A stretch of DNA of 64,000 nucleotides. Origin: an uncultured Solirubrobacterales bacterium (GTDB lineage Bacteria; Actinomycetota; Thermoleophilia; Solirubrobacterales; Solirubrobacteraceae). The notes beneath the pieces were generated by a model. The model did no database searches. It saw only the letters and a program-made list of their open reading frames with translations, and had not been told where the DNA came from. Shown in pieces: positions 1 through 64,000 of the stretch; position 1 is the stretch's first letter, and every line of letters begins with the position of its first letter. Location: assembly GCA_963822535.1 (NCBI GenBank), contig CAWGIA010000001.1:172797-236796 (forward strand), written 5' to 3'. A program made the translations under genes and the position numbers.

Positions 1-206
1 ACGGCCTGCCAAATGTCGAGCCCCACGACCCACATTGACATCGCCCCGAACAGGACCAGCAGTGTGACCTCCACCCGGTCGATGCGCCGGCGCCTCGTCC
101 GTGGAAGGACCACAGACGGCGCGGGGCCAGAGGTGGGCACGGGGAGCGGAGATTCGATACGCACGGCGGCCGACGCTAACAAAGCGCCGCTTCTGCGCCG
201 GGATTT

Positions 207-1754
207 CTACGTCGCGAGCTTATGCTGGCGCGACTGGGACGCTTGACCGACCGAGCTCCCGAGCGGGTTGATTCCGTGCGCTGACATGAACTGACCGGTG
301 GCCGGCATCCAGGCCAGAATGAGGAACACGGTCAGGGCCAATGCCGTGCGGCGTAGCTTCACGCTCGTACCCAGCGCCGCCAGCGGCAGCATCCAGATGA
401 CGTACCAGGGAACCAGCCAGGCCAGGCTCGCGATCAGCGCGAACGTCGACCACCCAGCGCCTGACATCCAGTCCCGGCGGCGGTAGACCTGATGGGCGAC
501 CACGAGCACCACGCAAACGCTCGCGATCCGCAGTAGGCCGGGCGTCCCGCCGCCGATGCCGATCGCCAGCCCGACCAGGTTGGGGATGCTGAAGTCGGTC
601 AGGAGCGAGCTCTGATCGGACAGGTTGGGAACCGAGAGGCCGAACAGGGCCACACTGAGGATGATCATGGGGATCGCGGCCAGTACGGCCCCGAGCACCA
701 GGCGCGCGCGGCGCGGATTGGTGCGCACCGCGATGAGCAGGAACGGGAGCAGCAACACGGCGGTGAACTTCACCGCGATGGCCAGGACCAGCACCGCGCC
801 GGCGGCGCGATCGCGACGGGCAAGCATGAGGGCGATCGCCCCCATCGCCGGGGCCAGCATGAAGAAGTCATTGTGGAACCCGCCCACGGCGTAGATCAGA
901 TAGATCGGGTTCAGCGCCACGAACACGACGGCGAAGCGTGGGTCGCGACCCAACTGCCGCGCGCAATGCCAGACCAGGGCCAGGAAGCCGAGGCTGAGCA
1001 GCACCGTGGCCACCTTGAGAGTCCAGTAGGCGAACGGGAGCGAAACGAAGGCCAGCGGATAGGTGAGCGCCGTGAACAGCGAGCCGTAGGGGCTGCGCAG
1101 GCTATGCCACGTCGTGAACCGGAACACGGGATCGAACATTTCCTGCTTGATCACGTGCGTGTACGGATTCATGTGGTGCAGACCGCCGAGCCGCGCGTAG
1201 CCCAGGTAGTTGAAGACGTCGTTGAGCTGCAGCGGAGGGCTCATCAGGATGATCACGTGGAGCATCACGACGCAGATCACAATCGCCCGCATCGAGAGGG
1301 TCCGCACGGCGCCCAGGACGACCGCGTAGGCGACGATCATGGCCACCAGCACGCCGCTGAACGCGATCCCCAGCGTGTCTGCGTTGGTGATCAGGCGCGG
1401 GATGAGCGAGTGAAGCGGCCCGGACTCCCAGCTGGGGAACGTGACCGGGCTGCGCGGCACGAGAACCGACGGCCCTGAGGCGGCAGCGACCACCACGACC
1501 AGCGTGGCTAGGACGAGCGTCCCCAGGCCGAGCCGGCCCGCCAGCGGTCCGAACGTGACCCGCGGCCGAGGCAGCGAGGCGCCCAGCCGAAGAGGGCGCA
1601 GCGTCGGGAACGTGACCGTGCCGTCACCGGACCCGGCACCGGCACCCGCTACCGGTCCCGCGGCAAACGCGATCTGAGTCTCGGCCTGGCTCTGTTCCTG
1701 CGACATAACCTGAAGATAGTGGCGTTTGGCGCGTTGATCTCGGTCACCGCCCAA
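207..1754 (-). CDS. polytopic membrane glycosyltransferase, GT-C fold (DUF2029/GT87-like)
   Basis: 515-aa ORF with many hydrophobic spans. The loop motif DVFNYLGYARLGG..NPY resembles polyprenyl-phosphate-sugar dependent GT-C enzymes. Start is uncertain; the Met at 1706 is also possible. Confidence 0.5.
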   Translation of the reverse strand: MGGDRDQRAKRHYLQVMSQEQSQAETQIAFAAGPVAGAGAGSGDGTVTFPTLRPLRLGASLPRPRVTFGPLAGRLGLGTLVLATLVVVVAAASGPSVLVPRSPVTFPSWESGPLHSLIPRLITNADTLGIAFSGVLVAMIVAYAVVLGAVRTLSMRAIVICVVMLHVIILMSPPLQLNDVFNYLGYARLGGLHHMNPYTHVIKQEMFDPVFRFTTWHSLRSPYGSLFTALTYPLAFVSLPFAYWTLKVATVLLSLGFLALVWHCARQLGRDPRFAVVFVALNPIYLIYAVGGFHNDFFMLAPAMGAIALMLARRDRAAGAVLVLAIAVKFTAVLLLPFLLIAVRTNPRRARLVLGAVLAAIPMIILSVALFGLSVPNLSDQSSLLTDFSIPNLVGLAIGIGGGTPGLLRIASVCVVLVVAHQVYRRRDWMSGAGWSTFALIASLAWLVPWYVIWMLPLAALGTSVKLRRTALALTVFLILAWMPATGQFMSAHGINPLGSSVGQASQSRQHKLAT

Positions 1755-1864
1755 GTTGCGATTCAGTTAAGCGCGTTGGACGGGACACCCGAGACATTGG
1801 CCATGAGCGCCGGGGATCTGCCTGTGAGCTACCCCGTCGCCGGGTCCTCTATTAGCCTGATCGC

Positions 1865-3442
1865 GTGAGCGTCGGGTCCGTGTCAAGTGATGAGCGCCTC
1901 ACGGCTCGGATCCGGGGTGGTGCGCGCCCACGCGCGTTGGCCGACGGCCGCGTTTCGGCGGCGACGATGGCCGTCATCGCACTCACCTTGCTCGCGGCGG
2001 TGCTGCGCTTCTACCGCCTGGGCCACCAGGGCTTCTGGTTTGACGAGGCCAACACGGCGGCCGACGTCCGCTACTCCCCGGGCCACATGCTCGGGCTCCT
2101 GCCCCAGAACGAGACCACGCCGCCGCTCTTCTACTGCATCGCCTGGGTCTGGGGCCGCGTGTTCGGCTTCGGTGAATACGCGCTCCGCTCGCTCCCCGCG
2201 CTGGCCGGGGTTCTCACCGTCCCGGTGATCTACGCCGCCGCTTCGAAACTGGTCACCCGCCGGGTCGGGATCGTCGCCGCCGCGCTCACGGCCTGCAATC
2301 CGTTCCTGGTCTGGTATTCGCAGGAGTTCCGGCCCTACGAAGTCCTGGTCCTCCTGAGCGCCGCCGGCCTGCTCGCCTTTGCCCACGCCAGGGAGCGCCC
2401 GACCAATCGGGCGATGCTGGCCTGGGGACTCATCTCGGCCCTGGCGATCGCTGATCACTACTACGCGTTCTTGCTGGTCGTGCCCCAGGCGGTGTGGCTG
2501 CTCTACGAGCACCGCCGGTGCAGGAGCGTGCTGATCGCGATCGCGTTCGTCGGCGTATGCGGGCTCGCCCTCCTGCCTCTGGCCATCAGCCAGAACGGAA
2601 CCGGGAATGCGAGCTGGATCGCCCCGATTCCGCTGTTGCCGAGGCTGGGGCAGATCGTGCCCCAGTTCCTGATCGGCTTTCAGGCCCCCGATGCTCAGAT
2701 CCTCGAGCGAGTGGCGGAGGTGGCCGTTCTCATCGGCTTCGTCCTGCTGGCGGTCCGGGGCGAATGGGTCGAACGCCGAGGCGCGCTCATCGTGGGAGCG
2801 CTCGCGTTGTCGGGCTTCGTCATCAATCTGCTTCTGATCGCCGGCGGAATCGACGATCTGATCACCCGCAACCTGCTGGCGTTGTGGCCACCCGCCGCGA
2901 TCCTGGTCGCGTGTGGCCTCGGCGCCCGGCGCGCGGGCTGGATCGGGAGCGCCGCCGTGGTGGCGCTGTGCGTGACCGGCGTCGTGGCCGTCATCGGCGT
3001 AGCGGTGGACCGCGGCTTCCAGCGCCCGGATTGGCGAGCGGTCGGGCGTACGCTCGGGGCCCGCCCGACCGCCACCGTCGGCGCCCGCGCGATCCTCGTC
3101 CAGGACTACCGCGATCTGCTCCCGCTGTCGCTCTACGAGCCCGGCCTGAAGTTCATGACCACCAGCACGGCCCGGGTATCGGAGCTCGACGTGGTCTCGA
3201 TCCAGGCGCCGCGGGTGCGGCTGTGCTGGTGGGGCGCGGCTTGCAACCTGTCGGGTTCGCGGATGCAGAGGACCTACGCAATTCCCGGGTTCCACGTGGT
3301 CTGGCGCCGGCGGGCGTACCAGTTCACCGTCCTGCACATGGTCGCCGACCGGCCGGTGCTGCTCAGCCGGGCCGCGGTCGCGGGGGCGCTGCGGACGACG
3401 TCGTACCCGAAGGACGAGCTCCTGATCCAGCGCTCCGGGTGA
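1865..3442 (+). CDS. ArnT/PMT-like membrane glycosyltransferase (GT39/PMT_2-like)
   Basis: 525-aa polytopic ORF. The N-terminal motif YRLGHQGFWFDEANT..TPPLFY is typical of GT39/ArnT-type enzymes. It is divergent from the GT-C gene at 207-1754. Confidence 0.6.
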   Translation: MSVGSVSSDERLTARIRGGARPRALADGRVSAATMAVIALTLLAAVLRFYRLGHQGFWFDEANTAADVRYSPGHMLGLLPQNETTPPLFYCIAWVWGRVFGFGEYALRSLPALAGVLTVPVIYAAASKLVTRRVGIVAAALTACNPFLVWYSQEFRPYEVLVLLSAAGLLAFAHARERPTNRAMLAWGLISALAIADHYYAFLLVVPQAVWLLYEHRRCRSVLIAIAFVGVCGLALLPLAISQNGTGNASWIAPIPLLPRLGQIVPQFLIGFQAPDAQILERVAEVAVLIGFVLLAVRGEWVERRGALIVGALALSGFVINLLLIAGGIDDLITRNLLALWPPAAILVACGLGARRAGWIGSAAVVALCVTGVVAVIGVAVDRGFQRPDWRAVGRTLGARPTATVGARAILVQDYRDLLPLSLYEPGLKFMTTSTARVSELDVVSIQAPRVRLCWWGAACNLSGSRMQRTYAIPGFHVVWRRRAYQFTVLHMVADRPVLLSRAAVAGALRTTSYPKDELLIQRSG

Positions 3443-4121
3443 GCGCCTGAAGCTCGGCCGGAGTGAGTTCGCGGTGGGCGCCGGGAGCCAGGTCGCCCAG
3501 CGCGAGCGATCCGAAGCCCACGCGCTCGAGGCTCCTGACCCGATGACCGACGTACTCACACATCCGCTTGACCTGGCGCTTGCGGCCCTCGTGGATCGTG
3601 ATTTCGATCGTGTCGGTAGACACCCGCCGGACCCGGGCCGGCGCCGTGGGTCCGTCCTCGAGCACGACCCCGGCGCGCAGGGCAGCCAGTGCCGACTCGG
3701 GCACGGGAGGCTTCCAGAGCCGCGCCCGATAGGTCTTGGGCACCTCAAAGCTGGGGTGGGTCAGGCGATGGGCCAGCTCGCCGTCATTGGTGAGCAGGAT
3801 GAGACCTGTGGTGTCGATGTCAAGCCGCCCGACGGGATACAGACGGAACTCGGAGGCGATCAGTGAGACCACCGTGGGCCGGCGTTGCGGGTCGGACGCG
3901 GTTGAGACAACGCCGGCGGGCTTGTTGACGGCATAGACCACGCGGGCCGGCTCGGCGCGGACGGGCGCGCCATCGAGGCTGACCACGTCCTCCGGGCCGA
4001 CGTCACGTGCCGGATCGCTGACCACCTGACCGGCAATGCTGACCCGGCCGGAGCGCACGATCTCCTCCGCTGAGCGGCGCGAGGCGACCCCCGCCTGGGC
4101 CAGGAACTTCGCAAGACGCAT
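3363..4121 (-). CDS. rluB: pseudouridine synthase, RsuA/RluB family (S4 domain + PVGRLDxxTxGLLLLTNDG core)
   Basis: MRLAKFLAQAGVASRR is an S4 RNA-binding N-terminus, followed by the catalytic motif YPVGRLDIDTTGLILLTNDGELAHRLTHP. I start at the internal ATG 4119-4121. The 100 codons upstream in the 351-aa ORF overlap rlmN and look non-coding. Confidence 0.85.
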   Translation of the reverse strand: MRLAKFLAQAGVASRRSAEEIVRSGRVSIAGQVVSDPARDVGPEDVVSLDGAPVRAEPARVVYAVNKPAGVVSTASDPQRRPTVVSLIASEFRLYPVGRLDIDTTGLILLTNDGELAHRLTHPSFEVPKTYRARLWKPPVPESALAALRAGVVLEDGPTAPARVRRVSTDTIEITIHEGRKRQVKRMCEYVGHRVRSLERVGFGSLALGDLAPGAHRELTPAELQALTRSAGSGARPSGTTSSAAPPRPRPG

Positions 4122-4142
4122 CGCGGTGCCACCATAGAGAGC

Positions 4143-5126
4143 GTGGACCTCAACCTGCTTGACCGCACGCTTGACGAACTTGACGAGCCTGGCTACAGGC
4201 GGTCCCAGGTCTGGCGGTGGGCGGCACAGGGCGCCGATGGCTTCGCGGCCATGACCGATCTTCCGATCAAACTGCGAGAGGCGCTGGCCGAGGCGATCCC
4301 ATTCTCGAGCCTCACCCTCGAGCACGAGGCCCACTCCCGTGACGGCACCGTCAAGGCGCTCCTGCTCACGAAGGACGGGCGTCCGATCGAAGCGGTCCTG
4401 ATGCGCTTTCGAGATCAACGCCGGTCGCTGTGCCTGTCCTCCCAGTCCGGCTGCCCGCTGACGTGCACGTTCTGCGCCACGGGACAGATGCGGTTCGCCC
4501 GCAACCTGACCGCATCAGAGATCCTGGACCAGGCGCTGCACTTCCGCCGGCTCGGCGCGGTCGATCACGCGGTCTTCATGGGCATGGGCGAGCCAATGAT
4601 GAACCTGGACGAGGTGCTCGAAGCCTGCCGCCGGTTGCCCGACCTTGGGATCTCCTCGCGCCACACCGCGATCTCGACGGTCGGCTGGATTCCGGGAATC
4701 GAGCGCCTGGCCGACGAACCCATGCCAATCCGGCTGGCGCTCTCACTGCACGCCCCCGACGAGGCTCTGCGCTCCGAGCTGATGCCCGTCAACGACCGCT
4801 ACCCGCTGGCCGACGTCCTGGCCGCCTGCCGGTCCTACCGCGAGCGCAAGCGGCGGATGGTGTTCGTGGAATACGTGATGCTGGCCGGAGTCAATGACTC
4901 CTACGCCCAGGCCCGCCAGCTGGCGGAACTGCTCGATCCGTGGTCGTTCAAGGTGAACCTGATCCCGTACAACCCCACGAGCTCACCTTACGAGGGGTCG
5001 AGCCCGAAGGCGATTGACGCGTTTCGCTCCGAGCTCGAGCGCCACGGGATTACCGCCACGGTGCGGGTGGCGCGCGGTCGCGACATCGACGCCGCCTGCG
5101 GGCAGCTCGCCGCGGCCCGGACGTGA
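4143..5126 (+). CDS. rlmN: 23S rRNA/tRNA adenine-C2 methyltransferase RlmN (radical SAM)
   Basis: Radical-SAM cluster motif CPLTCTFCATGQ plus conserved RlmN blocks (LSLHAPD, NLIPYNP, DIDAACGQL). GTG start. Confidence 0.9.
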   Translation: MDLNLLDRTLDELDEPGYRRSQVWRWAAQGADGFAAMTDLPIKLREALAEAIPFSSLTLEHEAHSRDGTVKALLLTKDGRPIEAVLMRFRDQRRSLCLSSQSGCPLTCTFCATGQMRFARNLTASEILDQALHFRRLGAVDHAVFMGMGEPMMNLDEVLEACRRLPDLGISSRHTAISTVGWIPGIERLADEPMPIRLALSLHAPDEALRSELMPVNDRYPLADVLAACRSYRERKRRMVFVEYVMLAGVNDSYAQARQLAELLDPWSFKVNLIPYNPTSSPYEGSSPKAIDAFRSELERHGITATVRVARGRDIDAACGQLAAART

Positions 5127-5146
5127 GCCCGGCCGGGCGCGCCTGG

Positions 5147-5737
5147 CTAGTCAGCCACGCCGGCCCGCGCCTCGCCGGCCCGCAGCAGCTTGTCCCGCAG
5201 TTCCTGCTCGACGTCGGGTGAGGGGTCAAAGCCCTCGATGTCTGGCAGCTCGTCCAGTGAGACCAGGCCGAACAGCTTCAGGAAGAGCTCCGTGGTGCGG
5301 TACAGGACGGCACCGAACTGGGATCGGCCGCTTTCCTCTATCACCCCTCGCTCGAGCAATGTGGCCGCCGCTGATTCGGCGCTCACGCCGCGGATCCGGG
5401 CGATCTCGGGCCTTGAGACGGGCTGCAGGTAGGCCACGATGGCCAGCGTTTCGGCCTGAGCCGGGGTCAGCGGAGGCGTGCGGGGCTTGGCCAGCAGGCG
5501 CCGCGCCGCGGGCTCGACGTCGGGGTGAGTGCTGAGTGTGTAGCCACCGGCGAGCTCACGCACGACGAAGCCGCGCCGCTCGTAGTCATAGTGCTCCCGC
5601 AGCCGCTCCAGCGCCGCGACCACTTCGTGCAGCTCGGCCCCGGTGGCGTCGGCTAGCGCCGGCGGGGCCACGGGATCGGAACTTAGGAACAGCAGCGCTT
5701 CGACGGTTCGCTCGAGCTCAGCGCCTGGTGTGCTCAC
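5147..5737 (-). CDS. scpB: segregation and condensation protein B
   Basis: Contains ELERTVEALLFLSSDPV, GYTLSTHP and LSPAQAETLAIVAYLQPVSRPEIARIRGV, all typical of ScpB. Start chosen at GTG 5735-5737, which overlaps the scpA stop (GTGA). The ORF is open to 5806. Confidence 0.85.
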   Translation of the reverse strand: MSTPGAELERTVEALLFLSSDPVAPPALADATGAELHEVVAALERLREHYDYERRGFVVRELAGGYTLSTHPDVEPAARRLLAKPRTPPLTPAQAETLAIVAYLQPVSRPEIARIRGVSAESAAATLLERGVIEESGRSQFGAVLYRTTELFLKLFGLVSLDELPDIEGFDPSPDVEQELRDKLLRAGEARAGVAD

Positions 5738-6477
5738 GCCGTCAGCCTCCGCTCGCGCATCATCGCCTCGATCGTGATCTCGGCGAACGGCTGGTCCTGG
5801 GTCCACGTCGCCTCACCCTGCTTGTAGAGCTCGAGCAGCGCATACAGGGTCACCGCGACCGTCACGCGATCAGACCGGGCGACCGCCTCGGAGAACGTGA
5901 AGCGTCCGCGCGAGAGGAGTTTTCGCAGGTGCACGAGCCGCTCGGCCACGGTCACCTTGGCCACCGTCAGATGACGAAGATCTACCGGCGGCGGGACGTG
6001 CAGCAGGCCCGTGATGGCGGCGCTCAGCGCGCCCGGGTCATACACCGCCCGGGCATCGGCCAGCGTGGCCTTCCGCAGCGCAGGCGGAAGCGGCGCGGAG
6101 CGAAAGCGATGACCGGCCTGGGCGTCCAGGCGCTCGCGCAGGTACTCGGCAGCAGCACGGTACCGGTGGGCGGCGAGCAATCGGGCCAGCAGCTCCTCGG
6201 CCGCCTCACCCGGATCGAGCTCGATCTCCTCGAGCTCTTCGCCCGGTAGCAAGAGCCGAGACTTCAGCTCCAGCAGGGCAGCGATCAGCACCAGGAACTC
6301 GGTCGCCGCCTCGAGATCGAGCTCGCCGCGACGCTCGAGGTGATCGATGTAGGTGATGACCACGTCAGCCAGATCAACCTCGAGCAGGTCGACCTCCTCG
6401 CGAAGGATCAGCGTCAGCAGCAGATCAAACGGACCTGCGAAGACGTCGAGGTCGAGCTCGAGATCCAGGAGTGCCAC
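5734..6477 (-). CDS. scpA: segregation and condensation protein A
   Basis: The N-terminus LDLDVFAGPFDLLLTLILREEVDLLEVDLADV is the ScpA kleisin signature. It lies immediately upstream of scpB. Confidence 0.85.
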   Translation of the reverse strand: MALLDLELDLDVFAGPFDLLLTLILREEVDLLEVDLADVVITYIDHLERRGELDLEAATEFLVLIAALLELKSRLLLPGEELEEIELDPGEAAEELLARLLAAHRYRAAAEYLRERLDAQAGHRFRSAPLPPALRKATLADARAVYDPGALSAAITGLLHVPPPVDLRHLTVAKVTVAERLVHLRKLLSRGRFTFSEAVARSDRVTVAVTLYALLELYKQGEATWTQDQPFAEITIEAMMRERRLTA

Positions 6478-6487
6478 CCCGCAGACG

Positions 6488-7483
6488 TTATCCGCGATGC
6501 CGGACCGCTCCTACCCCCATCGCCTCCCGCACGTCGATCATCGTGTCGGCGGCAATCGCGCGGGCCTTGGCGGCGCCGTCGGCGAGGATCTCCTCGAGCA
6601 CTCCCTCGTCGGCCCGAAGCTGTCCGTAGCGCTCCCGGGTCGGCTGAAGATAGGCAGTGACGGCCTCGGCCACGGCCTGCTTGAAGTCACCGTAGCCGGA
6701 GCCGGCGAACTCTTGTTCAATGTCCTCGGGAGTCTGCTCCTGCACGGCGGCCAGGATCTCGATCAGGTTCGAGATCCCCGCCTTGTCTGGACCGCGCCGG
6801 ACCTCGCTTCCTGAGTCCGTGACCGAGGAGCGGAACTTCTTGGCGATCGCAGAGGGCTCGTCGAGCACATACACGGTGCCCTGGACGCTCCCGCCGGTGG
6901 TCGACATCTTGCGCTCCGGATTCTGGAGGTCCATGATCCTCGCGCCAACCTCCGGGATCCTCACCTCGGGCACGATCAGGGTCTCGCCGAAACGCGTGTT
7001 GAAGCGCTGGGCGACATCGCGCATCAGCTCGACGTGCTGGCGCTGATCGTCCCCCACCGGGACCTCGTGCGCGCGGTAGACGAGCACGTCGGCCGCCATG
7101 AGCACCGGGTAGGTGAACAAGCCAACCGTGGCCTGCCCGCGCTGTGCGGGCACCTTGTCCTTGAACTGGGTCATACGGCTCAGCTCACCAAATGAAGCCA
7201 CGGCTGAGAGCAACCAGGTCAGCTCGGTATGTTCGAGCACGTCACTCTGGCGAAAGAAGATGCAGCGCTCCGGGTCCAGACCCGCCGCGAGCAGGGTGGC
7301 GGCCGTGTCATAGACCGATTCGCGCAGGCCGGCGGGCTCGTAGGCCACCGTCGTAGCGTGCAGATCGACGACGCAGTAGATCGCCTCGCCGCGGTCCTGC
7401 CCCGCCACGTACTGCTGGATCGCGCCGATGTAGTTGCCCAGGTGCTTGCGCCCGGTCGGCTGAATGCCCGAGAAGATCCGCAT
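6488..7483 (-). CDS. trpS: tryptophan--tRNA ligase
   Basis: MRIFSGIQPTGRKHLGNYIGAI (HIGH-type motif) and KMSTT (KMSKS variant). Its 331-aa length is typical of TrpRS. Confidence 0.95.
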   Translation of the reverse strand: MRIFSGIQPTGRKHLGNYIGAIQQYVAGQDRGEAIYCVVDLHATTVAYEPAGLRESVYDTAATLLAAGLDPERCIFFRQSDVLEHTELTWLLSAVASFGELSRMTQFKDKVPAQRGQATVGLFTYPVLMAADVLVYRAHEVPVGDDQRQHVELMRDVAQRFNTRFGETLIVPEVRIPEVGARIMDLQNPERKMSTTGGSVQGTVYVLDEPSAIAKKFRSSVTDSGSEVRRGPDKAGISNLIEILAAVQEQTPEDIEQEFAGSGYGDFKQAVAEAVTAYLQPTRERYGQLRADEGVLEEILADGAAKARAIAADTMIDVREAMGVGAVRHRG

Positions 7484-7495
7484 GGGCCGCGGAGG

Positions 7496-8125
7496 CTACT
7501 GAGCCAGCGCGCGAGCGAGCGGGTCGCCGTCTGAGTCTGTGCCCTTGCTCTCAGCGCCGTGGGGTCGAGCGAGCAGCCATGCAGCCACCACGCCGCCCAC
7601 GGCTCCGCACGCGTGGCCCTGCCACGAGATCCCGTAGTGGGGCACGAGGCTCGAGAGCAGTGCCCCGCCCCACACCACACCGACCACGACCCCGGTCAGC
7701 ACCTCGAGCCAGCTGCGGTTGAACACGCCCCGGCTGAAGAGATACGTGGCGTAGCCGAAGACGACACCGCTCGCCCCGACCGTGATCGAGTGCGCCGGAG
7801 CGATCAGCCACGTTCCCAGGCCACCAACGAGGATCACGATCACCGTGACCAGGGCCAGCCTGGCTGCACCGCGCAGGGCGATGATCACGCCCATGAACAC
7901 GAACGGAATCGTGTTGTCGATCAAGTGCTGGAAGCTCACATGCAGAAAGGGCGCCGTGAGGATGCCCCACAGATGGCCGATGTTGCGGGGGTAGATGCCG
8001 TCGTTGTCGAGGGCGTTGTGGTCGATCGTGTTGATGCCCTCGAGGACCCACATGAGCGCGACGATCGCCACCAGGAGCAGGAGCCCCTCGATCGGCTGGC
8101 GGCGTTTCTCGGGCAGGTTCTTCAT
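7496..8125 (-). CDS. rhomboid family intramembrane serine protease
   Basis: About six TM segments, a GASGVVFG catalytic Ser motif and a downstream His in a TM helix (WQGHACGAVGG). Confidence 0.8.
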   Translation of the reverse strand: MKNLPEKRRQPIEGLLLLVAIVALMWVLEGINTIDHNALDNDGIYPRNIGHLWGILTAPFLHVSFQHLIDNTIPFVFMGVIIALRGAARLALVTVIVILVGGLGTWLIAPAHSITVGASGVVFGYATYLFSRGVFNRSWLEVLTGVVVGVVWGGALLSSLVPHYGISWQGHACGAVGGVVAAWLLARPHGAESKGTDSDGDPLARALAQ

Positions 8126-8184
8126 CTGGGGAAAGGATGGCAGGTGCGGCCCGCGTGCACGCGAGTGGCCCGGCCGGCCGGCGC

Positions 8185-9324
8185 TCAGGCCAGGGCGGAC
8201 ATGGCCAGGGCGAGCGCAACCTCGGCACGCTGGTGCAGCGCCTCGCGCAGAACGAACTCCTCGGGCGTATGGGCGCCACCGCCGCGGGGTCCCAACCCGT
8301 CGACGGTGAGCGAGATCGTGGCCGCGAAGTGGCTCGCATCGCTGGCCCCGCCGCGAGGAACCCCGGCGATCCTCCGGCCCAGGCGATCGGAGGCGTCCCC
8401 GAGCAGCGACACGGTCTGGGCCTCAGAGTCCATGCCGGGCCATTTGCGCTCCATCCGCGCCTCGAGCTGCACGCCGTCGCGCTCCGGCGGCACGTGGGCC
8501 AGCACGTCGTCAAACGCCTCGAGCCGGCGAGCGCGCAGATCGAAGATCAGCTCACCGGCGGCGGGGACGATGTTGAACGCATCGCCCGAGCGCATCACCG
8601 TCGGCACCGCGCTCAGCTGCTCGGGACCCGCCGGGTCATGCAGGGCGGCCACCGCTTGCGCGGTTTCGGCCAGCGCCAGCAGCGCGTTGCGGCCCCGGTC
8701 GGGGGCGCTCCCGGAATGCGACGCGCGACCCGTGGCCAGCACCCGGAGCGTGCCGGCCGCCTTGCGGCGCACGACGACACCCTCGTCGCCGTCCGGGGTC
8801 CGCTCGCCGGCCTCAAAACACAGGCACGCGTCGTAGCCGGCGAACTCCGGGGCGTGCACGAAGGGCGCCACGCGCCATTCCTCGTCCGTGACCAGCAGCA
8901 CGGCCAGCTCGGCGAACGAGTCCGGCCGCCGCGCGAGGGCCCGGGCGACCCCCAGAGCCAGGATGACCCCACCTTTCATGTCGGCCGTGCCGGTTCCGTA
9001 CAGCCGCTCGCCTTCGGCCCGCAACGGCTGGTGGGCGTCATGGCCGATGACCGTGTCCACGTGGCCGAGGAGCATCATCCTCCGCCGCCCCGATCCGGGC
9101 AGCCTCCCGACCAGGTCCGGCGCGCTCCCCGGGGTCGAGCACGCGGGCCGCTCGATCCGCGCACCGTCGGGCAACAGCTCGCCGCACAGGGCCAGCGCTC
9201 GCTCGGCCCCGTCGATGTCGCCCGAGGGCGAGGAGATACCGACGAGCTGCTCGAGCTCGGCCTCGGCCCGTCCGGCGATCTCGGCCGCCTCGGCAGCTAT
9301 CCGCGGGTCGATCGTGATGCTCAA
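8185..9324 (-). CDS. M20 family metallopeptidase (carboxypeptidase G2-like)
   Basis: Metal and catalytic motifs LLGHVDTV, GTADMKGG and TDEEW. The ORF is open to 9420, but that part overlaps the panE-like gene. TTG 9322-9324, just after its stop, is my preferred start (uncertain). Confidence 0.7.
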   Translation of the reverse strand: MSITIDPRIAAEAAEIAGRAEAELEQLVGISSPSGDIDGAERALALCGELLPDGARIERPACSTPGSAPDLVGRLPGSGRRRMMLLGHVDTVIGHDAHQPLRAEGERLYGTGTADMKGGVILALGVARALARRPDSFAELAVLLVTDEEWRVAPFVHAPEFAGYDACLCFEAGERTPDGDEGVVVRRKAAGTLRVLATGRASHSGSAPDRGRNALLALAETAQAVAALHDPAGPEQLSAVPTVMRSGDAFNIVPAAGELIFDLRARRLEAFDDVLAHVPPERDGVQLEARMERKWPGMDSEAQTVSLLGDASDRLGRRIAGVPRGGASDASHFAATISLTVDGLGPRGGGAHTPEEFVLREALHQRAEVALALAMSALA

Positions 9325-9337
9325 ATCGCCACCAGGC

Positions 9338-10306
9338 TCAAACCGCCACCGCCAGCACGTCGTCGACCGACAGCTGGCCCGGGCGACCACCGGCTTGGGC
9401 GTGGCGAGCCGCCAGGTCACACAGCGCGGCGTTGAGCGGCGTCGGGACGCCGTGCAGGCGGCCCAGAAGCACCACCTCGCCGTTCAGATAGTCGGTTTCG
9501 ATCGCTCCGGTGCCTCGGGCCAGGCTTTGCCAGCTGGAGGAGCCGGCCCGGGGGCGATCACCGATCGGCTGCACGCCAATCCACTCGGAGCGACCGGCCA
9601 GATCGGCCACCTCTCCGGCCTCGAAGTCGATTCCAGCCGCCCGCAGCACCGCGCCGCCCTCTGACCGGACGCGCTCGTTGAGCTCGTCGGTCGCCTCGCC
9701 CGCTCCGCACAGAGCACCCGCGGCGTTGCCGAGATTCAGGATCAGCTTCGCGTACTTGAAGCGCATGATGTCGGTCCGTGCGTGGGAGGCGAACTGGGAG
9801 GCGGCCAGCGCCGCTGTGATCTGCTCGCAGAGCTCGTCGGAGCCGTCAGGGTAGACGCCGACATCGATGATTCCGCTCAGCCGCGTCCCGTACGCCAACA
9901 CCACCCCGGGCTCGATGTGCGCCGCCGGGAGCATCACCACCGCGCCGTATACGCGGGAGAACAGGCGCAGCGCGGCACGCTCGTTGTCGACCCCGTTCTG
10001 CAGGCACACGATCGGCAGCTCGGACACCCAACACTGGCGCAGAGCCCGGAGCGCCTGATCCGTGTCCTGGCTCTTCGTGGCCAGCAGCACAACGTCATCG
10101 GGCCCGAGGCCGAGCTCGGCTGGGTCCTCCGCCACCGGAAGCTCGAACACGCTGCGCCCGAGTGGCGTCTCGAGCGTCAGACCCGAGCGCCGGAGCGCGT
10201 CCAGGTGGGCGCCTCGGGCGATCAGAGCCACCTCGAACCCGCCCTCATGGAGCCGGGCGCCGACGACGCCCCCGATCGCGCCCGCGCCGAAGATGACGAA
10301 CCGCAT
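9338..10306 (-). CDS. 2-dehydropantoate 2-reductase family protein (ApbA/PanE)
   Basis: Rossmann N-terminus MRFVIFGAGAIGGVVGARL and a C-terminal ApbA_C-like region (KYAKLILN, SSWQSLARG). Confidence 0.7.
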   Translation of the reverse strand: MRFVIFGAGAIGGVVGARLHEGGFEVALIARGAHLDALRRSGLTLETPLGRSVFELPVAEDPAELGLGPDDVVLLATKSQDTDQALRALRQCWVSELPIVCLQNGVDNERAALRLFSRVYGAVVMLPAAHIEPGVVLAYGTRLSGIIDVGVYPDGSDELCEQITAALAASQFASHARTDIMRFKYAKLILNLGNAAGALCGAGEATDELNERVRSEGGAVLRAAGIDFEAGEVADLAGRSEWIGVQPIGDRPRAGSSSWQSLARGTGAIETDYLNGEVVLLGRLHGVPTPLNAALCDLAARHAQAGGRPGQLSVDDVLAVAV

Positions 10307-10353
10307 TCGCCTCAGCCTACGAAATGTCGGCTCGAGGCCGTCGCCGGGGGTGT

Positions 10354-11910
10354 TCAGACGGCGTTGGCCGCAGCGGTGAGGTCGTACAAGCGAACCTGAT
10401 CGCGCCCGTGCTGCTTGCTCCAGTACAGCGCCTGATCGGCGCAGCGAATCAACTCGGCCGGATCCTCGGCACTCGTGGCGTCGCAGATCCCGGCGGAAAC
10501 CGTGATCTGGGGCATCGGGCTATCGCCGTCCGCGATCGCCCGCCGGGCGCGCTCGACGGCCAGCAGGGCCTCCTCGCGCGTCGTCTCGGGTAGGACCCAG
10601 GCGAATTCATCCCCGCCCACGCGCGCCAGGGTGTCCTCGGACCGGGCCAGACCGGCCAGGCATCGCGCGACCCAGATCAGCATCTTGTCCCCGGCCTCGT
10701 GACCGCCGGCGTCATTGATCCGCTTGAAGTTGTCAACGTCGATCACAGCCACTGACAGCGGTGAGTTGTGCCGCTGGGCGCGGGCCATCTCCGTACCCAG
10801 GCACTCCCGCAACGTCCGGTGATTGGCCAGGCCGGTGAGGCCATCGCTTGACGCCTCGGTGGTCAACCGGGCTCGGTCCTCGATGCTGGTGATGGCGAGG
10901 GCCAGGAGGTCACCGAAGGCGCTCAACCGGCGCTCGTCGTCGCCGTCGAGGCCGTCGGCCTGCAGAGCCGTCACGGCAAGTACGCCCCAGACCCGATCGG
11001 CCACCAGAACGGGCGTGACGATGCTGCAGCGGTAGCCGAGTCGGCTCACGGCGCTGTCCGGTTCGTGGTCGTTTATGCGAACTGCACACCGGCCTTCGAC
11101 CGCCTCGTGGATATCGCTCCCGGGACGAACCGGGACCGACGTTCCGGACGGATAGCGACCGCCGGGGTGATCCGACCAGGAGCCCATGACCAGCGTCTCG
11201 GTCGGGCTCTCCAGACGCAGGATGCCCGCGGCTCCAGCACCCAGAAGCCATCCCGCTTCGCGCGCGACAAGCTCGTAGAACTCCGCCGGGGACCCACCGC
11301 CCACGACCGCGGTGGCAACCCGTTTGAGCGCACTCTGCTCTGCCGCCAGCTCCTCGGCCTGGAACCGCATGCGGCGCAGTAGCAGCTTGACCGCCAGCGT
11401 CGAACCGCCAACGACCAGATAGGCCGGCACGGCGATCGCGAACTGGGGCAGGAACAGGTCGTGCGTCGCGCGGGAGTCATAGAGCAGCGGCAGCGCGTTG
11501 GCCGCCACGGCGCCACCCACATACAGGGCCGCCACCCACGGGCGATACAGGTAGCCGGCCAGGATGACGACCATGAACAGGTAGACCCAGGCGGGCGAGC
11601 GAGCGCCGCCGGTGTCCGCGACCGTCACAGCGACCACAGCCAGCGAGAACACGGTCGAGAGGTGCAGCAGCGACCACGAGGCGCGATACCAGTTGACCAG
11701 GAATAGCGAGCACAACCCGACCACGGCCACCACGCCGGCCATCGCGAGCAGCGGCCCCCGATGCGCGTGGGTGACGCCGGGCAGCACGGTGAGCAGCGCG
11801 AGCGTGATCGCCGCGAGTAGGAAGCCTATGCCGCTGATCCGCCCAGCGAGCGCTCGCTCCTCGCTCCGCGTCGGTACGGCAACTGCTGGTGCGCTCGTCA
11901 ACTGGTTCAC
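10354..11910 (-). CDS. membrane-anchored GAF-GGDEF diguanylate cyclase
   Basis: N-terminal multi-TM region, a central GAF-like segment, and a C-terminal GGDEF domain (LTGLANHRTL, VIDVDNFKRINDAGGHEAGD, RVGGDEFAWV). Confidence 0.85.
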   Translation of the reverse strand: MNQLTSAPAVAVPTRSEERALAGRISGIGFLLAAITLALLTVLPGVTHAHRGPLLAMAGVVAVVGLCSLFLVNWYRASWSLLHLSTVFSLAVVAVTVADTGGARSPAWVYLFMVVILAGYLYRPWVAALYVGGAVAANALPLLYDSRATHDLFLPQFAIAVPAYLVVGGSTLAVKLLLRRMRFQAEELAAEQSALKRVATAVVGGGSPAEFYELVAREAGWLLGAGAAGILRLESPTETLVMGSWSDHPGGRYPSGTSVPVRPGSDIHEAVEGRCAVRINDHEPDSAVSRLGYRCSIVTPVLVADRVWGVLAVTALQADGLDGDDERRLSAFGDLLALAITSIEDRARLTTEASSDGLTGLANHRTLRECLGTEMARAQRHNSPLSVAVIDVDNFKRINDAGGHEAGDKMLIWVARCLAGLARSEDTLARVGGDEFAWVLPETTREEALLAVERARRAIADGDSPMPQITVSAGICDATSAEDPAELIRCADQALYWSKQHGRDQVRLYDLTAAANAV

Positions 11911-12161
11911 GTGAGGACCCTGCTCCTATATCGGCGCTTCCGCGCTGGGCCTTAGCCCTCGGGTGCCGGTTTTTAGCCCGACACACGGAGCTGCCGAGCC
12001 GGAGCAGAGCGCGCCGTGACGCACGAGCGGAATCGGGCTGACGCGCTACTCGCGAACGCGTGGGAACGGAGCGATCGCAAGCAGGCGCGCCAGCCAGGCC
12101 CCCGATCCTGCGTCACGCCGCGAAGACAGTACCAGGACTCCGCGAGTTTGTGTGTGTTTTC

Positions 12162-13659
12162 TTAGAGTTTCTGGCGGATGATCGGGTGCCGAGCCGCGCC
12201 AGCCTCATCGAGGCGTCTGACGGGTGTGGAGTAGGGGGCCCCGCGGGCGACGTCCGGGTCCTCGCGGGCCTCACGCAGAATCTCGACCACGATCTCGGCG
12301 AACCGGTCGAGCGTCTCCTTGGTCTCGGTCTCGGTGGGCTCGATCAGCAGGGCCTCATCGACCAGCAGCGGGAAGTACACGGTCGGGGGATGCACGCCGT
12401 GATCGAGCAGCCGCTTGGCCAGGTCAAGCGTCTTGACCTCGAGCTCGCGCTTCATCGGTGCACCCGAGAGCACGAACTCGTGCATGCAGATCCGCTCGTA
12501 GGCGACGGGCAGGTACTCGAGTACCCCCTCGCTGCGGAGCTTGGCCAGCAGATAGTTGGCATTGAGCACGGCGACCTCGGACACGTCCCGCAACCCGGCC
12601 GCGCCGAGCGAGCGGATGTAGGCGTAGGAACGCACAAAGACGCCGTAATTTCCCTGAAAGCCCCGGAGGCGGCCGATCGACTTGGGGCGGTCGTAATCCA
12701 GGTCGTAGCGGGGGCCGTCACCGTTGTGGCCGTCGCGACAGATGACCTGGGGCCGGGGCAGGAAGGGCTCGATCCGCTCGGACACGGCGATCGGTCCGGC
12801 CCCCGGCCCACCGCCCCCGTGCGGCTGGGTGAATGACTTGTGCAGGTTGAAGTGCACGATGTCGAAGCCCATGTCACCCGGGCGGCAGATGCCCATGATC
12901 GCGTTGAGGTTGGCGCCGTCGTAGTACAGCGTGGCTCCGATGTCGTGCACGATCCGCGCGATCTCCTCGATCGCCGGCTCGAACAGTCCCAACGTGGACG
13001 GGTTGGTGAGCATGAGGCAGGCCACGTCCTCGGTGGCCTTGGCACGCAGGTCATCCAGGTCGACGTTGCCCTGTGCGTCGGTACCGATCTTGACCACCTC
13101 GTAGCCCGCCATGGTCACCGTGGCCGGATTCGTCCCGTGCGCCGTGTCCGGGGTCAGCACCTTGGTCCGGTGCTCCCCGCGATCCTCGTGGAACGCCCGC
13201 GTGAGCAGCACGCCGGCCAGCTCGCCGTGCGACCCGGCCGAGGGGTGCAGCGAGACGTGCGGCAGCCCGGCGATCTCCCCCAGGCGCCGACTGCAATCGC
13301 CACATGAGCTCCAGCGCGCCCTGGGCGCGGTCCGGGCGCTGCAACGGATGGAGCTTGGCGTGCCCGGGGAGAGCCGCCACTCGCTCGTGCAACTTGGGGT
13401 TGTGCTTCATCGTGCACGAGCCCAGCGGGTAGAAGCCCGTGTCGAGATCGAAGTTGCGCTTCGAGAGCCGGTTGTAGTGGCGGACGATCTCGGGCTCGGA
13501 CACCTCGGGCAACCTCGGCGGCTGCGCGCGGCGCAACCTGGGTTCGAGCAGTTCGTCGAGCGGACGCTCGGGCACATCGAGTGCCGGGGCCACGAATGCG
13601 CGTCGGCCGGCTCGCGAGCGCTCGAAGATGGTCAGCTCGTCGTCGGCGGCGGCGATCAT
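12162..13659 (-). pseudogene. gcvPB: glycine dehydrogenase (decarboxylating) subunit 2, interrupted by one +1 frameshift as assembled
   Basis: The N-terminal part (13285-13659: RHYNRLSKRNFDLDTGFYPLGSCTMKHNPK) and the C-terminal part (12162-13280: EIAGLPHVSLHPSAGSHGELAGVLLTRAFHEDRGE...) are in different frames. They join if one C/G is removed near 13281-13292. Confidence 0.85.
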
Positions 13660-15029
13660 GCGCCCACCTCGTGCAGTGAACGCCGCCGTTCTCCGGCCAC
13701 CGCCCGCTCGAGGACTTCAGCCAGCCTGTCGATCTCGGCCCGCGTCCGCCGCTCGGTGATCGCCACCAGCAGCCCGTTGGGGTACTCGGGGTAGTCCCGG
13801 CCGAGCGGATACCCGGGGTTGATCCCCTGCTCGAGGCAGCGCCGGATCACGCCCTCGATCGGCGCGTCGATCGTCAGCGCGAACTCCCGCGCCACCGGCT
13901 GCTCGTGGAGCAGCTCGACGCCGTCGATCGCGGCCAGGCGCTCGCGCGCGTACGCGGTGCGCTGAAGCATCAGCTCGGCCAGCTCGACGATCCCGCGGCG
14001 CCCCAGCCAGCTCAGGTAGATGACGCCGGCCAGCGCGTTGAGAGCCTGCGCCGTGCAGATGTTCGAGGTCGCCTTCTCGCGGCGAATGTGCTGCTCGCGT
14101 GTCTGCAGGGTGAGCACGAATCCGCGCTTGCCGTCGAGGTCGCTCGTCTCGCCGGCGATCCTCCCCGGGATACGCCGGATCAGCGCCTCGGTGGCGGCAA
14201 AGAACCCGAATGACGGACCGCCGAAGTCAAGCCGGTTCCCGAGCGTCTGCCCCTCGCCGACGGCGATGTCAACCCCACATTCGCCCGGCGAGCGCAACAG
14301 CGCCAGCGGCAGTGGGTCACACGAACAGATGCAGAGTGCCCCCGCGTCGTGGGCGGCGGCGGAGAGCGCGGCCACGTCCTCCACGGCGCCGAGGAAGTTC
14401 GGCTGCTGGACGATCACCGCGCTGACGTCGTCACCGAGCTGTGGCAATGCCGTGACCCCATCCCGCAGTGGAGCCTCCTGCACCTCCATCTGCCACCCGC
14501 GGGCCAGAGTGACCAGCGTCTCGCGCGCATGGGGATGCACGCCACGCGAGATGACAAACCGCCGGCGGTCTCCCCCGGCGTGCTTGGCCACGTACCCGGC
14601 GGCCGCCACTGCGCTCGGTCCCTCGTACACCGAGGCGTTTGAGACCGGCAGACCGGTCAGCTCACAGATCGCGGTCTGGTACTCGAACATCGCCTGCAGA
14701 CCGCCCTGCGAGACCTCCGGCTGGTAGGGCGTGTAAGGCGTCAGGAACTCAGAGCGGCTCGTGATCGAATCGACCAGCGCCGGAACGTAATGGTCATACA
14801 TCCCCGCGCCCAGAAATGAAACCTCGTCCTCGGTGCTGGCGTTCCGCGCCGCCAGCGCCCGGAGCTCGTCATACACCTCCTGCTCGGACTGCCCGGCGTC
14901 CAGGGCGAGCGGGGCCTTCAGCCGCAGCCCCTCGGGGATGTCCGCGAACAGATCGTCGATTGACTCGACGCCGATCGCCGCGAGCATCTCGCGCAGATCC
15001 GAGTCCGTGACCGAGGTGTACCGCGTCAA
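13656..15029 (-). CDS. gcvPA: glycine dehydrogenase (decarboxylating) subunit 1
   Basis: Contains FLGAGMYDHYVP, TPYTPYQPEVSQG and TREQHIRREKATSNICT, characteristic of GcvPA. Overlaps gcvH and gcvPB by 4 nt. Confidence 0.9.
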   Translation of the reverse strand: MTRYTSVTDSDLREMLAAIGVESIDDLFADIPEGLRLKAPLALDAGQSEQEVYDELRALAARNASTEDEVSFLGAGMYDHYVPALVDSITSRSEFLTPYTPYQPEVSQGGLQAMFEYQTAICELTGLPVSNASVYEGPSAVAAAGYVAKHAGGDRRRFVISRGVHPHARETLVTLARGWQMEVQEAPLRDGVTALPQLGDDVSAVIVQQPNFLGAVEDVAALSAAAHDAGALCICSCDPLPLALLRSPGECGVDIAVGEGQTLGNRLDFGGPSFGFFAATEALIRRIPGRIAGETSDLDGKRGFVLTLQTREQHIRREKATSNICTAQALNALAGVIYLSWLGRRGIVELAELMLQRTAYARERLAAIDGVELLHEQPVAREFALTIDAPIEGVIRRCLEQGINPGYPLGRDYPEYPNGLLVAITERRTRAEIDRLAEVLERAVAGERRRSLHEVGA

Positions 15030-15418
15030 CTGAGCGTCGCCTCGTAAGCCGCGGCGTCGAGCAGCGACTCCTGCTCGGAGGGGTCAGACAGCTTGACCCT
15101 GACCAGCCAGCCCTCACCGTAGGGGTCCTCGTTGACCGTCTCTGGGTTGTTCGCCAGCGCGTCGTTGACGGCCACTATCTCGCCCGACAGGGGCGAGATC
15201 ACCTCGGACACCGCCTTCACCGACTCGACCTCCGTGTACGGCGCGTCCTTGGCCACCGCGGTGCCGACCGCCGGGGGATCAAAGAAAACCAGCTCACCCA
15301 GCGAGTCCTGAGCGAACCACGTGATCCCGAACGTGGCCTCGTCACCTTCGACTCGGGCCCAGTCGTGCTCAGGGTGGTAGAGCAGCCCCTCGGGATAGCT
15401 CGGATCAGCCACGCTCAT
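15026..15418 (-). CDS. gcvH: glycine cleavage system protein H
   Basis: 130 aa with the lipoyl-lysine motif VESVKAVSEV and conserved YHPEHDWARVE. Confidence 0.9.
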   Translation of the reverse strand: MSVADPSYPEGLLYHPEHDWARVEGDEATFGITWFAQDSLGELVFFDPPAVGTAVAKDAPYTEVESVKAVSEVISPLSGEIVAVNDALANNPETVNEDPYGEGWLVRVKLSDPSEQESLLDAAAYEATLS

Positions 15419-16491
15419 GACTCCTTCTTGTAGATCGGCTTGGTGCGAACGGTCGCCGCCCGGGTGCTGCCGCGAACATCGATCACGAGCTTCGTCCCGG
15501 GCTCGGAGAGCTCAGACGGCACGTAGGCCATCCCGATGCCCATCTCGAGCGATGGGGAGAAGGTGCCGCTCGTGACCACGCCGCCACCCGCGACCGGATT
15601 CCCCTGGCGGGCGATCCCGGGACCGTCGATCGCGAACGCCACGAGCTTCTCGGACGGACCTGACGCCCGGACCCGGGCCACGCGGTCTGAGCCGATGAAG
15701 TTCGTCGACTCCCGGCAGCACCAGCCGAGACCGGCCTCGATCGGGCCGCGATCCTCGCTCAGATCGTTGCCGTAAAGGTGAAAGCACACCTCGAGCCGCA
15801 GCGTGTCCCGCGCCCCCAGACCGGCTGGGATTGCGCCGGCCGCCACGACGGCGTCCCACACTTCCCACGCCCGGCCGGGCTCGATCAGCAGCTCAGCGCC
15901 CTCCTCTCCCGTGTAACCGGTGCCGCACAGGAGCACCGGCACACCGGCCAGCGAGCGCTCGCAGCAATGCATCCGAGGCGGCAGCGGACCGTCCGCGAGG
16001 CGGTGCAGCAGCTCCCGGGCCTCGGGACCCTGGACGGCCAGCATCGCGAACTCGTCGCGGCAGTCCACCACGTCGACATCGAAATCGGCCGCGCGGGCCT
16101 GGAACCAGTCCAGGTCGCGCTCGTGGTTGGCGGCGTTTGTGACTGTGAGGAAGTGGCACTCGGCCAGCCGGTAGGTGAACAGATCGTCCAGAACGCCCCC
16201 GTCCTCCCGGCACATGACGCTGTACTGGGCCCCGCCCTCGGGGAGGCGGCGCATGTCGTTCGAAAGCAGCCGCTGTAGGAAAGCCTGGGCTTCCGGGCCG
16301 CGGGTCTCGATCTGTCCCATGTGCGAGACGTCAAACACCCCCGCCCGGCCCCGGACGGCAAGGTGCTCAGGCCGGATCCCCTCGTACTGAAGCGGCATCT
16401 CGAAGCCAGCGAACGGCACGAGCTTGGCTCCCGCCGCCAGATGGCGGTCATGCAGGGGGCTGCGGCGGAGGATTTCGGCTACCGGGGCCAC
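15415..16491 (-). CDS. gcvT: aminomethyltransferase (glycine cleavage T protein)
   Basis: Contains TPLHDRH, FAGFEMPLQY and FDVSHMGQIE. GTG start at 16489-16491. First gene of the gcvT-H-PA-PB operon. Confidence 0.9.
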   Translation of the reverse strand: MAPVAEILRRSPLHDRHLAAGAKLVPFAGFEMPLQYEGIRPEHLAVRGRAGVFDVSHMGQIETRGPEAQAFLQRLLSNDMRRLPEGGAQYSVMCREDGGVLDDLFTYRLAECHFLTVTNAANHERDLDWFQARAADFDVDVVDCRDEFAMLAVQGPEARELLHRLADGPLPPRMHCCERSLAGVPVLLCGTGYTGEEGAELLIEPGRAWEVWDAVVAAGAIPAGLGARDTLRLEVCFHLYGNDLSEDRGPIEAGLGWCCRESTNFIGSDRVARVRASGPSEKLVAFAIDGPGIARQGNPVAGGGVVTSGTFSPSLEMGIGMAYVPSELSEPGTKLVIDVRGSTRAATVRTKPIYKKES

Positions 16492-16567
16492 TCTCAGGAG
16501 GCTAGCGCCGGCGCCGACGGTAACGCGCCGCGCGATGCCTCAACGGCGTCCCCTTCAACCGCGACAC

Positions 16568-17233
16568 TCAACCGCGCCGGAACACCTGAACGTTGTCCCG
16601 GATCCACAGCACCGAATCGGCGGCCGTGAACCGATCGCGCAGCGCCACCGTGGTCTCGGGATCGAGCCGAGCACCCGCCCGTTCGAACTCCACCCTCCAG
16701 TAGGCCGGAGGCTGCTCGTTGACGTGGCCCTGGCCGCCCTGACCCGGCTGAGCGGCGCTGAACACCACCACGGGGGCGATTCCCAGCACCACCTCGACCA
16801 GCCGGCGACCCAGTGCTGGAGGCAGATGTTCGGCCACCTCGAAGGAATAGGCGACGTCCGAGGAGCCCGTCACGGGCTCGCGAAGGTCAAACGAGACGGC
16901 GCGCAGCCCCTGCGCCCGGGCGAACATCCGGGCCAGCCGGCTTCGCTCGTAGGCCCGGACCGACCGTCCGGCCCGCTTGAGCCGGGCCGCGTAGACCCCC
17001 GTTCCCGCGCCAACGTCGGCAAACGAGCCGGCATCGGGGAAAGTCTCGAGCAGGCCACCCGCAACCCCGCTCGCCTGCTGGCGATTGCTCCAGTGATAGA
17101 AGGCGAACACGCCCGGGTGGTAGGTGATGGGCTCCCACCCGTGCCGCTCGCCGAAGCGCGAGAGCCTGAACACGGCCTGGAGGATCTGCTCCTTCAGCCA
17201 CGCCGTGAACCGCGCCGCCATCATGCGGCGCAA
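16568..17233 (-). CDS. class I SAM-dependent methyltransferase
   Basis: Motif I, FADVGAGTGVYAARL, in a Rossmann-like context. No more specific assignment is possible. Confidence 0.6.
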   Translation of the reverse strand: MRRMMAARFTAWLKEQILQAVFRLSRFGERHGWEPITYHPGVFAFYHWSNRQQASGVAGGLLETFPDAGSFADVGAGTGVYAARLKRAGRSVRAYERSRLARMFARAQGLRAVSFDLREPVTGSSDVAYSFEVAEHLPPALGRRLVEVVLGIAPVVVFSAAQPGQGGQGHVNEQPPAYWRVEFERAGARLDPETTVALRDRFTAADSVLWIRDNVQVFRRG

Positions 17234-17280
17234 TGTAGAAGACAGCGCCCGGTCGGTGCTCCGGGCTGCGCTCGAGGCGG

Positions 17281-18366
17281 CTAGCGGTCCTTCAGGAACG
17301 ACGGAATGTCGATGTCGTCGTCGGAGATCTCAAGCGAGGAACGCTGGCGATCATCCATCGTGACGTCCCGGTCCCGCCGCTCGCGGCGTGTGGTTTCGCG
17401 CGCCGTGCTCGGACTGCGATGCCCGTGATCGAAGCCGGTGGCGATCACCGTCACCCGGACCTCGTCACCCAGGTCGTCGTCGATCACGGCGCCGAAGATG
17501 ATGTTCGAGTTCGAGTCGGCCGCACTCTGGACGATCTCGGCCGCCTCGTTGACCTCAAACAGTCCGAGCTCGTGACCGCCGGTGATGTTGAGCAGGATGC
17601 CGGTGGCACCCTCCACGGACTCCTCCAGCAGCGGCGAGGAGATCGCGATCTTGGCCGCCTCGGAGGCGCGGTTCTCACCCGCGGCGGTGCCGATTCCCAT
17701 CAGCGCGCTGCCGGCGTCGTGCATGATCGTCCGCACGTCGGCGAAGTCAAGGTTGATGAGGCCGGGGATCGTGATCAGATCGGTGATCCCCTGAACGCCC
17801 TGTCGGAGCACGTTGTCGGCCTCGCGGAAGGCGTCAAGGATCGTCGTGCGGCGCTCGACGATCGCGAGCAGCTTCTCGTTCGGGATCACGATCAACGTGT
17901 CGACGTTCTCGCGCAGCCGCTGGATGCCCTCGTGCGCCTGGCGCGCGCGCTGGGTGCCCTCGAAGGAGAACGGCCGCGTGACCACACCCACGGTCAGGGC
18001 GCCGATCTCGTTCTTGGCGATCTCCGCGATTACGGGAGCGGCCCCGGTTCCGGTTCCACCGCCCTCGCCCGCAGTGACGAACACCATGTCCGCGCCCTTG
18101 AGCGCCTCCTTGATGTCATCGCGTGACTCGGCGGCGGCGCCGTGTCCCATCTCGGGATTCGAACCCGCACCCAAGCCCTTCGTCAGCTCGTGGCCGATGT
18201 TCAGCTTGATGTCGGCGTCGCACATCGCGAGCGCTTGCGCGTCGGTGTTGCAGGCGACGAACTCGACGCCACGCAGTCCAGCGTCGACCATCCGGTTGAC
18301 GGCGTTGGTACCCCCGCCACCGACTCCGACGACCTTGATGACTGCTAGATAACTTCCGCTTTCCAT
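17281..18366 (-). CDS. ftsZ: cell division GTPase FtsZ
   Basis: Contains [17 protein letters not shown], the tubulin signature [20 protein letters not shown] and the C-terminal peptide DIDIPSFL. Confidence 0.97.
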
Positions 18367-18562
18367 GAGACTTATCCGACCCTCGATATAGGGTTGAGTG
18401 TTTAATTCCGCTAGCTGCGAGAATCGCAGTGTGGCACGTTATGGCCTAGCGTTGCTTGAAGTCAACGCGTCGGGCCCGTTCGCAACGAACGTTGCAGAAC
18501 GAGGAATTCTCAACTCACATCGAAGAGTTGGATTTTCCCGGGGGTATACCTCTACTTGAGGG

Positions 18563-19447
18563 TTACCCTGCAGGTGTAGGCGTCGTGCTCGATGCGCTCG
18601 CCGCGGTGCTGTTGGTGTCAGACCCGCCTCCGGCCACCGGCCGGTCGGGATCGGTGACATCGATGTACACGGCCCCGGCCGAGGTGGAGTTGGCCAGCAC
18701 CGCGGTGGCCGAGCTCCACTTGTCGTGCAATTGGCTCGTACTCCCGAAGTAGACGTTCGGGCCACCCCGAACCTGAGCGGTCAGTCCATGACCGGATCCA
18801 TCGGAGACCTGGCTGATGCGCGACAGGAGCTGGTACGGGGCCGCGGCCAGAAGCATGATCTCGTTCAGCGTCGTGCCGGTCACGCGAGCTCCCCCGGGTG
18901 GAATCGGCAGCGCGATGGTCGGCAACGTGGACGGCGCCACCACATCGTGCAGAAGCGTCCCGTCGGCCGAGACCGCTGTCCGCTGGCCCGCGGCCAGGAC
19001 GACCGCCACCGGGACCTGCTCGACGACCCGGATCTGCATCCCGTGCGGAAACTGAGTCGACACCTGAAGGCTCTTCACCACCGGATAGGGGGCGACCGCG
19101 GTCTGGAGCTGGTTCATCTTCACATCGAGCGTGGTCATGTTGTGCGCTGCGGCCACGAGCGCGCGACGGATCTGTGACGTGTCCGGGCCGCTCGCGCCGA
19201 TGACGCGCACGTGCTGCACGGCCACCAGCGAGGAGTCCCGCAGCCAGAGGAATGCGCCACCCAACAGGACCAGCACAGCCGCCACGGCTCCGATGAACCG
19301 GGGACCGGGACGGCGAATCGTCATCCACCGCGGCCGGCGGAGAGTCCCGGCACCGCGGCGGTACCACGACGCCGGGGGCCGGGTCCGGGTCCGAGCGCGG
19401 GCCCGGGCCCCGGGCCGCAGTGCGCCCGGCTCGCGACCGCCGATCAT
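18563..19447 (-). CDS. ftsQ: cell division protein FtsQ (POTRA domain)
   Basis: Basic N-terminus, a single TM (FIGAVAAVLVLLGGAFLWL), then a POTRA-like V..V.V.G motif. Located between murB and ftsZ. Its ATG overlaps the murB stop (ATGA). Confidence 0.75.
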   Translation of the reverse strand: MIGGREPGALRPGARARARTRTRPPASWYRRGAGTLRRPRWMTIRRPGPRFIGAVAAVLVLLGGAFLWLRDSSLVAVQHVRVIGASGPDTSQIRRALVAAAHNMTTLDVKMNQLQTAVAPYPVVKSLQVSTQFPHGMQIRVVEQVPVAVVLAAGQRTAVSADGTLLHDVVAPSTLPTIALPIPPGGARVTGTTLNEIMLLAAAPYQLLSRISQVSDGSGHGLTAQVRGGPNVYFGSTSQLHDKWSSATAVLANSTSAGAVYIDVTDPDRPVAGGGSDTNSTAASASSTTPTPAG

Positions 19448-20361
19448 GCCGCGCCCCAGCCATCGGGGAAGTCGACCGGGCCTAGCACCTGCACCTCGGG
19501 CTCGAGCTCGACGCCGAAACGCTCCTTGACCCGTCGGCGTCCTTCCGCCATCAGGGCCACTACGTCGGCCGTGGTGGCACCGCCGAGGTTCTCCACGAAG
19601 TTTGCGTGCTTGGCCGAGAAGCCGGCGTCCCCGAACCGGAGGCCCTGGCAGCCGGCCGCCTGCAGAAGCTGGCCGGCGCTGCGGCCCTCGGCCCTGGGGT
19701 CGGTGGGGTTCTTGAACGTGGAGCCGAACGTCTTGATCCCCGACGGCTGGGCCTCTTTGCGGCGGCTGCGCATGTCAGCCAGGGTCTGCTTGACCTGTTC
19801 GGGCTCCGCCGGCTCGAGCCCGAACGCCGCCCGGGCCACGATCTCGCCCGCCGCGAGGCTGGAGCGCCGGTAGCCGAAGCCGAGCTGCTCCGGCCGGCGG
19901 CGTTCGGTCCCCGACGCATTGACCACGTCGACCCAGTCCAGGGCTCGGGCCAGCTCGCCGCCGTAGGCATTGGCGTTCATCCTCACAGCGCCCCCCACCG
20001 TGCCCGGGATGTTGACGCCGAATTCGATCCCGCTCAATCCCGCTCTGGCCGCGCGCGCGGACACGGCGGGCAGGCGCGCTCCGCCGCCGCAATTGATGCG
20101 CGTCCCGTCGAGTTCGATCTCGCTCAGCTCCTGATCCAGTTTCACGATGAGGCCACTGACACCCTCATCCGCCACGAGGAGGTTCGACCCCGACCCGACT
20201 ACCCCTACCTCGACCTCCTCGGCGCCCGCCCAGGCCAGGATTCGCTCGAGAACGTCAATAGATCCGGCTCTGGCGAAGAGCTCGGCATGCCCGCCGGTGC
20301 GGATCGTCGTCAAGCGGGCCAGCGGGAAGTCTCGCTGGATGCCGTCGGGGAGCTCGGACAC
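19444..20361 (-). CDS. murB: UDP-N-acetylenolpyruvoylglucosamine reductase domain (MurB); reading frame stays open upstream to 21609
   Basis: Contains PLARLTTIRTGGHAE, VVGSGSNLL, GIEFGVNIPGTVGGAVRMNANAYG, PSGIKTFGSTFKNP and FSAKHANFVEN. The GTG at 20359-20361 is only a candidate start with no obvious SD. No stop codon separates it from the DUF559 segment. Confidence 0.85.
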   Translation of the reverse strand: MSELPDGIQRDFPLARLTTIRTGGHAELFARAGSIDVLERILAWAGAEEVEVGVVGSGSNLLVADEGVSGLIVKLDQELSEIELDGTRINCGGGARLPAVSARAARAGLSGIEFGVNIPGTVGGAVRMNANAYGGELARALDWVDVVNASGTERRRPEQLGFGYRRSSLAAGEIVARAAFGLEPAEPEQVKQTLADMRSRRKEAQPSGIKTFGSTFKNPTDPRAEGRSAGQLLQAAGCQGLRFGDAGFSAKHANFVENLGGATTADVVALMAEGRRRVKERFGVELEPEVQVLGPVDFPDGWGAA

Positions 20362-21474
20362 GACAGCGGAGCGTAGAACCCGGTGCGGCGGGCTACCTGA
20401 CTCCGGCCGCGGGAGGGCCGGGTCCTCGGCTAGCCCAGCATGGGCCGCCGCAGCGCCCAGAGCCTGCGCGATCCGGGCCAACACGGCCAGCGGCTCGCGC
20501 TCGAGCTGAAGCCAGGTAACCCGAATCACGCGATACCCGGCAGCCACCAGAACCTGATCGCGACCCCGATCGCGCTCAAACACCCGCCGGTGCCCATGAA
20601 ACGCCGCGCCGTCGACCTCCACCACCAGCCTCTGCGCCCGCCACAGGCAATCCACCTCATACCCCAGCAGGCGCGCGTTCGTCTCTGGCGGTGAGAGCTG
20701 CGCTTGCCGGATCAGCCCCAGCAGCCGTCGCTCCGCCTCCGAACGCGTGAACCCAGACGTGCTCTCAGCGCTAAGCACCCGTCTCATCCGCGCCACACCC
20801 GGGCGAGTCGGGCACCGGACGATCGCAGCCTCGATCTCCGAGTCCCGCACCAGACCGAGCACCCGGGCCTGATTCAGCGCCTGACTCAACGCCTCATCAG
20901 ACACCCGGCTCGCCCAATCGATCAGCGTCCGCGCGGGAGCCGTCACCGGCAAGTTGTCCTTCATCCGGACATCACGCGAGTCAAGAGCACCGACCCGATG
21001 GATCCGGGTGCCCGCCCGAGGCCGGACCCCGCGCCCGACAACCGTCACCTCAACCAGATCCAGTGGCCCGGCCGTGATACCCCACACGGCCGCCGCGGTC
21101 CCGTGGCTGAGCACACAGTCATCGCCCACAGAAAGCAAAACCGCGACCTCAGCCGCCTCCGGCTCCAGTCCCGGATGCCCCACCGCAAACACCGCCGCGA
21201 GGATCGGATGAAGCTTTCCCCCTGCCACCCGCCGAGAGACCGATCCTTGGCTGAACCCAAGCGCCGTCAACTGCCGGCGATGAGCCAACCCGCGCTGGCC
21301 ATCAGCCACCCGCGCCAACCCCCAATCCCCCTCGCCCGACACGTGCAGATCGCAGACAATCCGGATCGGCCGCTCAGCCTTGTTACGAATCGTCCCCTCA
21401 GCAGCAACAACGCGCCAGATCCGATGCCCAAGTTCGGATTGGCGACGAATCGCACGCTCAACACTGCGGGCCAT
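20362..21474 (-). CDS. DUF559 (Vsr/restriction-endonuclease-like) domain protein segment, in frame with murB
   Basis: N-terminal HTH-like region (GLAHRRQLTALGFSQGSVSRRVAGGKLHPI..FAVGH) and a C-terminal DUF559 core (GYEVDCLWRAQRLVVEVDGAAFHGHRRVFERDRGRDQVLVAAGYRVIRVTWLQL). There are many A/T-ending codons, unlike flanking murC. The ATG at 21472-21474 is a possible start. Confidence 0.6.
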
Positions 21475-21577
21475 GCAAGACAAAGCCTCAGGACCCCGAC
21501 TTCCCACCCCCTTCCCCAGCCGATTTTCACGTTTCGGGCCAGATCCAGCGACCGCAGGCCCAGACGCGACCCCGACC

Positions 21578-22915
21578 TCAGGCCACCAACGACCGCGCCA
21601 GCGAGTCAACGTTCCCGGCCCCCATCATCAGGCACACATCTCCATCCCGGAGCGTGCCTCCCAGATACGCCCGCGCCTGGTCAAAGCCGGGCATCCAGGC
21701 CACCAATCGCCCCGGCGCCGCGTCAGCCGCCGCGGCGGCGACGAGATGACCGTCGACCCCGGGGAAGTCCTCCGAGCGCTCGCGCGCCGGGTAGATGGGC
21801 AGCACGACCACCGCGTCGGCTCCGGCCAGCGCGGCGCCAAAGCCTGGCGCCAGCGCGCGAGTGCGTGAGTACAGGTGGGGCTGGAATACAGCCACCAGGC
21901 GGCGGTGGACGAGCGTCCGCATGGCTGCGATGTCCGTCATGACCTCGGTCGGATGGTGGGCGTAGCTGTCGTAGACCGCAGCGCCCGATCTTGTGGCGCC
22001 GAGGCGCTCGAGGCGCCGCCGGGCGCCCTGGAAGTCCGCCAGCGCTGCCGCTGCCCGCGCCGGGTCCGCGCCGGCGAGCGCGCAGGCGGTCAGAGCCCCG
22101 GCGGCGTTGACCGCGTTGTGCGCCCCCGGGATGGCGAGGCTGACTTCGAGCCCACGCCACTGAAATCGGGATCCGTCCGGGCTGAGGGCTGGATCGGGCG
22201 CGTCATACGGCACTCCCCCGCCTGGGCAGAGTGCTCTCAGTGCCGGGCGATCCCAGACCACGGCGCGCTCCCCGGCGCGGGCCATGAAGGTTGCGAACGT
22301 CTCCTCGAGGTCCCGGAGTGACGCGTAGGTCGAGTGATGATCGAGCTCGGCGTTGGTGAGAACGGCGATCTCGGGGTCGAGCTTCAGCAGCGAGCGATCG
22401 GACTCGTCAGCCTCAACCACGATCCACTCCCCCGTTCCCCACCCGGCGTTGGAGCCGGTGGAGCGCAGCTCGCCCCCAACGACGTACGAGGGGTCCAGCC
22501 CCGCGCCCGTGAGCGCCTGGACGGCCATGGCGGCCGTGGTCGTCTTACCGTGGGTGCCGGTCACGGCCAGGCAGCGGCGCATGGCGGCGATCTCGGCCAG
22601 CAGGTCGGCCCGGTGGAGCTCGCGGGCTGCTACTCCGCGCTCAGGGTTCTCGGGCGGGATCGCCGTCGAGTAGACGACCTCGGCGCCGGCGGGGACGTTT
22701 TGGGCTGAATGCCCGACGGTGAACTCGATCCCATGTTCATGCAGACGCTCGGAATACGAGGATTCCGAGCGGTCAGATCCGGTCACTTGGGCGCCGAGCG
22801 CCGAGGCGATCAAGGCCAGGCCGCTCATACCCGCGCCGCCGATGCCGACGAAGTGCAGGCGGCGCCCGGACCATGCCGGGCCAGGCGTCACGGGGCCCAT
22901 TGAGTACCGAAGCAT
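21578..22915 (-). CDS. murC: UDP-N-acetylmuramate--L-alanine ligase
   Basis: Contains HFVGIGGAGMSGLA and VTGTHGKTTT (P-loop) with a Mur ligase middle and C-terminal domain pattern. The Met at 22900 is an alternative start. Confidence 0.9.
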   Translation of the reverse strand: MLRYSMGPVTPGPAWSGRRLHFVGIGGAGMSGLALIASALGAQVTGSDRSESSYSERLHEHGIEFTVGHSAQNVPAGAEVVYSTAIPPENPERGVAARELHRADLLAEIAAMRRCLAVTGTHGKTTTAAMAVQALTGAGLDPSYVVGGELRSTGSNAGWGTGEWIVVEADESDRSLLKLDPEIAVLTNAELDHHSTYASLRDLEETFATFMARAGERAVVWDRPALRALCPGGGVPYDAPDPALSPDGSRFQWRGLEVSLAIPGAHNAVNAAGALTACALAGADPARAAAALADFQGARRRLERLGATRSGAAVYDSYAHHPTEVMTDIAAMRTLVHRRLVAVFQPHLYSRTRALAPGFGAALAGADAVVVLPIYPARERSEDFPGVDGHLVAAAAADAAPGRLVAWMPGFDQARAYLGGTLRDGDVCLMMGAGNVDSLARSLVA

Positions 22916-22947
22916 CGAACCATCAGTTCATGTAATGATGCCGCGCA

Positions 22948-24192
22948 ATGCTGAAGCGAGGCCTCATGGCGTCGCTGGCAGGGTTGGTTGCCGCCGGGGG
23001 GTGGATACAGCTGTGCACCACACCGCTTGCCAGCGCATCACCACTGGCATACCCGGCTCAGCAATGTTCGGACCACTTTCCGGGGCGACGGAATAGTGCG
23101 AATCCGCTCGACCTGCGCCGGGCGCCTGGTCGCGATCCCCTGCGGGGCGCGCGCTTCTTCATCGACGGGCCGGCCCACGGCGCGGCCGCCAGCGCGATCG
23201 CCCGGGCGGTCGGCATCGACCCCCGCCGGCTGCCCGATCGTGAGTCCTGGGCGACGTTTGCGAGGCGGCTGCACCGTGGGCGCCTGAGGCGCGAGCTTCG
23301 CCGCCACCCGGGCCTCGCGTTCCGGGTCCGCGAGCTCTCGAAGATCGCCCGCGAGCCCGAGGTGCAGCGCATCAGCGCCTATTCGGGTGGAGGCGGCCCA
23401 GGCGCGATCTACCAGCAAACCGAGAAGATTCTGTGCCGCAACATGACCGCCGATCGAGGCTCGATCCCGATCCTGAATACGTATTTCCTTCACCCGGCGG
23501 CGGGTACCTGCCCCGCCCCGGGGGCGCTCGCCGCGGCCGGTCCGGTGTTCCGCCGGCGCGTAAACGAGCTCGCCGAGGCTGTAGCTCGCCGGCCGGCGGT
23601 GTTCCTGCTCGAGACCGATGGCATCGGGAGCTCCAGGTGCATCCACCATGTCGGTTCGCTGCCGATCTGGGAGGCCTATCTGCGCTACGAGATCAGGAAG
23701 ATCTCCTCCCTGCCTCACTCGGTGGTGTACGTGGAGGGCGGATATTCGGACTCCAATCCGCCCGGGTACACCGCCCGGGTCCTGAAGGCGATCGGGATCC
23801 GAAGAATTCGTGGTTTTTACACGAACGACACCCATGAGAACTGGACGATCAGGGAAGTTAGGTGGGCAATGAAGATCTCACGGCTCACCCACGGAGCCCA
23901 CTTCATCGTCAACACAGCGCAGAATGGCCGTGGGCCGCTGCTGAATCGACATCCCGCCGTCGAGGGCGTGGAGGATCTGTGTAACCCGCCGCGGCGCGGA
24001 CTCGGTCCCAGACCGACCACGCACACCGGGTTCAGGCGGGCGGATGCCTGGCTGTGGTCCTCGCCTCCAGGCAACAGCAGCGGCTGCGGAGGGGGGCCTC
24101 CGGGGGGAACCTTCTGGCCCGCGCGCGCCGTACAGCTGGCCGCGCTGGCCAACGACCGTCTAGGACCGAAGTACCCGAGTAGACCGTATTAG
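22948..24192 (+). CDS. secreted glycoside hydrolase family 6-like protein (divergent catalytic motifs)
   Basis: Signal-peptide-like N-terminus. Blocks align by eye to GH6: IPILNTYFLHPAAGTC (cf VxYxxPxRDC), AVFLLETDGIGS (cf IEPDSL), VYVEGGYS (cf YxDAGH), GFYTNDTHENWT, HFIVNTAQNGRGP, and DAWLWSSPPGNSSG (cf LWxKxPGESDG). Confidence 0.5.
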   Translation: MLKRGLMASLAGLVAAGGWIQLCTTPLASASPLAYPAQQCSDHFPGRRNSANPLDLRRAPGRDPLRGARFFIDGPAHGAAASAIARAVGIDPRRLPDRESWATFARRLHRGRLRRELRRHPGLAFRVRELSKIAREPEVQRISAYSGGGGPGAIYQQTEKILCRNMTADRGSIPILNTYFLHPAAGTCPAPGALAAAGPVFRRRVNELAEAVARRPAVFLLETDGIGSSRCIHHVGSLPIWEAYLRYEIRKISSLPHSVVYVEGGYSDSNPPGYTARVLKAIGIRRIRGFYTNDTHENWTIREVRWAMKISRLTHGAHFIVNTAQNGRGPLLNRHPAVEGVEDLCNPPRRGLGPRPTTHTGFRRADAWLWSSPPGNSSGCGGGPPGGTFWPARAVQLAALANDRLGPKYPSRPY

Positions 24193-24284
24193 CGACCCGT
24201 AGGTAGCAACCCGTAGGTAGCGACCCGTGGTGGTAGCGAGCCGTAATAACGCGCCGTCTTAGCGAGCCGTAGTAGCGATCTGCG
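24190..24284 (+). repeat. degenerate tandem array of TAGCGAnCCGTAG-like units (6 copies)
   Basis: The units are TAGCGACCCGTAGG, TAGCAACCCGTAGG, TAGCGACCCGTGGTGG, TAGCGAGCCGTAA..., TAGCGAGCCGTAG and TAGCGATCTGCG. The array starts at the stop codon of the first GH6-like gene. Confidence 0.7.
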
Positions 24285-24380
24285 TCCAGGAAATTGGACA
24301 CGAACGGGCCCCCCGTCCAAAAAAGCTGGACACCTAGGCCAATTACTTGAGCGACCGTCCAACACTCCGATGAATGGAGC

Positions 24381-25712
24381 ATGAACTTCGTCAGCCTCAC
24401 ACTCAACGTTCGGAAGCGGGCAACCCTTCTCGGGGCTGTCCTTCTCGCTGTCATCGCCGCCATCGCAGTCGCGTTTGCCGGAACATCAACGGCCGCCACT
24501 CGCGACCCGATCGCCCACGCCGACTCGAACCCGATCGCCCACGCCGACTCGAACCCGATCGCCCACGCCGCGGGGCAGGGACGGTGCGATCAGCAATATC
24601 CGGCGCAGCGTGACCCCTCGAACCCGCTTGACCTCGCGGTTGCGCCGGGCTCGGACCCCCTGAACGGAGCCAACTTCTTCGTTGACGGCCCGGCCCATGG
24701 CGCCGCAGCGCAAGTTATCGCGCACCTCCTCGGCCTCAATCCGAGCAACCTTCCGGTGGACGAGTCCTGGAACAGCTTCGAGAACCAGTTCCAGTCAGGC
24801 GCGCTGACCGGCCGCATGGCCCATCACCCGGGTGTGGCCCATGAGGTCGACGAGCTTTCGAAGATCGCCTCCCAGCCCGAAGCTCAGCGGATCAGCATGT
24901 ACTCGGGTGGCGGCGGCCCCGGAGCCATCTACGCTCAGGTGACCAAGATTCTCTGCCGCAACATGCAGGCCGACTCCGGAACGGTCCCGATTATCAACAC
25001 CTACTTCCTGCATCCCGCGCTTGGTGGCTGCCCCACGCCGGCCGAGGTTCGTGCCTACAACCCGGTCTTCCACCGGCGCATCGATGAGATGGCGGCCGCT
25101 ACCGGCCGGCACCCCGCGGTGTACCTGCTCGAGCTCGACGCTCTGGGTTCATCCAGCTGCGTCACAAAGATGGGCTCAATGCCCGGATGGGAAGCAGACC
25201 TCCGCTACGAGATCAACAAGATGCGCGCTCTCCCGCACACGGTGGTCTACGTCGAGGCCGGATACTCGGACTCCAACAGCGTGCGCTACACGGCGCGGAT
25301 CCTGAACGCGATTGGAATCCAGAAGATTCGCGGCTTCTTCACCAATGACACGCACGAGAACTGGACCAGCAAAGAGGTCAAGTGGGCGACCAAGATCTCC
25401 AAGCTCACCCACGGCGCCCACTTCATCGTCAACACCTCCGACAACGGCCAGGGACCGCTGCTGAACAAGCACCCCCGCACCCAGGGCGTTGAGGATCTGT
25501 GCAACCCGCCCGGCCGCGGACTTGGTCCGATGGACACCACGCACACGGGCTTCACGTACGCCGACGGGTTCCTGTGGACCCACCCGCCCGGAAACAGCAG
25601 CGGGTGCGGCGGTGGCCCCCCCGGTGGCACGTTCTACACATCGCGCGCCATCAGCGAGGCCGTCCACGCCAATCAGCAGCTTGGCCCCGGTTACCCAAGC
25701 CGTCCTTACTGA
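24381..25712 (+). CDS. secreted GH6-like protein, paralog of 22948-24192
   Basis: Same conserved blocks as the upstream paralog (ILCRNM, NTYFLHPA, LLELDALGS, THGAHFIVNT, PPGNSSGCGGGPPGGTF). Signal peptide followed by a (PIAHADSN) repeat. Confidence 0.5.
   Translation: MNFVSLTLNVRKRATLLGAVLLAVIAAIAVAFAGTSTAATRDPIAHADSNPIAHADSNPIAHAAGQGRCDQQYPAQRDPSNPLDLAVAPGSDPLNGANFFVDGPAHGAAAQVIAHLLGLNPSNLPVDESWNSFENQFQSGALTGRMAHHPGVAHEVDELSKIASQPEAQRISMYSGGGGPGAIYAQVTKILCRNMQADSGTVPIINTYFLHPALGGCPTPAEVRAYNPVFHRRIDEMAAATGRHPAVYLLELDALGSSSCVTKMGSMPGWEADLRYEINKMRALPHTVVYVEAGYSDSNSVRYTARILNAIGIQKIRGFFTNDTHENWTSKEVKWATKISKLTHGAHFIVNTSDNGQGPLLNKHPRTQGVEDLCNPPGRGLGPMDTTHTGFTYADGFLWTHPPGNSSGCGGGPPGGTFYTSRAISEAVHANQQLGPGYPSRPY
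24506..24570 (+). repeat. 24-bp in-frame tandem repeat x2.7 (PIAHADSN)
   Basis: cccgatcgcccacgccgactcgaa is repeated perfectly at 24506-24529 and 24530-24553, with a partial third copy. Confidence 0.9.
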
Positions 25713-25766
25713 TCGAAACAGTTTCTGCGCCGCTGGCTGAAACCGCCGCGACGCAGGTCTTTGGCC

Positions 25767-25797
25767 CCGGGGTCGTCCGCTAAGCGGGCGGCCCCGG
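25767..25797. terminator. stem-loop between convergent genes (14-bp stem with two G-U pairs, loop TAA)
   Basis: ccggggtcgtccgc-taa-gcgggcggccccgg, followed by ttcccgttcc. It lies between the GH6-like paralog 2 stop (25712) and the acetyltransferase stop (25811). Confidence 0.45.
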
Positions 25798-25810
25798 TTC
25801 CCGTTCCGGG

Positions 25811-26278
25811 TCAGACCTCGGAGCCGGTGCCCGCGTGTCTGATCACTCGGGCGGGATTGCCCACCACCACGGCACCGGGCGGCACATCGGCGATGACCAC
25901 GGCTCCCGCCCCGACCATCGCCTCTTCGCCAACCGTGAGTCCCGGCAGGATCACGGCGCCAGCTCCGATGCTGGCCCCGCGACACAACGTGGTCAGGAGA
26001 AGCTCGAACGGCTGTCGGCTGCGGGGGAAGCGGTCATTCGTGAACGTGGCCTGAGGCCCGATGAAGACGTCATCCTCGACGCGCAGGCCGTCCCACAGAT
26101 AGACCCCGGACTTGATCGTGACGCGATCACCAACGATTACGTCACCCTCGATGAAGGTGTGGTCACAGACGTTGCAATCGCGCCCGATCACCGCACCCTT
26201 CATGACATGAGCGAAGGCCCAGATACGAGTGCCGGCGCCGATCGTGTCGCTCTCCACAAGCGCCTGCTCGTGGATCAT
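25811..26278 (-). CDS. left-handed beta-helix sugar N-acetyltransferase (WbpD/WlbB-like)
   Basis: 155 aa with hexapeptide repeats ([55 protein letters not shown]). Its ATG overlaps the stop of the BY-kinase gene. Confidence 0.75.
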
Positions 26279-27996
26279 CGCGGGCTGCGGGACCGAGCCT
26301 TGCGGGTGCGAGTCGTGGTCGCGGGGAGCTTCGGCGGGGCGGAAGTCTCGGTCTCCGGCGTCGATGCCTGGGTCGAGTCAGAGTCACCGTTGCTCGACGT
26401 TGTCGGCGGGGCTGGAGGCGACCCGTATGCGTAGTTGTAGCCGCCGCGATACGACGTCGCCGCGGAGCGGCGCACACCGTTGGCGACGATTCCCAGGACG
26501 GGAGCCCGGAGCCTCGTGAGCTGCTGACGCAACGCCCGGGCGGCCTCGCGGCTGCTCTTACCGATACGGCTGACAACGATCACCCCATCCACCTTGGTCA
26601 CGAGCGGCACGGCATCAGCGATCAACGTGAGTGGCGGCGTGTCAACGACCACGAGGTCGTAGCTGGCGCGAGCCTCTTGGAGCAGCGACTCCATCGCCTG
26701 GCTCTCGATCAGCTCGCCCGGATTCGGCGGAGGGATCTCGCCGGAGGCAAGCACGTCCAGTGATACCCCGGGGGCAATTTCGATCGCGTGCGTCGCGAAC
26801 TCCATCGTCACGTCACCGATCAGCACACCGGAAAGACCGGGGTCGACGCGCCCCACGACCGATTCGATCATCGAGCGGCGACGCAGGTCACCCTCGATCA
26901 GGAGCACGCGGGAGCCCAGGGCCGCTGAGGCCTTGGCCAGGTTGTAGCTGACAGTTGTCTTGCCTTCACCCGGGCCGGCCGAGATCACCAGCAGCGTCCG
27001 GATGTCTCGGTCAACCGCGAAGTGGCGTAGATGCGATCGGAGGAGATTGAAGACCTCGTCGTACAGCACCGGCGTCCCGGCACCCTTCCCGCCCAGAGCG
27101 CGCAGGACGGTGTACTGGGCGCGCTCGGGCACGGTGGCAAGCAGCGGGAGCTCGTAGATCGCCTCGAGCTCCGAGACGTCCCGGATTCGCCGGTCGGTCC
27201 GTTCCAGCAGGAGGGCCAGGGCAAGCCCGATCAACAGACCGAGGATCGCACCGAGAGCGGCATCACGCGTCACCTTGGGCGAGGAGGCCGAGGACGGCCG
27301 GCCCGCCTGGCCCGCGACTGTCACATTCCCCGTCTGCAGCTTGGCCAGGAGGGCCAAGGCCTGGGCGCGCTCAGCCAGTGCCAACCCCTGCGGCTGAGCC
27401 TGCTGCTGTGGCGTGAGCGCCTTGAACTGCGCATTGACGAGCGCTACGGCGGACGAGATCTGTGACTGACTCTGCTTCAGCTGCTCGTTGACGAACACAC
27501 TGGAGTAGGTGTTCGCGATCTTCTGCGCCAATGCGGGCGAGCCCGCGGTCGCGGAGACGGTGACGATGCTCGTGTCACTGTCGGGCGCGACGGCGATGTC
27601 GCCCCTGACCATGCCGGTCGTCCAATGCGGGCCAAGCGCCGTCGCCGTCTGGCTGGCGACGTTGCCGAGCTGAACCAGCCGGACGTTGGTGTCCTGCTGG
27701 GCCTGGCTGGTCGTCTGATCCACGGGGGTCAGACCAGTGGCCACAGCAGCGGTCTCATTGGTTGAGAACAGCAGCGAAGCGCTGGCGGTGTACGACGGCG
27801 TCTCGCCCTTGGCGAAGGCATACGCGCTCGCCGCAACGATCACCATGCACAGCAAGACCAGCGGAGCGCGACGGCGCAGCATCCGCTCAAAATTGATCGT
27901 GCTAGTCGGCTCTTGGTTCAAGTATTTCTCGCGCTGCGCGGCGCCCTCACCGCACCCGCCCTCTGGGTACGGCTTCCACCCGGCAGAAGGGCCCAT
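26275..27996 (-). CDS. polysaccharide co-polymerase / tyrosine autokinase (Wzz domain + BY-kinase)
   Basis: N-terminal TM, a periplasmic coiled region, a second TM, then Walker [11 protein letters not shown], Walker A' LLIEGDLRR and Walker [10 protein letters not shown]-terminal Tyr cluster [10 protein letters not shown]. Start is uncertain (27921 or 27882 also possible). Confidence 0.8.
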
Positions 27997-28140
27997 CCAT
28001 GGACGTAAACGACCCTAGCACAATCCCCCCAGTGCTCCTGGGCCATTTCGTGCGCGTCTGGACGCTCGTTCAGGGTATCCTGAGGGTGTCAACGGGTTCG
28101 GCAAGAGGCCAGCCCGACACCAGGCACGAGGAGTCCAGGG

Positions 28141-29097
28141 GTGCGCGTTGTCATAACGGGGGCGGCCGGCTTTGTCGGCTCCCATCTTTGCGAGGCCTGC
28201 TTGTCTCGCGGCTGGTCGGTTACTGGGGTCGATTGCTTCACGGACTATTACCCGGAGGCGGTGAAACGATCGAACCTGAGTGCGGCGGCCGAGCACGCGG
28301 CCTTCCGGCTCATCGAAGCCGACCTCGCCACTGACTCCATTCCGGAGCTCCTCGAGGGCGCCGAAGTTGTGTTCCACCTGGCCGCGCAGCCCGGTGTTCG
28401 CCCCAGCTGGGGCCAGAGCTTCGACGCCTACACGACGGCCAACGTCGTGGCCCTGCAGCGACTGCTCGAGGCAGCCAAGGACCATCCGCTGCAGAAGTTC
28501 GTGTTCGCATCCTCCTCGTCGGTCTACGGAGACTCCGAGCAGCTTCCGACTCCGGAGGACGCCGTGCTGGCACCCCTCTCCCCCTACGGGGCGACAAAAG
28601 TTCTCGGCGAGCATCTGTGCACGATCTACCGTCGCAGCTACGCCGTGCCGGTGGTTTGCATGCGCTTCTTCAGCGTCTACGGGCCCCGGCAGCGCCCGGA
28701 CATGGCGTTCTGGAAGCTGATCGACTCAGCCCTGCGCGGCACGGAGATGACCATCTACGGAGACGGCGGCCAGACACGTGATTTCACCTACGTGGCCGAC
28801 ATCGTCGCCGCCACGATCGCCGCCGGCCTCGAGGCGCCGGCCGGCGCCGTCTACAACGTGGGCGGCGGGTCCCGGACGGCGTTGCGCGACGCGATAGCAC
28901 TGGTGGAAGGCGAGGTCGGGCCGCCCAAACTGCACACGACCCAGCGCCAGCGGGGGGATGCCCGTGACACGGCGGCCGATACCGAGCGCATCCGCCGAGA
29001 GTTGGGATTCGCGCCCGAGTGGGATCTCGCCCGGGGACTGTCCGAGCAGATCGCCTGGCAGAAGCGAGCCGTGGAGATGCTCGCACCGTCGGCGTGA
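28141..29097 (+). CDS. NAD-dependent sugar-nucleotide epimerase (UDP-glucuronate 4-epimerase-like)
   Basis: Contains VITGAAGFVGSHL and YGATK (YxxxK). The DCFTDYYPEAVKRSNL block resembles the DNxNDYYDxxLKxxRL block of UDP-GlcA 4-epimerases. AGGAG lies upstream of the GTG start. Confidence 0.75.
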   Translation: MRVVITGAAGFVGSHLCEACLSRGWSVTGVDCFTDYYPEAVKRSNLSAAAEHAAFRLIEADLATDSIPELLEGAEVVFHLAAQPGVRPSWGQSFDAYTTANVVALQRLLEAAKDHPLQKFVFASSSSVYGDSEQLPTPEDAVLAPLSPYGATKVLGEHLCTIYRRSYAVPVVCMRFFSVYGPRQRPDMAFWKLIDSALRGTEMTIYGDGGQTRDFTYVADIVAATIAAGLEAPAGAVYNVGGGSRTALRDAIALVEGEVGPPKLHTTQRQRGDARDTAADTERIRRELGFAPEWDLARGLSEQIAWQKRAVEMLAPSA

Positions 29098-29132
29098 GGC
29101 GCCCTCCTCGCGAGGGGAAGCGGCGGGTCGTG

Positions 29133-30305
29133 ATGCTGCTTGAGAACAATCCCTATCCGCAGGACGTTCGCGTCCGCAGCGAGGCGGAGTCACTCGCGGC
29201 CGCCGGCCATAGCGTGCTGGTGCTCGCGCCCCGCCGCGAGGGTCAGCCCGCCCGGGAGCACGTGCGGGGTGTCGCAGTACACCGCTTTCGGGCCTTTGAC
29301 GGCACCGGGCGAGGTCTCCTCGGGCTGCTGCTCGAGTACCTGGTGGCCGTATTGGCGCTCCACCGCGGGGCGCTAGTGGCGCTGGCTCGCGGCGCGAATG
29401 TGCTCCACATCCACAACCCGCCCGACGCCTTGTTCCTCGCGGGCGCCATCTACAGGCTGGCCGGCCGGCAGGTGGTATTCGACCATCATGACCTCGGACC
29501 GGAGCTCGTCGAGGTCAAGTTCCGCCGCCCGGCCCTGGTCACGGCGGCCCGCGCGGCCGAGCGCCTGACGTTCGCCGTGGCCACGCACGTTGTGGCCGCC
29601 AACGAGTCCCATGCCGACGTGGCGCGAACTCGCGGCGGCAAGCACGCCGGGCAGGTGACGGTGGTGCGCAACGGCCCCCCGATCGAATGGACACGGTTGC
29701 CGGTGACGACGCGGCCGGGTCGCCTCTCCCCCGTCCATCTGGTCTTCCTGGGAACCGTGAGCGAGCAGGACGGCGTCGACGCGCTGGCCGAGGTCCTCGC
29801 GCGATTGCGGGACCGAACGCCGCCCGTAGCAGCTCGGCTGACCATCATCGGCGATGGCGGTGGGCGCGCTGATCTGGAAGCCGCGCTGGCACGTTGGGGT
29901 ATCGCCGACGGGGTGACGATCACCGGCTGGGTGGAGGCCTCGGAGGTGCCGAAGCTAATCCAGGAGGCCGACGTTTGTGTCGATCCCGCCCCCGGCACCA
30001 TGCTGAACCAACGCTCGACGATGATCAAGCTGGCCGAGTACCTGGCCCTGGGCAAGCCCGTGGTGGCGTTCGACCTTGTCGAGAGCCGGCGCACCCTGAA
30101 GGACGCGGGGATCCTGGTGGCAGACGGAGACCTGGCCGGCTTCGCCGAGCAGATCGCGCATCTGGCCGAGGACCCGGAGCTCCGCAGCGATCTCGCCCGC
30201 CGGGCACGCGAGCGCAGCCAGGAGCTGACGTGGAATCACTCCGAGAGCGCTCTGCTGGCGGGATACGCCACGATCGGCCGCCCCGGCAAGCAGGCCCGGC
30301 CGTGA
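29133..30305 (+). CDS. glycosyltransferase family 4
   Basis: GT4 GT-B pattern with the C-terminal E(x7)E region (KLAEYLALGKPVVAF). Start taken at the ATG of MLLENNPYPQD; the ORF is open from 29019. Confidence 0.8.
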   Translation: MLLENNPYPQDVRVRSEAESLAAAGHSVLVLAPRREGQPAREHVRGVAVHRFRAFDGTGRGLLGLLLEYLVAVLALHRGALVALARGANVLHIHNPPDALFLAGAIYRLAGRQVVFDHHDLGPELVEVKFRRPALVTAARAAERLTFAVATHVVAANESHADVARTRGGKHAGQVTVVRNGPPIEWTRLPVTTRPGRLSPVHLVFLGTVSEQDGVDALAEVLARLRDRTPPVAARLTIIGDGGGRADLEAALARWGIADGVTITGWVEASEVPKLIQEADVCVDPAPGTMLNQRSTMIKLAEYLALGKPVVAFDLVESRRTLKDAGILVADGDLAGFAEQIAHLAEDPELRSDLARRARERSQELTWNHSESALLAGYATIGRPGKQARP

Positions 30306-31246
30306 ATATCTCCGTGATAATCGTGACTTACAACTCGGCTGGCGTCATCGAGACCTGCTGCAGATCGGCCCGGGCGTTGCTGCCCGAAGCCCAGATCATC
30401 GTGGTCGACAATGCGTCCAGTGACGAGACGACACAGCTGTGCCAGGGCCTGGACGGCGTGGAACTGATCGCCAATGACACCAACAGCGGATACGGGCGAG
30501 CCTGCAACCAGGGCGCCGGCTCGGCGACGGGGTCGGTGCTGATGTTCCTCAACCCCGACATCGAGCTCCAGTCGATCGACGCCGCTGCGCTCGAGCTCGA
30601 GAGCCGCCGCCTCCCGTTCGGCCTGGCCGCTCCCGATCTGGGCCAGAGCCATACCGTGCAGCACTGGCTGGTCGAGCTCGCTCGGCAGGTGACGGGCCCT
30701 CTGCGCCCGCGCGAGCTGCCATCGGTTCGCTGGCCCCTTCTGCGACGCGGCGCCTGGTGGCCTGTCGGGGCGGTATTGCTGACCGACCGGGGGGAGTTCA
30801 CCCGGGTGGGAGGATTTGACCGGCGCTTTTTCCTCTACTACGAGGATCTCGATCTCGCGCGGCGCTATCGCGCGGCTGGACTGCCGGTGCGTGTCACCAC
30901 TTCGGTTCAGGCCCGGCATACGCGAGGCCGCTCCTCCACCGGCGAGGATTCGGGGGCCGCGATCCGTCAGGGCTGGTCATATCTCAGCTGGCTCGAATAC
31001 CTGAGCATCTGGGGCGGAGAAGCCAAGGCCGTTCGAGCAGCGAAATGCGCCGACGCACTCCGCTCGGCGCTCCGCCTCGCCTTGAAGCTCATCGAACGGA
31101 TCGGACCGCTGGCCGAGCGAGCCCAGCGCAAGCGCCGCGAGTTCGACGAGATCGACGCGTTCGTCCGCAGGCAGGGTGGCTTCGGAGAGGGATCGGCCGC
31201 GCCGGATTTCTGCCCGCGCGCCAGAGAGATCGTGGCTGTCCGGTGA
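30302..31246 (+). CDS. glycosyltransferase family 2
   Basis: Contains ISVIIVTYNS, VVDNASSDET and the FLNPD (DxD-like) motif. The GTG start overlaps the upstream stop; the ORF track extends spuriously to 29894. Confidence 0.8.
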   Translation: MNISVIIVTYNSAGVIETCCRSARALLPEAQIIVVDNASSDETTQLCQGLDGVELIANDTNSGYGRACNQGAGSATGSVLMFLNPDIELQSIDAAALELESRRLPFGLAAPDLGQSHTVQHWLVELARQVTGPLRPRELPSVRWPLLRRGAWWPVGAVLLTDRGEFTRVGGFDRRFFLYYEDLDLARRYRAAGLPVRVTTSVQARHTRGRSSTGEDSGAAIRQGWSYLSWLEYLSIWGGEAKAVRAAKCADALRSALRLALKLIERIGPLAERAQRKRREFDEIDAFVRRQGGFGEGSAAPDFCPRAREIVAVR

Positions 31247-32754
31247 CTGAGCGGCTCAAGTTCGACCGGTTCTCCCGGCGCCAGATCCTCGGTGCGGTGT
31301 TCGTGCTACTGATCCTCGTCGTCGGCGGGCGCGAGGTCGCAAATAACCACTCGAAGCTGATGTTCGAGGCTTTCGGTGCCCTAGCGTTCGGCCTGCTGGC
31401 TACGCAGCGTGGGCTCTGCGTCGGAGTGCTGGCGCTGGCAGCTCTGGACGGGATCCCCTTCGTCTCCAACACCAAGGCGATCGCGCATCACATCGCCCTT
31501 CAGGATCTGGTCTGCCTGCTCCTGATCGTCGTCTCGCTGGTGTGGACGTTCGTGGACGGGCGCCGGAACCGCACCCGACTGAGCCGAGTTTTGAACTGGT
31601 GCGGGATCGCCCTGCTCAGCTGGTGCGTACTGATGGTCGCCCGGACCTGGGCGGTGCAGGGCACTCCGTTGCTGGGCGCGATCCGGTTCGGGCGTGACTT
31701 CCTGTACTTCGGTGCGCTCCTAATCGTCCTCCCCCGGGTCCAGTTCCGCGAACGGGACGTCGAGACGATCGTCGTGGTGCTCGGTGTCGGCGTGTGTTTG
31801 TACGCCGTGGGTCAGATCGCAACCGTCGAAGGGCTAGCCAACCCGACCTGGCTCGTGCACGCCCAAACGGTCGAGCAGAGCCTGGGCATCACCCGCCTGT
31901 ACACCGAGATGACCGACCTCGTGTCTGCCGGCGTGGCCTTCAGTATCGCCGCCCTGGTGCTCGCCACACGCGGCAACCAGAGGCGAATCGCCCCCATCAC
32001 GGTGCTTCTGACTGCGAGCCTCGTGCTTCAGCTGACCCGAGCTCGTTGGATCGCGACCATAACGAGCGTGGTGCTGGTCAGCGTCTGGCTGGGTCTGCAG
32101 GCCGAGCGAGGGGTCGCAGGAGTCCTGCGCCGACGGCTGCTGATGTTCGTCGGGGTCGTGGTGGGGATCGTGGCGGCGATCTTGCTGGTGGCGCCGACCC
32201 TAATCGCCACGGGCCCATTCGTGCAGCGGATCGTGTCGATCTTCACCGACCTCAGCTCCTCGGCGGGCACGGTGGGCGTTCGGCGGCAGGTGGCGAGCGA
32301 GATGATCTCGCTGCTCGGCACCCACTGGCCGTTGGGCCTCGGCCTGACCCCACCCTCAGTACGTTTCTATCCTCAGTTCCCCTCCGGGTCGATACGGGAC
32401 CCCGATGTGGGAGTTCTGAACGCCGTCATGACGATTGGGGTGGTGGGCACCCTCCTGATCTACCTCCCGCTGGTAGCCACCCTGGTGCACTGCATGCGCA
32501 GATCTCGCCGGGCGATCAGGGATCGCTTCTCATGGATGAACTACGGGGGCCAGATATGGATCCTGGGAACAATCGGTTCCTCGGTCACTCTCGTGACCCT
32601 GTTCAGCCCCTCAGGACTTGTCCTGAGCGCCGTGGTCCTCGCGATGCTGAGCCAGGCTTGCGTTCTTGGGATCGACCGAGCGCCGGATGCGCCCAACGAT
32701 GCGATCGCTGCCCCTGAGGCGCCTCCTGCTGTAGCCGCCGGATTCAACAGCTAG
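31243..32754 (+). CDS. O-antigen polymerase/ligase-like (Wzy_C family) membrane protein
   Basis: About 10-12 TM segments with a large loop, as in Wzy/WaaL family proteins. GTGA overlap with the GT2 gene. The listed ORF start (31045) is a shadow extension. Confidence 0.6.
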   Translation: MTERLKFDRFSRRQILGAVFVLLILVVGGREVANNHSKLMFEAFGALAFGLLATQRGLCVGVLALAALDGIPFVSNTKAIAHHIALQDLVCLLLIVVSLVWTFVDGRRNRTRLSRVLNWCGIALLSWCVLMVARTWAVQGTPLLGAIRFGRDFLYFGALLIVLPRVQFRERDVETIVVVLGVGVCLYAVGQIATVEGLANPTWLVHAQTVEQSLGITRLYTEMTDLVSAGVAFSIAALVLATRGNQRRIAPITVLLTASLVLQLTRARWIATITSVVLVSVWLGLQAERGVAGVLRRRLLMFVGVVVGIVAAILLVAPTLIATGPFVQRIVSIFTDLSSSAGTVGVRRQVASEMISLLGTHWPLGLGLTPPSVRFYPQFPSGSIRDPDVGVLNAVMTIGVVGTLLIYLPLVATLVHCMRRSRRAIRDRFSWMNYGGQIWILGTIGSSVTLVTLFSPSGLVLSAVVLAMLSQACVLGIDRAPDAPNDAIAAPEAPPAVAAGFNS

Positions 32755-33757
32755 GGCGCCGTGCCGCGGTGACTGACTCGTAGACGTCGAGAATCCGCTG
32801 GCCCACGCGCTCGAGGCTCAGTTCGGCCACCGCCTTCCTAGCCTCCACGCACGGGTGGTGGGTGACAGCATCCAGCAGGGCATCCGCGAAGGCGTCCTCT
32901 TGTCGCGCCACTACGTGACACCCAGGCACGCCGTCGAGGCGCTCGGCCACGTCACCCACCGCCGTGGCCACCACGGGCAGCTCACACGCCATCGCCTCCT
33001 TGACCACGTTCGGGGATCCCTCGGACCACGAGGGCAGGATCAGCGTGTCCGAGGCGCTCATCCAAAGGGGAACCTGCTCCGGGCTCACCCCGCGAGCGAC
33101 CCGGAGCCGGATCGTGCTCAAGCGCTCGGCGGCCAGCTGGGTGGCGCGCTCGGCCAGCGGGTGGTTCTTGCGCGCGATGTCCGGATTGCCTACGAACAGC
33201 ACCACCTTCTCATCCGGAGCCCAGCCCAGCTCTCGCCGGGCCTGAGCCTGATCGGTACGCCGGAACATGTCGAGATCGACCCCATTGGGGATCACGTGGT
33301 TCCGGCCCCGTACCGAGGCCGGGAGCTCCTGCATCATCTCGACGGACTTGGTGATCGTGGCCGCTGCAACCCGGGCCACCTGGGCGAAGCCCCGGGCCAG
33401 AGCGCGGCTGCCCGGAGTCATCCGCCAGGGCTCCTCGGGCGCCGGAGTTCCGAGCAGGTCATCACCGCAGTAGGAGATGACGAGGGGACGGCGGACGTCA
33501 AGGCGGCCCAGCACGGCGGAATGCCCGTAATGCGCGTGAATGACGTCGTATTGGTGCGAAAAGTTCCGAGCCGTCATGCGAGCGACGGCATTCAGATATG
33601 CCCACCGGCTGGCGTAACCCCGTACGGGCAGGACGTCGAGGTCGACGCCCAGCGCCTGGAGCGAGCGAGCCTGAGAATGAACGAAGCTGCCGTACCACGG
33701 GCGCTCCTGGTCGGGCCACATGTTGGTTACAAAGAGGACACGCACGGCGCTCACCAT
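32744..33757 (-). CDS. glycosyltransferase family 4
   Basis: Contains VLFVTNMWPD, VIHAHYGHS and SWSEGSPNVVKEAMACELPVVAT (EX7E). Start at the Met of MVSAVRVLF; the ORF is open to 33859. Confidence 0.75.
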   Translation of the reverse strand: MVSAVRVLFVTNMWPDQERPWYGSFVHSQARSLQALGVDLDVLPVRGYASRWAYLNAVARMTARNFSHQYDVIHAHYGHSAVLGRLDVRRPLVISYCGDDLLGTPAPEEPWRMTPGSRALARGFAQVARVAAATITKSVEMMQELPASVRGRNHVIPNGVDLDMFRRTDQAQARRELGWAPDEKVVLFVGNPDIARKNHPLAERATQLAAERLSTIRLRVARGVSPEQVPLWMSASDTLILPSWSEGSPNVVKEAMACELPVVATAVGDVAERLDGVPGCHVVARQEDAFADALLDAVTHHPCVEARKAVAELSLERVGQRILDVYESVTAARRPSC

Positions 33758-34181
33758 TCTGCTCGATCCCGCCCGGTGCTCGCGGTCTCGGCCGCTGCTA
33801 CACGCCCTAGATCTCGTCACCGTGAGTTCTCCGGCGCCGGCGAAGCGGTACGACGGCAACTCGAAACCGCGGTGAGGATCGGCGTGCCCGCTCCTCCAAG
33901 ACGATCCGCGGTGTTAACATCTTGGTCGTCGTACTGGTGAAACGGGAGTCGGAGCTCCGATGGGACGTGGCGGGGTCTCAATTCCCCTTAGCCAGGTCTG
34001 AACCGGGCGGAGATGGACAAGCACAGCGCTTAGTCATGCGCGGTCCGAAGGTGGACAACATCCGAAGCAGCTAAGAAACGGGTCGCCTTGAGTCGTGTGA
34101 AGAAGTGCACCAGCCTAAGGGAGATGCAAACCTCCGATCTACCTGGGACGCCAACGTACGACGCCGCAGGCTGTCCAGACA

Positions 34182-34793
34182 ATGGCTGACGCCAAGCCCC
34201 TCAACATCGGCGCCGGCCAAACCCGCATCCCCGGCTGGATCAACATTGACATTGACACCAAAGCAGAGTTGGTCCTCGATCTGAGCACCGATCAGCTTCC
34301 GTTCGGCGACAGCTCGGTGCCACTGATCTTCAGCTACCACACGCTCGAGCATATCCCGGACTACCTGCACGCCCTGGGCGAGATGTGGCGCGTCCTGGAA
34401 CACAACGGGACGTTGCTGCTCGGCTTGCCGTACTGCACTCTCACCCGGTATCACGCCGTCAACCCATATCACCTCCATAACTTCAACGAACATAGCTTTG
34501 CGTTCTTCGACCCCGACCGGCTCAAAGGATCAGCTGAGGAAGACAACCCGATCACGTTCAAAGAAGCATGGCTCCGCTACCACTACCTTCGGCCGTGGCG
34601 CTACCTGCCGTTGAAGAACGCCGCAAGACGGAGCTTGCTGAACGTGGTCCGGATGATCGACATCGGCCTGGTCGCAGTGAAAAACGACACTCCTGTCGAG
34701 TTGGGCGATAACAGAGAACGTCAGATGCGCCAACAGTTCGATCAGTGCATGGCCGCCCGTGTGCCATACCGACAGGCCGCGGCCGTAACCTAA
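34182..34793 (+). CDS. SAM-dependent methyltransferase (Methyltransf_11/23-like)
   Basis: Contains NIGAGQTRIPGWINID, SYHTLEHIPD and the VLEHNGTLLL pattern. GC is noticeably lower than in flanking genes (by eye). Confidence 0.6.
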   Translation: MADAKPLNIGAGQTRIPGWINIDIDTKAELVLDLSTDQLPFGDSSVPLIFSYHTLEHIPDYLHALGEMWRVLEHNGTLLLGLPYCTLTRYHAVNPYHLHNFNEHSFAFFDPDRLKGSAEEDNPITFKEAWLRYHYLRPWRYLPLKNAARRSLLNVVRMIDIGLVAVKNDTPVELGDNRERQMRQQFDQCMAARVPYRQAAAVT

Positions 34794-34916
34794 GACAGGA
34801 CCATGCCGAGCATGCGGACGGCTTGACCGTTTGAGACCGAAAGCTGATCCGGGCAACCGGCCAGCGCGAGGCGCAGGACGCGACGCGTCGATCGGTGGCT
34901 GCTAGCTTGCCCGCCG

Positions 34917-35630
34917 GTGTCCAAGCCGAATCCCGTACGAGCCTTCTTCGACACGCATACGTATCTCGAGCGCAACGCGATCATCCCCGTGCGCGCGCTG
35001 ATCGTGGCCGAACTCCTGTCCGGCCTCCAGGACGCCCGGATATTGGATCTCGGGTGCGGGGACGGATCGATCTCGAGGGCGCTGCTGGCGGCGCAGAACA
35101 AGCTGACGCTGGTCGACTTCTCCCCGAAGATGCTCGAGCGGGCACGTTCAGCGGCGCCCCCGGGTGCGTCGGTGGAGTTCATCCACGCCGACATCCTCGG
35201 CTTCAGCCCACCTGAGCCGTTCGATGCCGTCATCTGCGTCGGCGTCCTGGCCCACGTCCCCTCCCTCAATGACGCTCTGGCACGGGTTTCGGCAGCCGTT
35301 AGGCCAGGCGGCGTCTGCATTCTGCAAATCACCGACGATGCCGCACCTCTTGGCCGCATGCTCAATCATTACTACCGCCGCCGCCAGCGAGAGCACTACG
35401 AGAAAAGCCGCGTCACCCTGACCGAGCTCGTCGCCGTGGCGGACCGTCACGATCTGTCGGCGCTAGACCGGCGGCGCTACGGACTGCTCTTGCCGGGCAC
35501 GGGCAAACTGCCCTACCGGTGGGAGCGCCGCCTTGAGGACACCGTCCGGATCCGCCCACGCCTGTCACAGCTGGGTGCGGAGGTCATCGTCTCCTTTCAG
35601 AAGCGCCGGACCTCGCTGGCGCTGGGCTAG
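34917..35630 (+). CDS. class I SAM-dependent methyltransferase
   Basis: Motif I ILDLGCGDGSIS, post-I VDFSPKML and motif II-like AVICVGVLAHV. Confidence 0.7.
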   Translation: MSKPNPVRAFFDTHTYLERNAIIPVRALIVAELLSGLQDARILDLGCGDGSISRALLAAQNKLTLVDFSPKMLERARSAAPPGASVEFIHADILGFSPPEPFDAVICVGVLAHVPSLNDALARVSAAVRPGGVCILQITDDAAPLGRMLNHYYRRRQREHYEKSRVTLTELVAVADRHDLSALDRRRYGLLLPGTGKLPYRWERRLEDTVRIRPRLSQLGAEVIVSFQKRRTSLALG

Positions 35631-35639
35631 CCTCGATCA

Positions 35640-36632
35640 ATGAAGCAGGAGCTCGATTTCATCGTCATCGGGGCTCAGAAATCTGGGACGACTTCCCTGT
35701 TCGAATACCTGCGCCGCCATCCCGCCATCGAGCTGCCAGCGGCCAAGGAGGTCCCTTACTTCAGCCACGATCGGCAATACGCCGGTCCGTGGGAGGAATA
35801 CCTCCGCAAGGCGTTTCCATTCGCCGATCCGAAATGCCGTTGGGGGACAGTCACTCCTCAGTACATGGTGGGCGGCCTATATGACTACACAACCGAGCCC
35901 GACCCTTCCTCGCTCCCGGGCGACGAGCAGATCGTCCCGGCCCGCATCCGTGAACGGCTACCCGACGTACGCCTGGTCGCCATCCTTCGCGACCCTGTGG
36001 AGCGAGCCCGGTCGCACCATGCGATGGCCCTCATGAACGGCTGGGACACCCGCCCGTTTGACGAGGCGGTCAACGACCTGCTTGACCCGGATGCGCTGCT
36101 CAGAGCCCGCCGGACGCCGCAGGAGGCCACCGGCTACGTGGTGTGGGGCGAGTACGGACGCATACTCGCCGGCTACCGGCAGACATTCGCGCGCGAACAA
36201 TTCTTGATCCTATTCACCGACGAGCTCCGCGATGATCCGCAGTCGGTGCTCCGACGCGTGTTTCGTTTCCTTGACGTGGACCCTGATTTCACTCCGGACA
36301 ATCTGGGTGTCAGCTACCGGCAGGGTGGGAAGTCTCAGCGTTTCAAATGGCTTGACCTCAACCTGATCCAGGAGGCGGCTGCATCCAGTCGGCTCGCCCA
36401 CAGGCTTTGGCACGCCATTCCCGAGCCGACGCGCCGGCGCATCGATGTCCGATTTGACCGGATGAACTACCTCGTAGACCTCTGGAACCGGCGACGGGGT
36501 AACACCCGTGGCCAGGCCGAAGCGGCATCTGACATCGCGCTCCGTGAACACTACGCCTCGGACGCTCATCAGATCGCCGAGTTGTTCGACGTCACGGTGC
36601 CGTGGGCACTGGCATCCACGCCCGGGGAATGA
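35640..36632 (+). CDS. PAPS-dependent sulfotransferase family protein
   Basis: 5'-PSB loop FIVIGAQKSGTTSLFEYL (35670-35696) and the 3'-PB-like motif AILRDPVERARSHH. Confidence 0.8.
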   Translation: MKQELDFIVIGAQKSGTTSLFEYLRRHPAIELPAAKEVPYFSHDRQYAGPWEEYLRKAFPFADPKCRWGTVTPQYMVGGLYDYTTEPDPSSLPGDEQIVPARIRERLPDVRLVAILRDPVERARSHHAMALMNGWDTRPFDEAVNDLLDPDALLRARRTPQEATGYVVWGEYGRILAGYRQTFAREQFLILFTDELRDDPQSVLRRVFRFLDVDPDFTPDNLGVSYRQGGKSQRFKWLDLNLIQEAAASSRLAHRLWHAIPEPTRRRIDVRFDRMNYLVDLWNRRRGNTRGQAEAASDIALREHYASDAHQIAELFDVTVPWALASTPGE

Positions 36633-36648
36633 CCCGCGGTCCCGGCGC

Positions 36649-37821
36649 TCAGCCGGGCCTCACCGGCGCGAAGCAGCGGATGTAGGCCTCAGCGCACCTA
36701 TCGATGTGAAACGCATCGCTCGCTCTGAGGCGCCCGGCGTCGCCGCGCTCGATGCACGCCTCCGGGTGTTCGGCGTAATCCACGAGGGTCCTGACCAGAT
36801 GCGATACGTCACCGGGCCCGATCAACGTACCGGTTACGCCGTCGGCTATGACCTCGGGAATGGCACCGTTGATGGTCCCGATCACAGGCTTGCCGCAAGC
36901 CATCGCCTCGAGCGCCACCATCCCGAATGACTCGATGAACGAGGAGGACAGCACGAGGGCAAGATCGCACTGCCGCCACAGATCCCTGACGTCGCTCAAC
37001 AGGCCGAGGAATTCGACGTCCTCACCCACCCCTAGCTGCTGAGCCATCGCCTCCAGCCGAGGCCGTTCCGCTCCGTCCCCGGCGATCAGGAGCTTTACGG
37101 ATATCTGGCTGCGAGCCTGCGCGATAGCACTGATGGCGTCCTCAGCGCCCTTTCCTGGGATCAGGCGTGCGGCGAAGCCAACGACAAAACGAGACCCGAC
37201 CGCGCGGGCTGGAGAAGCCTGCTCCAGAGCAAACCTTGCCGGATCAACCCCGTTGTGGATTCGACAGATATGGCGCGCGTGGGGACCCGCCCGCATCGTT
37301 TCCAGGGTGAAGTCAGACACCGCCACCTCGACGTCATCGGCCCAGGCACCGGCGAACTTGTTCAGATACGCGACAAGCGCCTTCTTTCTCGAAGCATCGC
37401 GCTGAAGCGCGATCCCGTGCTCGACAGCAATGATCGCGCCCCGGTACCCGCCGAGACGCAACGCTGCCCCCACGAAGCCACATTCCGGAAGCACGACCCC
37501 GTCGGTCCCCGTAGCGTTGAGCGCAGCCGCATACCTCCGTGGGTGGCGCAGCACATCACGACCGCGCTTGAAGCCGAGAATCCGAAACGGCACATCAGCC
37601 GCTGCCAGCCTTTCGGTCAGTGGTCCCCCCGCGGTCAGCAGCACCACCTCGACCTGGACACCGAGCCGACGCATCGAGCGAGCCAGCTCGACGGTCAGGA
37701 CCTCGGCTCCTCCAATCGTGCCATCCCAGCTGACGAGTGCGAGGTGCTGGGGAGGCCGTTCGTGGGGTTTCTCCATGCTGGCGGCGATGGTACCCGCCAT
37801 GTCAGGATGAGCTATGCGCAA
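36649..37821 (-). CDS. glycosyltransferase family 4
   Basis: GT-B pattern GGAEVLTVELARSM with EX7E in SSFIESFGMVALEAMACGKPVIGT. The Met at 37776 is an alternative start. Confidence 0.8.
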   Translation of the reverse strand: MRIAHPDMAGTIAASMEKPHERPPQHLALVSWDGTIGGAEVLTVELARSMRRLGVQVEVVLLTAGGPLTERLAAADVPFRILGFKRGRDVLRHPRRYAAALNATGTDGVVLPECGFVGAALRLGGYRGAIIAVEHGIALQRDASRKKALVAYLNKFAGAWADDVEVAVSDFTLETMRAGPHARHICRIHNGVDPARFALEQASPARAVGSRFVVGFAARLIPGKGAEDAISAIAQARSQISVKLLIAGDGAERPRLEAMAQQLGVGEDVEFLGLLSDVRDLWRQCDLALVLSSSFIESFGMVALEAMACGKPVIGTINGAIPEVIADGVTGTLIGPGDVSHLVRTLVDYAEHPEACIERGDAGRLRASDAFHIDRCAEAYIRCFAPVRPG

Positions 37822-37829
37822 ACGCCAAC

Positions 37830-37855
37830 GGCGCCGCTCGATATCGAGCGACGCC
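37830..37855 (-). terminator. 13-bp stem (one mismatch) hairpin downstream of lyase-like paralog 1
   Basis: ggcgccgctcgat|atcgagcgacgcc palindrome. It lies between the stop at 37885 and the start of the GT4 gene at 37821. Confidence 0.35.
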
Positions 37856-37884
37856 GGCGGCTTGCGGTTCTGTCTTGATACTGC

Positions 37885-39018
37885 TCAGGCTGTGAGGCTC
37901 CCACCAGGAGCTTCCGCGTTGCGGTTGCCGTGATGGTGCTTGGCGTGCTTGCGCTGTTCGAACCTGCGGTGTGCACGGCGCCGCTTCAGTGAAGACGCCC
38001 GAGCTACAGCCTTCTTGCTGTGCTTGACGATCTTCTTGGGAGCAGGTTTTGTCGGAGTGGGAGGCGTGGGCGGCGCGAGAGTCATCGCGTTCGCCGTAGC
38101 GTTGAACGATGAGCCGGTCACGTCATTGCCGAGCCAGAGAGAAAGCGGTGCGCTCAATGCACCTGTGTAAGCCTCCGTCTCGTCAACGTAGTTAGGGTCA
38201 CAGCAGGTCTTGGTGTTGTCCCACTGCACGGTCGGGATCCCGCTGACGTTGCTCGATGAATTCCAAGTGCTGGCGCCCGCGGTCTTGTACCAGGTCTGGA
38301 TCTGACCGGTGTTGTCGCTGGCCCAGTGCACATGCATGAGCATCTGGTTCCACTGACCCTGCACGAGGGCTCCTGGCGGGATGACATATTCCGCCGGCAG
38401 AGTTCCGGGGTTCCCGTTCGGGTTATCGGCGTTCGAATGATTGACGCATCCGGGAGCGACGGTCGTGTGGTTGTTACAGGCTCCGGTCTGCAGCGCTAGC
38501 GTGACGTGATCGGCGTGCAACTGGAATGAGATCGGGGCACCGTAGATGTTCTGGAAGTGGTATTCCTGAATCTCGACGCCGGTGAAGTAGCTGCCGGCGG
38601 TCCAGCCCCGAGGGACGTACACGCTGAGGCCGTAGTAGCCGTCAGTCCCGAGTCCGATCGGGTGTGAGCCGGTGACGACGTCACACGCCTCGAGCGGGTA
38701 TGTCGAGGTATTCGTATCGGCGGGGAGCGAGAACTCGCCTGAGCTCGCCATGCCGCTGACGTTCGGGGTCTGGGTGAAGGTTCCCCGGAGCCGTGGTGAC
38801 TGGCTGGGCGTACCGTGGTTGGCGCACTGTATGCCACCACCGCCGCTCGTCCAAGGATTCATCGTCGAAAACGTTCCGTTGAATGAGACGCCGGCAGGGA
38901 GGGGCGCGGTCGGCGTATTCGCCTGAGCGGTCCCGGCGATCACCATGCTCCCCATGACGGTCAGCAGTAGCGCCGCCCCATGCGCTTTCCGCCAAGTCCT
39001 GAGTGTTTGCTTGAGCAC
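37885..39018 (-). CDS. secreted polysaccharide-lyase-like protein (heparin-lyase-I/PF14099-like fold) with polycationic His-rich C-terminal tail
   Basis: GGAGGA lies 4 nt before the GTG start (39016-39018). Signal peptide ...AGTAQA. Blocks YYGLSVYVPRGW, EIQEYHFQNIYGAPISFQLHADHVTLALQTG and W..MLMHVHWASDNTGQIQTWY resemble the polysaccharide lyase family. Tail: KKIVKHSKKAVARASSLKRRRAHRRFEQRKHAKHHHG. Confidence 0.45.
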   Translation of the reverse strand: MLKQTLRTWRKAHGAALLLTVMGSMVIAGTAQANTPTAPLPAGVSFNGTFSTMNPWTSGGGGIQCANHGTPSQSPRLRGTFTQTPNVSGMASSGEFSLPADTNTSTYPLEACDVVTGSHPIGLGTDGYYGLSVYVPRGWTAGSYFTGVEIQEYHFQNIYGAPISFQLHADHVTLALQTGACNNHTTVAPGCVNHSNADNPNGNPGTLPAEYVIPPGALVQGQWNQMLMHVHWASDNTGQIQTWYKTAGASTWNSSSNVSGIPTVQWDNTKTCCDPNYVDETEAYTGALSAPLSLWLGNDVTGSSFNATANAMTLAPPTPPTPTKPAPKKIVKHSKKAVARASSLKRRRAHRRFEQRKHAKHHHGNRNAEAPGGSLTA

Positions 39019-39180
39019 GTCTTCCTCCGTTAGCCGGGTTATGCAGTCCGAGCCGCCGCTTGACGGCGGGTCTTCCTGCTCAAACCTGGGATCGGCGCGG
39101 CCGGCGAGGCGGCAAAACAACCCGCGAGAACTTGGACAGATGGAGGAATATGGAGCGGCCGAGGGCCCGACAACGCCAAC

Positions 39181-39206
39181 GGCGCCGCTCCTTATCGAGC
39201 GGCGCC
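39181..39206 (-). terminator. perfect 10-bp GC stem-loop downstream of lyase-like paralog 2
   Basis: ggcgccgctc-cttatc-gagcggcgcc. There is no clear U-tract. A near-identical hairpin lies at 37830-37855 downstream of paralog 1. Confidence 0.4.
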
Positions 39207-39258
39207 GGGGTTGCGATTCAGTCTTCGTACTGCTCAGACTGTGAGTTCCTACCGGCGT

Positions 39259-40404
39259 TTAGCTCTTGTGCTCGCCGTGATGGTGCCGAGCGTGCTTGGC
39301 ATGATCGCCGCGCTTGGCATGATCGCCGCGCATGCGGCGCTCGAGTCCGCGATTCTCGCGGTGCCGCTTCAGTGAAGCCGACCGAGCCACAGCCTTCGTG
39401 CTGTGCTTGACGGTCTTCCTTGGAGCCGGAGCCGACCCACCGGCCGGCGTCGGCGGCGCCAGGCTCATCGCGTTCGTCGTAGCGGTGAACGATGAGCCGG
39501 TCACGTCCTGGCCGAGCCAGAGAGACAGCGGTGCGGAAAGAGGGCCCGTGTAGGCCTCTGATGCGTCGCTGTACTTGTTGGCGCAGCAAGTCCTGGTGTT
39601 GTCCCACTGCACGGTCGGGATCCCGGTGATATTGCTGGACGAGTTCCACGTGCTGGCGCTGGCGGTCTTGTACCAGGTCTGGATCTGGCCTGTGCTGTTG
39701 CTGGCCCAATGGACGTGCATCACCATCTGGTTCCACTGACCCTGCTGAAGAGCTCCGGGCGGGATGACATACGAGGCCGGCAGATTCCCGGTGTTCCCGT
39801 TCGGATTGTCCGCGTTCGAGTGGTAGACGCATCCTGGAGCAACCGATGTGTGGTTGTTACAGGCTCCGGTCTGGAGCGCCAGCGTGACGTGGTCGGAGTG
39901 CAGCTGGAACGAGATCGGGGCACCGTAGACGTTCTGGAAGTGGTACTCCTGAATCTCGACGCCGGTAAAGAATTTGCCCGGGATCGTCCAGCCCTGAGGG
40001 ACGTAGACACTGAGACCGTAGTAGTCGTCGGTACCGAGTCCGATGGGTTGCGCGCCGGTGACGACGTCACACGCCTCGAGCGGATACTGCGAGGTGTTCG
40101 AATCGGCGGGAAGTGTGAACTGACCCGACGAGGCCATCCCGTTCACGTTCGAGGTTTGAGTGAACGTTCCTCGGAGCCGCGGTGATTGGCTGGGCGTTCC
40201 GTGGTTGGCGCACTGTATGCCGCCACCGGCACTTGTCCAGGGGTTCATGGTCGAAAATGTCCCGTTGAATGTGAGTCCTGGCGGGAGCGGGGGCGTGGCG
40301 GTACTCGCCTGAGCGGTTCCGGCGATCACCATGCTCCCCATGAGAGTCAGCAGTAGCGCCGCCCCATGCGCTTTCCGCCAAGTCCTGAGTGTATACTTGA
40401 GCAC
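39259..40404 (-). CDS. secreted polysaccharide-lyase-like protein, tandem paralog of 37885-39018
   Basis: Same architecture with long identical blocks (MNPWTS.GGGIQCANHGTPSQSPRLRGTFTQT). GGAGGA-tgac-GTG start at 40402-40404. Basic tail with an RGDHAK x2 repeat. Confidence 0.45.
   Translation of the reverse strand: MLKYTLRTWRKAHGAALLLTLMGSMVIAGTAQASTATPPLPPGLTFNGTFSTMNPWTSAGGGIQCANHGTPSQSPRLRGTFTQTSNVNGMASSGQFTLPADSNTSQYPLEACDVVTGAQPIGLGTDDYYGLSVYVPQGWTIPGKFFTGVEIQEYHFQNVYGAPISFQLHSDHVTLALQTGACNNHTSVAPGCVYHSNADNPNGNTGNLPASYVIPPGALQQGQWNQMVMHVHWASNSTGQIQTWYKTASASTWNSSSNITGIPTVQWDNTRTCCANKYSDASEAYTGPLSAPLSLWLGQDVTGSSFTATTNAMSLAPPTPAGGSAPAPRKTVKHSTKAVARSASLKRHRENRGLERRMRGDHAKRGDHAKHARHHHGEHKS
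39295..39330 (-). repeat. perfect 18-bp tandem repeat x2 (RGDHAK RGDHAK) in basic tail of lyase-like paralog 2
   Basis: cttggcatgatcgccgcg occurs at 39295-39312 and 39313-39330. Confidence 0.9.
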
Positions 40405-40642
40405 GTCATCCTCCGTTGGGTGGTATTGCAGTTCGAGCCTTTGCTTGGTGGTGACGGCTCGTCCTGTTGCAAACCTGGGATCGGCATGGCAGCGCGAGCT
40501 GCCCACCAACCAGGGAGCACCTAGACAGATGGAGGAAACACAAGGGGCGGCTTAGGGCACCCCAATTTGGCCTGATGTACCTCGGCTTGTGAGGTGCATC
40601 AGGTCGTGCTGACCGGGGCCGGGGCCCGCCGCTCTAATAACC

Positions 40643-40712
40643 GGTGGTAAACACGCTAGTAAACGGTGTTATGCACTCTGGTAAACAGTGCCACATGCTC
40701 TGGTAAACAGTG
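40643..40712 (-). promoter_or_regulatory. four GTAAAC boxes incl. two perfect 15-nt direct repeats CTCTGGTAAACAGTG; candidate operator array upstream of lyase-like paralog 2
   Basis: GTAAAC occurs at 40647, 40659, 40681 and 40703 (spacing 12, 22, 22). CTCTGGTAAACAGTG occurs at 40676-40690 and 40698-40712. The region is an AT-richer 308-nt gap between the asnB-like stop and the gene start at 40404. Confidence 0.3.
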
Positions 40713-42629
40713 TCAATTGACCGGAGGAGAGATACGGCTGGCGGCGGCGTCTCCATCTACCCATAGCCGCTGCCACAGCTCGAGCATCAGGGCGCAGAAC
40801 AGGACCTGTGCGTTCTTGCGTCCACTCTCCCCAGCATCGGAGATCAACGCCTCCAGGGTGGCTGGATCGAGCTGCCCACGGTTCCGGGTGCGCGGATCGA
40901 GCATCACATCGCGCACGAATCCATCACGGTGCGTTCGCAGCCAATCCCCGAGAGCCGCGTTGAGGAAGCCGGTCTTCTTCTTCTTCAGCACGGAGTCGTC
41001 AACCAAGCCTCGGGCAGCCCGACGGAGGACCTCCTTGCGCCGGAGCAGCCAGACGCGCCGGCTGTTGGGCAAGGCGAGGGAGAAGCTGACCAGACGGTGG
41101 TCGACGAACGGCACGCGCACCTCGAGCGATGCCGACATCGACATCTTGTCGAAGTACAGGAACAGCTGATCCACAAGCGCCATCCGACGATCCAGCTCGA
41201 GCGTCTGATCGAGGATCGAAACCCCCTCGGGTAGCGCGTACTGAGTTACGGCCTCGAGCGCGGCGGCCTCTCCCACCGAGGAGCGGAAGCTATCCGTGAA
41301 CAACGCTGTGCGCATTTCGGGCCCCGTCACGCGGCTCATGGCCAGCAGACGTTCACCCGGGCTGTGGGCCGACAGGGCCGTCAGGCCTCGACTCAGCGTC
41401 GATCCGGCCGATGCGCGCGTTGCCAGGCCTGCGGCCAGCGGCACCCCACCGGGGATGCGGGCCACGAGATCCGCGCCGGCGGCGATCTGGTGCTTGCGGT
41501 AGCCACCGAAGAGCTCATCCGCCCCCTGCCCCGAAAGCGCCACCGTCACCTCGCGCCGAGCCAGCTGGCAGATGAGCTGAAAGCCGAGCGAGGACAGATC
41601 GGCGATCGGCTCCTCGATGTTCCAGAGCATGTCCTGGAGCGCCGCGGGATCGTCACGGAGTTCGATCTCGAGCTCGTGATGATCGGCTCCCAGCCGCTCG
41701 GCCACGCGGCGGGCGTCGGCCAGCTCATTGCTGGCGGGCAGCCCGGAGAACCCGATCGAGAAGGTCTTGATCGGCTGAGGGCTGGCCTCGGCCATGAGGG
41801 CCCCGATCAGCGAGGAGTCGACGCCACCGCTCAGCATCAGCCCCAGGGGCACATCGCTCACCATGTGCTCGCGAACTGAACGCCTCAAGATCGCCAAAAG
41901 CTCCTCGGTGTCGTCCTCCCAACTGGCCCTCGCACGCCGCTCCGGGATCTCGTCCCGCGGGTTCCAGTAGCTCTCCTCGCCCGTGATGCGCCCGTCCTCA
42001 TAGACCAGGATGCTGGCGGCCATCAGCTTCCTCACACCCGCGAACAGCGTGCGCGGACCGGGGACGTAGCCGTAGGCCATGAACAGCTCGGCTCCGACGG
42101 GATCCAGGCTGGGGGTGACGAGCCCTGCGGCCACGAGCGCCTTGACCTCGGAGGCAAAGGCCAGGCCGTCCGCCAGCTCAGCGACATACAGCGGCTTGAT
42201 CCCCAGGCGATCGCGAGCCAGCACCAGCCGGCGGCGGGCGCGATCCCACACGGCGATCGCGTACATCCCGGCGAGGTGACGTGGGAAGGCGATCCCGTGC
42301 TCCTCATACAGGTGCACGATCACCTCGGTGTCACAACGCGAGCTCAGGCGATGAGTGGATCCCAGCTCGGCCAGCAGCGAGCGGAAGTTGTAGATCTCGC
42401 CGTTCTGGATCGCATCGACCGTCTCGTCCTCGTTGGTGCTCGGCTGCCGTCCGCCTTCGACATCGATGATCGACAGCCGGCGCATGCCCAGGGCGATCCC
42501 GGGCTCCAGGAGCTCACCGCGGTCGTCCGGACCGCGGTGGCGCATGGCGTCGGTCATCGTCCGCAGGCGCTCAGGACTGAGCGGAACCTGCCTTGGGTCG
42601 CGTGCCACGACCCCGCAAATTCCGCACAC
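40713..42629 (-). CDS. asparagine synthase (glutamine-hydrolysing) family amidotransferase
   Basis: N-terminal nucleophile MCGICGV and the PP-loop SGGVDSS, 638 aa. Last gene of the GNAT-ACAD-A-CP operon. Confidence 0.85.
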   Translation of the reverse strand: MCGICGVVARDPRQVPLSPERLRTMTDAMRHRGPDDRGELLEPGIALGMRRLSIIDVEGGRQPSTNEDETVDAIQNGEIYNFRSLLAELGSTHRLSSRCDTEVIVHLYEEHGIAFPRHLAGMYAIAVWDRARRRLVLARDRLGIKPLYVAELADGLAFASEVKALVAAGLVTPSLDPVGAELFMAYGYVPGPRTLFAGVRKLMAASILVYEDGRITGEESYWNPRDEIPERRARASWEDDTEELLAILRRSVREHMVSDVPLGLMLSGGVDSSLIGALMAEASPQPIKTFSIGFSGLPASNELADARRVAERLGADHHELEIELRDDPAALQDMLWNIEEPIADLSSLGFQLICQLARREVTVALSGQGADELFGGYRKHQIAAGADLVARIPGGVPLAAGLATRASAGSTLSRGLTALSAHSPGERLLAMSRVTGPEMRTALFTDSFRSSVGEAAALEAVTQYALPEGVSILDQTLELDRRMALVDQLFLYFDKMSMSASLEVRVPFVDHRLVSFSLALPNSRRVWLLRRKEVLRRAARGLVDDSVLKKKKTGFLNAALGDWLRTHRDGFVRDVMLDPRTRNRGQLDPATLEALISDAGESGRKNAQVLFCALMLELWQRLWVDGDAAASRISPPVN

Positions 42630-42638
42630 CTCGCCCTC

Positions 42639-42887
42639 TCAGCCGGCGAGCTTGGTCTCGACCAGGGCCCTGATGTGCTCGATCGTGCCGAAGTTGGCGG
42701 GGACGACGTCTGCGTCATCGATGTCCACGCCGAACTCCTCCTCGAGCCAGGCCACCAGGCGCAACAGGGCCATCGAGTCGATGACGCGCTTCTCGATCAG
42801 CGGATAGTCGTCAGTGAGCTCCTCCGGCGGGCCCTGCCAGCGCGCCTCCTCGATCAGGAAGCTTCGAATGCGCTGCGCATCTACCAC
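42639..42887 (-). CDS. acyl/peptidyl carrier protein
   Basis: 82 aa with the phosphopantetheine-attachment motif VIDSMALLRLV. GGAAGGGG lies upstream of the GTG start. Confidence 0.7.
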   Translation of the reverse strand: MVDAQRIRSFLIEEARWQGPPEELTDDYPLIEKRVIDSMALLRLVAWLEEEFGVDIDDADVVPANFGTIEHIRALVETKLAG

Positions 42888-42906
42888 TGGGTAACCCCTT
42901 CCGCCA

Positions 42907-44502
42907 CTAGCCTTGCAATGCCCGCCGGTCGACCTTGCCGGTCGTCAATTTCGGAAGCTCCGGGCGGAACTCGATCTCGTCCGGGATCATATAAGGCGGC
43001 AGCCGCTCACGCAGGCTCTGGATGATCTCGGGATCGGACACGGGTTGGCTCACGGCCACGTAGGCGCGGAGCCGATTGGTCACGTTCTCGTCCGGAACGG
43101 CGATGACCGCCGCCTCGACGATCACGTCGAGCGCGTGCAGGGCGGCTTCGATGTCGCCCAGCTCCACCCGGTAGCCGCGGGTCTTGATTTGGGCATCGCG
43201 GCGGCCGACGAAGATGAGCTCCCCTCCCGGCTCCCGGCGGACCAGATCTCCGGTCCGGTACAGGCGCTCCGTCCCGGATCGGCTGAGCACACGATCGGTC
43301 CGCTCAGGATCACCCCAGTAGCCGTGCATGACCGTGGGGCCGGAGATCAGAAGCTCACCCACCTCTCCGTCAGGCGCCTCGCCGCCCTCCTGAGTCTCGA
43401 TCCGCGCCGTCACGCCGCCGATTGGCCATCCGATCGGGAGCGGGTCCGGGGGCGGTGCGCCGGCCGGCACCTCGTACCAGGTACACACGTTGGTCTCCGT
43501 GGGGCCAAAGAAGTTCAGGTACCGAGCCTCGGGGAGAAGCTCCATCAGGCGCGCCAGGTGCTTGGTGGGAAACACCTCACCGGCGAACACGATCGCCCTC
43601 AGTGCGGGAAGGGAGCGCTGGCCGAGGGCTCCGTGCAGCACGAGCAAGGTCAGGGCCGAGGGAACCGAGTACCAGACGGTGATCGCCTCGGCTTCGATGA
43701 ACGCCGTCAGCTCCACCGGGAACACGGCCGCCGACCGGGGGACGAGCACGACGGCGGCGCCGGCCCAGGCGGCGGCGAACAGGTCGAACACCGATAGGTC
43801 GAAGTGAAACGGAGCGTGGCTCGACAGCCGGTCCTCGGCACCGATGCCAACCTCCTGAGCGGCCCACTCCACAAACGCCAAGGCGTTGCGGTGAGACAGG
43901 GTCACTCCCTTCGGCTCGCCGGTCGAGCCCGACGTGTACAGGATGTAGGCGATGTCATCCGGCCCGATGCCGGCCACGGATGGCGGCTCGGCGGAGCCCG
44001 ACATTTCCGGCCACGCGAGCACCGTCGGCCCGGCCGATTCGAGCTCCGGAAGCGAGGCGCCATTCGGAAGCGAGGCGCCGTTCGGAAGCGAGGCGCCGTT
44101 CGGAAGCGAAGCGCCGATCACGAGCTCGAGGTCCGTCCCGGCCTCGAGCAGGCGCTGCGCATCCTGGGTGCTCACTTCCGACGTGATCAGGCAGCGCATC
44201 CCGGCGTTGGCCACGATGTAGGCCAGCCGAGCCGCGGGCGCCTGGCTGTCCAGTGGGACGTAACCGGCTCCAGCCTTGAGCACGCCGTAGATCGCGACCA
44301 CCGCCTCGATCGACTTTTCGAGCAGGAGGCCGACGCGATCCCCGGGGCGGACCCCGTGGTCGATCAGGGTATGCGCCAGCCGATTCGCCGCTGACTCGAG
44401 CTCGCCGTAACTGAGGCGCCGATCACCGTCGACGACGGCCGTGCGCTCCGGATCGTCAGCCGCCGCGCGCTCCAGCAACCCGTGGATCAGCGTGGCGCTC
44501 AC
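42907..44502 (-). CDS. stand-alone adenylation enzyme (DltA/PltF-like amino acid--carrier protein ligase)
   Basis: Core motifs LKAGAGYVPLD, YILYTSGSTGEPKGV, FHFDLSVFD, FFGPTE, YRTGD and TGKVDR. The GTG start overlaps the ACAD stop (GTGA). The ORF is open to 44664. Confidence 0.85.
   Translation of the reverse strand: MSATLIHGLLERAAADDPERTAVVDGDRRLSYGELESAANRLAHTLIDHGVRPGDRVGLLLEKSIEAVVAIYGVLKAGAGYVPLDSQAPAARLAYIVANAGMRCLITSEVSTQDAQRLLEAGTDLELVIGASLPNGASLPNGASLPNGASLPELESAGPTVLAWPEMSGSAEPPSVAGIGPDDIAYILYTSGSTGEPKGVTLSHRNALAFVEWAAQEVGIGAEDRLSSHAPFHFDLSVFDLFAAAWAGAAVVLVPRSAAVFPVELTAFIEAEAITVWYSVPSALTLLVLHGALGQRSLPALRAIVFAGEVFPTKHLARLMELLPEARYLNFFGPTETNVCTWYEVPAGAPPPDPLPIGWPIGGVTARIETQEGGEAPDGEVGELLISGPTVMHGYWGDPERTDRVLSRSGTERLYRTGDLVRREPGGELIFVGRRDAQIKTRGYRVELGDIEAALHALDVIVEAAVIAVPDENVTNRLRAYVAVSQPVSDPEIIQSLRERLPPYMIPDEIEFRPELPKLTTGKVDRRALQG
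44047..44118 (-). repeat. 18-bp in-frame tandem repeat x4 ((GASLPN)3 GASLPE) inside the stand-alone adenylation enzyme
   Basis: Four consecutive units cggaagcgaggcgcc(a/g)tt; the last is slightly diverged. Confidence 0.9.
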
Positions 44503-45680
44503 AGGCCGAGATGTCGAGCGATCACGTTGCGCTGCATCTCCGATGTTCCGGAGTAGAGCTGTCCGCCCAGGGCGTCTCGGACGTCGCGCTCGAGGCCTGT
44601 CTCGGTGATGTAGCCGTAACCGCCATGGATCTGAACGGCATCGAGACTCGAGTGCACGAGGCACTCGCTGAGGTGCAGCTTGGTCATCGAGGCATCCAGA
44701 TCTGTGGCCGCGCCCTGGTCAAGCAGGCCGGCGATTCGGTACAGCATCAGGTGTGCGGTCTCGAGGCGGAGCTTCATATCGGCGATCTTGTGTGACACGG
44801 CCTGGAAGTTGCCGATTGGCTGGCCGAACTGAACCCGCTCCCGCGCGTAGTGAACGCAGCGCTCGAGCTGCCGGCGCATCGTGCCCACGGCAGCGCCCAG
44901 GATCAGGCTCCGCTCCCAGCGCATCGATGTATTGAAGATGGCCATGCCCGCCCCCTCGCTCCCCAGCAGCGCATCGGCCGGGATCGCGCAGTCAGCAAAG
45001 GACAACTCGCTCAGATGCGAGGTACGCAGGCCCATCTTCGAGTATTGCTGTCCCACGGTGAGACCGGGCGCGTCCCGCGTGATGAGAAACGCCGACAGCC
45101 CGGCGAAACCAAGGCTGCGATCGGTGGTGGCGAAGACGACAAACAGGTCACTCTCGGGCGCGTTGGTCACGAACGCCTTCGAGCCGTTGAGGATCCAGCC
45201 GCCGTCGCTGCGTACCGCCGTGCTGGTCAGGCTGAACGCGTCCGAGCCCGACGCCGGCTCGGTCATACCGTGAGCGGCGATCAGAGAACCGTCACACAGT
45301 GCGGGGAGATAGCGCTGCTTCTGCTCCTCGGTACCGAAATGGATCAGGGGGAGCTCGCAGGCCCACATCTGGGCGTTGAGCGAGAAGATCAGGCCGTTGT
45401 CGGCGCAGCCGTAGCCCAGGCCCTCGAGCGCGGCGGCAATCGTGGTGGCGCTGGCCCCGATACCGCCGTACTCCACCGGCACCGGGAGACCCATCAGATC
45501 CATCCGTGCGCACTTGACCCAGGCCTCGCGGGAGAACATTGCGTCCCGGTCACGCTCGTCCAACCCGCGGTTGAGCTCGCCCTGAGCGAACGCGGTCACC
45601 GCCGCGCGCAGCGATCGCTGCTCGTCGTCCAGTGGGTCCGGGCGCGGCGGGATGGCGCCGTCGCCGAACGGCCGTCTCAT
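44499..45680 (-). CDS. acyl-CoA dehydrogenase family flavoprotein
   Basis: ACAD N, middle and C-terminal domain pattern (HGMTEPASGSD, the QFGQPIGNFQAV region and the catalytic-base region IHGGYGY). The ATG overlaps the stop of the upstream GNAT-like gene (ATGA). Confidence 0.85.
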   Translation of the reverse strand: MRRPFGDGAIPPRPDPLDDEQRSLRAAVTAFAQGELNRGLDERDRDAMFSREAWVKCARMDLMGLPVPVEYGGIGASATTIAAALEGLGYGCADNGLIFSLNAQMWACELPLIHFGTEEQKQRYLPALCDGSLIAAHGMTEPASGSDAFSLTSTAVRSDGGWILNGSKAFVTNAPESDLFVVFATTDRSLGFAGLSAFLITRDAPGLTVGQQYSKMGLRTSHLSELSFADCAIPADALLGSEGAGMAIFNTSMRWERSLILGAAVGTMRRQLERCVHYARERVQFGQPIGNFQAVSHKIADMKLRLETAHLMLYRIAGLLDQGAATDLDASMTKLHLSECLVHSSLDAVQIHGGYGYITETGLERDVRDALGGQLYSGTSEMQRNVIARHLGL

Positions 45681-46579
45681 CGGGCCCCAGTGCTCGTCTG
45701 GCCGGCGCGCACCGGCACCAGGTAACGGGCGTAGCTCGTGAACGGGCGGTAGCCGAGACCCAGCCAAACCGGCGCGCCCAGGCTGGAGGTCTGGCACAGG
45801 GAGATGGTGGCGTCCATCTCCTCGAAGCTGTGGGCCAGGGCCACCCAGAGGCAGCTCTCGGCCAAACCCCGGCGCTCGCCCGGTGGTGCCGAGGGAGGAA
45901 GCCGCTGGCCCTTGCGGGGCCGGCGGATGGTCGCCGCCTGACAGCCGAGGGCAACGCCGTGGCTGACCAAGGTCATCGCGGCCGAAAGTGGCTGGTCATC
46001 GAAATAGGCCACATAAGCGGCTACGTGCGGATCGGCCAGGCTGTCGGGATCGAAGAAGACCCGGGCTGCCACCTCTCGCGGCATGGCACCCATGCCCCAT
46101 GCCTCGGACACCAAGCCCAAGTAGTCCTCGCGCGCGCTCGAGGTGTCCGTGCGCCGGATCTCGACCCCCTCCGGCGGAGGCAGGTACTCGGGCAGCGCGT
46201 CAAGCACGAGTTCGGGCAGGCGCTCGAGCTCGGATAGCCCTGTCCCCTGGGCCGCCGCCTCGATGTCGGCGTCGGCGTGCTCACGGGCCCATAGGGCATA
46301 GCCGCTGCTGCGAGCGCCGAAGAACGCCCCCGCACGCTCGAGCACCTGCTCGGCGCTCAATCCGGCGCCGATCCGCAGAGCGCCGTTGCGATATGGGTTG
46401 GGCTGGCGGTGCGCACCGGCGAACAACAGCAGGCCGTCTTCCTCGTGGATGGCGCCCCCGTACTGAGCCAGGTAGCGCAGGTATGCGGCCAGACTCAGGT
46501 CGGCGAGAGTCAGCAGATCCTCTCCCCCGTCCGGCCCATCCATGGCCGGCCTATGCACCGCACGAGCCCTCGTATCCAC
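45677..46579 (-). CDS. GNAT-like acyltransferase (weak assignment)
   Basis: The C-terminal half has a GNAT-like beta4-alpha3 region (AAYVAYFDDQPLSAAMTLV...RRGLAESCLWVALAHSFE). The N-terminal half is unassigned. Confidence 0.35.
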   Translation of the reverse strand: MDTRARAVHRPAMDGPDGGEDLLTLADLSLAAYLRYLAQYGGAIHEEDGLLLFAGAHRQPNPYRNGALRIGAGLSAEQVLERAGAFFGARSSGYALWAREHADADIEAAAQGTGLSELERLPELVLDALPEYLPPPEGVEIRRTDTSSAREDYLGLVSEAWGMGAMPREVAARVFFDPDSLADPHVAAYVAYFDDQPLSAAMTLVSHGVALGCQAATIRRPRKGQRLPPSAPPGERRGLAESCLWVALAHSFEEMDATISLCQTSSLGAPVWLGLGYRPFTSYARYLVPVRAGQTSTGAR

Positions 46580-46654
46580 CGCGCGTGATGCTAGTCGATT
46601 GGCCCTGGGCGCCGTGTTTCACGGCCAGAGCGCCTTTGCAGTACGATCCCTGTC

Positions 46655-47587
46655 GTGCTAGAGGGATCTAGCTCCGGGCTGTCTGCGGGTGGGGCGACGA
46701 GTGACGCGTCTCCGCTTCGCCGTGACCTAAGCAGCGACTCCGGAGCCACAACCACCGGACCGCGCCGAGAAATCTGGTTTCGGCGGCGGGTCAATCTCCC
46801 ATTTGCCTTCCGCGAGCTGTGGAGTTTCCGCGAACTGATCCTCACGCTAGCCGAGCGCGACCTCCGAATCCGCTACAAGCAGGCGACCCTGGGGCTCGCC
46901 TGGGCGGTCATCTCTCCGGTGATGATGATGATCGCCTTCACCCTGATCTTCACCAAGGTCGCGCACGTCAAGACCGGGGGGGTTCCCTACGCGCTGTTCT
47001 CCTACATGGGGCTCCTGCCGTGGACGTTCTTCTCCACGGCCCTCAGCCAGGGCGGGACCAGCCTGACCTCGAACGTGCCGCTGCTGAACAAGCTCTACTG
47101 CCCGCGAGAGGTGTTCCCGATCGCGGCGATTGCCGACGCGGCGGTGGACGCGCTGATCGCCACCTGCGTGCTGGCGGTCCTGTTCCCCATCACCGGCTTT
47201 GCTCCGCACGCGCAGATCTACTACCTCCCGCTGTATCTGATCGTTCTGTTGATGTTCACGCTCGGCGTGACGCTGGCGGTCTCGGCGACCGTGGTGTATA
47301 TGCGCGATTTCAGCCTCGTGCTGCCGATGGTCATCCAGCTCGGACTATTCATCACGCCGGTTGTGTACGGGCCGTCGTCGATTTCCAACTCGCAGACGTT
47401 CCTCGTCGTGTATTCGATCTTGAACCCCCTTGTGCCGGTGATCGACGGCATCCGTGGCAGCGTTCTGCACGGCTCGGCCCCCCAGTGGGGCGCCCTCGGA
47501 GCCGGCGCCGTCAGCTCGCTGGTGGTCCTGATCGCCGGCTTCGTGATGTTCAAGCGGCTCGAGACCGGAATGGCGGACATTGCTTAA
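46655..47587 (+). CDS. ABC-2 type polysaccharide exporter permease (Wzm/TagG-like)
   Basis: RELILTLAERDLRIRYKQATLGLAWAVISP is the family signature, followed by six TM segments. The N-terminal 50 aa are uncertain. Confidence 0.8.
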   Translation: MLEGSSSGLSAGGATSDASPLRRDLSSDSGATTTGPRREIWFRRRVNLPFAFRELWSFRELILTLAERDLRIRYKQATLGLAWAVISPVMMMIAFTLIFTKVAHVKTGGVPYALFSYMGLLPWTFFSTALSQGGTSLTSNVPLLNKLYCPREVFPIAAIADAAVDALIATCVLAVLFPITGFAPHAQIYYLPLYLIVLLMFTLGVTLAVSATVVYMRDFSLVLPMVIQLGLFITPVVYGPSSISNSQTFLVVYSILNPLVPVIDGIRGSVLHGSAPQWGALGAGAVSSLVVLIAGFVMFKRLETGMADIA

Positions 47588-48773
47588 CGGCACCATCGAA
47601 GCCGCGGAGGTGTGGAAGCGCTTCCGGCTCGACGAGCGTCCCACGTACCTGCAGGATCGGATCGCCCAGGTTGGCGATCGGCTCCGCAGTCGCGAGGGCG
47701 AGAGCTTCCGGTGGGCGCTGCGCGACATCAGTTTCGAGGCCGCGCCGGGCGAATCCTGGGCGCTGGTGGGCGCCAACGGCGCCGGCAAGTCAACTCTCCT
47801 GAAGATCATCTCGCGCGTCATGTACCAAACTGCCGGGCGGATCTCGCTGGCCGGGCGCGTGGGGGCCCTGATCGAGGTTCGCGCCGGGATTGCGCCGCTG
47901 CTCACCGGGCGCGAGAACATTTACCTGACCGGTTCGATCATGGGTCTCAAGCGCCGTGACGTCGCCAAGCGCTTTGACGAGATCGTGGCCTTCGCCGAGC
48001 TCGACCACGCCGTCGACCGGCAGGTCAAGTACTACTCCTCCGGGATGCAGATGCGCCTCGGGTTCGGGGTCGCCGCCTACCTGTCCCCGGACATTCTGCT
48101 CGTTGACGAGGTGCTGGCCGTGGGCGATGCCACCTTCCAGCAGCGGTGCCTGGAGCGCATCCGTCATGTGCTCAGCGAGGGCACCACGCTGCTGTTCGTC
48201 TCCCACGACCTGGCCGCGGTGGAGGCCACCTGCGCCAACGGCATCTGGGTCCACAACGGGGAGGTGCAGACCATGGGACCGATCCGGGACGTGCTCGGAT
48301 CCTACCGTGGAGCCGTCGAGGGTGAGGCCAAGGCCCGCCCCAAGATCGAGGGCCTGCTTCAGGTGCCCCATGTCAGCGCTGGCGCACCCGACGGCGGCCT
48401 GGTCAAGAGTGGCGAGACGCTCGATGTGAGCCTGACCCTGCAGAGCAATGAGAGCTGCCGCGCCTGGGTCTATCTCGGGATCAGCGAGGGTGACGCCAAG
48501 CCCATCTTCCTGGTCAACCCGGGCCGCGAAACGCTCCTGGATCCAGGGGGAACCACGATCAAGTGCTCGATCCCACGACTTCCGTTGCCGCGCGGGCGCT
48601 ACTACGTGTGGTGCGGGGTGTACAAGAACTGGACCAACGGCAAGGAGCTCCTGGGCTGGCAGCCGCTGACCGATTTCGACGTCTACGGTCCCGAGCTCGA
48701 TGCCGCCCCGACGGCAGTGGTGCGGACGTCCGCCCTGCACATCGATTCCGAGTGGGAGCTCGGCGACCGCTAG
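47580..48773 (+). CDS. polysaccharide ABC exporter ATP-binding protein (Wzt/TagH-like) with C-terminal extra domain
   Basis: Walker A GANGAGKST, signature YSSGMQMRLGF, Walker B ILLVDE, and TGRENIYL, typical of the Wzt/TagH/KpsT clade. A roughly 150-aa beta-rich C-terminal extension resembles the Wzt C-terminal glycan-binding domain. Confidence 0.85.
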   Translation: MLNGTIEAAEVWKRFRLDERPTYLQDRIAQVGDRLRSREGESFRWALRDISFEAAPGESWALVGANGAGKSTLLKIISRVMYQTAGRISLAGRVGALIEVRAGIAPLLTGRENIYLTGSIMGLKRRDVAKRFDEIVAFAELDHAVDRQVKYYSSGMQMRLGFGVAAYLSPDILLVDEVLAVGDATFQQRCLERIRHVLSEGTTLLFVSHDLAAVEATCANGIWVHNGEVQTMGPIRDVLGSYRGAVEGEAKARPKIEGLLQVPHVSAGAPDGGLVKSGETLDVSLTLQSNESCRAWVYLGISEGDAKPIFLVNPGRETLLDPGGTTIKCSIPRLPLPRGRYYVWCGVYKNWTNGKELLGWQPLTDFDVYGPELDAAPTAVVRTSALHIDSEWELGDR

Positions 48774-48805
48774 CTCAGGGCCCTCGCCGCCTAGGTGAGG
48801 CTGAT

Positions 48806-51800
48806 TCAGGTGGTTCCGGCGCCGTCCAGCGCCCGGGTGAGCTCGGCCGCCAGCAGCCCCACGTACGGCTGGTGCATCATGCGCTCGTGCTGGATTCCGG
48901 GGGCGATGATCTGCCGCAGGTTGACACCGCGGCCGGCCACGCTGTCCCACGGCGTGGGGCGTTTCTCTGCATCGGTCTGAGCGCGGAAGAAGTCCACCCG
49001 GATGTCCAGGGGTCGAGGTACATAACGTATCCGGGCCAGGTTGCTGGCGATCAGCACCAGGTTCCAGGGCCGCCGGGGCAGCCAGCCGTGCAGGCCGCGG
49101 GTGGACAGGACCTCGAATACACGGGGGCCGACGCGTATGTACGCAAGCTCGATCAGCCGGCGCTGGAGGCCCTTGGCCCGGATCCGGAGCCACTGGCGCC
49201 TGCCCTGACGGTCGGCGCTGCGGAGTGTCTGTAGCTGGGCCCGCTGGGCCTGGATGCGCCGCCGCCGCTTCCGGGGCTGCCACGGGTACGCGTCGAGCAA
49301 GGCTAGGAGCGAGACGTCCTCGCCGTCGGCCATGAGCAAACGCGCCATCTCGTAGGCCACCAGCCCGGAGAAGCAGAAGCCGCCCAGCCGGTAGGGACCG
49401 TGGCGCTGAACGCGCCGGACCTCGGCCACGTAATGGCGAGCCAGCGCGTCGACGCTGCCGAGCGGTGAGGCCTGGCGGTCGACGACCCCCGGGGCCTGGA
49501 GGCCATAGACCGGGAGGTCGGCCTCGAGGCTCTCAGCCAGGTCGCGGTAGGGCAACACCTCGCCGCCCGCCCATGCGACCAGGAACAGGGGCGTGCCCTG
49601 TCCGCCCTCGCGCAGGCGGACGACCGACCCCCAGTCGATCTTCTCCCGGCGGTCACGGTCGATCAGGTCAGCCAGGCCGGCGATCGTGTCAGTCTCGAAC
49701 AGCGCCGAGAGCGGCAACCGGACTCGGAGCTGGCGCTCGATCTCGGAGAACAGACGTACGGCGAGCAGCGAATGTCCGCCGAGCTCGAAGAAGCTGTCCT
49801 GGACGCCGATCCGCTCGACCCCCAGCACCTCGCTCCAGAGCGGCGCCAGCGCGAGCTCGGTGGCCGTGGTGGGCGGGGCGAACTCCTGGGCGGCGGCCGC
49901 GCGGCTGAACTCGGGGGCCGGCAACGCCTTGACGTCCAGCTTTCCGTTCCGGGTCAGGGGCAGGGCGTCAATGAACACCCAGGCGGCGGGAATCATGAAG
50001 CTCGGCAGACGGTCAGCCAGGAACGAACGGAGCTCATCGGCCCCGGGCGGATGGGCGCCGTCCACGGCGACGATGTAGGCGGCGAGACGGACATCCCCGC
50101 TCTGAGCCGGTGAGGCGATTACCGTGGCCTCGTTCACTGCGGGATGGGTCCCGAGCGCCGCCCGAATCTCCCCCAGCTCGATCCGGAACCCCCGGATCTT
50201 GACCTGGTCATCCATCCGGCCCCGGAAGTCGAGTTCGCCCCCCGGCAGGCGGCGTGCCACATCGCCGGTGCGGTACAGGCGTCCGGGCCCGAACGGGTTC
50301 TCGATGAAGCGCTCCGCGGTCAGCTCGGAGCGGTTCAGGTAACCCCGAGCCACCCCGGCACCCCCGACGAACAGCTCGCCCACCACGCCCCGCGGGACGG
50401 GCTCGCGGTGGCGATCGAGCAGGTACAGGCTGAGATCTGGAATCGGCTCGCCGATCGGGCTGGCCGCGGACTCGCAGTCGGCGGCGAGAAGGGGACGGTA
50501 GGTCACGTGCACCGTCGTCTCGGTGATCCCGTACATGTTCACGAGCTCCGGACCCGAGTCACCAAAACGCTCGAACCAGGGCCGCAGAGCCGGCGGCTCG
50601 AGGGCCTCTCCGCCGAAGATGACCGTCCGGAGCGCCAGGCGCTCGGCCCGCTGCAGGAGCGCATCCTGGATCCCCAGGAAGAGGCTCGGGGTCGCGTTGA
50701 GGACGGTCACCTCCTGATCGCTGATCGCGGCGGCCAGCACGGCCGGGGTCCGCGTGGTCAGCCGGGGGGTGATCACCAGCCGGCCGCCGTGCGCGAGTGC
50801 ACCCCACAGCTCCCAGACACTGAAGTCGAACGCGTATGAGTGCAGCAACGTCCACACGTCGGAGGGCCCAAAGCCGTACCAGGCCTCGGTGGCGGAGAAC
50901 AGACGGGCGACCTGGCGGTGCTCGACCTGAACGCCCTTCGGACGCCCGGTGGAGCCCGAGGTATAGATCACGTAGGCGAGATCCTCGGGGCGGGCCAGCG
51001 GCTCGGGATTCTCCGCGCTCTGTTGGGCCAGCGCATCGACCTCCTGGTCCAGGCAGATGACCTGGGCCGGGCCCTCCGGCAGGCGGTCGAGCACCGAGCT
51101 GTGCAGAACGACGATCGGAGCGCCGGTGTCCTCGAGCACGAATGACAGACGCTCAGCCGGGTACTCGGGGTCCAGCGGCACGTAGGCCCCGCCGGCCTTG
51201 AGCACGCCCAGGATCGCGGCCAGCATCTCGAACGAGGGCTCGAGCAGCAGCGCGACGAGCGAACCCGGGCCGACACCCCGGGACCTGAGGCAGTGGGCAA
51301 CCTGGTTGGCACGGCGGTTGAGCTCCTCGTAGGAGATCGCGGCGCCGTCATGGGTGGCGGCGATGGTCTGCGGCCGCTCGGCCGTCGCCCGCTCGAACAG
51401 CTCGTGCATGCAGGCGACCGGGTAATCCGCCTGGGTCGCCGCTCCCGCGGCCAGGGCGAGCTCGCGCTCCTCCTCGTCCAGCAGCGGCAGCTCGGACATC
51501 GGCCGTGCCGGATCCTCGAGCGCGGACCGGAGCAGGTTCATGTAGTGGGAGAGCATCCGCTCGACGGTGGCCTCATCGAACAGGTCAGTCGAGTACTCGA
51601 TTGACAGGCGCAGGCCGTCCGCGGTCTCGGCGCCGTACAGACCAAGGTCGAACTTCGTCGTGCGTCGTGCGCCGGACACGCGCGCGGTCTGCAGGTCCTC
51701 GAGCCCCAGCGGCTCCTCGACGGTATTCAGCGCGAAGCTGACCTGGGCCAGGGGCGGGAAGCTCAGCTGGCGATCCGGGTTGAGCTCCTCGACGAGCTTC

Positions 51801-54800
51801 TCGAAGGGCAGGTCCTGATTGCTGAACGCCCCGACGGCGGTCTTGCGCACATCGTGCAGGAGCTGGCGGAACGACGGGTCATCCTCAAGGCTCGCGCGCA
51901 GCGGAAGAGTGTTGACGAAGAATCCGATCAGCCCCTCGAGCTCGGCGCGATTTCGGTTCGCCACCGGAGAGGCCACCACCACGTCCTCCTGCCCGCTATA
52001 GCGCGACAGAAGGCCCACAAATGCGGCCAGCAGCGTCATGAACAGGGTCGTCCCCTCACCCTCGCCGAGCTGCTTGACCTGGGCCAGCTCTGCCGGCCCC
52101 AGCAACTGGCGCACAACTGCACCTTTGAAGGTCTGCCGAGCCGGCCGGGGCCGGTCAGTGGGGAGCTCGAGCAGTGCCGGCGCCCCGGCCAGTTGCTCCC
52201 GCCAGTATTCGAGCTGCTGATCCAGGCCGCCGCTGCGCAGCCATTCCTGCTGCCAGGCGGCGAAGTCCCCGTACTGGATCGCGAGTGGCGCCAGCTCCGG
52301 ATCCTCGCCCCGGTGGTAGGCGCGGTACAGGGTCGAGAGCTCCCGCTGGAACACGCCGATCGACCAACCGTCGACGATGATGTGGTGCAGCGTGATGATC
52401 AGGATGTGATCGTCGGCGGCGAGGTCGATCAGGGCCGCCCTCAGAAGCGGACCGCTCGACAGGTCAAAGCCCCGGCCGGCCTCGGCGCCGACCAGGCGCT
52501 GGGCCGCCTCCTCGGCGTCCGGCGCCCCCTGAAGATCGGTCACGGCGAGAGGGACAGGGCCGGGCGCAGACACCACCTGATGGGGCGCGCCATCGATCAC
52601 GGCGAAGGTGGTTCGCAGTGACTCGTGGCGAGCGACGAGCTCGTCCAGGGCCCGGCGCAGGGCCGGCACGTCGAGCGAACCGGCCAGACGCACCGCCATG
52701 GGAACGTTGTAGGCGGGGTTGTCAGGCTCGAGCCGGTCAAGGAACCACAGCCGCTGCTCGGCATACGAAGCCGGCAGCACCACGCGCTCATCCTCCGAAC
52801 CCTCCATCCGGCGCGCCTCTCGCGGCGCAGGCAGGATCGGAGGCAGCGAGACGGCGGTGACCTGACTGCCGGCACCGCGAAGGACCGCCGCGAGGCCGGC
52901 GATCGTCGGGCTGTCGAAGATCGCGCTGAGCGCGAGCTCCACATCGAGCCGGTCACGGACGCGGGAGACCAGCCGCACCGCCAGCAGCGAGTGGCCCCCG
53001 AGCGCGAAGAAGTTGTCATCGCGCCCCACACGCTCAAGACCGAGCAGCTCGGCCCAGACATCGGCCAGCGCCTGCTCGGTGTCATCGACGGGCGGGGCGT
53101 ACTCAGCGGTCATCCGCGCCCGGTCATCCGGGGCGGGCAGCGCACGGCGGTCGACCTTGCCGTTGGGGCTCAAGGGATACTCGGCCAGCGTCACGAACGC
53201 CGCGGGAATCATGTATGCGGGCAGCGTTCGAAGCAGGAAATCGTGCAGCTCAGCCGCAGTCGGACCCGGCTCGTCCACTCGCAGGTACGCCACCAGACCG
53301 GCGCCGCTGCCGTCATCGTCGCGGGTCAGGACCAGCGCCTCCCGCACCGAGCTGTGATCGCGCAGCGCGGCCTCGATCTCACCCGGCTCGATGCGATAGC
53401 CCCGCACCTTGACCTGGTGGTCAATCCGGCCGAGAAACTCGATATTGCCGTCCGGCAGGTAACGCGCGAGGTCACCGGTGCGGTACATCCGGGTGCCGCT
53501 TCCGCTGCTCAGCGGATCCTCGACGAAGCGCTCGGCGGTCAGCTCGGGACGGCCCAGATAGCCGCGGGCCAGGGACACACCGCCGATGCAGAGCTCGCCC
53601 GGCACCCCAATCGGTACCGGCTGCAGGTGACGGTCGAGCAGGCGGACCCTGGCGCCGGAGATCGGGCGGCCGATCGGCGGGAGCGACGGCCACTCCTGCG
53701 CTTCGCCCGACAGGCGCAGGGCCGTGACGACATGGCTCTCGGTGGGGCCATAGTGGTTAAACAGCGTGCACTGCTGGTGCCGGGAGAAAAATCGGCGTAC
53801 GGCGGGGGTCACCTTCAGCTGCTCCCCAGCGGTGATGATCTCCCGCAGATCGGCAACCGACTGCTCGCTGTGCTCGGCCGCCTCGCACAGGTTCTGCAGC
53901 GCCACGAACGGCAGGAACAGGCGCTCGACGCGCTCGTGCGCGAGCAGCCTGAGGAGACCTTCGGGGTCGCGGCGGACCGCCTCGTCGGCCAACACCAGCG
54001 TGCCGCCCGAGCACCAGGTGGAGAAGATCTCCTGGAACGCGACGTCGAACGACAGCGAGGCGAACTGAAGGGTGCGGGCGGGACCCGGCGCAGTGCTGTG
54101 GAGCTGCCAGGCCAGCAGGTTGGCCAGCGGCCGATGAGGCATTGCCACGCCCTTGGGCTGCCCCGTGGAACCTGACGTGTAGAGAACGTAGGCGAGGTTG
54201 TCGGGCGTGGGCTCGGCTGGCGCTGGGACGTTCTCCGCGGAGACGGTCGACTCCCAATCGGAGTCAAGGCAGACGGTGAGCGCGTCCCGGTCCGGCAGGC
54301 CGGACAGCAGATGCTGCTGGGTGAGCAGAACGGGGGCGTCGGAGTCGGCCAGCATGAACTTGATCCGCTCGGCCGGGTAAGCCGGATCGATCGGCGCGTA
54401 GGCGCCGCCCGCCTTGAGCACACCGAGCACGGCCACCACCATTTCCACCGAGCGCTCGGCACAGATCGCCACCACGGTGTCCGGTCCGACCCCGAGCTCA
54501 CGCAGGTGAGACCCCAGCCGGTCGGCCTGGGCATCGAGATCGGCGTAGCTGAGGCGCTGGCCCGCGTGGTCCACAGCGATCGCCTGCGGGGTGCGGCGGG
54601 CCTGGTCAGCCACGAGCTCGTGCACGCACCGTGGGGCTGGGCTCTCGGTCTCCCCCCCGGTGCTCCAGCGGTCGAGCACCAGCTCTCGCTCCTCGGCCGG
54701 GAGCAGGTTCAGCTCGGACACCGGGCGGGAAGGATCGGCGAGGATCGCCTCGAGCAGCGTCTCGAAATGCCGCAGCATCCGCTGGATCGTGGTCTCGTCG

Positions 54801-56044
54801 AACAGATCCGAGCAGTACTCGATCGACACCCTCAGGCCCGCCGGCACCTCGCCCGCGAACAGGGCCAGGTCAAATTTCGCTGTCCCGCGATCGGTCGAGA
54901 CGCGCTCGTGCTCGAGGCCGGAGAAATGGATCGGCCTCTCGGCGGCGTTCTGGAGCACGAACAGGACCTGCGCGACCGGCGCGTGGCTGCGATTCCGGTC
55001 GGGATTGAGCTCCTGGACGAGGCGCTCGAACGGCAGGTCCTGATTGGAGAACGCCTCGAGCGCGGTCTCGCGGACGCCGCGCAGGAGCTCGACGAACGAT
55101 GGGTCAGGCGCCATATCGACGCGGAGCGCCAGCGTGTTGACCAGCAATCCGATGAGCTGCTCGAGCTCGACGCGGCTCCGATTGGCCACCGGGGTGGCCA
55201 CGACGACGTCATCCTGGCCGCTGTAGCGCGCCAGCATGACGGCGAAGGCGCTCAGCAGGGTCATGAACAGCGTGCTCCCCTCCCGCTCGCTCAGGGCGCG
55301 GAGCCGCTGGAGCAGCTCGGACGGCAGGACCGTCCGCAGGGTCGCGCCCCGGAAGCTCTGCTCGGAAGGGCGCGGGCGGTCAGTGGGTAGCTCGAGCAGA
55401 GCGGGCGCGCCGGCCAGCTTCGTCGTCCAGTATTCGAGCTGCTGATCGAGGCCGCCGCTCTCCATCCACTGCTGCTGCCACACGGCATAGTCGGCGTACT
55501 GGAGCGCCAGCGCCGGCAGCTCGACGGGCCGTCCCTCGACCAGCGCGCCGTAGATGGCGGCGAGCTCACGATTGATCACCCCCACCGACCAGCCGTCGGT
55601 GACGATGTGATGGATCGTCAGCGACAGAACGTGGTCTTGATCTCCGAGCCGGATCAGCGTCACGCGCAGCAACCGGTCGCGCCCGAGGTCGAACCCCTGG
55701 CGGCCGTCGGCGGCGACGAGCTCCAGGGCCCGCTCCTCGGCGTCCGCGTGAGCGCTGACATCGATCACCTCGAGGTCCAGCGGGAAGGGCGGTTTGATGA
55801 GCTGATGCGGGACCCCGTCAACGAGCGTGAACACCGTCCGCAGCGACTCGTGCCGCTCGACGAGAGTGGTCAGGGCGCGCCCGAGCGCGTCGACGTCAAG
55901 CGGACCACGCAGCCTGGTGACCGTGGGCACGTTGTAGGCGGCGCCGCCGCCCTCGAGCCGATCGAGAAACCACATGCGCTGCTGCGCGAACGACGCCGGC
56001 AGGACGAGTGGCTCGTTGCTCAGCTCAGTCGATTCGATCTGCAA
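48806..56044 (-). CDS. non-ribosomal peptide synthetase, C-A-T-C-A-T-TE (hand codes: Pro, Thr; TE with Cys nucleophile)
   Basis: Two C domains (HHIVTDGWS, HHIIVDGWS), two A domains ([24 protein letters not shown]; FDVAFQE at 54030-54050; FDFSVWE at 50810-50830) and two T domains (GGHSLLAVRL). The TE carries GFCFSG. TTG start with GAGGAG upstream. Confidence 0.95.
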   Translation of the reverse strand: MQIESTELSNEPLVLPASFAQQRMWFLDRLEGGGAAYNVPTVTRLRGPLDVDALGRALTTLVERHESLRTVFTLVDGVPHQLIKPPFPLDLEVIDVSAHADAEERALELVAADGRQGFDLGRDRLLRVTLIRLGDQDHVLSLTIHHIVTDGWSVGVINRELAAIYGALVEGRPVELPALALQYADYAVWQQQWMESGGLDQQLEYWTTKLAGAPALLELPTDRPRPSEQSFRGATLRTVLPSELLQRLRALSEREGSTLFMTLLSAFAVMLARYSGQDDVVVATPVANRSRVELEQLIGLLVNTLALRVDMAPDPSFVELLRGVRETALEAFSNQDLPFERLVQELNPDRNRSHAPVAQVLFVLQNAAERPIHFSGLEHERVSTDRGTAKFDLALFAGEVPAGLRVSIEYCSDLFDETTIQRMLRHFETLLEAILADPSRPVSELNLLPAEERELVLDRWSTGGETESPAPRCVHELVADQARRTPQAIAVDHAGQRLSYADLDAQADRLGSHLRELGVGPDTVVAICAERSVEMVVAVLGVLKAGGAYAPIDPAYPAERIKFMLADSDAPVLLTQQHLLSGLPDRDALTVCLDSDWESTVSAENVPAPAEPTPDNLAYVLYTSGSTGQPKGVAMPHRPLANLLAWQLHSTAPGPARTLQFASLSFDVAFQEIFSTWCSGGTLVLADEAVRRDPEGLLRLLAHERVERLFLPFVALQNLCEAAEHSEQSVADLREIITAGEQLKVTPAVRRFFSRHQQCTLFNHYGPTESHVVTALRLSGEAQEWPSLPPIGRPISGARVRLLDRHLQPVPIGVPGELCIGGVSLARGYLGRPELTAERFVEDPLSSGSGTRMYRTGDLARYLPDGNIEFLGRIDHQVKVRGYRIEPGEIEAALRDHSSVREALVLTRDDDGSGAGLVAYLRVDEPGPTAAELHDFLLRTLPAYMIPAAFVTLAEYPLSPNGKVDRRALPAPDDRARMTAEYAPPVDDTEQALADVWAELLGLERVGRDDNFFALGGHSLLAVRLVSRVRDRLDVELALSAIFDSPTIAGLAAVLRGAGSQVTAVSLPPILPAPREARRMEGSEDERVVLPASYAEQRLWFLDRLEPDNPAYNVPMAVRLAGSLDVPALRRALDELVARHESLRTTFAVIDGAPHQVVSAPGPVPLAVTDLQGAPDAEEAAQRLVGAEAGRGFDLSSGPLLRAALIDLAADDHILIITLHHIIVDGWSIGVFQRELSTLYRAYHRGEDPELAPLAIQYGDFAAWQQEWLRSGGLDQQLEYWREQLAGAPALLELPTDRPRPARQTFKGAVVRQLLGPAELAQVKQLGEGEGTTLFMTLLAAFVGLLSRYSGQEDVVVASPVANRNRAELEGLIGFFVNTLPLRASLEDDPSFRQLLHDVRKTAVGAFSNQDLPFEKLVEELNPDRQLSFPPLAQVSFALNTVEEPLGLEDLQTARVSGARRTTKFDLGLYGAETADGLRLSIEYSTDLFDEATVERMLSHYMNLLRSALEDPARPMSELPLLDEEERELALAAGAATQADYPVACMHELFERATAERPQTIAATHDGAAISYEELNRRANQVAHCLRSRGVGPGSLVALLLEPSFEMLAAILGVLKAGGAYVPLDPEYPAERLSFVLEDTGAPIVVLHSSVLDRLPEGPAQVICLDQEVDALAQQSAENPEPLARPEDLAYVIYTSGSTGRPKGVQVEHRQVARLFSATEAWYGFGPSDVWTLLHSYAFDFSVWELWGALAHGGRLVITPRLTTRTPAVLAAAISDQEVTVLNATPSLFLGIQDALLQRAERLALRTVIFGGEALEPPALRPWFERFGDSGPELVNMYGITETTVHVTYRPLLAADCESAASPIGEPIPDLSLYLLDRHREPVPRGVVGELFVGGAGVARGYLNRSELTAERFIENPFGPGRLYRTGDVARRLPGGELDFRGRMDDQVKIRGFRIELGEIRAALGTHPAVNEATVIASPAQSGDVRLAAYIVAVDGAHPPGADELRSFLADRLPSFMIPAAWVFIDALPLTRNGKLDVKALPAPEFSRAAAAQEFAPPTTATELALAPLWSEVLGVERIGVQDSFFELGGHSLLAVRLFSEIERQLRVRLPLSALFETDTIAGLADLIDRDRREKIDWGSVVRLREGGQGTPLFLVAWAGGEVLPYRDLAESLEADLPVYGLQAPGVVDRQASPLGSVDALARHYVAEVRRVQRHGPYRLGGFCFSGLVAYEMARLLMADGEDVSLLALLDAYPWQPRKRRRRIQAQRAQLQTLRSADRQGRRQWLRIRAKGLQRRLIELAYIRVGPRVFEVLSTRGLHGWLPRRPWNLVLIASNLARIRYVPRPLDIRVDFFRAQTDAEKRPTPWDSVAGRGVNLRQIIAPGIQHERMMHQPYVGLLAAELTRALDGAGTT

Positions 56045-56064
56045 CTCTCTGACTCCTCGGGGCC

Positions 56065-59467
<3,403 letters not shown>

Positions 59468-59700
59468 TTGTCTACTCCTAGCCCGCTTGCAACGAGAGAG
59501 CCCTCTGCCCGGCTCCGCCCGCAGACCAACCCGCCCCTAGTGATTCTCTTCACCCACACCAGATTATGACATGTGCGGGTTGTTGCTCGCGTTTGGTTTG
59601 CTAGTCTGCCCGGCGTCAGCGGCAAGGAGGACCGTCGACGGGTTGTACCCCATACGCCGGGAACGTCTAACCGCCTTTGCGCAGCGCTTCCATCGCCGGC

Positions 59701-60957
59701 ATGAAACCTATTCTCACCAAGCCCATGACCCCCCACCTCACCCTGCGTCGGCTCGGAGTCCTGCTGGTGGCACTGCTGGCCGGCTGCGCTATCTCCGCCT
59801 GCGGGTCCGCAGGCTCCACGGCGACGTCCGGGCAGGGACAACATGCCGGTGACGGGTCCGGGACCGGGACCGCCCCGGTGCCGGTGAGCGCCTTCCCGAC
59901 GCCCGTCATTCACCGCGGCACCGGACTGCTGGGAAGTGGGCAATCATCATCGGCCAAGGTTCCTCTCGTCATCGCATTACACGGTGGCGGCGGCGCCACT
60001 CCGGCCCTGTTCGAGAACGCCACAGGGCTGGATCAGGTGGCCAACCAGCACAATCTCGTCGTCGCTTACCTGGGCTCTCCCCTGCCGCTGTGGAAGAACC
60101 CCTCGGATATCACCTACATCGGCAACATGATCAAGCAGCTGGAGAGCTCCGAGAACATCGACCCCAACCGGGTCTATGTGGTCGGCTTCTCGCTGGGTGG
60201 CTATGCGACCTTCCGCTCGGCCTGCGAGCTCAGCTCACAGGTGGCCGGGGTGGCGATCGTGTCAAGCGCGATGGCGCCCCTGGCGCACAAGCCCTGCCCA
60301 GTAACCCGGCCCGTGTCAGAGCTCTCGATCGTGGGCACCAACGACCTCTTCCCGGTCCACAAGAGCTCCTCATCACCGATCAGCGCCGACGCCACCGCAT
60401 CCATGTGGCGGACGCTTGACGGATGCAGCTCCAGCTCCTCCACCTCTCAGGTTGGCCCGACCACCCAGACGACGTGGAGCAAATGCAACGGCGGCGCCGA
60501 GGTGGGCGAATACGTGGTCAGCGGCGGTACGCACCGGTGGCCCGGTTCCCCCGGCTCGGTGGGCGCCGACGGCCAGTACAACGCCGACACGGCGATCTGG
60601 TCCTTCCTGTCCAAGCACAGCGCCAGCTCAGCCAAGATCTCTGCCGCCGTGAGCTCCCTTCGGGTGACCCGGGGGCACTCCCGTCAGGTCCGCCTCGTGC
60701 TGAACCCGATCGCGGAGTCATCCGCGGTGCTGCTCATGGTGCTCTCGGCCCACGGGCGCAAGCTGGCCTCCAAGCGCATTACGCTGCACGGCGGCCGCCG
60801 GAGCACCAGCATCTTGAATGTGCCTCGGCGCGCGAAGGCGGGGCGCGACCCACTGGTGCTCAACTTCGTTGACAGCTACGGCCACCGGCAGACGATCGTG
60901 CGCACGGTGACGATTCCGGCCCTGCCGTCCTCGCACCACTCCGGCAAGCACTCCTAG
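59701..60957 (+). CDS. lipoprotein esterase, PHB-depolymerase/feruloyl-esterase-like alpha/beta hydrolase with C-terminal beta-rich domain
   Basis: Lipobox LLAGC after a basic/hydrophobic leader. Contains LVIALHGGGG and the nucleophile elbow VVGFSLGGYA. The ORF is open from 59677. Confidence 0.65.
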   Translation: MKPILTKPMTPHLTLRRLGVLLVALLAGCAISACGSAGSTATSGQGQHAGDGSGTGTAPVPVSAFPTPVIHRGTGLLGSGQSSSAKVPLVIALHGGGGATPALFENATGLDQVANQHNLVVAYLGSPLPLWKNPSDITYIGNMIKQLESSENIDPNRVYVVGFSLGGYATFRSACELSSQVAGVAIVSSAMAPLAHKPCPVTRPVSELSIVGTNDLFPVHKSSSSPISADATASMWRTLDGCSSSSSTSQVGPTTQTTWSKCNGGAEVGEYVVSGGTHRWPGSPGSVGADGQYNADTAIWSFLSKHSASSAKISAAVSSLRVTRGHSRQVRLVLNPIAESSAVLLMVLSAHGRKLASKRITLHGGRRSTSILNVPRRAKAGRDPLVLNFVDSYGHRQTIVRTVTIPALPSSHHSGKHS

Positions 60958-60987
60958 CTGCTCGCCGTCGGTCCGCGGCTCCCGGCG

Positions 60988-63900
60988 TTACGCGTCCGGA
61001 TCGGCCAGCAGTTCGGCCAGCTCGTCGTCGCTGGCGTCCCCCAGAAGGGCCACCGTAACCTCGGCGGCCAGCTCAGCGATCGTCGGCTGAGCGAACAGCT
61101 GCCCGAGGTAGAGATCGATCCCCAGCGTGTCGTGAACCCGGGCCAGCATCCTCACGGCCAGCAGAGAGTGGCCGCCGAGGTCGAAGAAGTCATCCTTGAC
61201 GCCGACCCGCTCGAGTCCCAGGACCTCCCCCCAGACCTCGGCCAGCGCCTCCTCGACGGGGCCCGAGGGAGCCACATAGCTGCGCACGAGGCTCGGTCGG
61301 CCTCCGTCGGGGGCCGGCAGGGCCGCCCGATCGAGCTTGCCGTTCGCCGTCGTGGGGAACGAGTCCAGCGTCACGAACGCCGACGGAACCATGAACGGCG
61401 GAAGCTTCGTCTTTGCCAACCGCCGGAGCTCCTCGGCGTCCGGTTCCTGATCCCCAGCCGGGGTCAGGTAGGCCACGATCCGCTGATCTCCGGGGCGGTC
61501 CTCGCGCACGATCACGGCCGCGGCCGACACGTCCTGGTGAGAGTCGAGCACCGCCTCCACCTCGCCCAGCTCGATCCGGAAACCCCGGACCTTGACCTGC
61601 TGATCGATGCGCCCGTGAAACTCGAGCGTCCCGTTCTCACGCCAGCGCAGGAGATCGCCGGTGCGATACAGGCGGGATCCCTCGTCCCCCGAGAACGGAT
61701 CGGGGATGAACTTCTCCGCCGTCAGCTCGACCCGGTCGTGATACCCGAGGGCGAGGCCCTCGCCGCCGATGTGAAGCTCGCCCGGTACGCCAATCGGAAC
61801 CGGCTCGCCGCTCCCGTCGAGCACGAAGAACGAGGTGTTGGCGATCGGGCCGCCCAGGGGGATCGGCCCCTGGCCCGATCCCAGCTCGAGCACCGAGGAC
61901 CACACCGTGGTCTCGGTTGGACCGTACATGTGCCACAGGGAGGCTCCCCGGAGCCGAAGCTCCTCCGCCAACGCGCGGGGAAGCGCCTCACCACCACAGA
62001 CGATCTTCAGGCTCGCGCTGCCACGCCAGCCGGCGTCGACGAGCAGCTGCCACGTGGTGGGGGTCGCCTGGACGAACGTCGCGCCCGATCGGGTCAGCCA
62101 GTCGGCCAGGTCAACGCCGTCCAGAGTGGCCTCGCGCGGGATGATGACCAGGCGCGCGCCCGTGGTGAGCGGGAGGTACCAGTCCGGAACGGACAGATCG
62201 AATGCCGGCGTGGTCAGGTTGGCCACCACGTCCTCGGGCGACAGGCCGGGTGCGTGGCGCATGTGGGCCATGAGGTTGGCCACCGAGCGGTGGGTCACCT
62301 CGACTCCCTTGGGCTGGCCGGTCGAGCCCGAGGTGTAGATCACGTAGGCGCGTTGCTCGGGATCCGATGCCACCGCCACTGGGTCTCCGCTCTGGGCGTC
62401 GATCTGCGGCCGGTCACGGTCAACGCAGATGACCGTGGCGCCGCGCGGGTCCACCACGCCGAGGAAGCGCTCCTGCGTGAGCAGCACCGGAGCCTGTGCG
62501 TCGGCGAGCATGAACTCCTGGCGCTGGGGCGGATACGTCGGGTCGATCGGGAACATAGGCGGCGCCGGTCTTGAGCACGCCCAGCATGGCCACGAGCAGA
62601 TCAACCGAGCGTTCCAGTCCGATCCCGACCAGGCTTCCCGCCTGCACCCCCGCCTCGATCAGGCTCCGCGCCAGCTGGTTTGAGCGGACGTCGAGCTCGC
62701 CGTAGGTCAGACGCTCGGTACCGGACACGACCGCGATCGCATCCGGCGCACGCTCGGCCTGATCGGAGAACAGCTCGTTCAGACAGCGACGGTCATACGT
62801 ACGTGCGGTGTCATTCCAGTCCTCGAGCATCAGCTGGCGCTCGGATGCGCTGAGCATCGGGAGCCGTGACAGCGGCACCGTCGGATCCTCAGCCACCGCG
62901 GCCAGGAGCGTCGTGTAATGCCCGATCAGGCGCTCGATCGTCGAGGCGTCAAACAGGTCGGTGGCGTATTCGAGCTGGGCGCGCAGCGAGCCATCTGGCA
63001 CCTCGCGCACGACGATCGAGAGATCGAAGCGCGCCCACGCCCAGTCGGGGATCGGGAGCTGCTCGACCTCGCTGCCGCCCAGGGTCGGGGCGTGGGCCGG
63101 CGCGACGTCATATCCCAGCAGCACCTGGAAGATGGGCGAGTAGCTCTGGGAGCGCTCGGGGTTGAGCGTCTCAACTAGCTTCTCGAATGGGAGCTCCTGG
63201 TAGATCTGGGCCTCCAGCGTGGTCATCTTGGCCCGAGCCAGGAGCTCGGTGAACGCGGGGTCGCCCGACAGATCCGTGCGCAGCGCCAGCGTGTTGGAGA
63301 AAAAGCCCAGGAGGTTGGCCGTCTCCTCGTAATGGCGCCCCGAGCTCGGCGCCCCGATGACGAGGTCCTCGACGCCGGTGTAGCGGTGCACGAGCGTCTG
63401 GAACGCGGCCAGCAGGAGCATGAACATGGACACCCCCTCCGCGCGCGCCAGCTCGCGCAGCGGCTGGGCGAGCCCTGCAGTGATCGTGAACTCACGCAGC
63501 CGGCCCGCGTAGCTCTGCACGCTGGGCCGGGGATGGTCGGCGGGGAGGTCAAGACGATCCGGGGCCCCTGCCATCTGCGTGTTCCAGTACTCGAGCAACT
63601 CGTCGAGCTGGCTACCTGTGAGTTGCTCCCGCTGCCACTGGGCGAAGTCCGCGTACTGGATCGGCAGCTCCGGGAGTTGAGGCTCGCTACCGGCGGCCAG
63701 TGCCCCGTAGATGGCATCGAGCTCAGCGAACAGGATGCCGCTCGAGACGTGGTCAGAGCCGATGTGGTGAAGCACGATCAGCAGCCGATCCTCGTCGGCT
63801 GACATGTGCACCAGCGCGGCACGCAGGAGCACGTCCTCGGCGAGGTCAAACGGGCGCCGAGCGAATTCACCCAGCAGCTCGTGGGCTCTCGCCTCGCGCT

Positions 63901-64000
63901 CGGCCTCCGGCACCTCGTGCAGGTCCGAGACCAGCAGCTCGACCTCGCCGGCCGCACGCACCTCCTGCACGGGGGCGCCGTCGGCCAGCCCGAGCGTCGT
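60988..64000 (-). pseudogene. NRPS (..)-C-A-T, 5' end outside window, one +1 frameshift at about 62549-62551 as assembled
   Basis: C domain 62560-64000 (HHIGSDHVS variant; the frame continues past the window edge). A-T 60988-62550 ([19 protein letters not shown] at 62182-62202, MYGPTETTVW, GGHSLLAVRM). The join AAYVP|IDPTYP is broken by an extra base in a G/C run. Confidence 0.85.

Follow-up and report, generated by a model that had tools for sequence, protein, structure and literature searches.

A putative proline-oxidation cassette with a predicted tandem-GNAT partner beside an NRPS in an uncultured Solirubrobacterales bacterium

The window analysed here, a stretch of 64,000 nucleotides from an uncultured Solirubrobacterales bacterium, contains a conserved four-gene unit (X-ACAD-A-PCP) which, judged from sequence comparison, is probably a thiotemplated proline-oxidation cassette serving the adjacent NRPS. 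Its most likely role would be to supply this predicted Orn-Pro-Thr line with an acyl unit made from proline (pyrrole-2-carbonyl or pyrroline-carbonyl). The chemistry is familiar, and there is one unusual partner enzyme. A starter unit for the NRPS, one of two products proposed in an earlier sequence-only reading, fits the conserved synteny.

The same reading had described a chain of five minus-strand genes with ATGA and GTGA overlaps, which was confirmed, with gaps of 19 and 9 nt (Table 1). The start of the carrier-protein gene is preceded by GGAAGGGG, and that of the AsnB-like gene by a Shine-Dalgarno sequence, GAGGGCGAGG. All five ORFs show a third-position GC of 0.81-0.83, the value of real genes in this genome. 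A longer A ORF of 585 aa is an effect of the ORF-listing rule, and the AMP-binding Pfam match begins at its residue 64. No promoter-like sites were found in the scanned region, and the four terminator-like matches (three within operon coding sequence and one downstream of AsnB) fall within the chance expectation of 2.5 +/- 1.5. Profile searches returned the domain content proposed earlier for the ACAD, A, carrier and AsnB proteins, and X had no match in Pfam, NCBIfam or PDB sequence searches.

Table 1. Genes of the operon and of its NRPS and exporter neighbours (window positions)
Feature	Position	Strand	Details
X, tandem-GNAT-fold protein (predicted)	45677-46579	-	GTG start, 300 aa, operon gene 1
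ACAD	44499-45680	-	ATG start, 393 aa; ATG overlaps X stop (ATGA 45677-45680)
A enzyme, stand-alone	42907-44502	-	GTG start, 531 aa; GTG overlaps ACAD stop (GTGA 44499-44502)
Carrier protein, free-standing type II PCP	42639-42887	-	GTG start, 82 aa; 19 nt past A stop
AsnB-family glutamine amidotransferase	40713-42629	-	GTG start, 638 aa; 9 nt past carrier stop
ABC-2 exporter pair	46655-48773	+	Wzm-like permease 46655-47587, Wzt/TagH-like ATPase 47580-48773
NRPS C-A(Pro)-T-C-A(Thr)-T-TE	48806-56044	-	2412 aa; Pfam domains
Upstream NRPS module C-A(Orn-like)-T	56065-59467	-	four ORFs, split by frame changes; Pfam fragments

The ACAD protein carries three ACAD Pfam domains. Its best NCBIfam models are RedW (432.6 bits) and PigA (428.6 bits), both under the equivalog cut-offs of 650 and 500, respectively, and models of acyl-CoA enzymes reach 312 bits or less. 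The best PDB matches are AnaB (4irn, 426 bits), PigA (304 bits) and Bmp3 (301 bits). Sequence identity is about 52% with AnaB, which is the sister of ACAD in a neighbor-joining tree, and only 41-43% with PigA and Bmp3. According to the alignment, the helix-G catalytic Glu (that of WER) is present, YEGT is changed to YSGT, and the canonical ACAD Glu is absent. AnaB, PigA and Bmp3 share this residue pattern, and in their clade the helix-G Glu has been confirmed as the catalytic base (PMC10849742). On these comparisons ACAD belongs to the prolyl-carrier-protein dehydrogenases/oxidases of the ACAD superfamily, and its scores favour RedW, PigA and AnaB over the fatty-acyl dehydrogenases that had been considered as an alternative placement.

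With TIGR01733, the model for amino-acid adenylation, the A enzyme reaches 388 bits and so exceeds the cut-off of 317, which argues against the fatty-acyl-AMP ligases also considered earlier. Among solved single-domain relatives its best match is PltF (6o6e, 322 bits over the full length and 250 over the core), and the next stand-alone solved match is a second L-proline--carrier ligase (7thn). Alignment to GrsA reproduced the hand-derived code DLFYVAFVC as part of DLFYVAFVCK, with Asp235 and Lys517 present. This code, previously held not to be assignable, can be assigned to stand-alone L-Pro enzymes: it fits their consensus, L(L/F)YLALVC (PMC3874040), at six of eight positions including all three Pro-contacting ones, and departs from it at 299 (V) and 322 (F). 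The orthologues carry DLFYIAFVCK, DLFYAALVCK or DLFYLALVCK, the last being an exact fit to the stand-alone L-Pro code. The enzyme is thus predicted to be L-proline-specific; a threefold ASLPNG repeat within it is specific to the window. The carrier protein matches PF00550 (28.4 bits, cut-off 20.8) with its Ser in VIDSMA, and its top PDB match is 2my5, annotated as 'Peptidyl carrier protein' (48 bits). The highest named PDB relatives are prolyl carriers, Bmp1-CP (6cxt_A), PigG (7thn_E) and PltL (2n5h). The A, carrier and ACAD triad, recognized earlier as an aminoacyl-S-carrier oxidation set, is specifically of the prolyl type according to the A code, the nearest solved relatives and the ACAD models and residues.

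The proposal that X is GNAT-like was borne out by structure prediction, Foldseek and distant family members, which match GNAT Pfam models in their C-terminal half. The AF2 model (pLDDT 85.9, pTM 0.84) gave tandem GNATs as best Foldseek matches (4ius at 1e-13, then VipF, MshD, the clavulanate tandem GNAT and PamZ), with FemX/Sbb17 as weaker ones, and X is predicted from it to be a tandem GNAT. A conserved stretch, ERRGLA, is found where GNAT motif A would be expected and agrees with the Q/R-x-x-G-x-G/A pattern only in Gly and Ala. PamZ, the paenilamicin self-resistance N-acetyltransferase, and the clavulanate-pathway tandem GNAT have this predicted fold in common with X and also lie within secondary-metabolite clusters; however, sequence identity is 12-19%.

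We surveyed 29 species-level Solirubrobacterales/Thermoleophilia genome loci containing X, all sequences coming from uncultured MAGs. Of these, 27 also encode ACAD (immediately downstream of X in 26), 26 have NRPS condensation domains, 24 the carrier protein, 23 an A enzyme of the Pro type, 19 both genes of the ABC-2 exporter pair (about 60-78% identity) and 18 a TE. Linkage of the four-gene core, which the sequence-only reading had allowed might be absent from other genomes, is therefore conserved. In variant loci, arranged as PCP-A-C-X-ACAD, the cassette includes a free-standing C domain.

The surroundings are those described before: a glycan island downstream of the operon, a Wzm/Wzt-type pair and an NRPS. 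The exporter pair (PF01061 and PF00005) diverges from X across 75 nt, and in most loci it is flanked by orthologous C and TE domains. Its ATPase scores 186 bits with TagH, 161 with Wzt and 97 with DrrA, and is thus nearer to glycopolymer exporters than to DrrA. The 2412-aa NRPS has the A codes DVQFIAHVVK (modular Pro) and DFWNIGMVHK (Thr). The split upstream module shows a partial code, ......SIDK, its orthologues have the Orn-like DVGE(I/V)xxI(D)K, and Orn-like codes are found in most X loci. It is 70-87% identical to an intact 1095-aa C-A-T protein of locus L001, and its four frame changes may reflect either a line that is inactive here or assembly errors.

In the proposed pathway, the A enzyme would adenylate L-proline and attach it to the phosphopantetheine of the 82-aa carrier, as its family and specificity code suggest. 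The ACAD-type flavoenzyme would then oxidise prolyl-S-PCP, with the helix-G Glu abstracting the C2 proton. Pyrrole-2-carboxyl-S-PCP would result from a four-electron oxidation, as with PltE, RedW, PigA and Bmp3, and a pyrroline-carboxyl thioester from a two-electron oxidation, as with AnaB, the nearest ACAD relative; the sequence allows either state. The acyl group would enter the NRPS line, predicted to be Orn-Pro-Thr here and Orn-Pro in relatives, most likely by serving as the donor to the first module's N-terminal condensation domain, because the L001 NRPS genes start with a C domain, that locus encodes no other carrier-bound acyl donor, and the variant loci include a C domain within the cassette. 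X would most likely N-acylate a peptide amine, the Orn delta-amine being the obvious candidate, from acetyl/acyl-CoA or, less likely, from the acyl-S-PCP of the cassette. Its homologues are also found in NRPS operons from which ACAD, A and PCP are all missing (L016, L027, L032/L033), and in view of L016 and L027 the donor need not be a prolyl-derived thioester. The divergent ABC-2 pair would be the probable exporter.

Against this explanation stand the failure of ACAD to reach the equivalog cut-offs of RedW and PigA, the two off-consensus positions of the A code, the X homologues of L016 and L027, the exporter ATPase nearer to TagH/Wzt than to DrrA, the frame changes of the Orn module, and the apparently intact NRPS of L039, a locus without the cassette, which is easier to reconcile with optional tailoring than with an obligatory starter.

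Among known systems, the thiotemplated pyrrole cassettes (PltF/PltL/PltE, RedM/RedO/RedW, PigI/PigG/PigA and Bmp4/Bmp1/Bmp3) have their A enzyme, type II carrier and ACAD-fold oxidase all matched here, and both the Pro code and the closest named solved structures point the same way for the three window proteins. However, their halogenase, KS and thioesterase partners are absent from the window cassette, which has a tandem GNAT coupled to ACAD by start/stop overlap, an NRPS with Orn, Pro and Thr modules as downstream user, and an uncultured Solirubrobacterales host. The logic is also that of AnaC/AnaD/AnaB, which take prolyl-ACP to pyrroline-5-carboxyl-ACP as the anatoxin-a starter; among characterised proteins AnaB is the closest to ACAD, although it feeds a cyanobacterial PKS and the window cassette adjoins an NRPS.

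The mbt-2 mycobactin locus has the four enzyme classes of the window in one operon beside an NRPS: MbtK (GNAT), MbtL (ACP), MbtM (adenylating enzyme) and MbtN (ACAD). Its GNAT takes an acyl group from the carrier protein and places it on a side-chain amine. However, MbtM and MbtN act on fatty acids, the MbtN model gives 62 bits on the window ACAD compared to 433 for RedW, and MbtK, an acyltransferase of GNAT fold, has about 210 aa, compared with 300 aa for the tandem GNAT X; the likeness is one of architecture only, not of pathway homology. By this analogy, the four genes could be a self-contained module in which A, PCP and ACAD make an oxidised prolyl thioester and X, as MbtK does with acyl-S-MbtL, moves it from the carrier to a side-chain amine of the NRPS peptide (Orn delta-NH2), the first C domain using another donor, which we consider possible but rather doubtful. 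Besides the mirrored mbtK-L-M-N set and the Orn-like codes of most X loci, the overlap of X with ACAD and its position immediately upstream in 26 of 29 loci speak for it, as do the conserved ERRGLA, in spite of its partial agreement with motif A, and the presence or absence of the four genes, X included, as a unit beside an NRPS that is kept (L039 vs L040). It is weakened by the X homologues in operons lacking the triad, by the C domain that some cassettes have of their own and by the best structural matches of X, which are acetyl-CoA-dependent tandem GNATs.

AsnB scores 428.6 bits with TIGR01536 (cut-off 267) and shows an N-terminal MCGICG and an SGGVDS PP-loop. An orthologue was found near X in only one of the 29 loci, there with an inverted lyase-like gene between, and the L001 orthologue sits among lyase-like, second AsnB and sulfotransferase genes. 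L040, a 95%-related locus, has the five-gene order of the window; however, one metagenome relative has a cysD-like gene after the carrier, and in the close relative L039 AsnB adjoins the exporter, with the NRPS and glycan genes kept and the four-gene cassette absent. Given this linkage and the retention of AsnB in L039, we regard it as a separable neighbour: it is an ordinary glutamine-dependent amidotransferase of a variable glycan/sulfation island, which abuts the carrier gene in this sub-lineage. The five genes thus do not form one conserved functional unit, and the 'oxidised, amidated' product proposed earlier is not indicated.

Recruitment of AsnB to the peptide pathway in this sub-lineage, for instance to amidate the TE-released C-terminal carboxylate on the model of thiopeptide amidotransferases, is unlikely. 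The 9-nt gap with its Shine-Dalgarno sequence, the identical order in L040, the position beside the NRPS/exporter block in L039 and the best solved relative, a secondary-metabolite hydroxyamidotransferase (7ylz, 215 bits vs 168 for E. coli AsnB), would agree with it, but AsnB is absent from most NRPS-bearing loci, its L001 context is that given above, and its best NCBIfam subfamily is the EPS-associated TIGR03108.

Very unlikely is the proposal of the sequence-only reading that all five genes make an oxidised, amidated aminoacyl decoration of the glycan, leaving via Wzm/Wzt, which the survey weakened. Co-transcription here and in L040, the TagH/Wzt-type ATPase, the glycan genes that follow the cassette in several loci and the DltA-level similarity of the A enzyme are in its favour. 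However, besides the AsnB distribution and L039, which has AsnB, glycan island and exporter without the cassette, the adjoining glycan genes are poorly conserved (28-50% identity) or absent in other loci, compared to NRPS linkage in 26 of 29. The island itself (GT4/GT2, methyltransferase, sulfotransferase and polysaccharide-lyase-like genes) has its own Wzc-type (Wzy-pathway) component. The suggested link to exosortase (XrtA/PEP-CTERM) genes also fails, since AsnB reaches 469.7 bits with TIGR03108 (cut-off 816.9) and the A enzyme 290.8 with TIGR03098 (cut-off 592.35); the A enzyme belongs to the amino-acid adenylation domains, and in other genomes AsnB is unlinked to the cassette.

Simple lipid activation in the manner of mbt-2 proper, with a fatty-acyl-AMP ligase, an ACP and a fatty-acyl dehydrogenase, is compatible with the generic AMP-binding and ACAD domains and with partial scores of long-chain acyl-CoA ligase models, but it is effectively refuted by the TIGR01733 match, the Asp235 and Lys517 of the code, the low MbtN score and the missing canonical ACAD Glu.

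The five chained minus-strand ORFs of the sequence-only reading were recovered with exactly matching coordinates and overlaps, and the third-position GC of 0.81-0.83 in all five (genome GC roughly 68%) indicates that they are real genes. They encode, in order, a 300-residue protein (X), an acyl-CoA-dehydrogenase-superfamily enzyme (ACAD), a stand-alone adenylation enzyme (A enzyme), a carrier protein and an AsnB-like amidotransferase. No promoter-like site was found in the scanned operon region, and terminator-like matches there occurred only in chance-level number.

Window positions of the operon genes and of neighboring features
Feature	Position	Strand	Remark
X	45677-46579	-	
ACAD	44499-45680	-	start ATG overlaps stop of X as ATGA
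A enzyme	42907-44502	-	start GTG overlaps ACAD stop as GTGA
18-bp tandem repeat in A enzyme gene	44047-44116		3.9 copies, 96% matches
Carrier protein	42639-42887	-	19 nt past A enzyme stop; Shine-Dalgarno GGAAGGGG
AsnB-like gene	40713-42629	-	9 nt past carrier stop; product N-terminus MCGICG
22-bp direct repeat	40634-40690		2.6 copies, CACTGTTTACCAGAG-type units
Lyase-like gene	39259-40509		
Lyase-like gene	37885-39120		
ABC-2 exporter pair (TagH/Wzt-type)	46655-48773	+	
NRPS, 2412 aa	48806-56044	-	
Orn-type NRPS module	56065-59467		frame changes near 58202, 57530, 57371 and 57085
Second split NRPS module	60988-63970		beyond esterase gene
Wzc-type tyrosine autokinase	26275-27996		
GH6-like gene pair	22948-25712		
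ORF with murB	19444-21609		

All X homologues are unnamed proteins of Solirubrobacterales/Thermoleophilia metagenomes. A pattern-limited scan with one genome per species gave 29 loci, in which X shows 44-75% identity, and these were scored by tblastn with the proteins of the window within 10 kb of X. The ACAD was found in 27 of the 29 loci, immediately downstream of X in 26, while the carrier protein was present in 24 and the Pro-type A enzyme in 23. Furthermore, an NRPS condensation domain was detected in 26 loci, the ABC-2 exporter pair in 19 and a thioesterase (TE) domain in 18. Any AsnB-like gene was found in three loci, and an orthologous one (at least 60% identity) in one, L007 (same place as L001), where an inverted lyase-like gene parts AsnB from the carrier. 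AsnB is accompanied in L001 and L007 by a second AsnB, another lyase-like gene and a sulfotransferase. L037 has an X of 77% identity, and its carrier stop is overlapped by a gene (6154-6276) that starts with a CysD-like (sulfate adenylyltransferase) N-terminus, as judged by eye; a sulfation gene stands there in the place of AsnB. The locus L040, with proteins about 92-95% identical, has the gene order of the window. In L039 (JGI 3300061843, Ga0586918_0000820; 7784-11917), X, ACAD, A enzyme and carrier protein are wholly absent and Wzm and AsnB are directly divergent, while an apparently intact NRPS, the exporter, AsnB (90% identity), Wzt (87%), the lyase-like gene (81%) and the glycan island are retained. 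L039 and the window thus represent a natural presence/absence polymorphism of a four-gene cassette. On the basis of the 29-locus counts and of L007, L037 and L039, the four genes from X to the carrier protein behave as one unit and AsnB is a separable neighbor. The linkage expected by the sequence-only reading therefore holds for the four-gene core and fails once AsnB is included, which leaves its conserved five-gene unit, and the pathway to an oxidized and amidated product built on it, unsupported.

The A enzyme matches the amino acid adenylation model TIGR01733 of NCBIfam with 388.2 bits, above the cut-off of 317.4. Its nearest stand-alone solved relative in PDB is the prolyl ligase PltF (322 bits for the whole protein, 250 bits for the specificity core), while 7thn, a further L-proline--carrier ligase entry, and DltA rank well behind; the PDB search with the A-domain core was dominated by two-domain LgrA entries. 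Specificity codes were read by alignment to GrsA, which as a control gave its known code DAWTIAAICK. The code of the window enzyme is DLFYVAFVCK, from Asp235 to Lys517, in agreement with the code that had earlier been derived by hand. The stand-alone L-Pro specificity code is L(L/F)YLALVC, and the proline contacts of CcbC are positions 236, 301 and 330 (PMC3874040, from which the proline reference code was taken). LFYVAFVC agrees with it in six of eight positions, the three contacts among them, so the code, left unassigned by the sequence-only reading, is assignable to proline as far as residue matching predicts. The adenylation domain with Asp235 and Lys517 is present, and the specificity code was scored as that of stand-alone L-proline A enzymes. 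Orthologous A enzymes show the codes DLFYIAFVCK, DLFYAALVCK and DLFYLALVCK, and LFYLALVC is exact in four loci (L011, L019, L021 and L022). The 18-bp tandem repeat encodes three ASLPNG units plus ASLPE, N-terminal of the specificity pocket. Since the 92%-identical orthologue of L040 is 18 aa shorter, this expansion looks specific to the window genome.

The carrier protein passed PF00550. Its top PDB match is 2my5, an entry titled 'Peptidyl carrier protein', and the named solved relatives ranking highest are the prolyl carriers Bmp1-CP, PigG and PltL.

The ACAD shows the three-domain ACAD fold, with PF02771, PF02770 and PF00441 all above cut-off in Pfam. The RedW (NF045652, 432.6 bits) and PigA (NF053553, 428.6 bits) models of NCBIfam lead by more than 100 bits over acyl-CoA enzymes (312 bits at most) and MbtN (62 bits), yet neither equivalog cut-off (650 and 500, respectively) is reached. 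Because these models score best but below cut-off, the ACAD is classified by its sequence as a member of the prolyl-oxidase clade (PltE/RedW/PigA/Bmp3/AnaB) and as no orthologue or equivalog of a named enzyme. PDB scores were 426 bits for AnaB, 304 for PigA, 301 for Bmp3 and 276 for an ordinary ACAD. Its identity to AnaB is about 52%, and a neighbor-joining tree rooted with a generic ACAD places it as sister of AnaB. The ACAD of the window and its orthologues have the helix-G Glu, named as the catalytic base (PMC10849742), in MRWER, and LYSGTSE, in which YSGT replaces the canonical YEGT; AnaB, PigA and Bmp3 share this pattern, whereas the generic ACAD shows the opposite one. The proposal that A enzyme, carrier protein and ACAD form an aminoacyl-S-carrier oxidation set is thus upheld by the Pro-type code, the prolyl-carrier relatives and the AnaB/PigA-type ACAD. 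The triad joins the well-known thiotemplated proline-oxidation systems as a new member, AnaB being the closest.

X gave no matches in Pfam, NCBIfam or PDB sequence searches, GNAT profiles included. An AlphaFold2 model built from 52 homologues (pLDDT 85.9, pTM 0.84) matched tandem GNATs in Foldseek with E-values of 1e-13 to 1e-8 and TM-scores up to 0.62 (query-normalized) and 0.71 (target-normalized). The best match was 4ius (1e-13), followed by VipF, MshD, the clavulanate tandem GNAT and PamZ, and Fem-type aminoacyl-tRNA transferases matched more weakly. According to this model, X is predicted to carry two GNAT-fold domains in one chain, in line with the GNAT-like character noted in the sequence-only reading. 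A profile search recovered 801 clusters of relatives, most of 260-300 aa, and distant ones match Acetyltransf_1/6/7/9/10 of Pfam within the C-terminal half. X as an NRPS domain was ruled out, as the family is almost entirely stand-alone at this length and in L027 X has a gene of its own, flanked by two NRPS genes. Two longer X-ACAD proteins with fragmentary ACAD matches (P0122 and P0169) may be assembly frameshifts. The contexts of distant relatives were uninformative: short contigs, one member beside an AurF-like gene and one on a phage-like contig. The latter, P0139 (L036 10001-10813, Logan SRR14194065; E 2e-45 to the profile), neighbors capsid, tail-tube and endonuclease VII genes.

The 2412-aa NRPS has the architecture C-A-T-C-A-T-TE with the codes DVQFIAHVVK (modular Pro) and DFWNIGMVHK (Thr). 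The module upstream is orthologous (70-87% identity) to an intact 1095-aa C-A-T protein of L001, and its relatives show an Orn-like code, DVGE(I/V)xxI(D)K. Four frame changes, none of which falls at an obvious homopolymer, break this module up in the window, and a second split module was also observed. The broken modules are either recent pseudogenes or the result of assembly error. The line of L001 consists of C-A(Orn-like)-T plus C-A(Pro)-T-TE, with an esterase gene as its boundary, and this locus offers no carrier-bound acyl donor besides the cassette. In variant loci, a free-standing C domain is part of the cassette, which reads PCP-A-C-X-ACAD. In L016 and L027 the prolyl set is missing and X is flanked by NRPS genes; the same holds for the distant relative P0136.

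Homology identifies proline loading on a type II carrier, with oxidation by an AnaB/PigA-type flavoenzyme, as the predicted chemistry of the cassette. The oxidation may stop after two electrons, as with AnaB, or go on to the pyrrole, and sequence cannot discriminate between these endpoints. The oxidized prolyl thioester would then pass to the adjacent NRPS, most likely through its N-terminal C domain, to give in the window a predicted pyrrole-2-carbonyl- (or pyrrolinyl-carbonyl-) Orn-Pro-Thr. X would N-acylate an amine, the delta-NH2 of Orn being the obvious candidate, and the ABC-2 pair would export the product. The chief alternative for the entry step is that X itself would transfer the group from the carrier, in the manner of MbtK. 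The tight coupling of X to ACAD, the joint gain or loss of the four genes and the NRPS left intact in L039 without the cassette favor it; however, NRPS loci with X only, and cassettes with a C domain of their own, argue against it. It is rather unlikely that X is a carrier-protein-dependent tandem GNAT moving the oxidized prolyl (a pyrrole-2-carbonyl or reactive cyclic-imine acyl group) from the free-standing PCP onto the Orn side chain of a short NRPS peptide, with the four genes as a portable acylation module or, in a wider version, with the NRPS/TagGH-like exporter/cassette locus making an exported, envelope-associated Solirubrobacterales peptide. Exosortase-type, Dlt-type and fatty-acyl readings were ruled out by model scores and catalytic residues.

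The architecture of the operon resembles mbtK-L-M-N by analogy only. To our knowledge, modules that make and attach an acyl group are so far known for fatty acyl groups only (MbtK-N); if X uses a carrier-bound acyl group, GNAT transfer from carrier proteins would extend beyond these. The sole new element is the coupling of a tandem GNAT with an oxidase of the prolyl-carrier type, and the literature searched held no described pathway with this combination. Nor was an earlier description found there of the conserved tandem-GNAT partner or of the recurrence of the NRPS/exporter/cassette locus in uncultured Solirubrobacterales. We know of almost no characterized natural products from Thermoleophilia (Solirubrobacterales), which are abundant soil actinobacteria, and the product predicted from the locus is a small Orn-Pro(-Thr) peptide with a pyrrole or pyrroline cap. 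For annotation, the separable amidotransferase illustrates that start/stop overlaps and short gaps in one window can overstate a functional unit.

AsnB qualifies as a complete member of the AsnB family: it has the Cys nucleophile at its MCGICG start, the PP-loop in MLSGGVDSS and the domains PF13537 and PF00733, and it scores 428.6 bits to TIGR01536 (cut-off 267.1). The tie to exosortase-associated ligase and amidotransferase genes drawn by the sequence-only reading does not hold, the XrtA/PEP-CTERM models remaining far below cut-off for AsnB (TIGR03108, 469.7 against 816.9) and for the A enzyme (TIGR03098, 290.8 against 592.35). The 22-bp direct repeat lies directly past the AsnB stop, upstream of the next lyase-like gene, and may be an operator-like element. 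The two lyase-like genes are paralogous polysaccharide-lyase-like (PF14099) genes whose products show, by eye, putative signal or membrane-anchor N-termini and have C-terminal tails rich in Lys/Arg/His; in L001, their homologues are interspersed in alternation with a pair of AsnB-like genes.

In the other loci, the glycan genes that follow the cassette are missing or show weak conservation, and the glycan island of the window has its own Wzc-type component. The TagH/Wzt-type ABC pair accompanies the NRPS, with about 60-78% identity, in most genomes carrying it, so that two distinct export routes stand side by side. The glycan island has an adjacent pair of GH6-like (PF01341) genes at its edge. 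In the cell-division cluster, the ORF with murB (MurB_C and FAD_binding_4, residues 443-708) has, between murC and murB, an in-frame DUF559/REase_MTES_1575 endonuclease-like region (residues 290-384).

Follow-up and report, generated by a model that had tools for sequence, protein, structure and literature searches.

The terminal NRPS gene of the window (the whole 64,000-nucleotide stretch of DNA that was analysed) ends in a type I thioesterase (TE) in which Cys2224 takes the place of the nucleophilic Ser. The explanation judged best overall, and held with moderate confidence, is that of an EntF-like type I TE with a lineage-wide Cys, from which the peptide would be released by attack of an amine. 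The gene, the domain and the predicted active-site codons are as follows.

48806-56044, minus strand: terminal NRPS gene, 2412 aa (translation and Pfam domains)
48809-49627, minus strand: C-terminal TE domain (PF00975, AlphaFold2 model and Foldseek)
49373-49375, minus strand: TGC codon of Cys2224, predicted nucleophile in GGFCFSG (codon check, alignment, model and family)
49292-49294, minus strand: GAC codon of Asp2251 (Cys + 27), predicted EntF-like triad acid after beta6 (model, family and spacing)
48887-48889, minus strand: CAC codon of His2386 in PGIQHERMM, predicted triad histidine (alignment, family and model)

The TE was matched to PF00975 with 83 bits (cut-off 26.4). Residues 2152-2264 were aligned to positions 2-116 of 226, i.e. 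to the N-terminal half of the profile alone, and the domain adjoins the PP-binding domain. Its profile match, its C-terminal place and its position directly after a carrier domain are those expected of a type I NRPS/PKS thioesterase. Cys2224 sits within GPYRLGGFCFSGLVAYEMA. Its counterpart in HMMER alignments is the catalytic Ser in NocB-TE (GGWSFGG) and Skyxy-TE (GWSLGS), Ala in 7dxo, a Skyxy mutant with S changed to A, and Cys in AB3403 (GGWCFGG). In the AlphaFold2 model of the TE (pLDDT 87.3, pTM 0.86), the Cys (TE residue 96) occupies the nucleophile elbow, flanked by strand 90-95 and helix 97-111. Asp2251 (TE residue 123) comes immediately after strand 116-122, and His2386 (TE residue 258) is located in a loop past strand 246-252, i.e. 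after beta8. The latter residue was aligned to the His of NocB-TE in PGAHERLF. When the corresponding columns were compared in 18 relatives, C96 and H258 were found in 18/18, while position 123 was D in 17/18 and E in 1/18. Judged from topology and conservation, Cys2224, Asp2251 and His2386 would form a functional-looking triad in the ordinary EntF-like arrangement. The earlier note on this DNA had placed a Cys at the nucleophile position and the catalytic His in PGIQHERMM, and both assignments were upheld by these alignments and relatives, the first also by the elbow topology of the model. Two of the checks that it had proposed, an HMM-based alignment and a structural model, gave Cys and not Ser at the elbow, with the triad topology expected.

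The elbow motif shows a small deviation: it reads G-F-C-F-S, the last Gly of the motif being Ser here and in 16/18 relatives. Ser2226 was considered as the true nucleophile and rejected, as it sits in the helix past the elbow and some relatives have Gly or Ala in its place. Glu2360, in the loop after beta7, is D or E in 14/18 relatives (His or Gly in 4/18) and could in principle be an alternative triad acid. The lid of the window TE is Arg-rich.

The 18 aligned family members are 43-61% identical and all have the Cys, as do the closest genomic loci, L001-L004, L009 and L081. The TGC codon, as read earlier, is therefore genuine, and its origin in an assembly error was ruled out by this conservation, although the assembly does hold indel errors. 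As read from these alignments, the Cys is a conserved lineage trait. It was Cys in 54 of the nearest 75 representatives, and a neighbour-joining tree of 73 TEs placed Cys and Ser in separate clades, with about seven switches between them. Uncultured soil bacteria widely carry type I TEs of this Cys-bearing branch, whose taxa include Solirubrobacterales, Acidobacteriota, Verrucomicrobiota and Chloroflexota. A large-scale survey of Cys TEs was looked for in a literature search and none was found. The window TE is best read as a further member of this little-studied Cys type I TE group. To our knowledge, characterised Cys thioesterases are few (ObiF, SulM, BulbE and sorangibactin). The statement that Cys TEs are rare holds for characterised enzymes and fails close to the window TE, where the 150 nearest representatives (50%-identity clusters) comprise 67 with Cys vs 76 with Ser.

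The residues delivered to the TE were predicted from the modules of the same gene.

49670-49861, minus strand: terminal T (carrier) domain (Pfam PP-binding and GGHS motif)
49940-51397, minus strand: module 2 A domain, code DFWNIGMVHK, predicted Thr (read at GrsA-equivalent positions)
53090-54622, minus strand: module 1 A domain, code DVQFIAHVVK, Pro-type (code and likeness to L002)

Two Condensation, two AMP-binding and two PP-binding domains and the C-terminal PF00975 Thioesterase were identified with Pfam; together with the A-domain codes, they give the order C-A(Pro)-T-C-A(Thr)-T-TE. HHxxxDG is kept in both C domains and GGHS in both T domains. The codon of the phosphopantetheine Ser2092 of the terminal T domain is at 49769-49771, and this domain is 66-76% identical to those of L001, L002 and L004. 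For module 1, nine GrsA positions were read as DVQFIAHVV, which is Pro-type, and the module shares 65% identity with its Pro counterpart in L002. The module 2 A domain is predicted to activate Thr: its ten residues are an exact match to DFWNIGMVHK, which we take to be the Thr code (Stachelhaus code). Coding for Pro and then Thr, as claimed before, was thereby confirmed, both codes having been read at GrsA-equivalent positions.

Solirubrobacterales MAGs contain syntenic clusters with this GGFCFSG TE (57-61% identity) and no Thr module. In these, the TE comes straight after a Pro module (L001, L002, L081, P0047 and P0048) or straight after an Orn-like module (L004, L009, P0050 and P0051); Thr precedes it in the window alone among the orthologues compared. 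The module series is Orn-Pro-TE in L001, L002 and L081, Orn-TE in L004 and L009, and Orn-Pro-Thr-TE in the window. With one and the same TE after Orn, Orn-Pro or Orn-Pro-Thr, the Thr module is a lineage-specific addition before a Cys TE that was already there. The family consensus and the window TE are different at three positions only, all non-catalytic, and there is therefore no sign of re-tuning for Thr. Neither Pro nor Orn has a beta-hydroxyl. On this comparison of orthologous sequences, the Cys is no adaptation to Thr.

The earlier note had suggested release as a peptidyl-threonine beta-lactone, the Thr beta-hydroxyl attacking the acyl-enzyme thioester as in ObiF. The Cys nucleophile was confirmed and a Thr-coded A domain does stand directly before the TE; ObiF is a precedent for beta-lactone formation by a Cys TE on a beta-hydroxy amino acid substrate (PMC6668435). 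Against this stand the orthologous GGFCFSG TEs, which are preceded by Pro or Orn and from which the active site of the window TE is unchanged. Among the 150 nearest representatives, terminal A codes were readable for 34 Cys TEs, and these comprised 0 Thr and 2 Ser. The conserved acid is EntF-like, and engineering such an arrangement into ObiF1 reportedly impaired transfer of the substrate to the Cys (PMC6668435). The Gln-Cys-Asn motif, which in SulM goes with an Arg-lined pocket for the sulfamate, is replaced here by Phe-Cys-Phe. The TE alone has no detectable sequence affinity to ObiF1: the latter (6n8e, present in the database) was not retrieved by the TE or family profile at E<=10, RifR was reached with an E value of 0.026-0.15 only, and the Foldseek top 50 for the TE contained no ObiF or SulM entry. 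The beta-lactone proposal was abandoned on these grounds and is regarded as very improbable. Its particular version in which an EntF-like Cys TE, after the Thr module had been gained, closes the peptidyl-threonine beta-lactone is the least probable of the readings considered; if true, it would be a second, independently evolved NRPS route to a beta-lactone, with the triad type that hindered loading in ObiF1.

Two further modules are encoded upstream of the terminal gene.

56065-59467, minus strand: upstream module C-A(Orn-like, ...SIDK)-T in five frame segments (tblastn against the intact Orn modules of L002 and L001)
60988-64000, minus strand: further NRPS module C-A(DLPQVGMV-K)-T, which runs off the window end (Pfam and tblastn frames)

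The Orn module was aligned collinearly by tblastn in frames -1/-2/-3/-1/-2 and has four +1 insertions, near 58195-58198, 57552-57585, 57372-57375 and 57082. One frameshift was located in the module at 60988-64000, near 62530-62550. Homopolymer slippage was not supported as the cause, none of the five being within a long homopolymer. If real, the frameshifts of the Orn module would mean an inactive pathway, and the chemistry of the TE would be moot in a decaying, non-functional cluster; the insertions and their sequence context would agree with this reading. Such decay is unlikely. The broken Orn module is still 72-84% identical to its intact orthologues along its full length, and the five shifts are all in one direction, a pattern that looks more like a technical fault than like mutation. 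The housekeeping gene for glycine dehydrogenase subunit 2 (GcvPB, 12162-13659) has a frameshift too, at about 13300-13400, while the 7.2-kb terminal gene has an intact reading frame and all its core motifs. The frameshifts of the Orn module are probably assembly errors. A starter-type C domain in this module was considered and not supported: the nearest solved structures are elongation C domains (Txo1/2 and TycC), and the CDA starter was matched at 1e-12 only.

The NRPS genes are flanked by the following genes.

59677-60957, plus strand: alpha/beta hydrolase, PHB-depolymerase-like esterase (Pfam and NCBIfam)
46655-48773, plus strand: ABC-2 permease (46655-47587) and ABC ATPase (47580-48773) (Pfam)
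45677-46579, minus strand: conserved 300-aa protein with a predicted tandem-GNAT acyltransferase fold (AlphaFold2 and Foldseek)
42639-45797, minus strand: proline-activation cassette (PDB and NCBIfam matches)

The esterase gene is on the strand opposite to the NRPS, and its homologues in L002 and L081 occupy the corresponding position. The ABC permease and ATPase genes are syntenic with the TE gene, and their homologues in L001, L004 and L081 are 63-77% identical. The ABC transporter, the GNAT-like gene and the prolyl-carrier-protein cassette that flank the NRPS are shared with related clusters. The 300-aa protein was not matched by Pfam or NCBIfam. Its AlphaFold2 model (pLDDT 80) gave GNAT 4ius, VipF, MshD and the clavulanate tandem GNAT as top Foldseek matches. 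It has 356 homologues at E<=1e-5; the best 120 of these 356 are 68-93% identical and are named 'hypothetical protein' only.

In the cassette, the gene at 44499-45797 encodes a prolyl-carrier-protein dehydrogenase (best PDB match prolyl-ACP dehydrogenase 4irn, 2e-126), and the RedW/PigA models lead its NCBIfam matches. The stand-alone A domain at 42907-44664 has the code DLFYVAFV-K, and its best match among stand-alone enzymes of the PDB was 6o6e (8e-95), an L-proline--[prolyl carrier protein] ligase. Its code resembles DLFYLALVCK, which we take to be a Pro code; a literature search for DLFYLALVCK gave no match. The third gene encodes an 82-aa PCP (42639-42887) with PF00550 and the motif VIDSM. 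The gene order of the cassette is the same in L081. For the acyl-CoA-dehydrogenase-like and AMP-binding genes, a role in supplying a fatty-acyl starter (lipoinitiation) had been considered; it was displaced by the prolyl-carrier-protein assignment from the NCBIfam and PDB matches. The asparagine synthase gene (40713-42629) was tentatively attributed to a neighbouring polysaccharide locus and not to the NRPS cluster. No homologue of it was found in the L004 flank, and in L081 the AsnS genes are slightly farther downstream, amid polysaccharide lyase and sulfotransferase genes.

In the proposed release, the ...-Orn-Pro-Thr chain would leave the pantetheine of the T domain and be transthioesterified onto Cys2224, forming a peptidyl-S-enzyme thioester. 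This thioester would be resolved by an amine, the likeliest being the delta-amine of the family-conserved Orn, and a macrolactam would result. The predicted ring is 12-membered here and 9- and 6-membered in the shorter relatives. Lactams of 9 and 12 members are uncommon. A free external amine may serve as nucleophile instead, and the tandem-GNAT gene product could acylate the Orn side chain, by which the delta-amine nucleophile would be removed. As the start of the assembly line is beyond the window or ambiguous, other internal nucleophiles are out of view. Amine attack was inferred because thioesters are more favourable than oxoesters for aminolysis and not so for hydrolysis (PMC11536411), and because nitrogen is the nucleophile in SulM, BulbE and sorangibactin, three of the four Cys TEs so far characterised. 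The nucleophile of SulM is a sulfamate nitrogen (PMC11298585), and the sorangibactin Cys TE was proposed to release its product with a free amino acid (PMC10127202). Ser is found in many macrolactam-forming TEs, and the Cys is therefore no proof of aminolysis.

Hydrolytic release, by which the TE would yield a linear acid and the Cys would be a near-neutral lineage variant of Ser, is the chief rival, a possible though less probable reading. The frequent exchange of Cys and Ser in close TE relatives agrees with it, and so does the acceptance of C-terminal Orn, Pro or Thr by the same TE across the orthologues, as expected of an undemanding hydrolase; similar hydrolysis rates were also argued for thioesters and oxoesters (PMC11536411). 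However, the Cys is invariant in the family and within whole clades, which suggests selection, and replacement of Cys by Ser abolished the natural product in ObiF, SulM, BulbE and sorangibactin (PMC6668435, PMC11536411 and PMC10127202). Release by amine attack from an EntF-like Cys TE is the reading retained.

In the ObiF, SulM, BulbE and sorangibactin TEs, the Cys enables a difficult release step. Within the large Cys branch of type I TEs, the Cys has no fixed link to a beta-hydroxy residue at the C-terminus, and it is therefore unsafe in genome mining to equate a Cys TE with a strained four-membered ring. In the Solirubrobacterales series, nearly the same T-TE follows Orn, Orn-Pro and Orn-Pro-Thr, and this series of module changes could be used to test the role of the Cys and the tolerance of the TE. 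The practical value is modest, the TE being a plausible enzymology target rather than demonstrated new chemistry.

Among known systems, ObiF1 (obafluorin beta-lactone) and SulM (sulfazecin beta-lactam) share with the window TE a Cys nucleophile in a terminal NRPS TE. The likeness of a C-terminal residue with a beta-substituent able to cyclise holds for the window alone; a beta-nucleophile at this residue is not predicted across the orthologues. In ObiF and SulM, the catalytic Asp is on a later strand and Gly is at the EntF-like site (PMC6668435 and PMC11298585). Theirs is a RifR-like or type II-like triad, whereas the window TE keeps the EntF-like Asp found in 17/18 relatives and, by sequence and predicted topology, would not have the RifR-like triad of a TE forming four-membered rings. 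Nor was affinity to ObiF1, SulM or type II TEs apparent from its sequence and model. The kinship with ObiF and SulM supposed earlier was not borne out, as the window TE groups with ordinary type I TEs in the profile search and in Foldseek, an outcome which the earlier note itself had counted against its proposal.

The TE of sorangibactin and coelibactin likewise stands at the end of an NRPS and has an active-site Cys that is essential (PMC10127202). This likeness is by description, and the assembly line is of the thiazoline/oxazoline siderophore type, unlike that of the window. In a profile search of PDB sequences, AB3403 came first (3.4e-30), followed by Skyxy-TE, NocB, FAS, EntF and Pks13, and the Foldseek top three for the TE model were Skyxy-TE, AB3403 and NocB-TE. 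Besides AB3403, Skyxy-TE (7crn) and NocB-TE (6ojc/6ojd) are thus the best solved relatives in both sequence and structure. They share with the window TE the GPYxLxG-x-nucleophile block, Asp at +27 and the His in 'PG.HE'. Unlike the window TE, they use Ser, and both are bifunctional, epimerising the C-terminal residue and then cyclising or hydrolysing.

BulbE-TE, from the bulbiferamide synthetase of Microbulbifer, is alike in kind, being a type I TE that needs its Cys for an amide-forming release (PMC11536411). Its triad is Cys961/Asp988/His1097 with the Asp after beta6, and its Cys-to-Asp spacing of 27 is that of the window TE, the two being likened by the description in the paper and not by sequence; its C-to-S mutant gave hydrolysis only (PMC11536411). 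The nucleophile of BulbE-TE is the indole nitrogen of Trp, whereas no Trp module was seen in the window. AB3403 (ABBFA_003403 of Acinetobacter baumannii, PDB 4zxh/4zxi) likewise has a terminal type I NRPS TE with Cys at the elbow and the same Asp spacing, 27 residues past the Cys. The elbow motif is GGWCFGG in AB3403 vs GGFCFSG in the window; AB3403 has the canonical G-x-C-x-G, whereas the window TE has Ser for the last Gly of the motif. AB3403 comes from a different phylum, is a single C-A-T-TE module, unlike the window NRPS, and is about 22% identical to the window TE over the whole domain. We know of no product for AB3403 or for any member of the window TE family. By its Cys and its Asp at +27, the window TE is predicted to belong with AB3403 and BulbE-TE in a Cys type I group with an EntF-like triad, and its closest affinity, as judged from sequence and model, appears to be to a member of this group, namely AB3403.

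The terminal thioesterase (TE) lies at the C-terminus of the following gene:

48806–56044, minus strand: NRPS ORF, 2412 aa on translation.

Pfam detected Condensation, AMP-binding and PP-binding domains, each twice, and a C-terminal thioesterase (PF00975) directly behind a carrier domain. As all these domains are present, with HHxxxDG kept in both C domains and GGHS in both carrier domains, the protein looks functional. Codes were read at the GrsA-equivalent positions. Module 1 gave DVQFIAHVVK (Pro-type) and module 2 gave DFWNIGMVHK, the textbook Thr code; the earlier note had likewise read the last A domain as Thr-coded. The TGC codon at 49373–49375 encodes Cys2224 (TE residue 96) within GPYRLGGFCFSGLVAYEMA.

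The TE was compared with all PDB sequences using phmmer. Cys2224 was aligned with the catalytic Ser of NocB-TE (GGWSFGG) and Skyxy-TE (GWSLGS), with the Ala of a Skyxy S-to-A mutant and with the Cys of AB3403 (GGWCFGG). In an AlphaFold2 model of the TE made from 18 homologues (pLDDT 87.3), residue 96 sits between strand 90–95 and helix 97–111, Asp123 (Asp2251, Cys+27) comes after the next strand and His258 (His2386, in PGIQHERMM) after strand 246–252. By topology, the model thus places Cys96, Asp123 and His258 as in a canonical alpha/beta-hydrolase. In the alignment of 18 TE family members, Cys and His were found in 18/18 and Asp in 17/18 (Glu in one). PDB alignments, model topology and family conservation together identify Cys2224 as the nucleophile, as the earlier note had proposed together with the His; the Cys-Asp-His triad is of the ordinary arrangement and its Cys is conserved across the lineage. 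A sequencing error in the TGC codon is excluded by the presence of this Cys in all the family members. Ser2226, two residues after the Cys, was rejected as nucleophile, Ser not being conserved there across relatives. Glu2360, in the loop after beta7, is a partly conserved acid (D/E in 14/18, His/Gly in 4/18) and is a caveat on the ordinary Asp assignment, the triad being judged by topology and conservation. The TE lid (about 48950–49270, TE residues ~127–215) is unusually long and Arg-rich (QPRKRRRRIQAQRAQLQ...RRLIE...LPRRPWNLV), and its PRRPWNLVL.ASNLAR.RYVP block is kept across the family.

Relatives were sought in 185 579 species genomes, and the nucleophile and the preceding A code were read in every locus. 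The nearest TEs came from Solirubrobacteraceae/Solirubrobacterales MAGs and from MAGs labelled just 'uncultured Actinomycetes'. Their loci were as follows (identities are to the window TE):

L001: TE 61% identical; modules Orn-like then Pro (DVQFIAQVVK); GGFCFSG.
L002: TE 59% identical; modules Orn-like then Pro (DVQFIAQVVK); GGFCFSG.
L081: TE 57% identical; modules Orn-like then Pro (DVQFIAQVVK); GGFCFSG.
L004 and L009: TE 43–48% identical; an Orn-like module immediately precedes the Cys TE.

The Orn-like codes in these loci were DVGE[IV]S[AS]IDK. Among close cluster representatives, the last residue code was Pro in P0047 and P0048 and Orn/Arg-like in P0050 and P0051. An ABC ATPase (75–77% identity in L001 and L004), an ABC permease, a conserved 300-aa gene, an acyl-CoA-dehydrogenase-like gene, a stand-alone A domain and a small PCP are common to L001, L004 and L081. 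Because this gene set is shared in the same order, these are orthologous clusters, beyond mere domain similarity.

Identity of the window modules to their orthologues was 65% for the Pro module (compared with L002) and 72–84% for the Orn module. The Thr module (49640–52819 region) was found in the window only, L001, L002 and L081 being the loci compared that are without it. The T-TE of orthologous clusters ending in Orn-TE or Orn-Pro-TE was 57–76% identical to that of the window. Since the Pro and Orn modules match the orthologues and the clusters are syntenic, the Thr module is an addition specific to this lineage, set between the Pro module and a T-TE that was already there. Orn-TE, Orn-Pro-TE and Orn-Pro-Thr-TE form a natural series in which modules were inserted or deleted before one TE. 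Compared with the 80% consensus of its family, the window TE differs at three positions only (A42, D71 and R86, TE numbering), none of them catalytic, and this comparison gave no sign of re-tuning for a Thr substrate. The TE Cys does not depend on which residue is C-terminal and is not tied to threonine.

When 1.84 billion cluster representatives were searched exhaustively with phmmer, 19 179 matches were obtained at E ≤ 1e-10. Among the best 150 of these, the aligned nucleophile was Cys in 67 and Ser in 76; it was Cys in 54 of the nearest 75. From these counts, Cys type I TEs are common in sequence space near the window TE, though few have been studied; the earlier statement that they are rare holds for studied enzymes but not for this neighbourhood. 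The 34 Cys representatives with a readable terminal A code covered Gly, Val/Ile, Pro, Orn-like, Asn/Asp, Ala and a recurrent DIEDIGTVVK type, with two Ser and no Thr. Neighbour-joining of 73 TEs placed the window TE inside a Cys clade, with about seven Cys/Ser switches in the tree; the choice of these TEs was partly biased, as Cys was part of a search pattern, a bias that the representative search did not have.

The neighbouring genes were annotated as follows:

44499–45797, minus strand: prolyl-carrier-protein dehydrogenase homologue (AnaB/RedW/PigA-like); best solved relative, prolyl-ACP dehydrogenase 4irn (2e-126).
42907–44664, minus strand: stand-alone A domain (PltF-like, code DLFYVAFV-K); best PDB match to a stand-alone enzyme, prolyl-carrier-protein ligase 6o6e.
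After the stand-alone A domain, within 42639–45797, minus strand: 82-aa PCP.
45677–46579, minus strand: conserved 300-aa gene; AlphaFold2 fold, tandem GNAT acyltransferase.
40713–42629: asparagine synthase, after a polysaccharide-type locus.

RedW and PigA models were the best NCBIfam matches of the dehydrogenase, yet below cut-offs. The proline-activation cassette (42639–45797, minus strand) adjoins the NRPS and is likewise kept in L001, L004 and L081. Because it combines a prolyl dehydrogenase, a prolyl ligase-like A domain and a PCP, it suggests a dehydroprolyl or pyrrole-2-carboxyl building block. The stand-alone A domain carries a tandem hexapeptide repeat (LPNGASLPNGASLPNGASLPE) at about residues 195–218, in its N-terminal part, which may be a real insertion or an artefact of assembly; its length as called is 585 aa, vs 504 aa in the L081 orthologue. 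The 300-aa protein had no family match in Pfam or NCBIfam. The top Foldseek matches of its model were 4ius, VipF, MshD, the clavulanate tandem GNAT and the self-resistance enzyme PamZ; the protein could be a tailoring or self-resistance enzyme. It had 356 homologues at E ≤ 1e-5; the best 120 of these were 68–93% identical and came mostly from soil metagenomes, the few taxon-labelled ones being Solirubrobacterales or Actinobacteria. The polysaccharide-type locus (28141–40509: NAD-dependent epimerase/dehydratase, several GT4 glycosyltransferases, methyltransferase, sulfotransferase, two polysaccharide-lyase-like genes) adjoins the NRPS cluster, and neighbours it in L081 too. Elsewhere, a 721-aa ORF (19444–21609, minus strand) joins a MurB region (FAD_binding_4 and MurB_C) to an N-terminal DUF559/REase_MTES_1575 endonuclease-like region; it may represent a fusion, or the ORF may have been called too long.

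The Orn module (56065–59467, minus strand) contains four +1 insertions (near 58195–58198, 57552–57585, 57372–57375 and 57082), and the NRPS module upstream contains one (~62530–62550, minus strand). All five shift the frame the same way, and no long homopolymers were found at these sites. The housekeeping gene for glycine dehydrogenase subunit 2 (GcvPB; 12162–13659, minus strand) is also split by a frameshift, into overlapping ORFs 13051–13659 and 12162–13406, which points to assembly indel errors and not to decay specific to the gene cluster. Gene decay would account for interrupted NRPS frames, but is less likely than assembly error because the Orn-module pieces are collinear and 72–84% identical to intact orthologues, the shifts share one direction and GcvPB is split as well. 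It is uncertain where the window's assembly line begins. The Orn-module C domain resembles ordinary elongation C domains, and an opposite-strand esterase gene separates this module from a further NRPS module running off the window. The NRPS gene that lies upstream of the esterase in L002 (L002 1–1236) ends with its own T-TE-like region, and Orn-Pro may there form an assembly line of two modules by itself; the corresponding window gene has its stop at 60988, just past its T domain. In L004, the Orn module comes immediately after a module whose code is of the same type as that of the further window module.

The family profile of the TE recovered AB3403 first (3.4e-30), then Skyxy-TE, NocB-TE, the oocydin branching TE and the FAS, PksA, EntF and Pks13 TEs; Skyxy-TE, AB3403 and NocB-TE were the top three Foldseek matches of the model. 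The type II TE RifR matched weakly (E 0.026–0.15). ObiF1 (6n8e) was not recovered among PDB sequences by the TE alone or by the family profile, even at E ≤ 10, and was present in the database searched, being recovered via its C and A domains. The TE thus groups with ordinary type I TEs, which by the earlier note's own criterion counts against its interpretation, although its observation is right. That note had derived a peptidyl-threonine beta-lactone from the Cys TE beside a Thr module. This adjacency in the window is the one point in favour of such a product, but the same Cys TE follows Pro or Orn-like modules in orthologous clusters and the window TE follows its family consensus; beta-lactone formation by this TE, with its EntF-like triad, is very improbable. 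Instead, the chain would be transferred to Cys2224 by transthioesterification and freed by an amine, for which the Orn-like residue common to all family members, with its delta-amine, is the most plausible source. This is proposed because thioesters, relative to oxoesters, favour aminolysis but not hydrolysis, and by analogy with TEs using nitrogen nucleophiles: BulbE (PMC11536411), SulM (PMC11298585) and, as proposed, the sorangibactin TE (PMC10127202). Hydrolysis is nearly as likely a release route. Release by the Orn delta-amine would yield a macrolactam, 12-membered in the window.

In the ObiF and SulM TEs, the catalytic Asp is on a later strand, RifR-like, with Gly at the EntF-like site, and an EntF-like arrangement is reported to have sterically hindered loading of the ObiF1 Cys (PMC6668435, PMC11298585). 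The window TE differs from both in having its Asp at the ordinary EntF-like site. AB3403 and BulbE-TE (Cys961/Asp988/His1097) are Cys TEs with Asp at the ordinary position (PMC11298585, PMC11536411), and the window TE resembles them in this arrangement and in the +27 Cys-Asp spacing. It is a further member of the Cys variant of type I NRPS thioesterases, which is known but little studied, and is hosted by a conserved Solirubrobacterales gene cluster.
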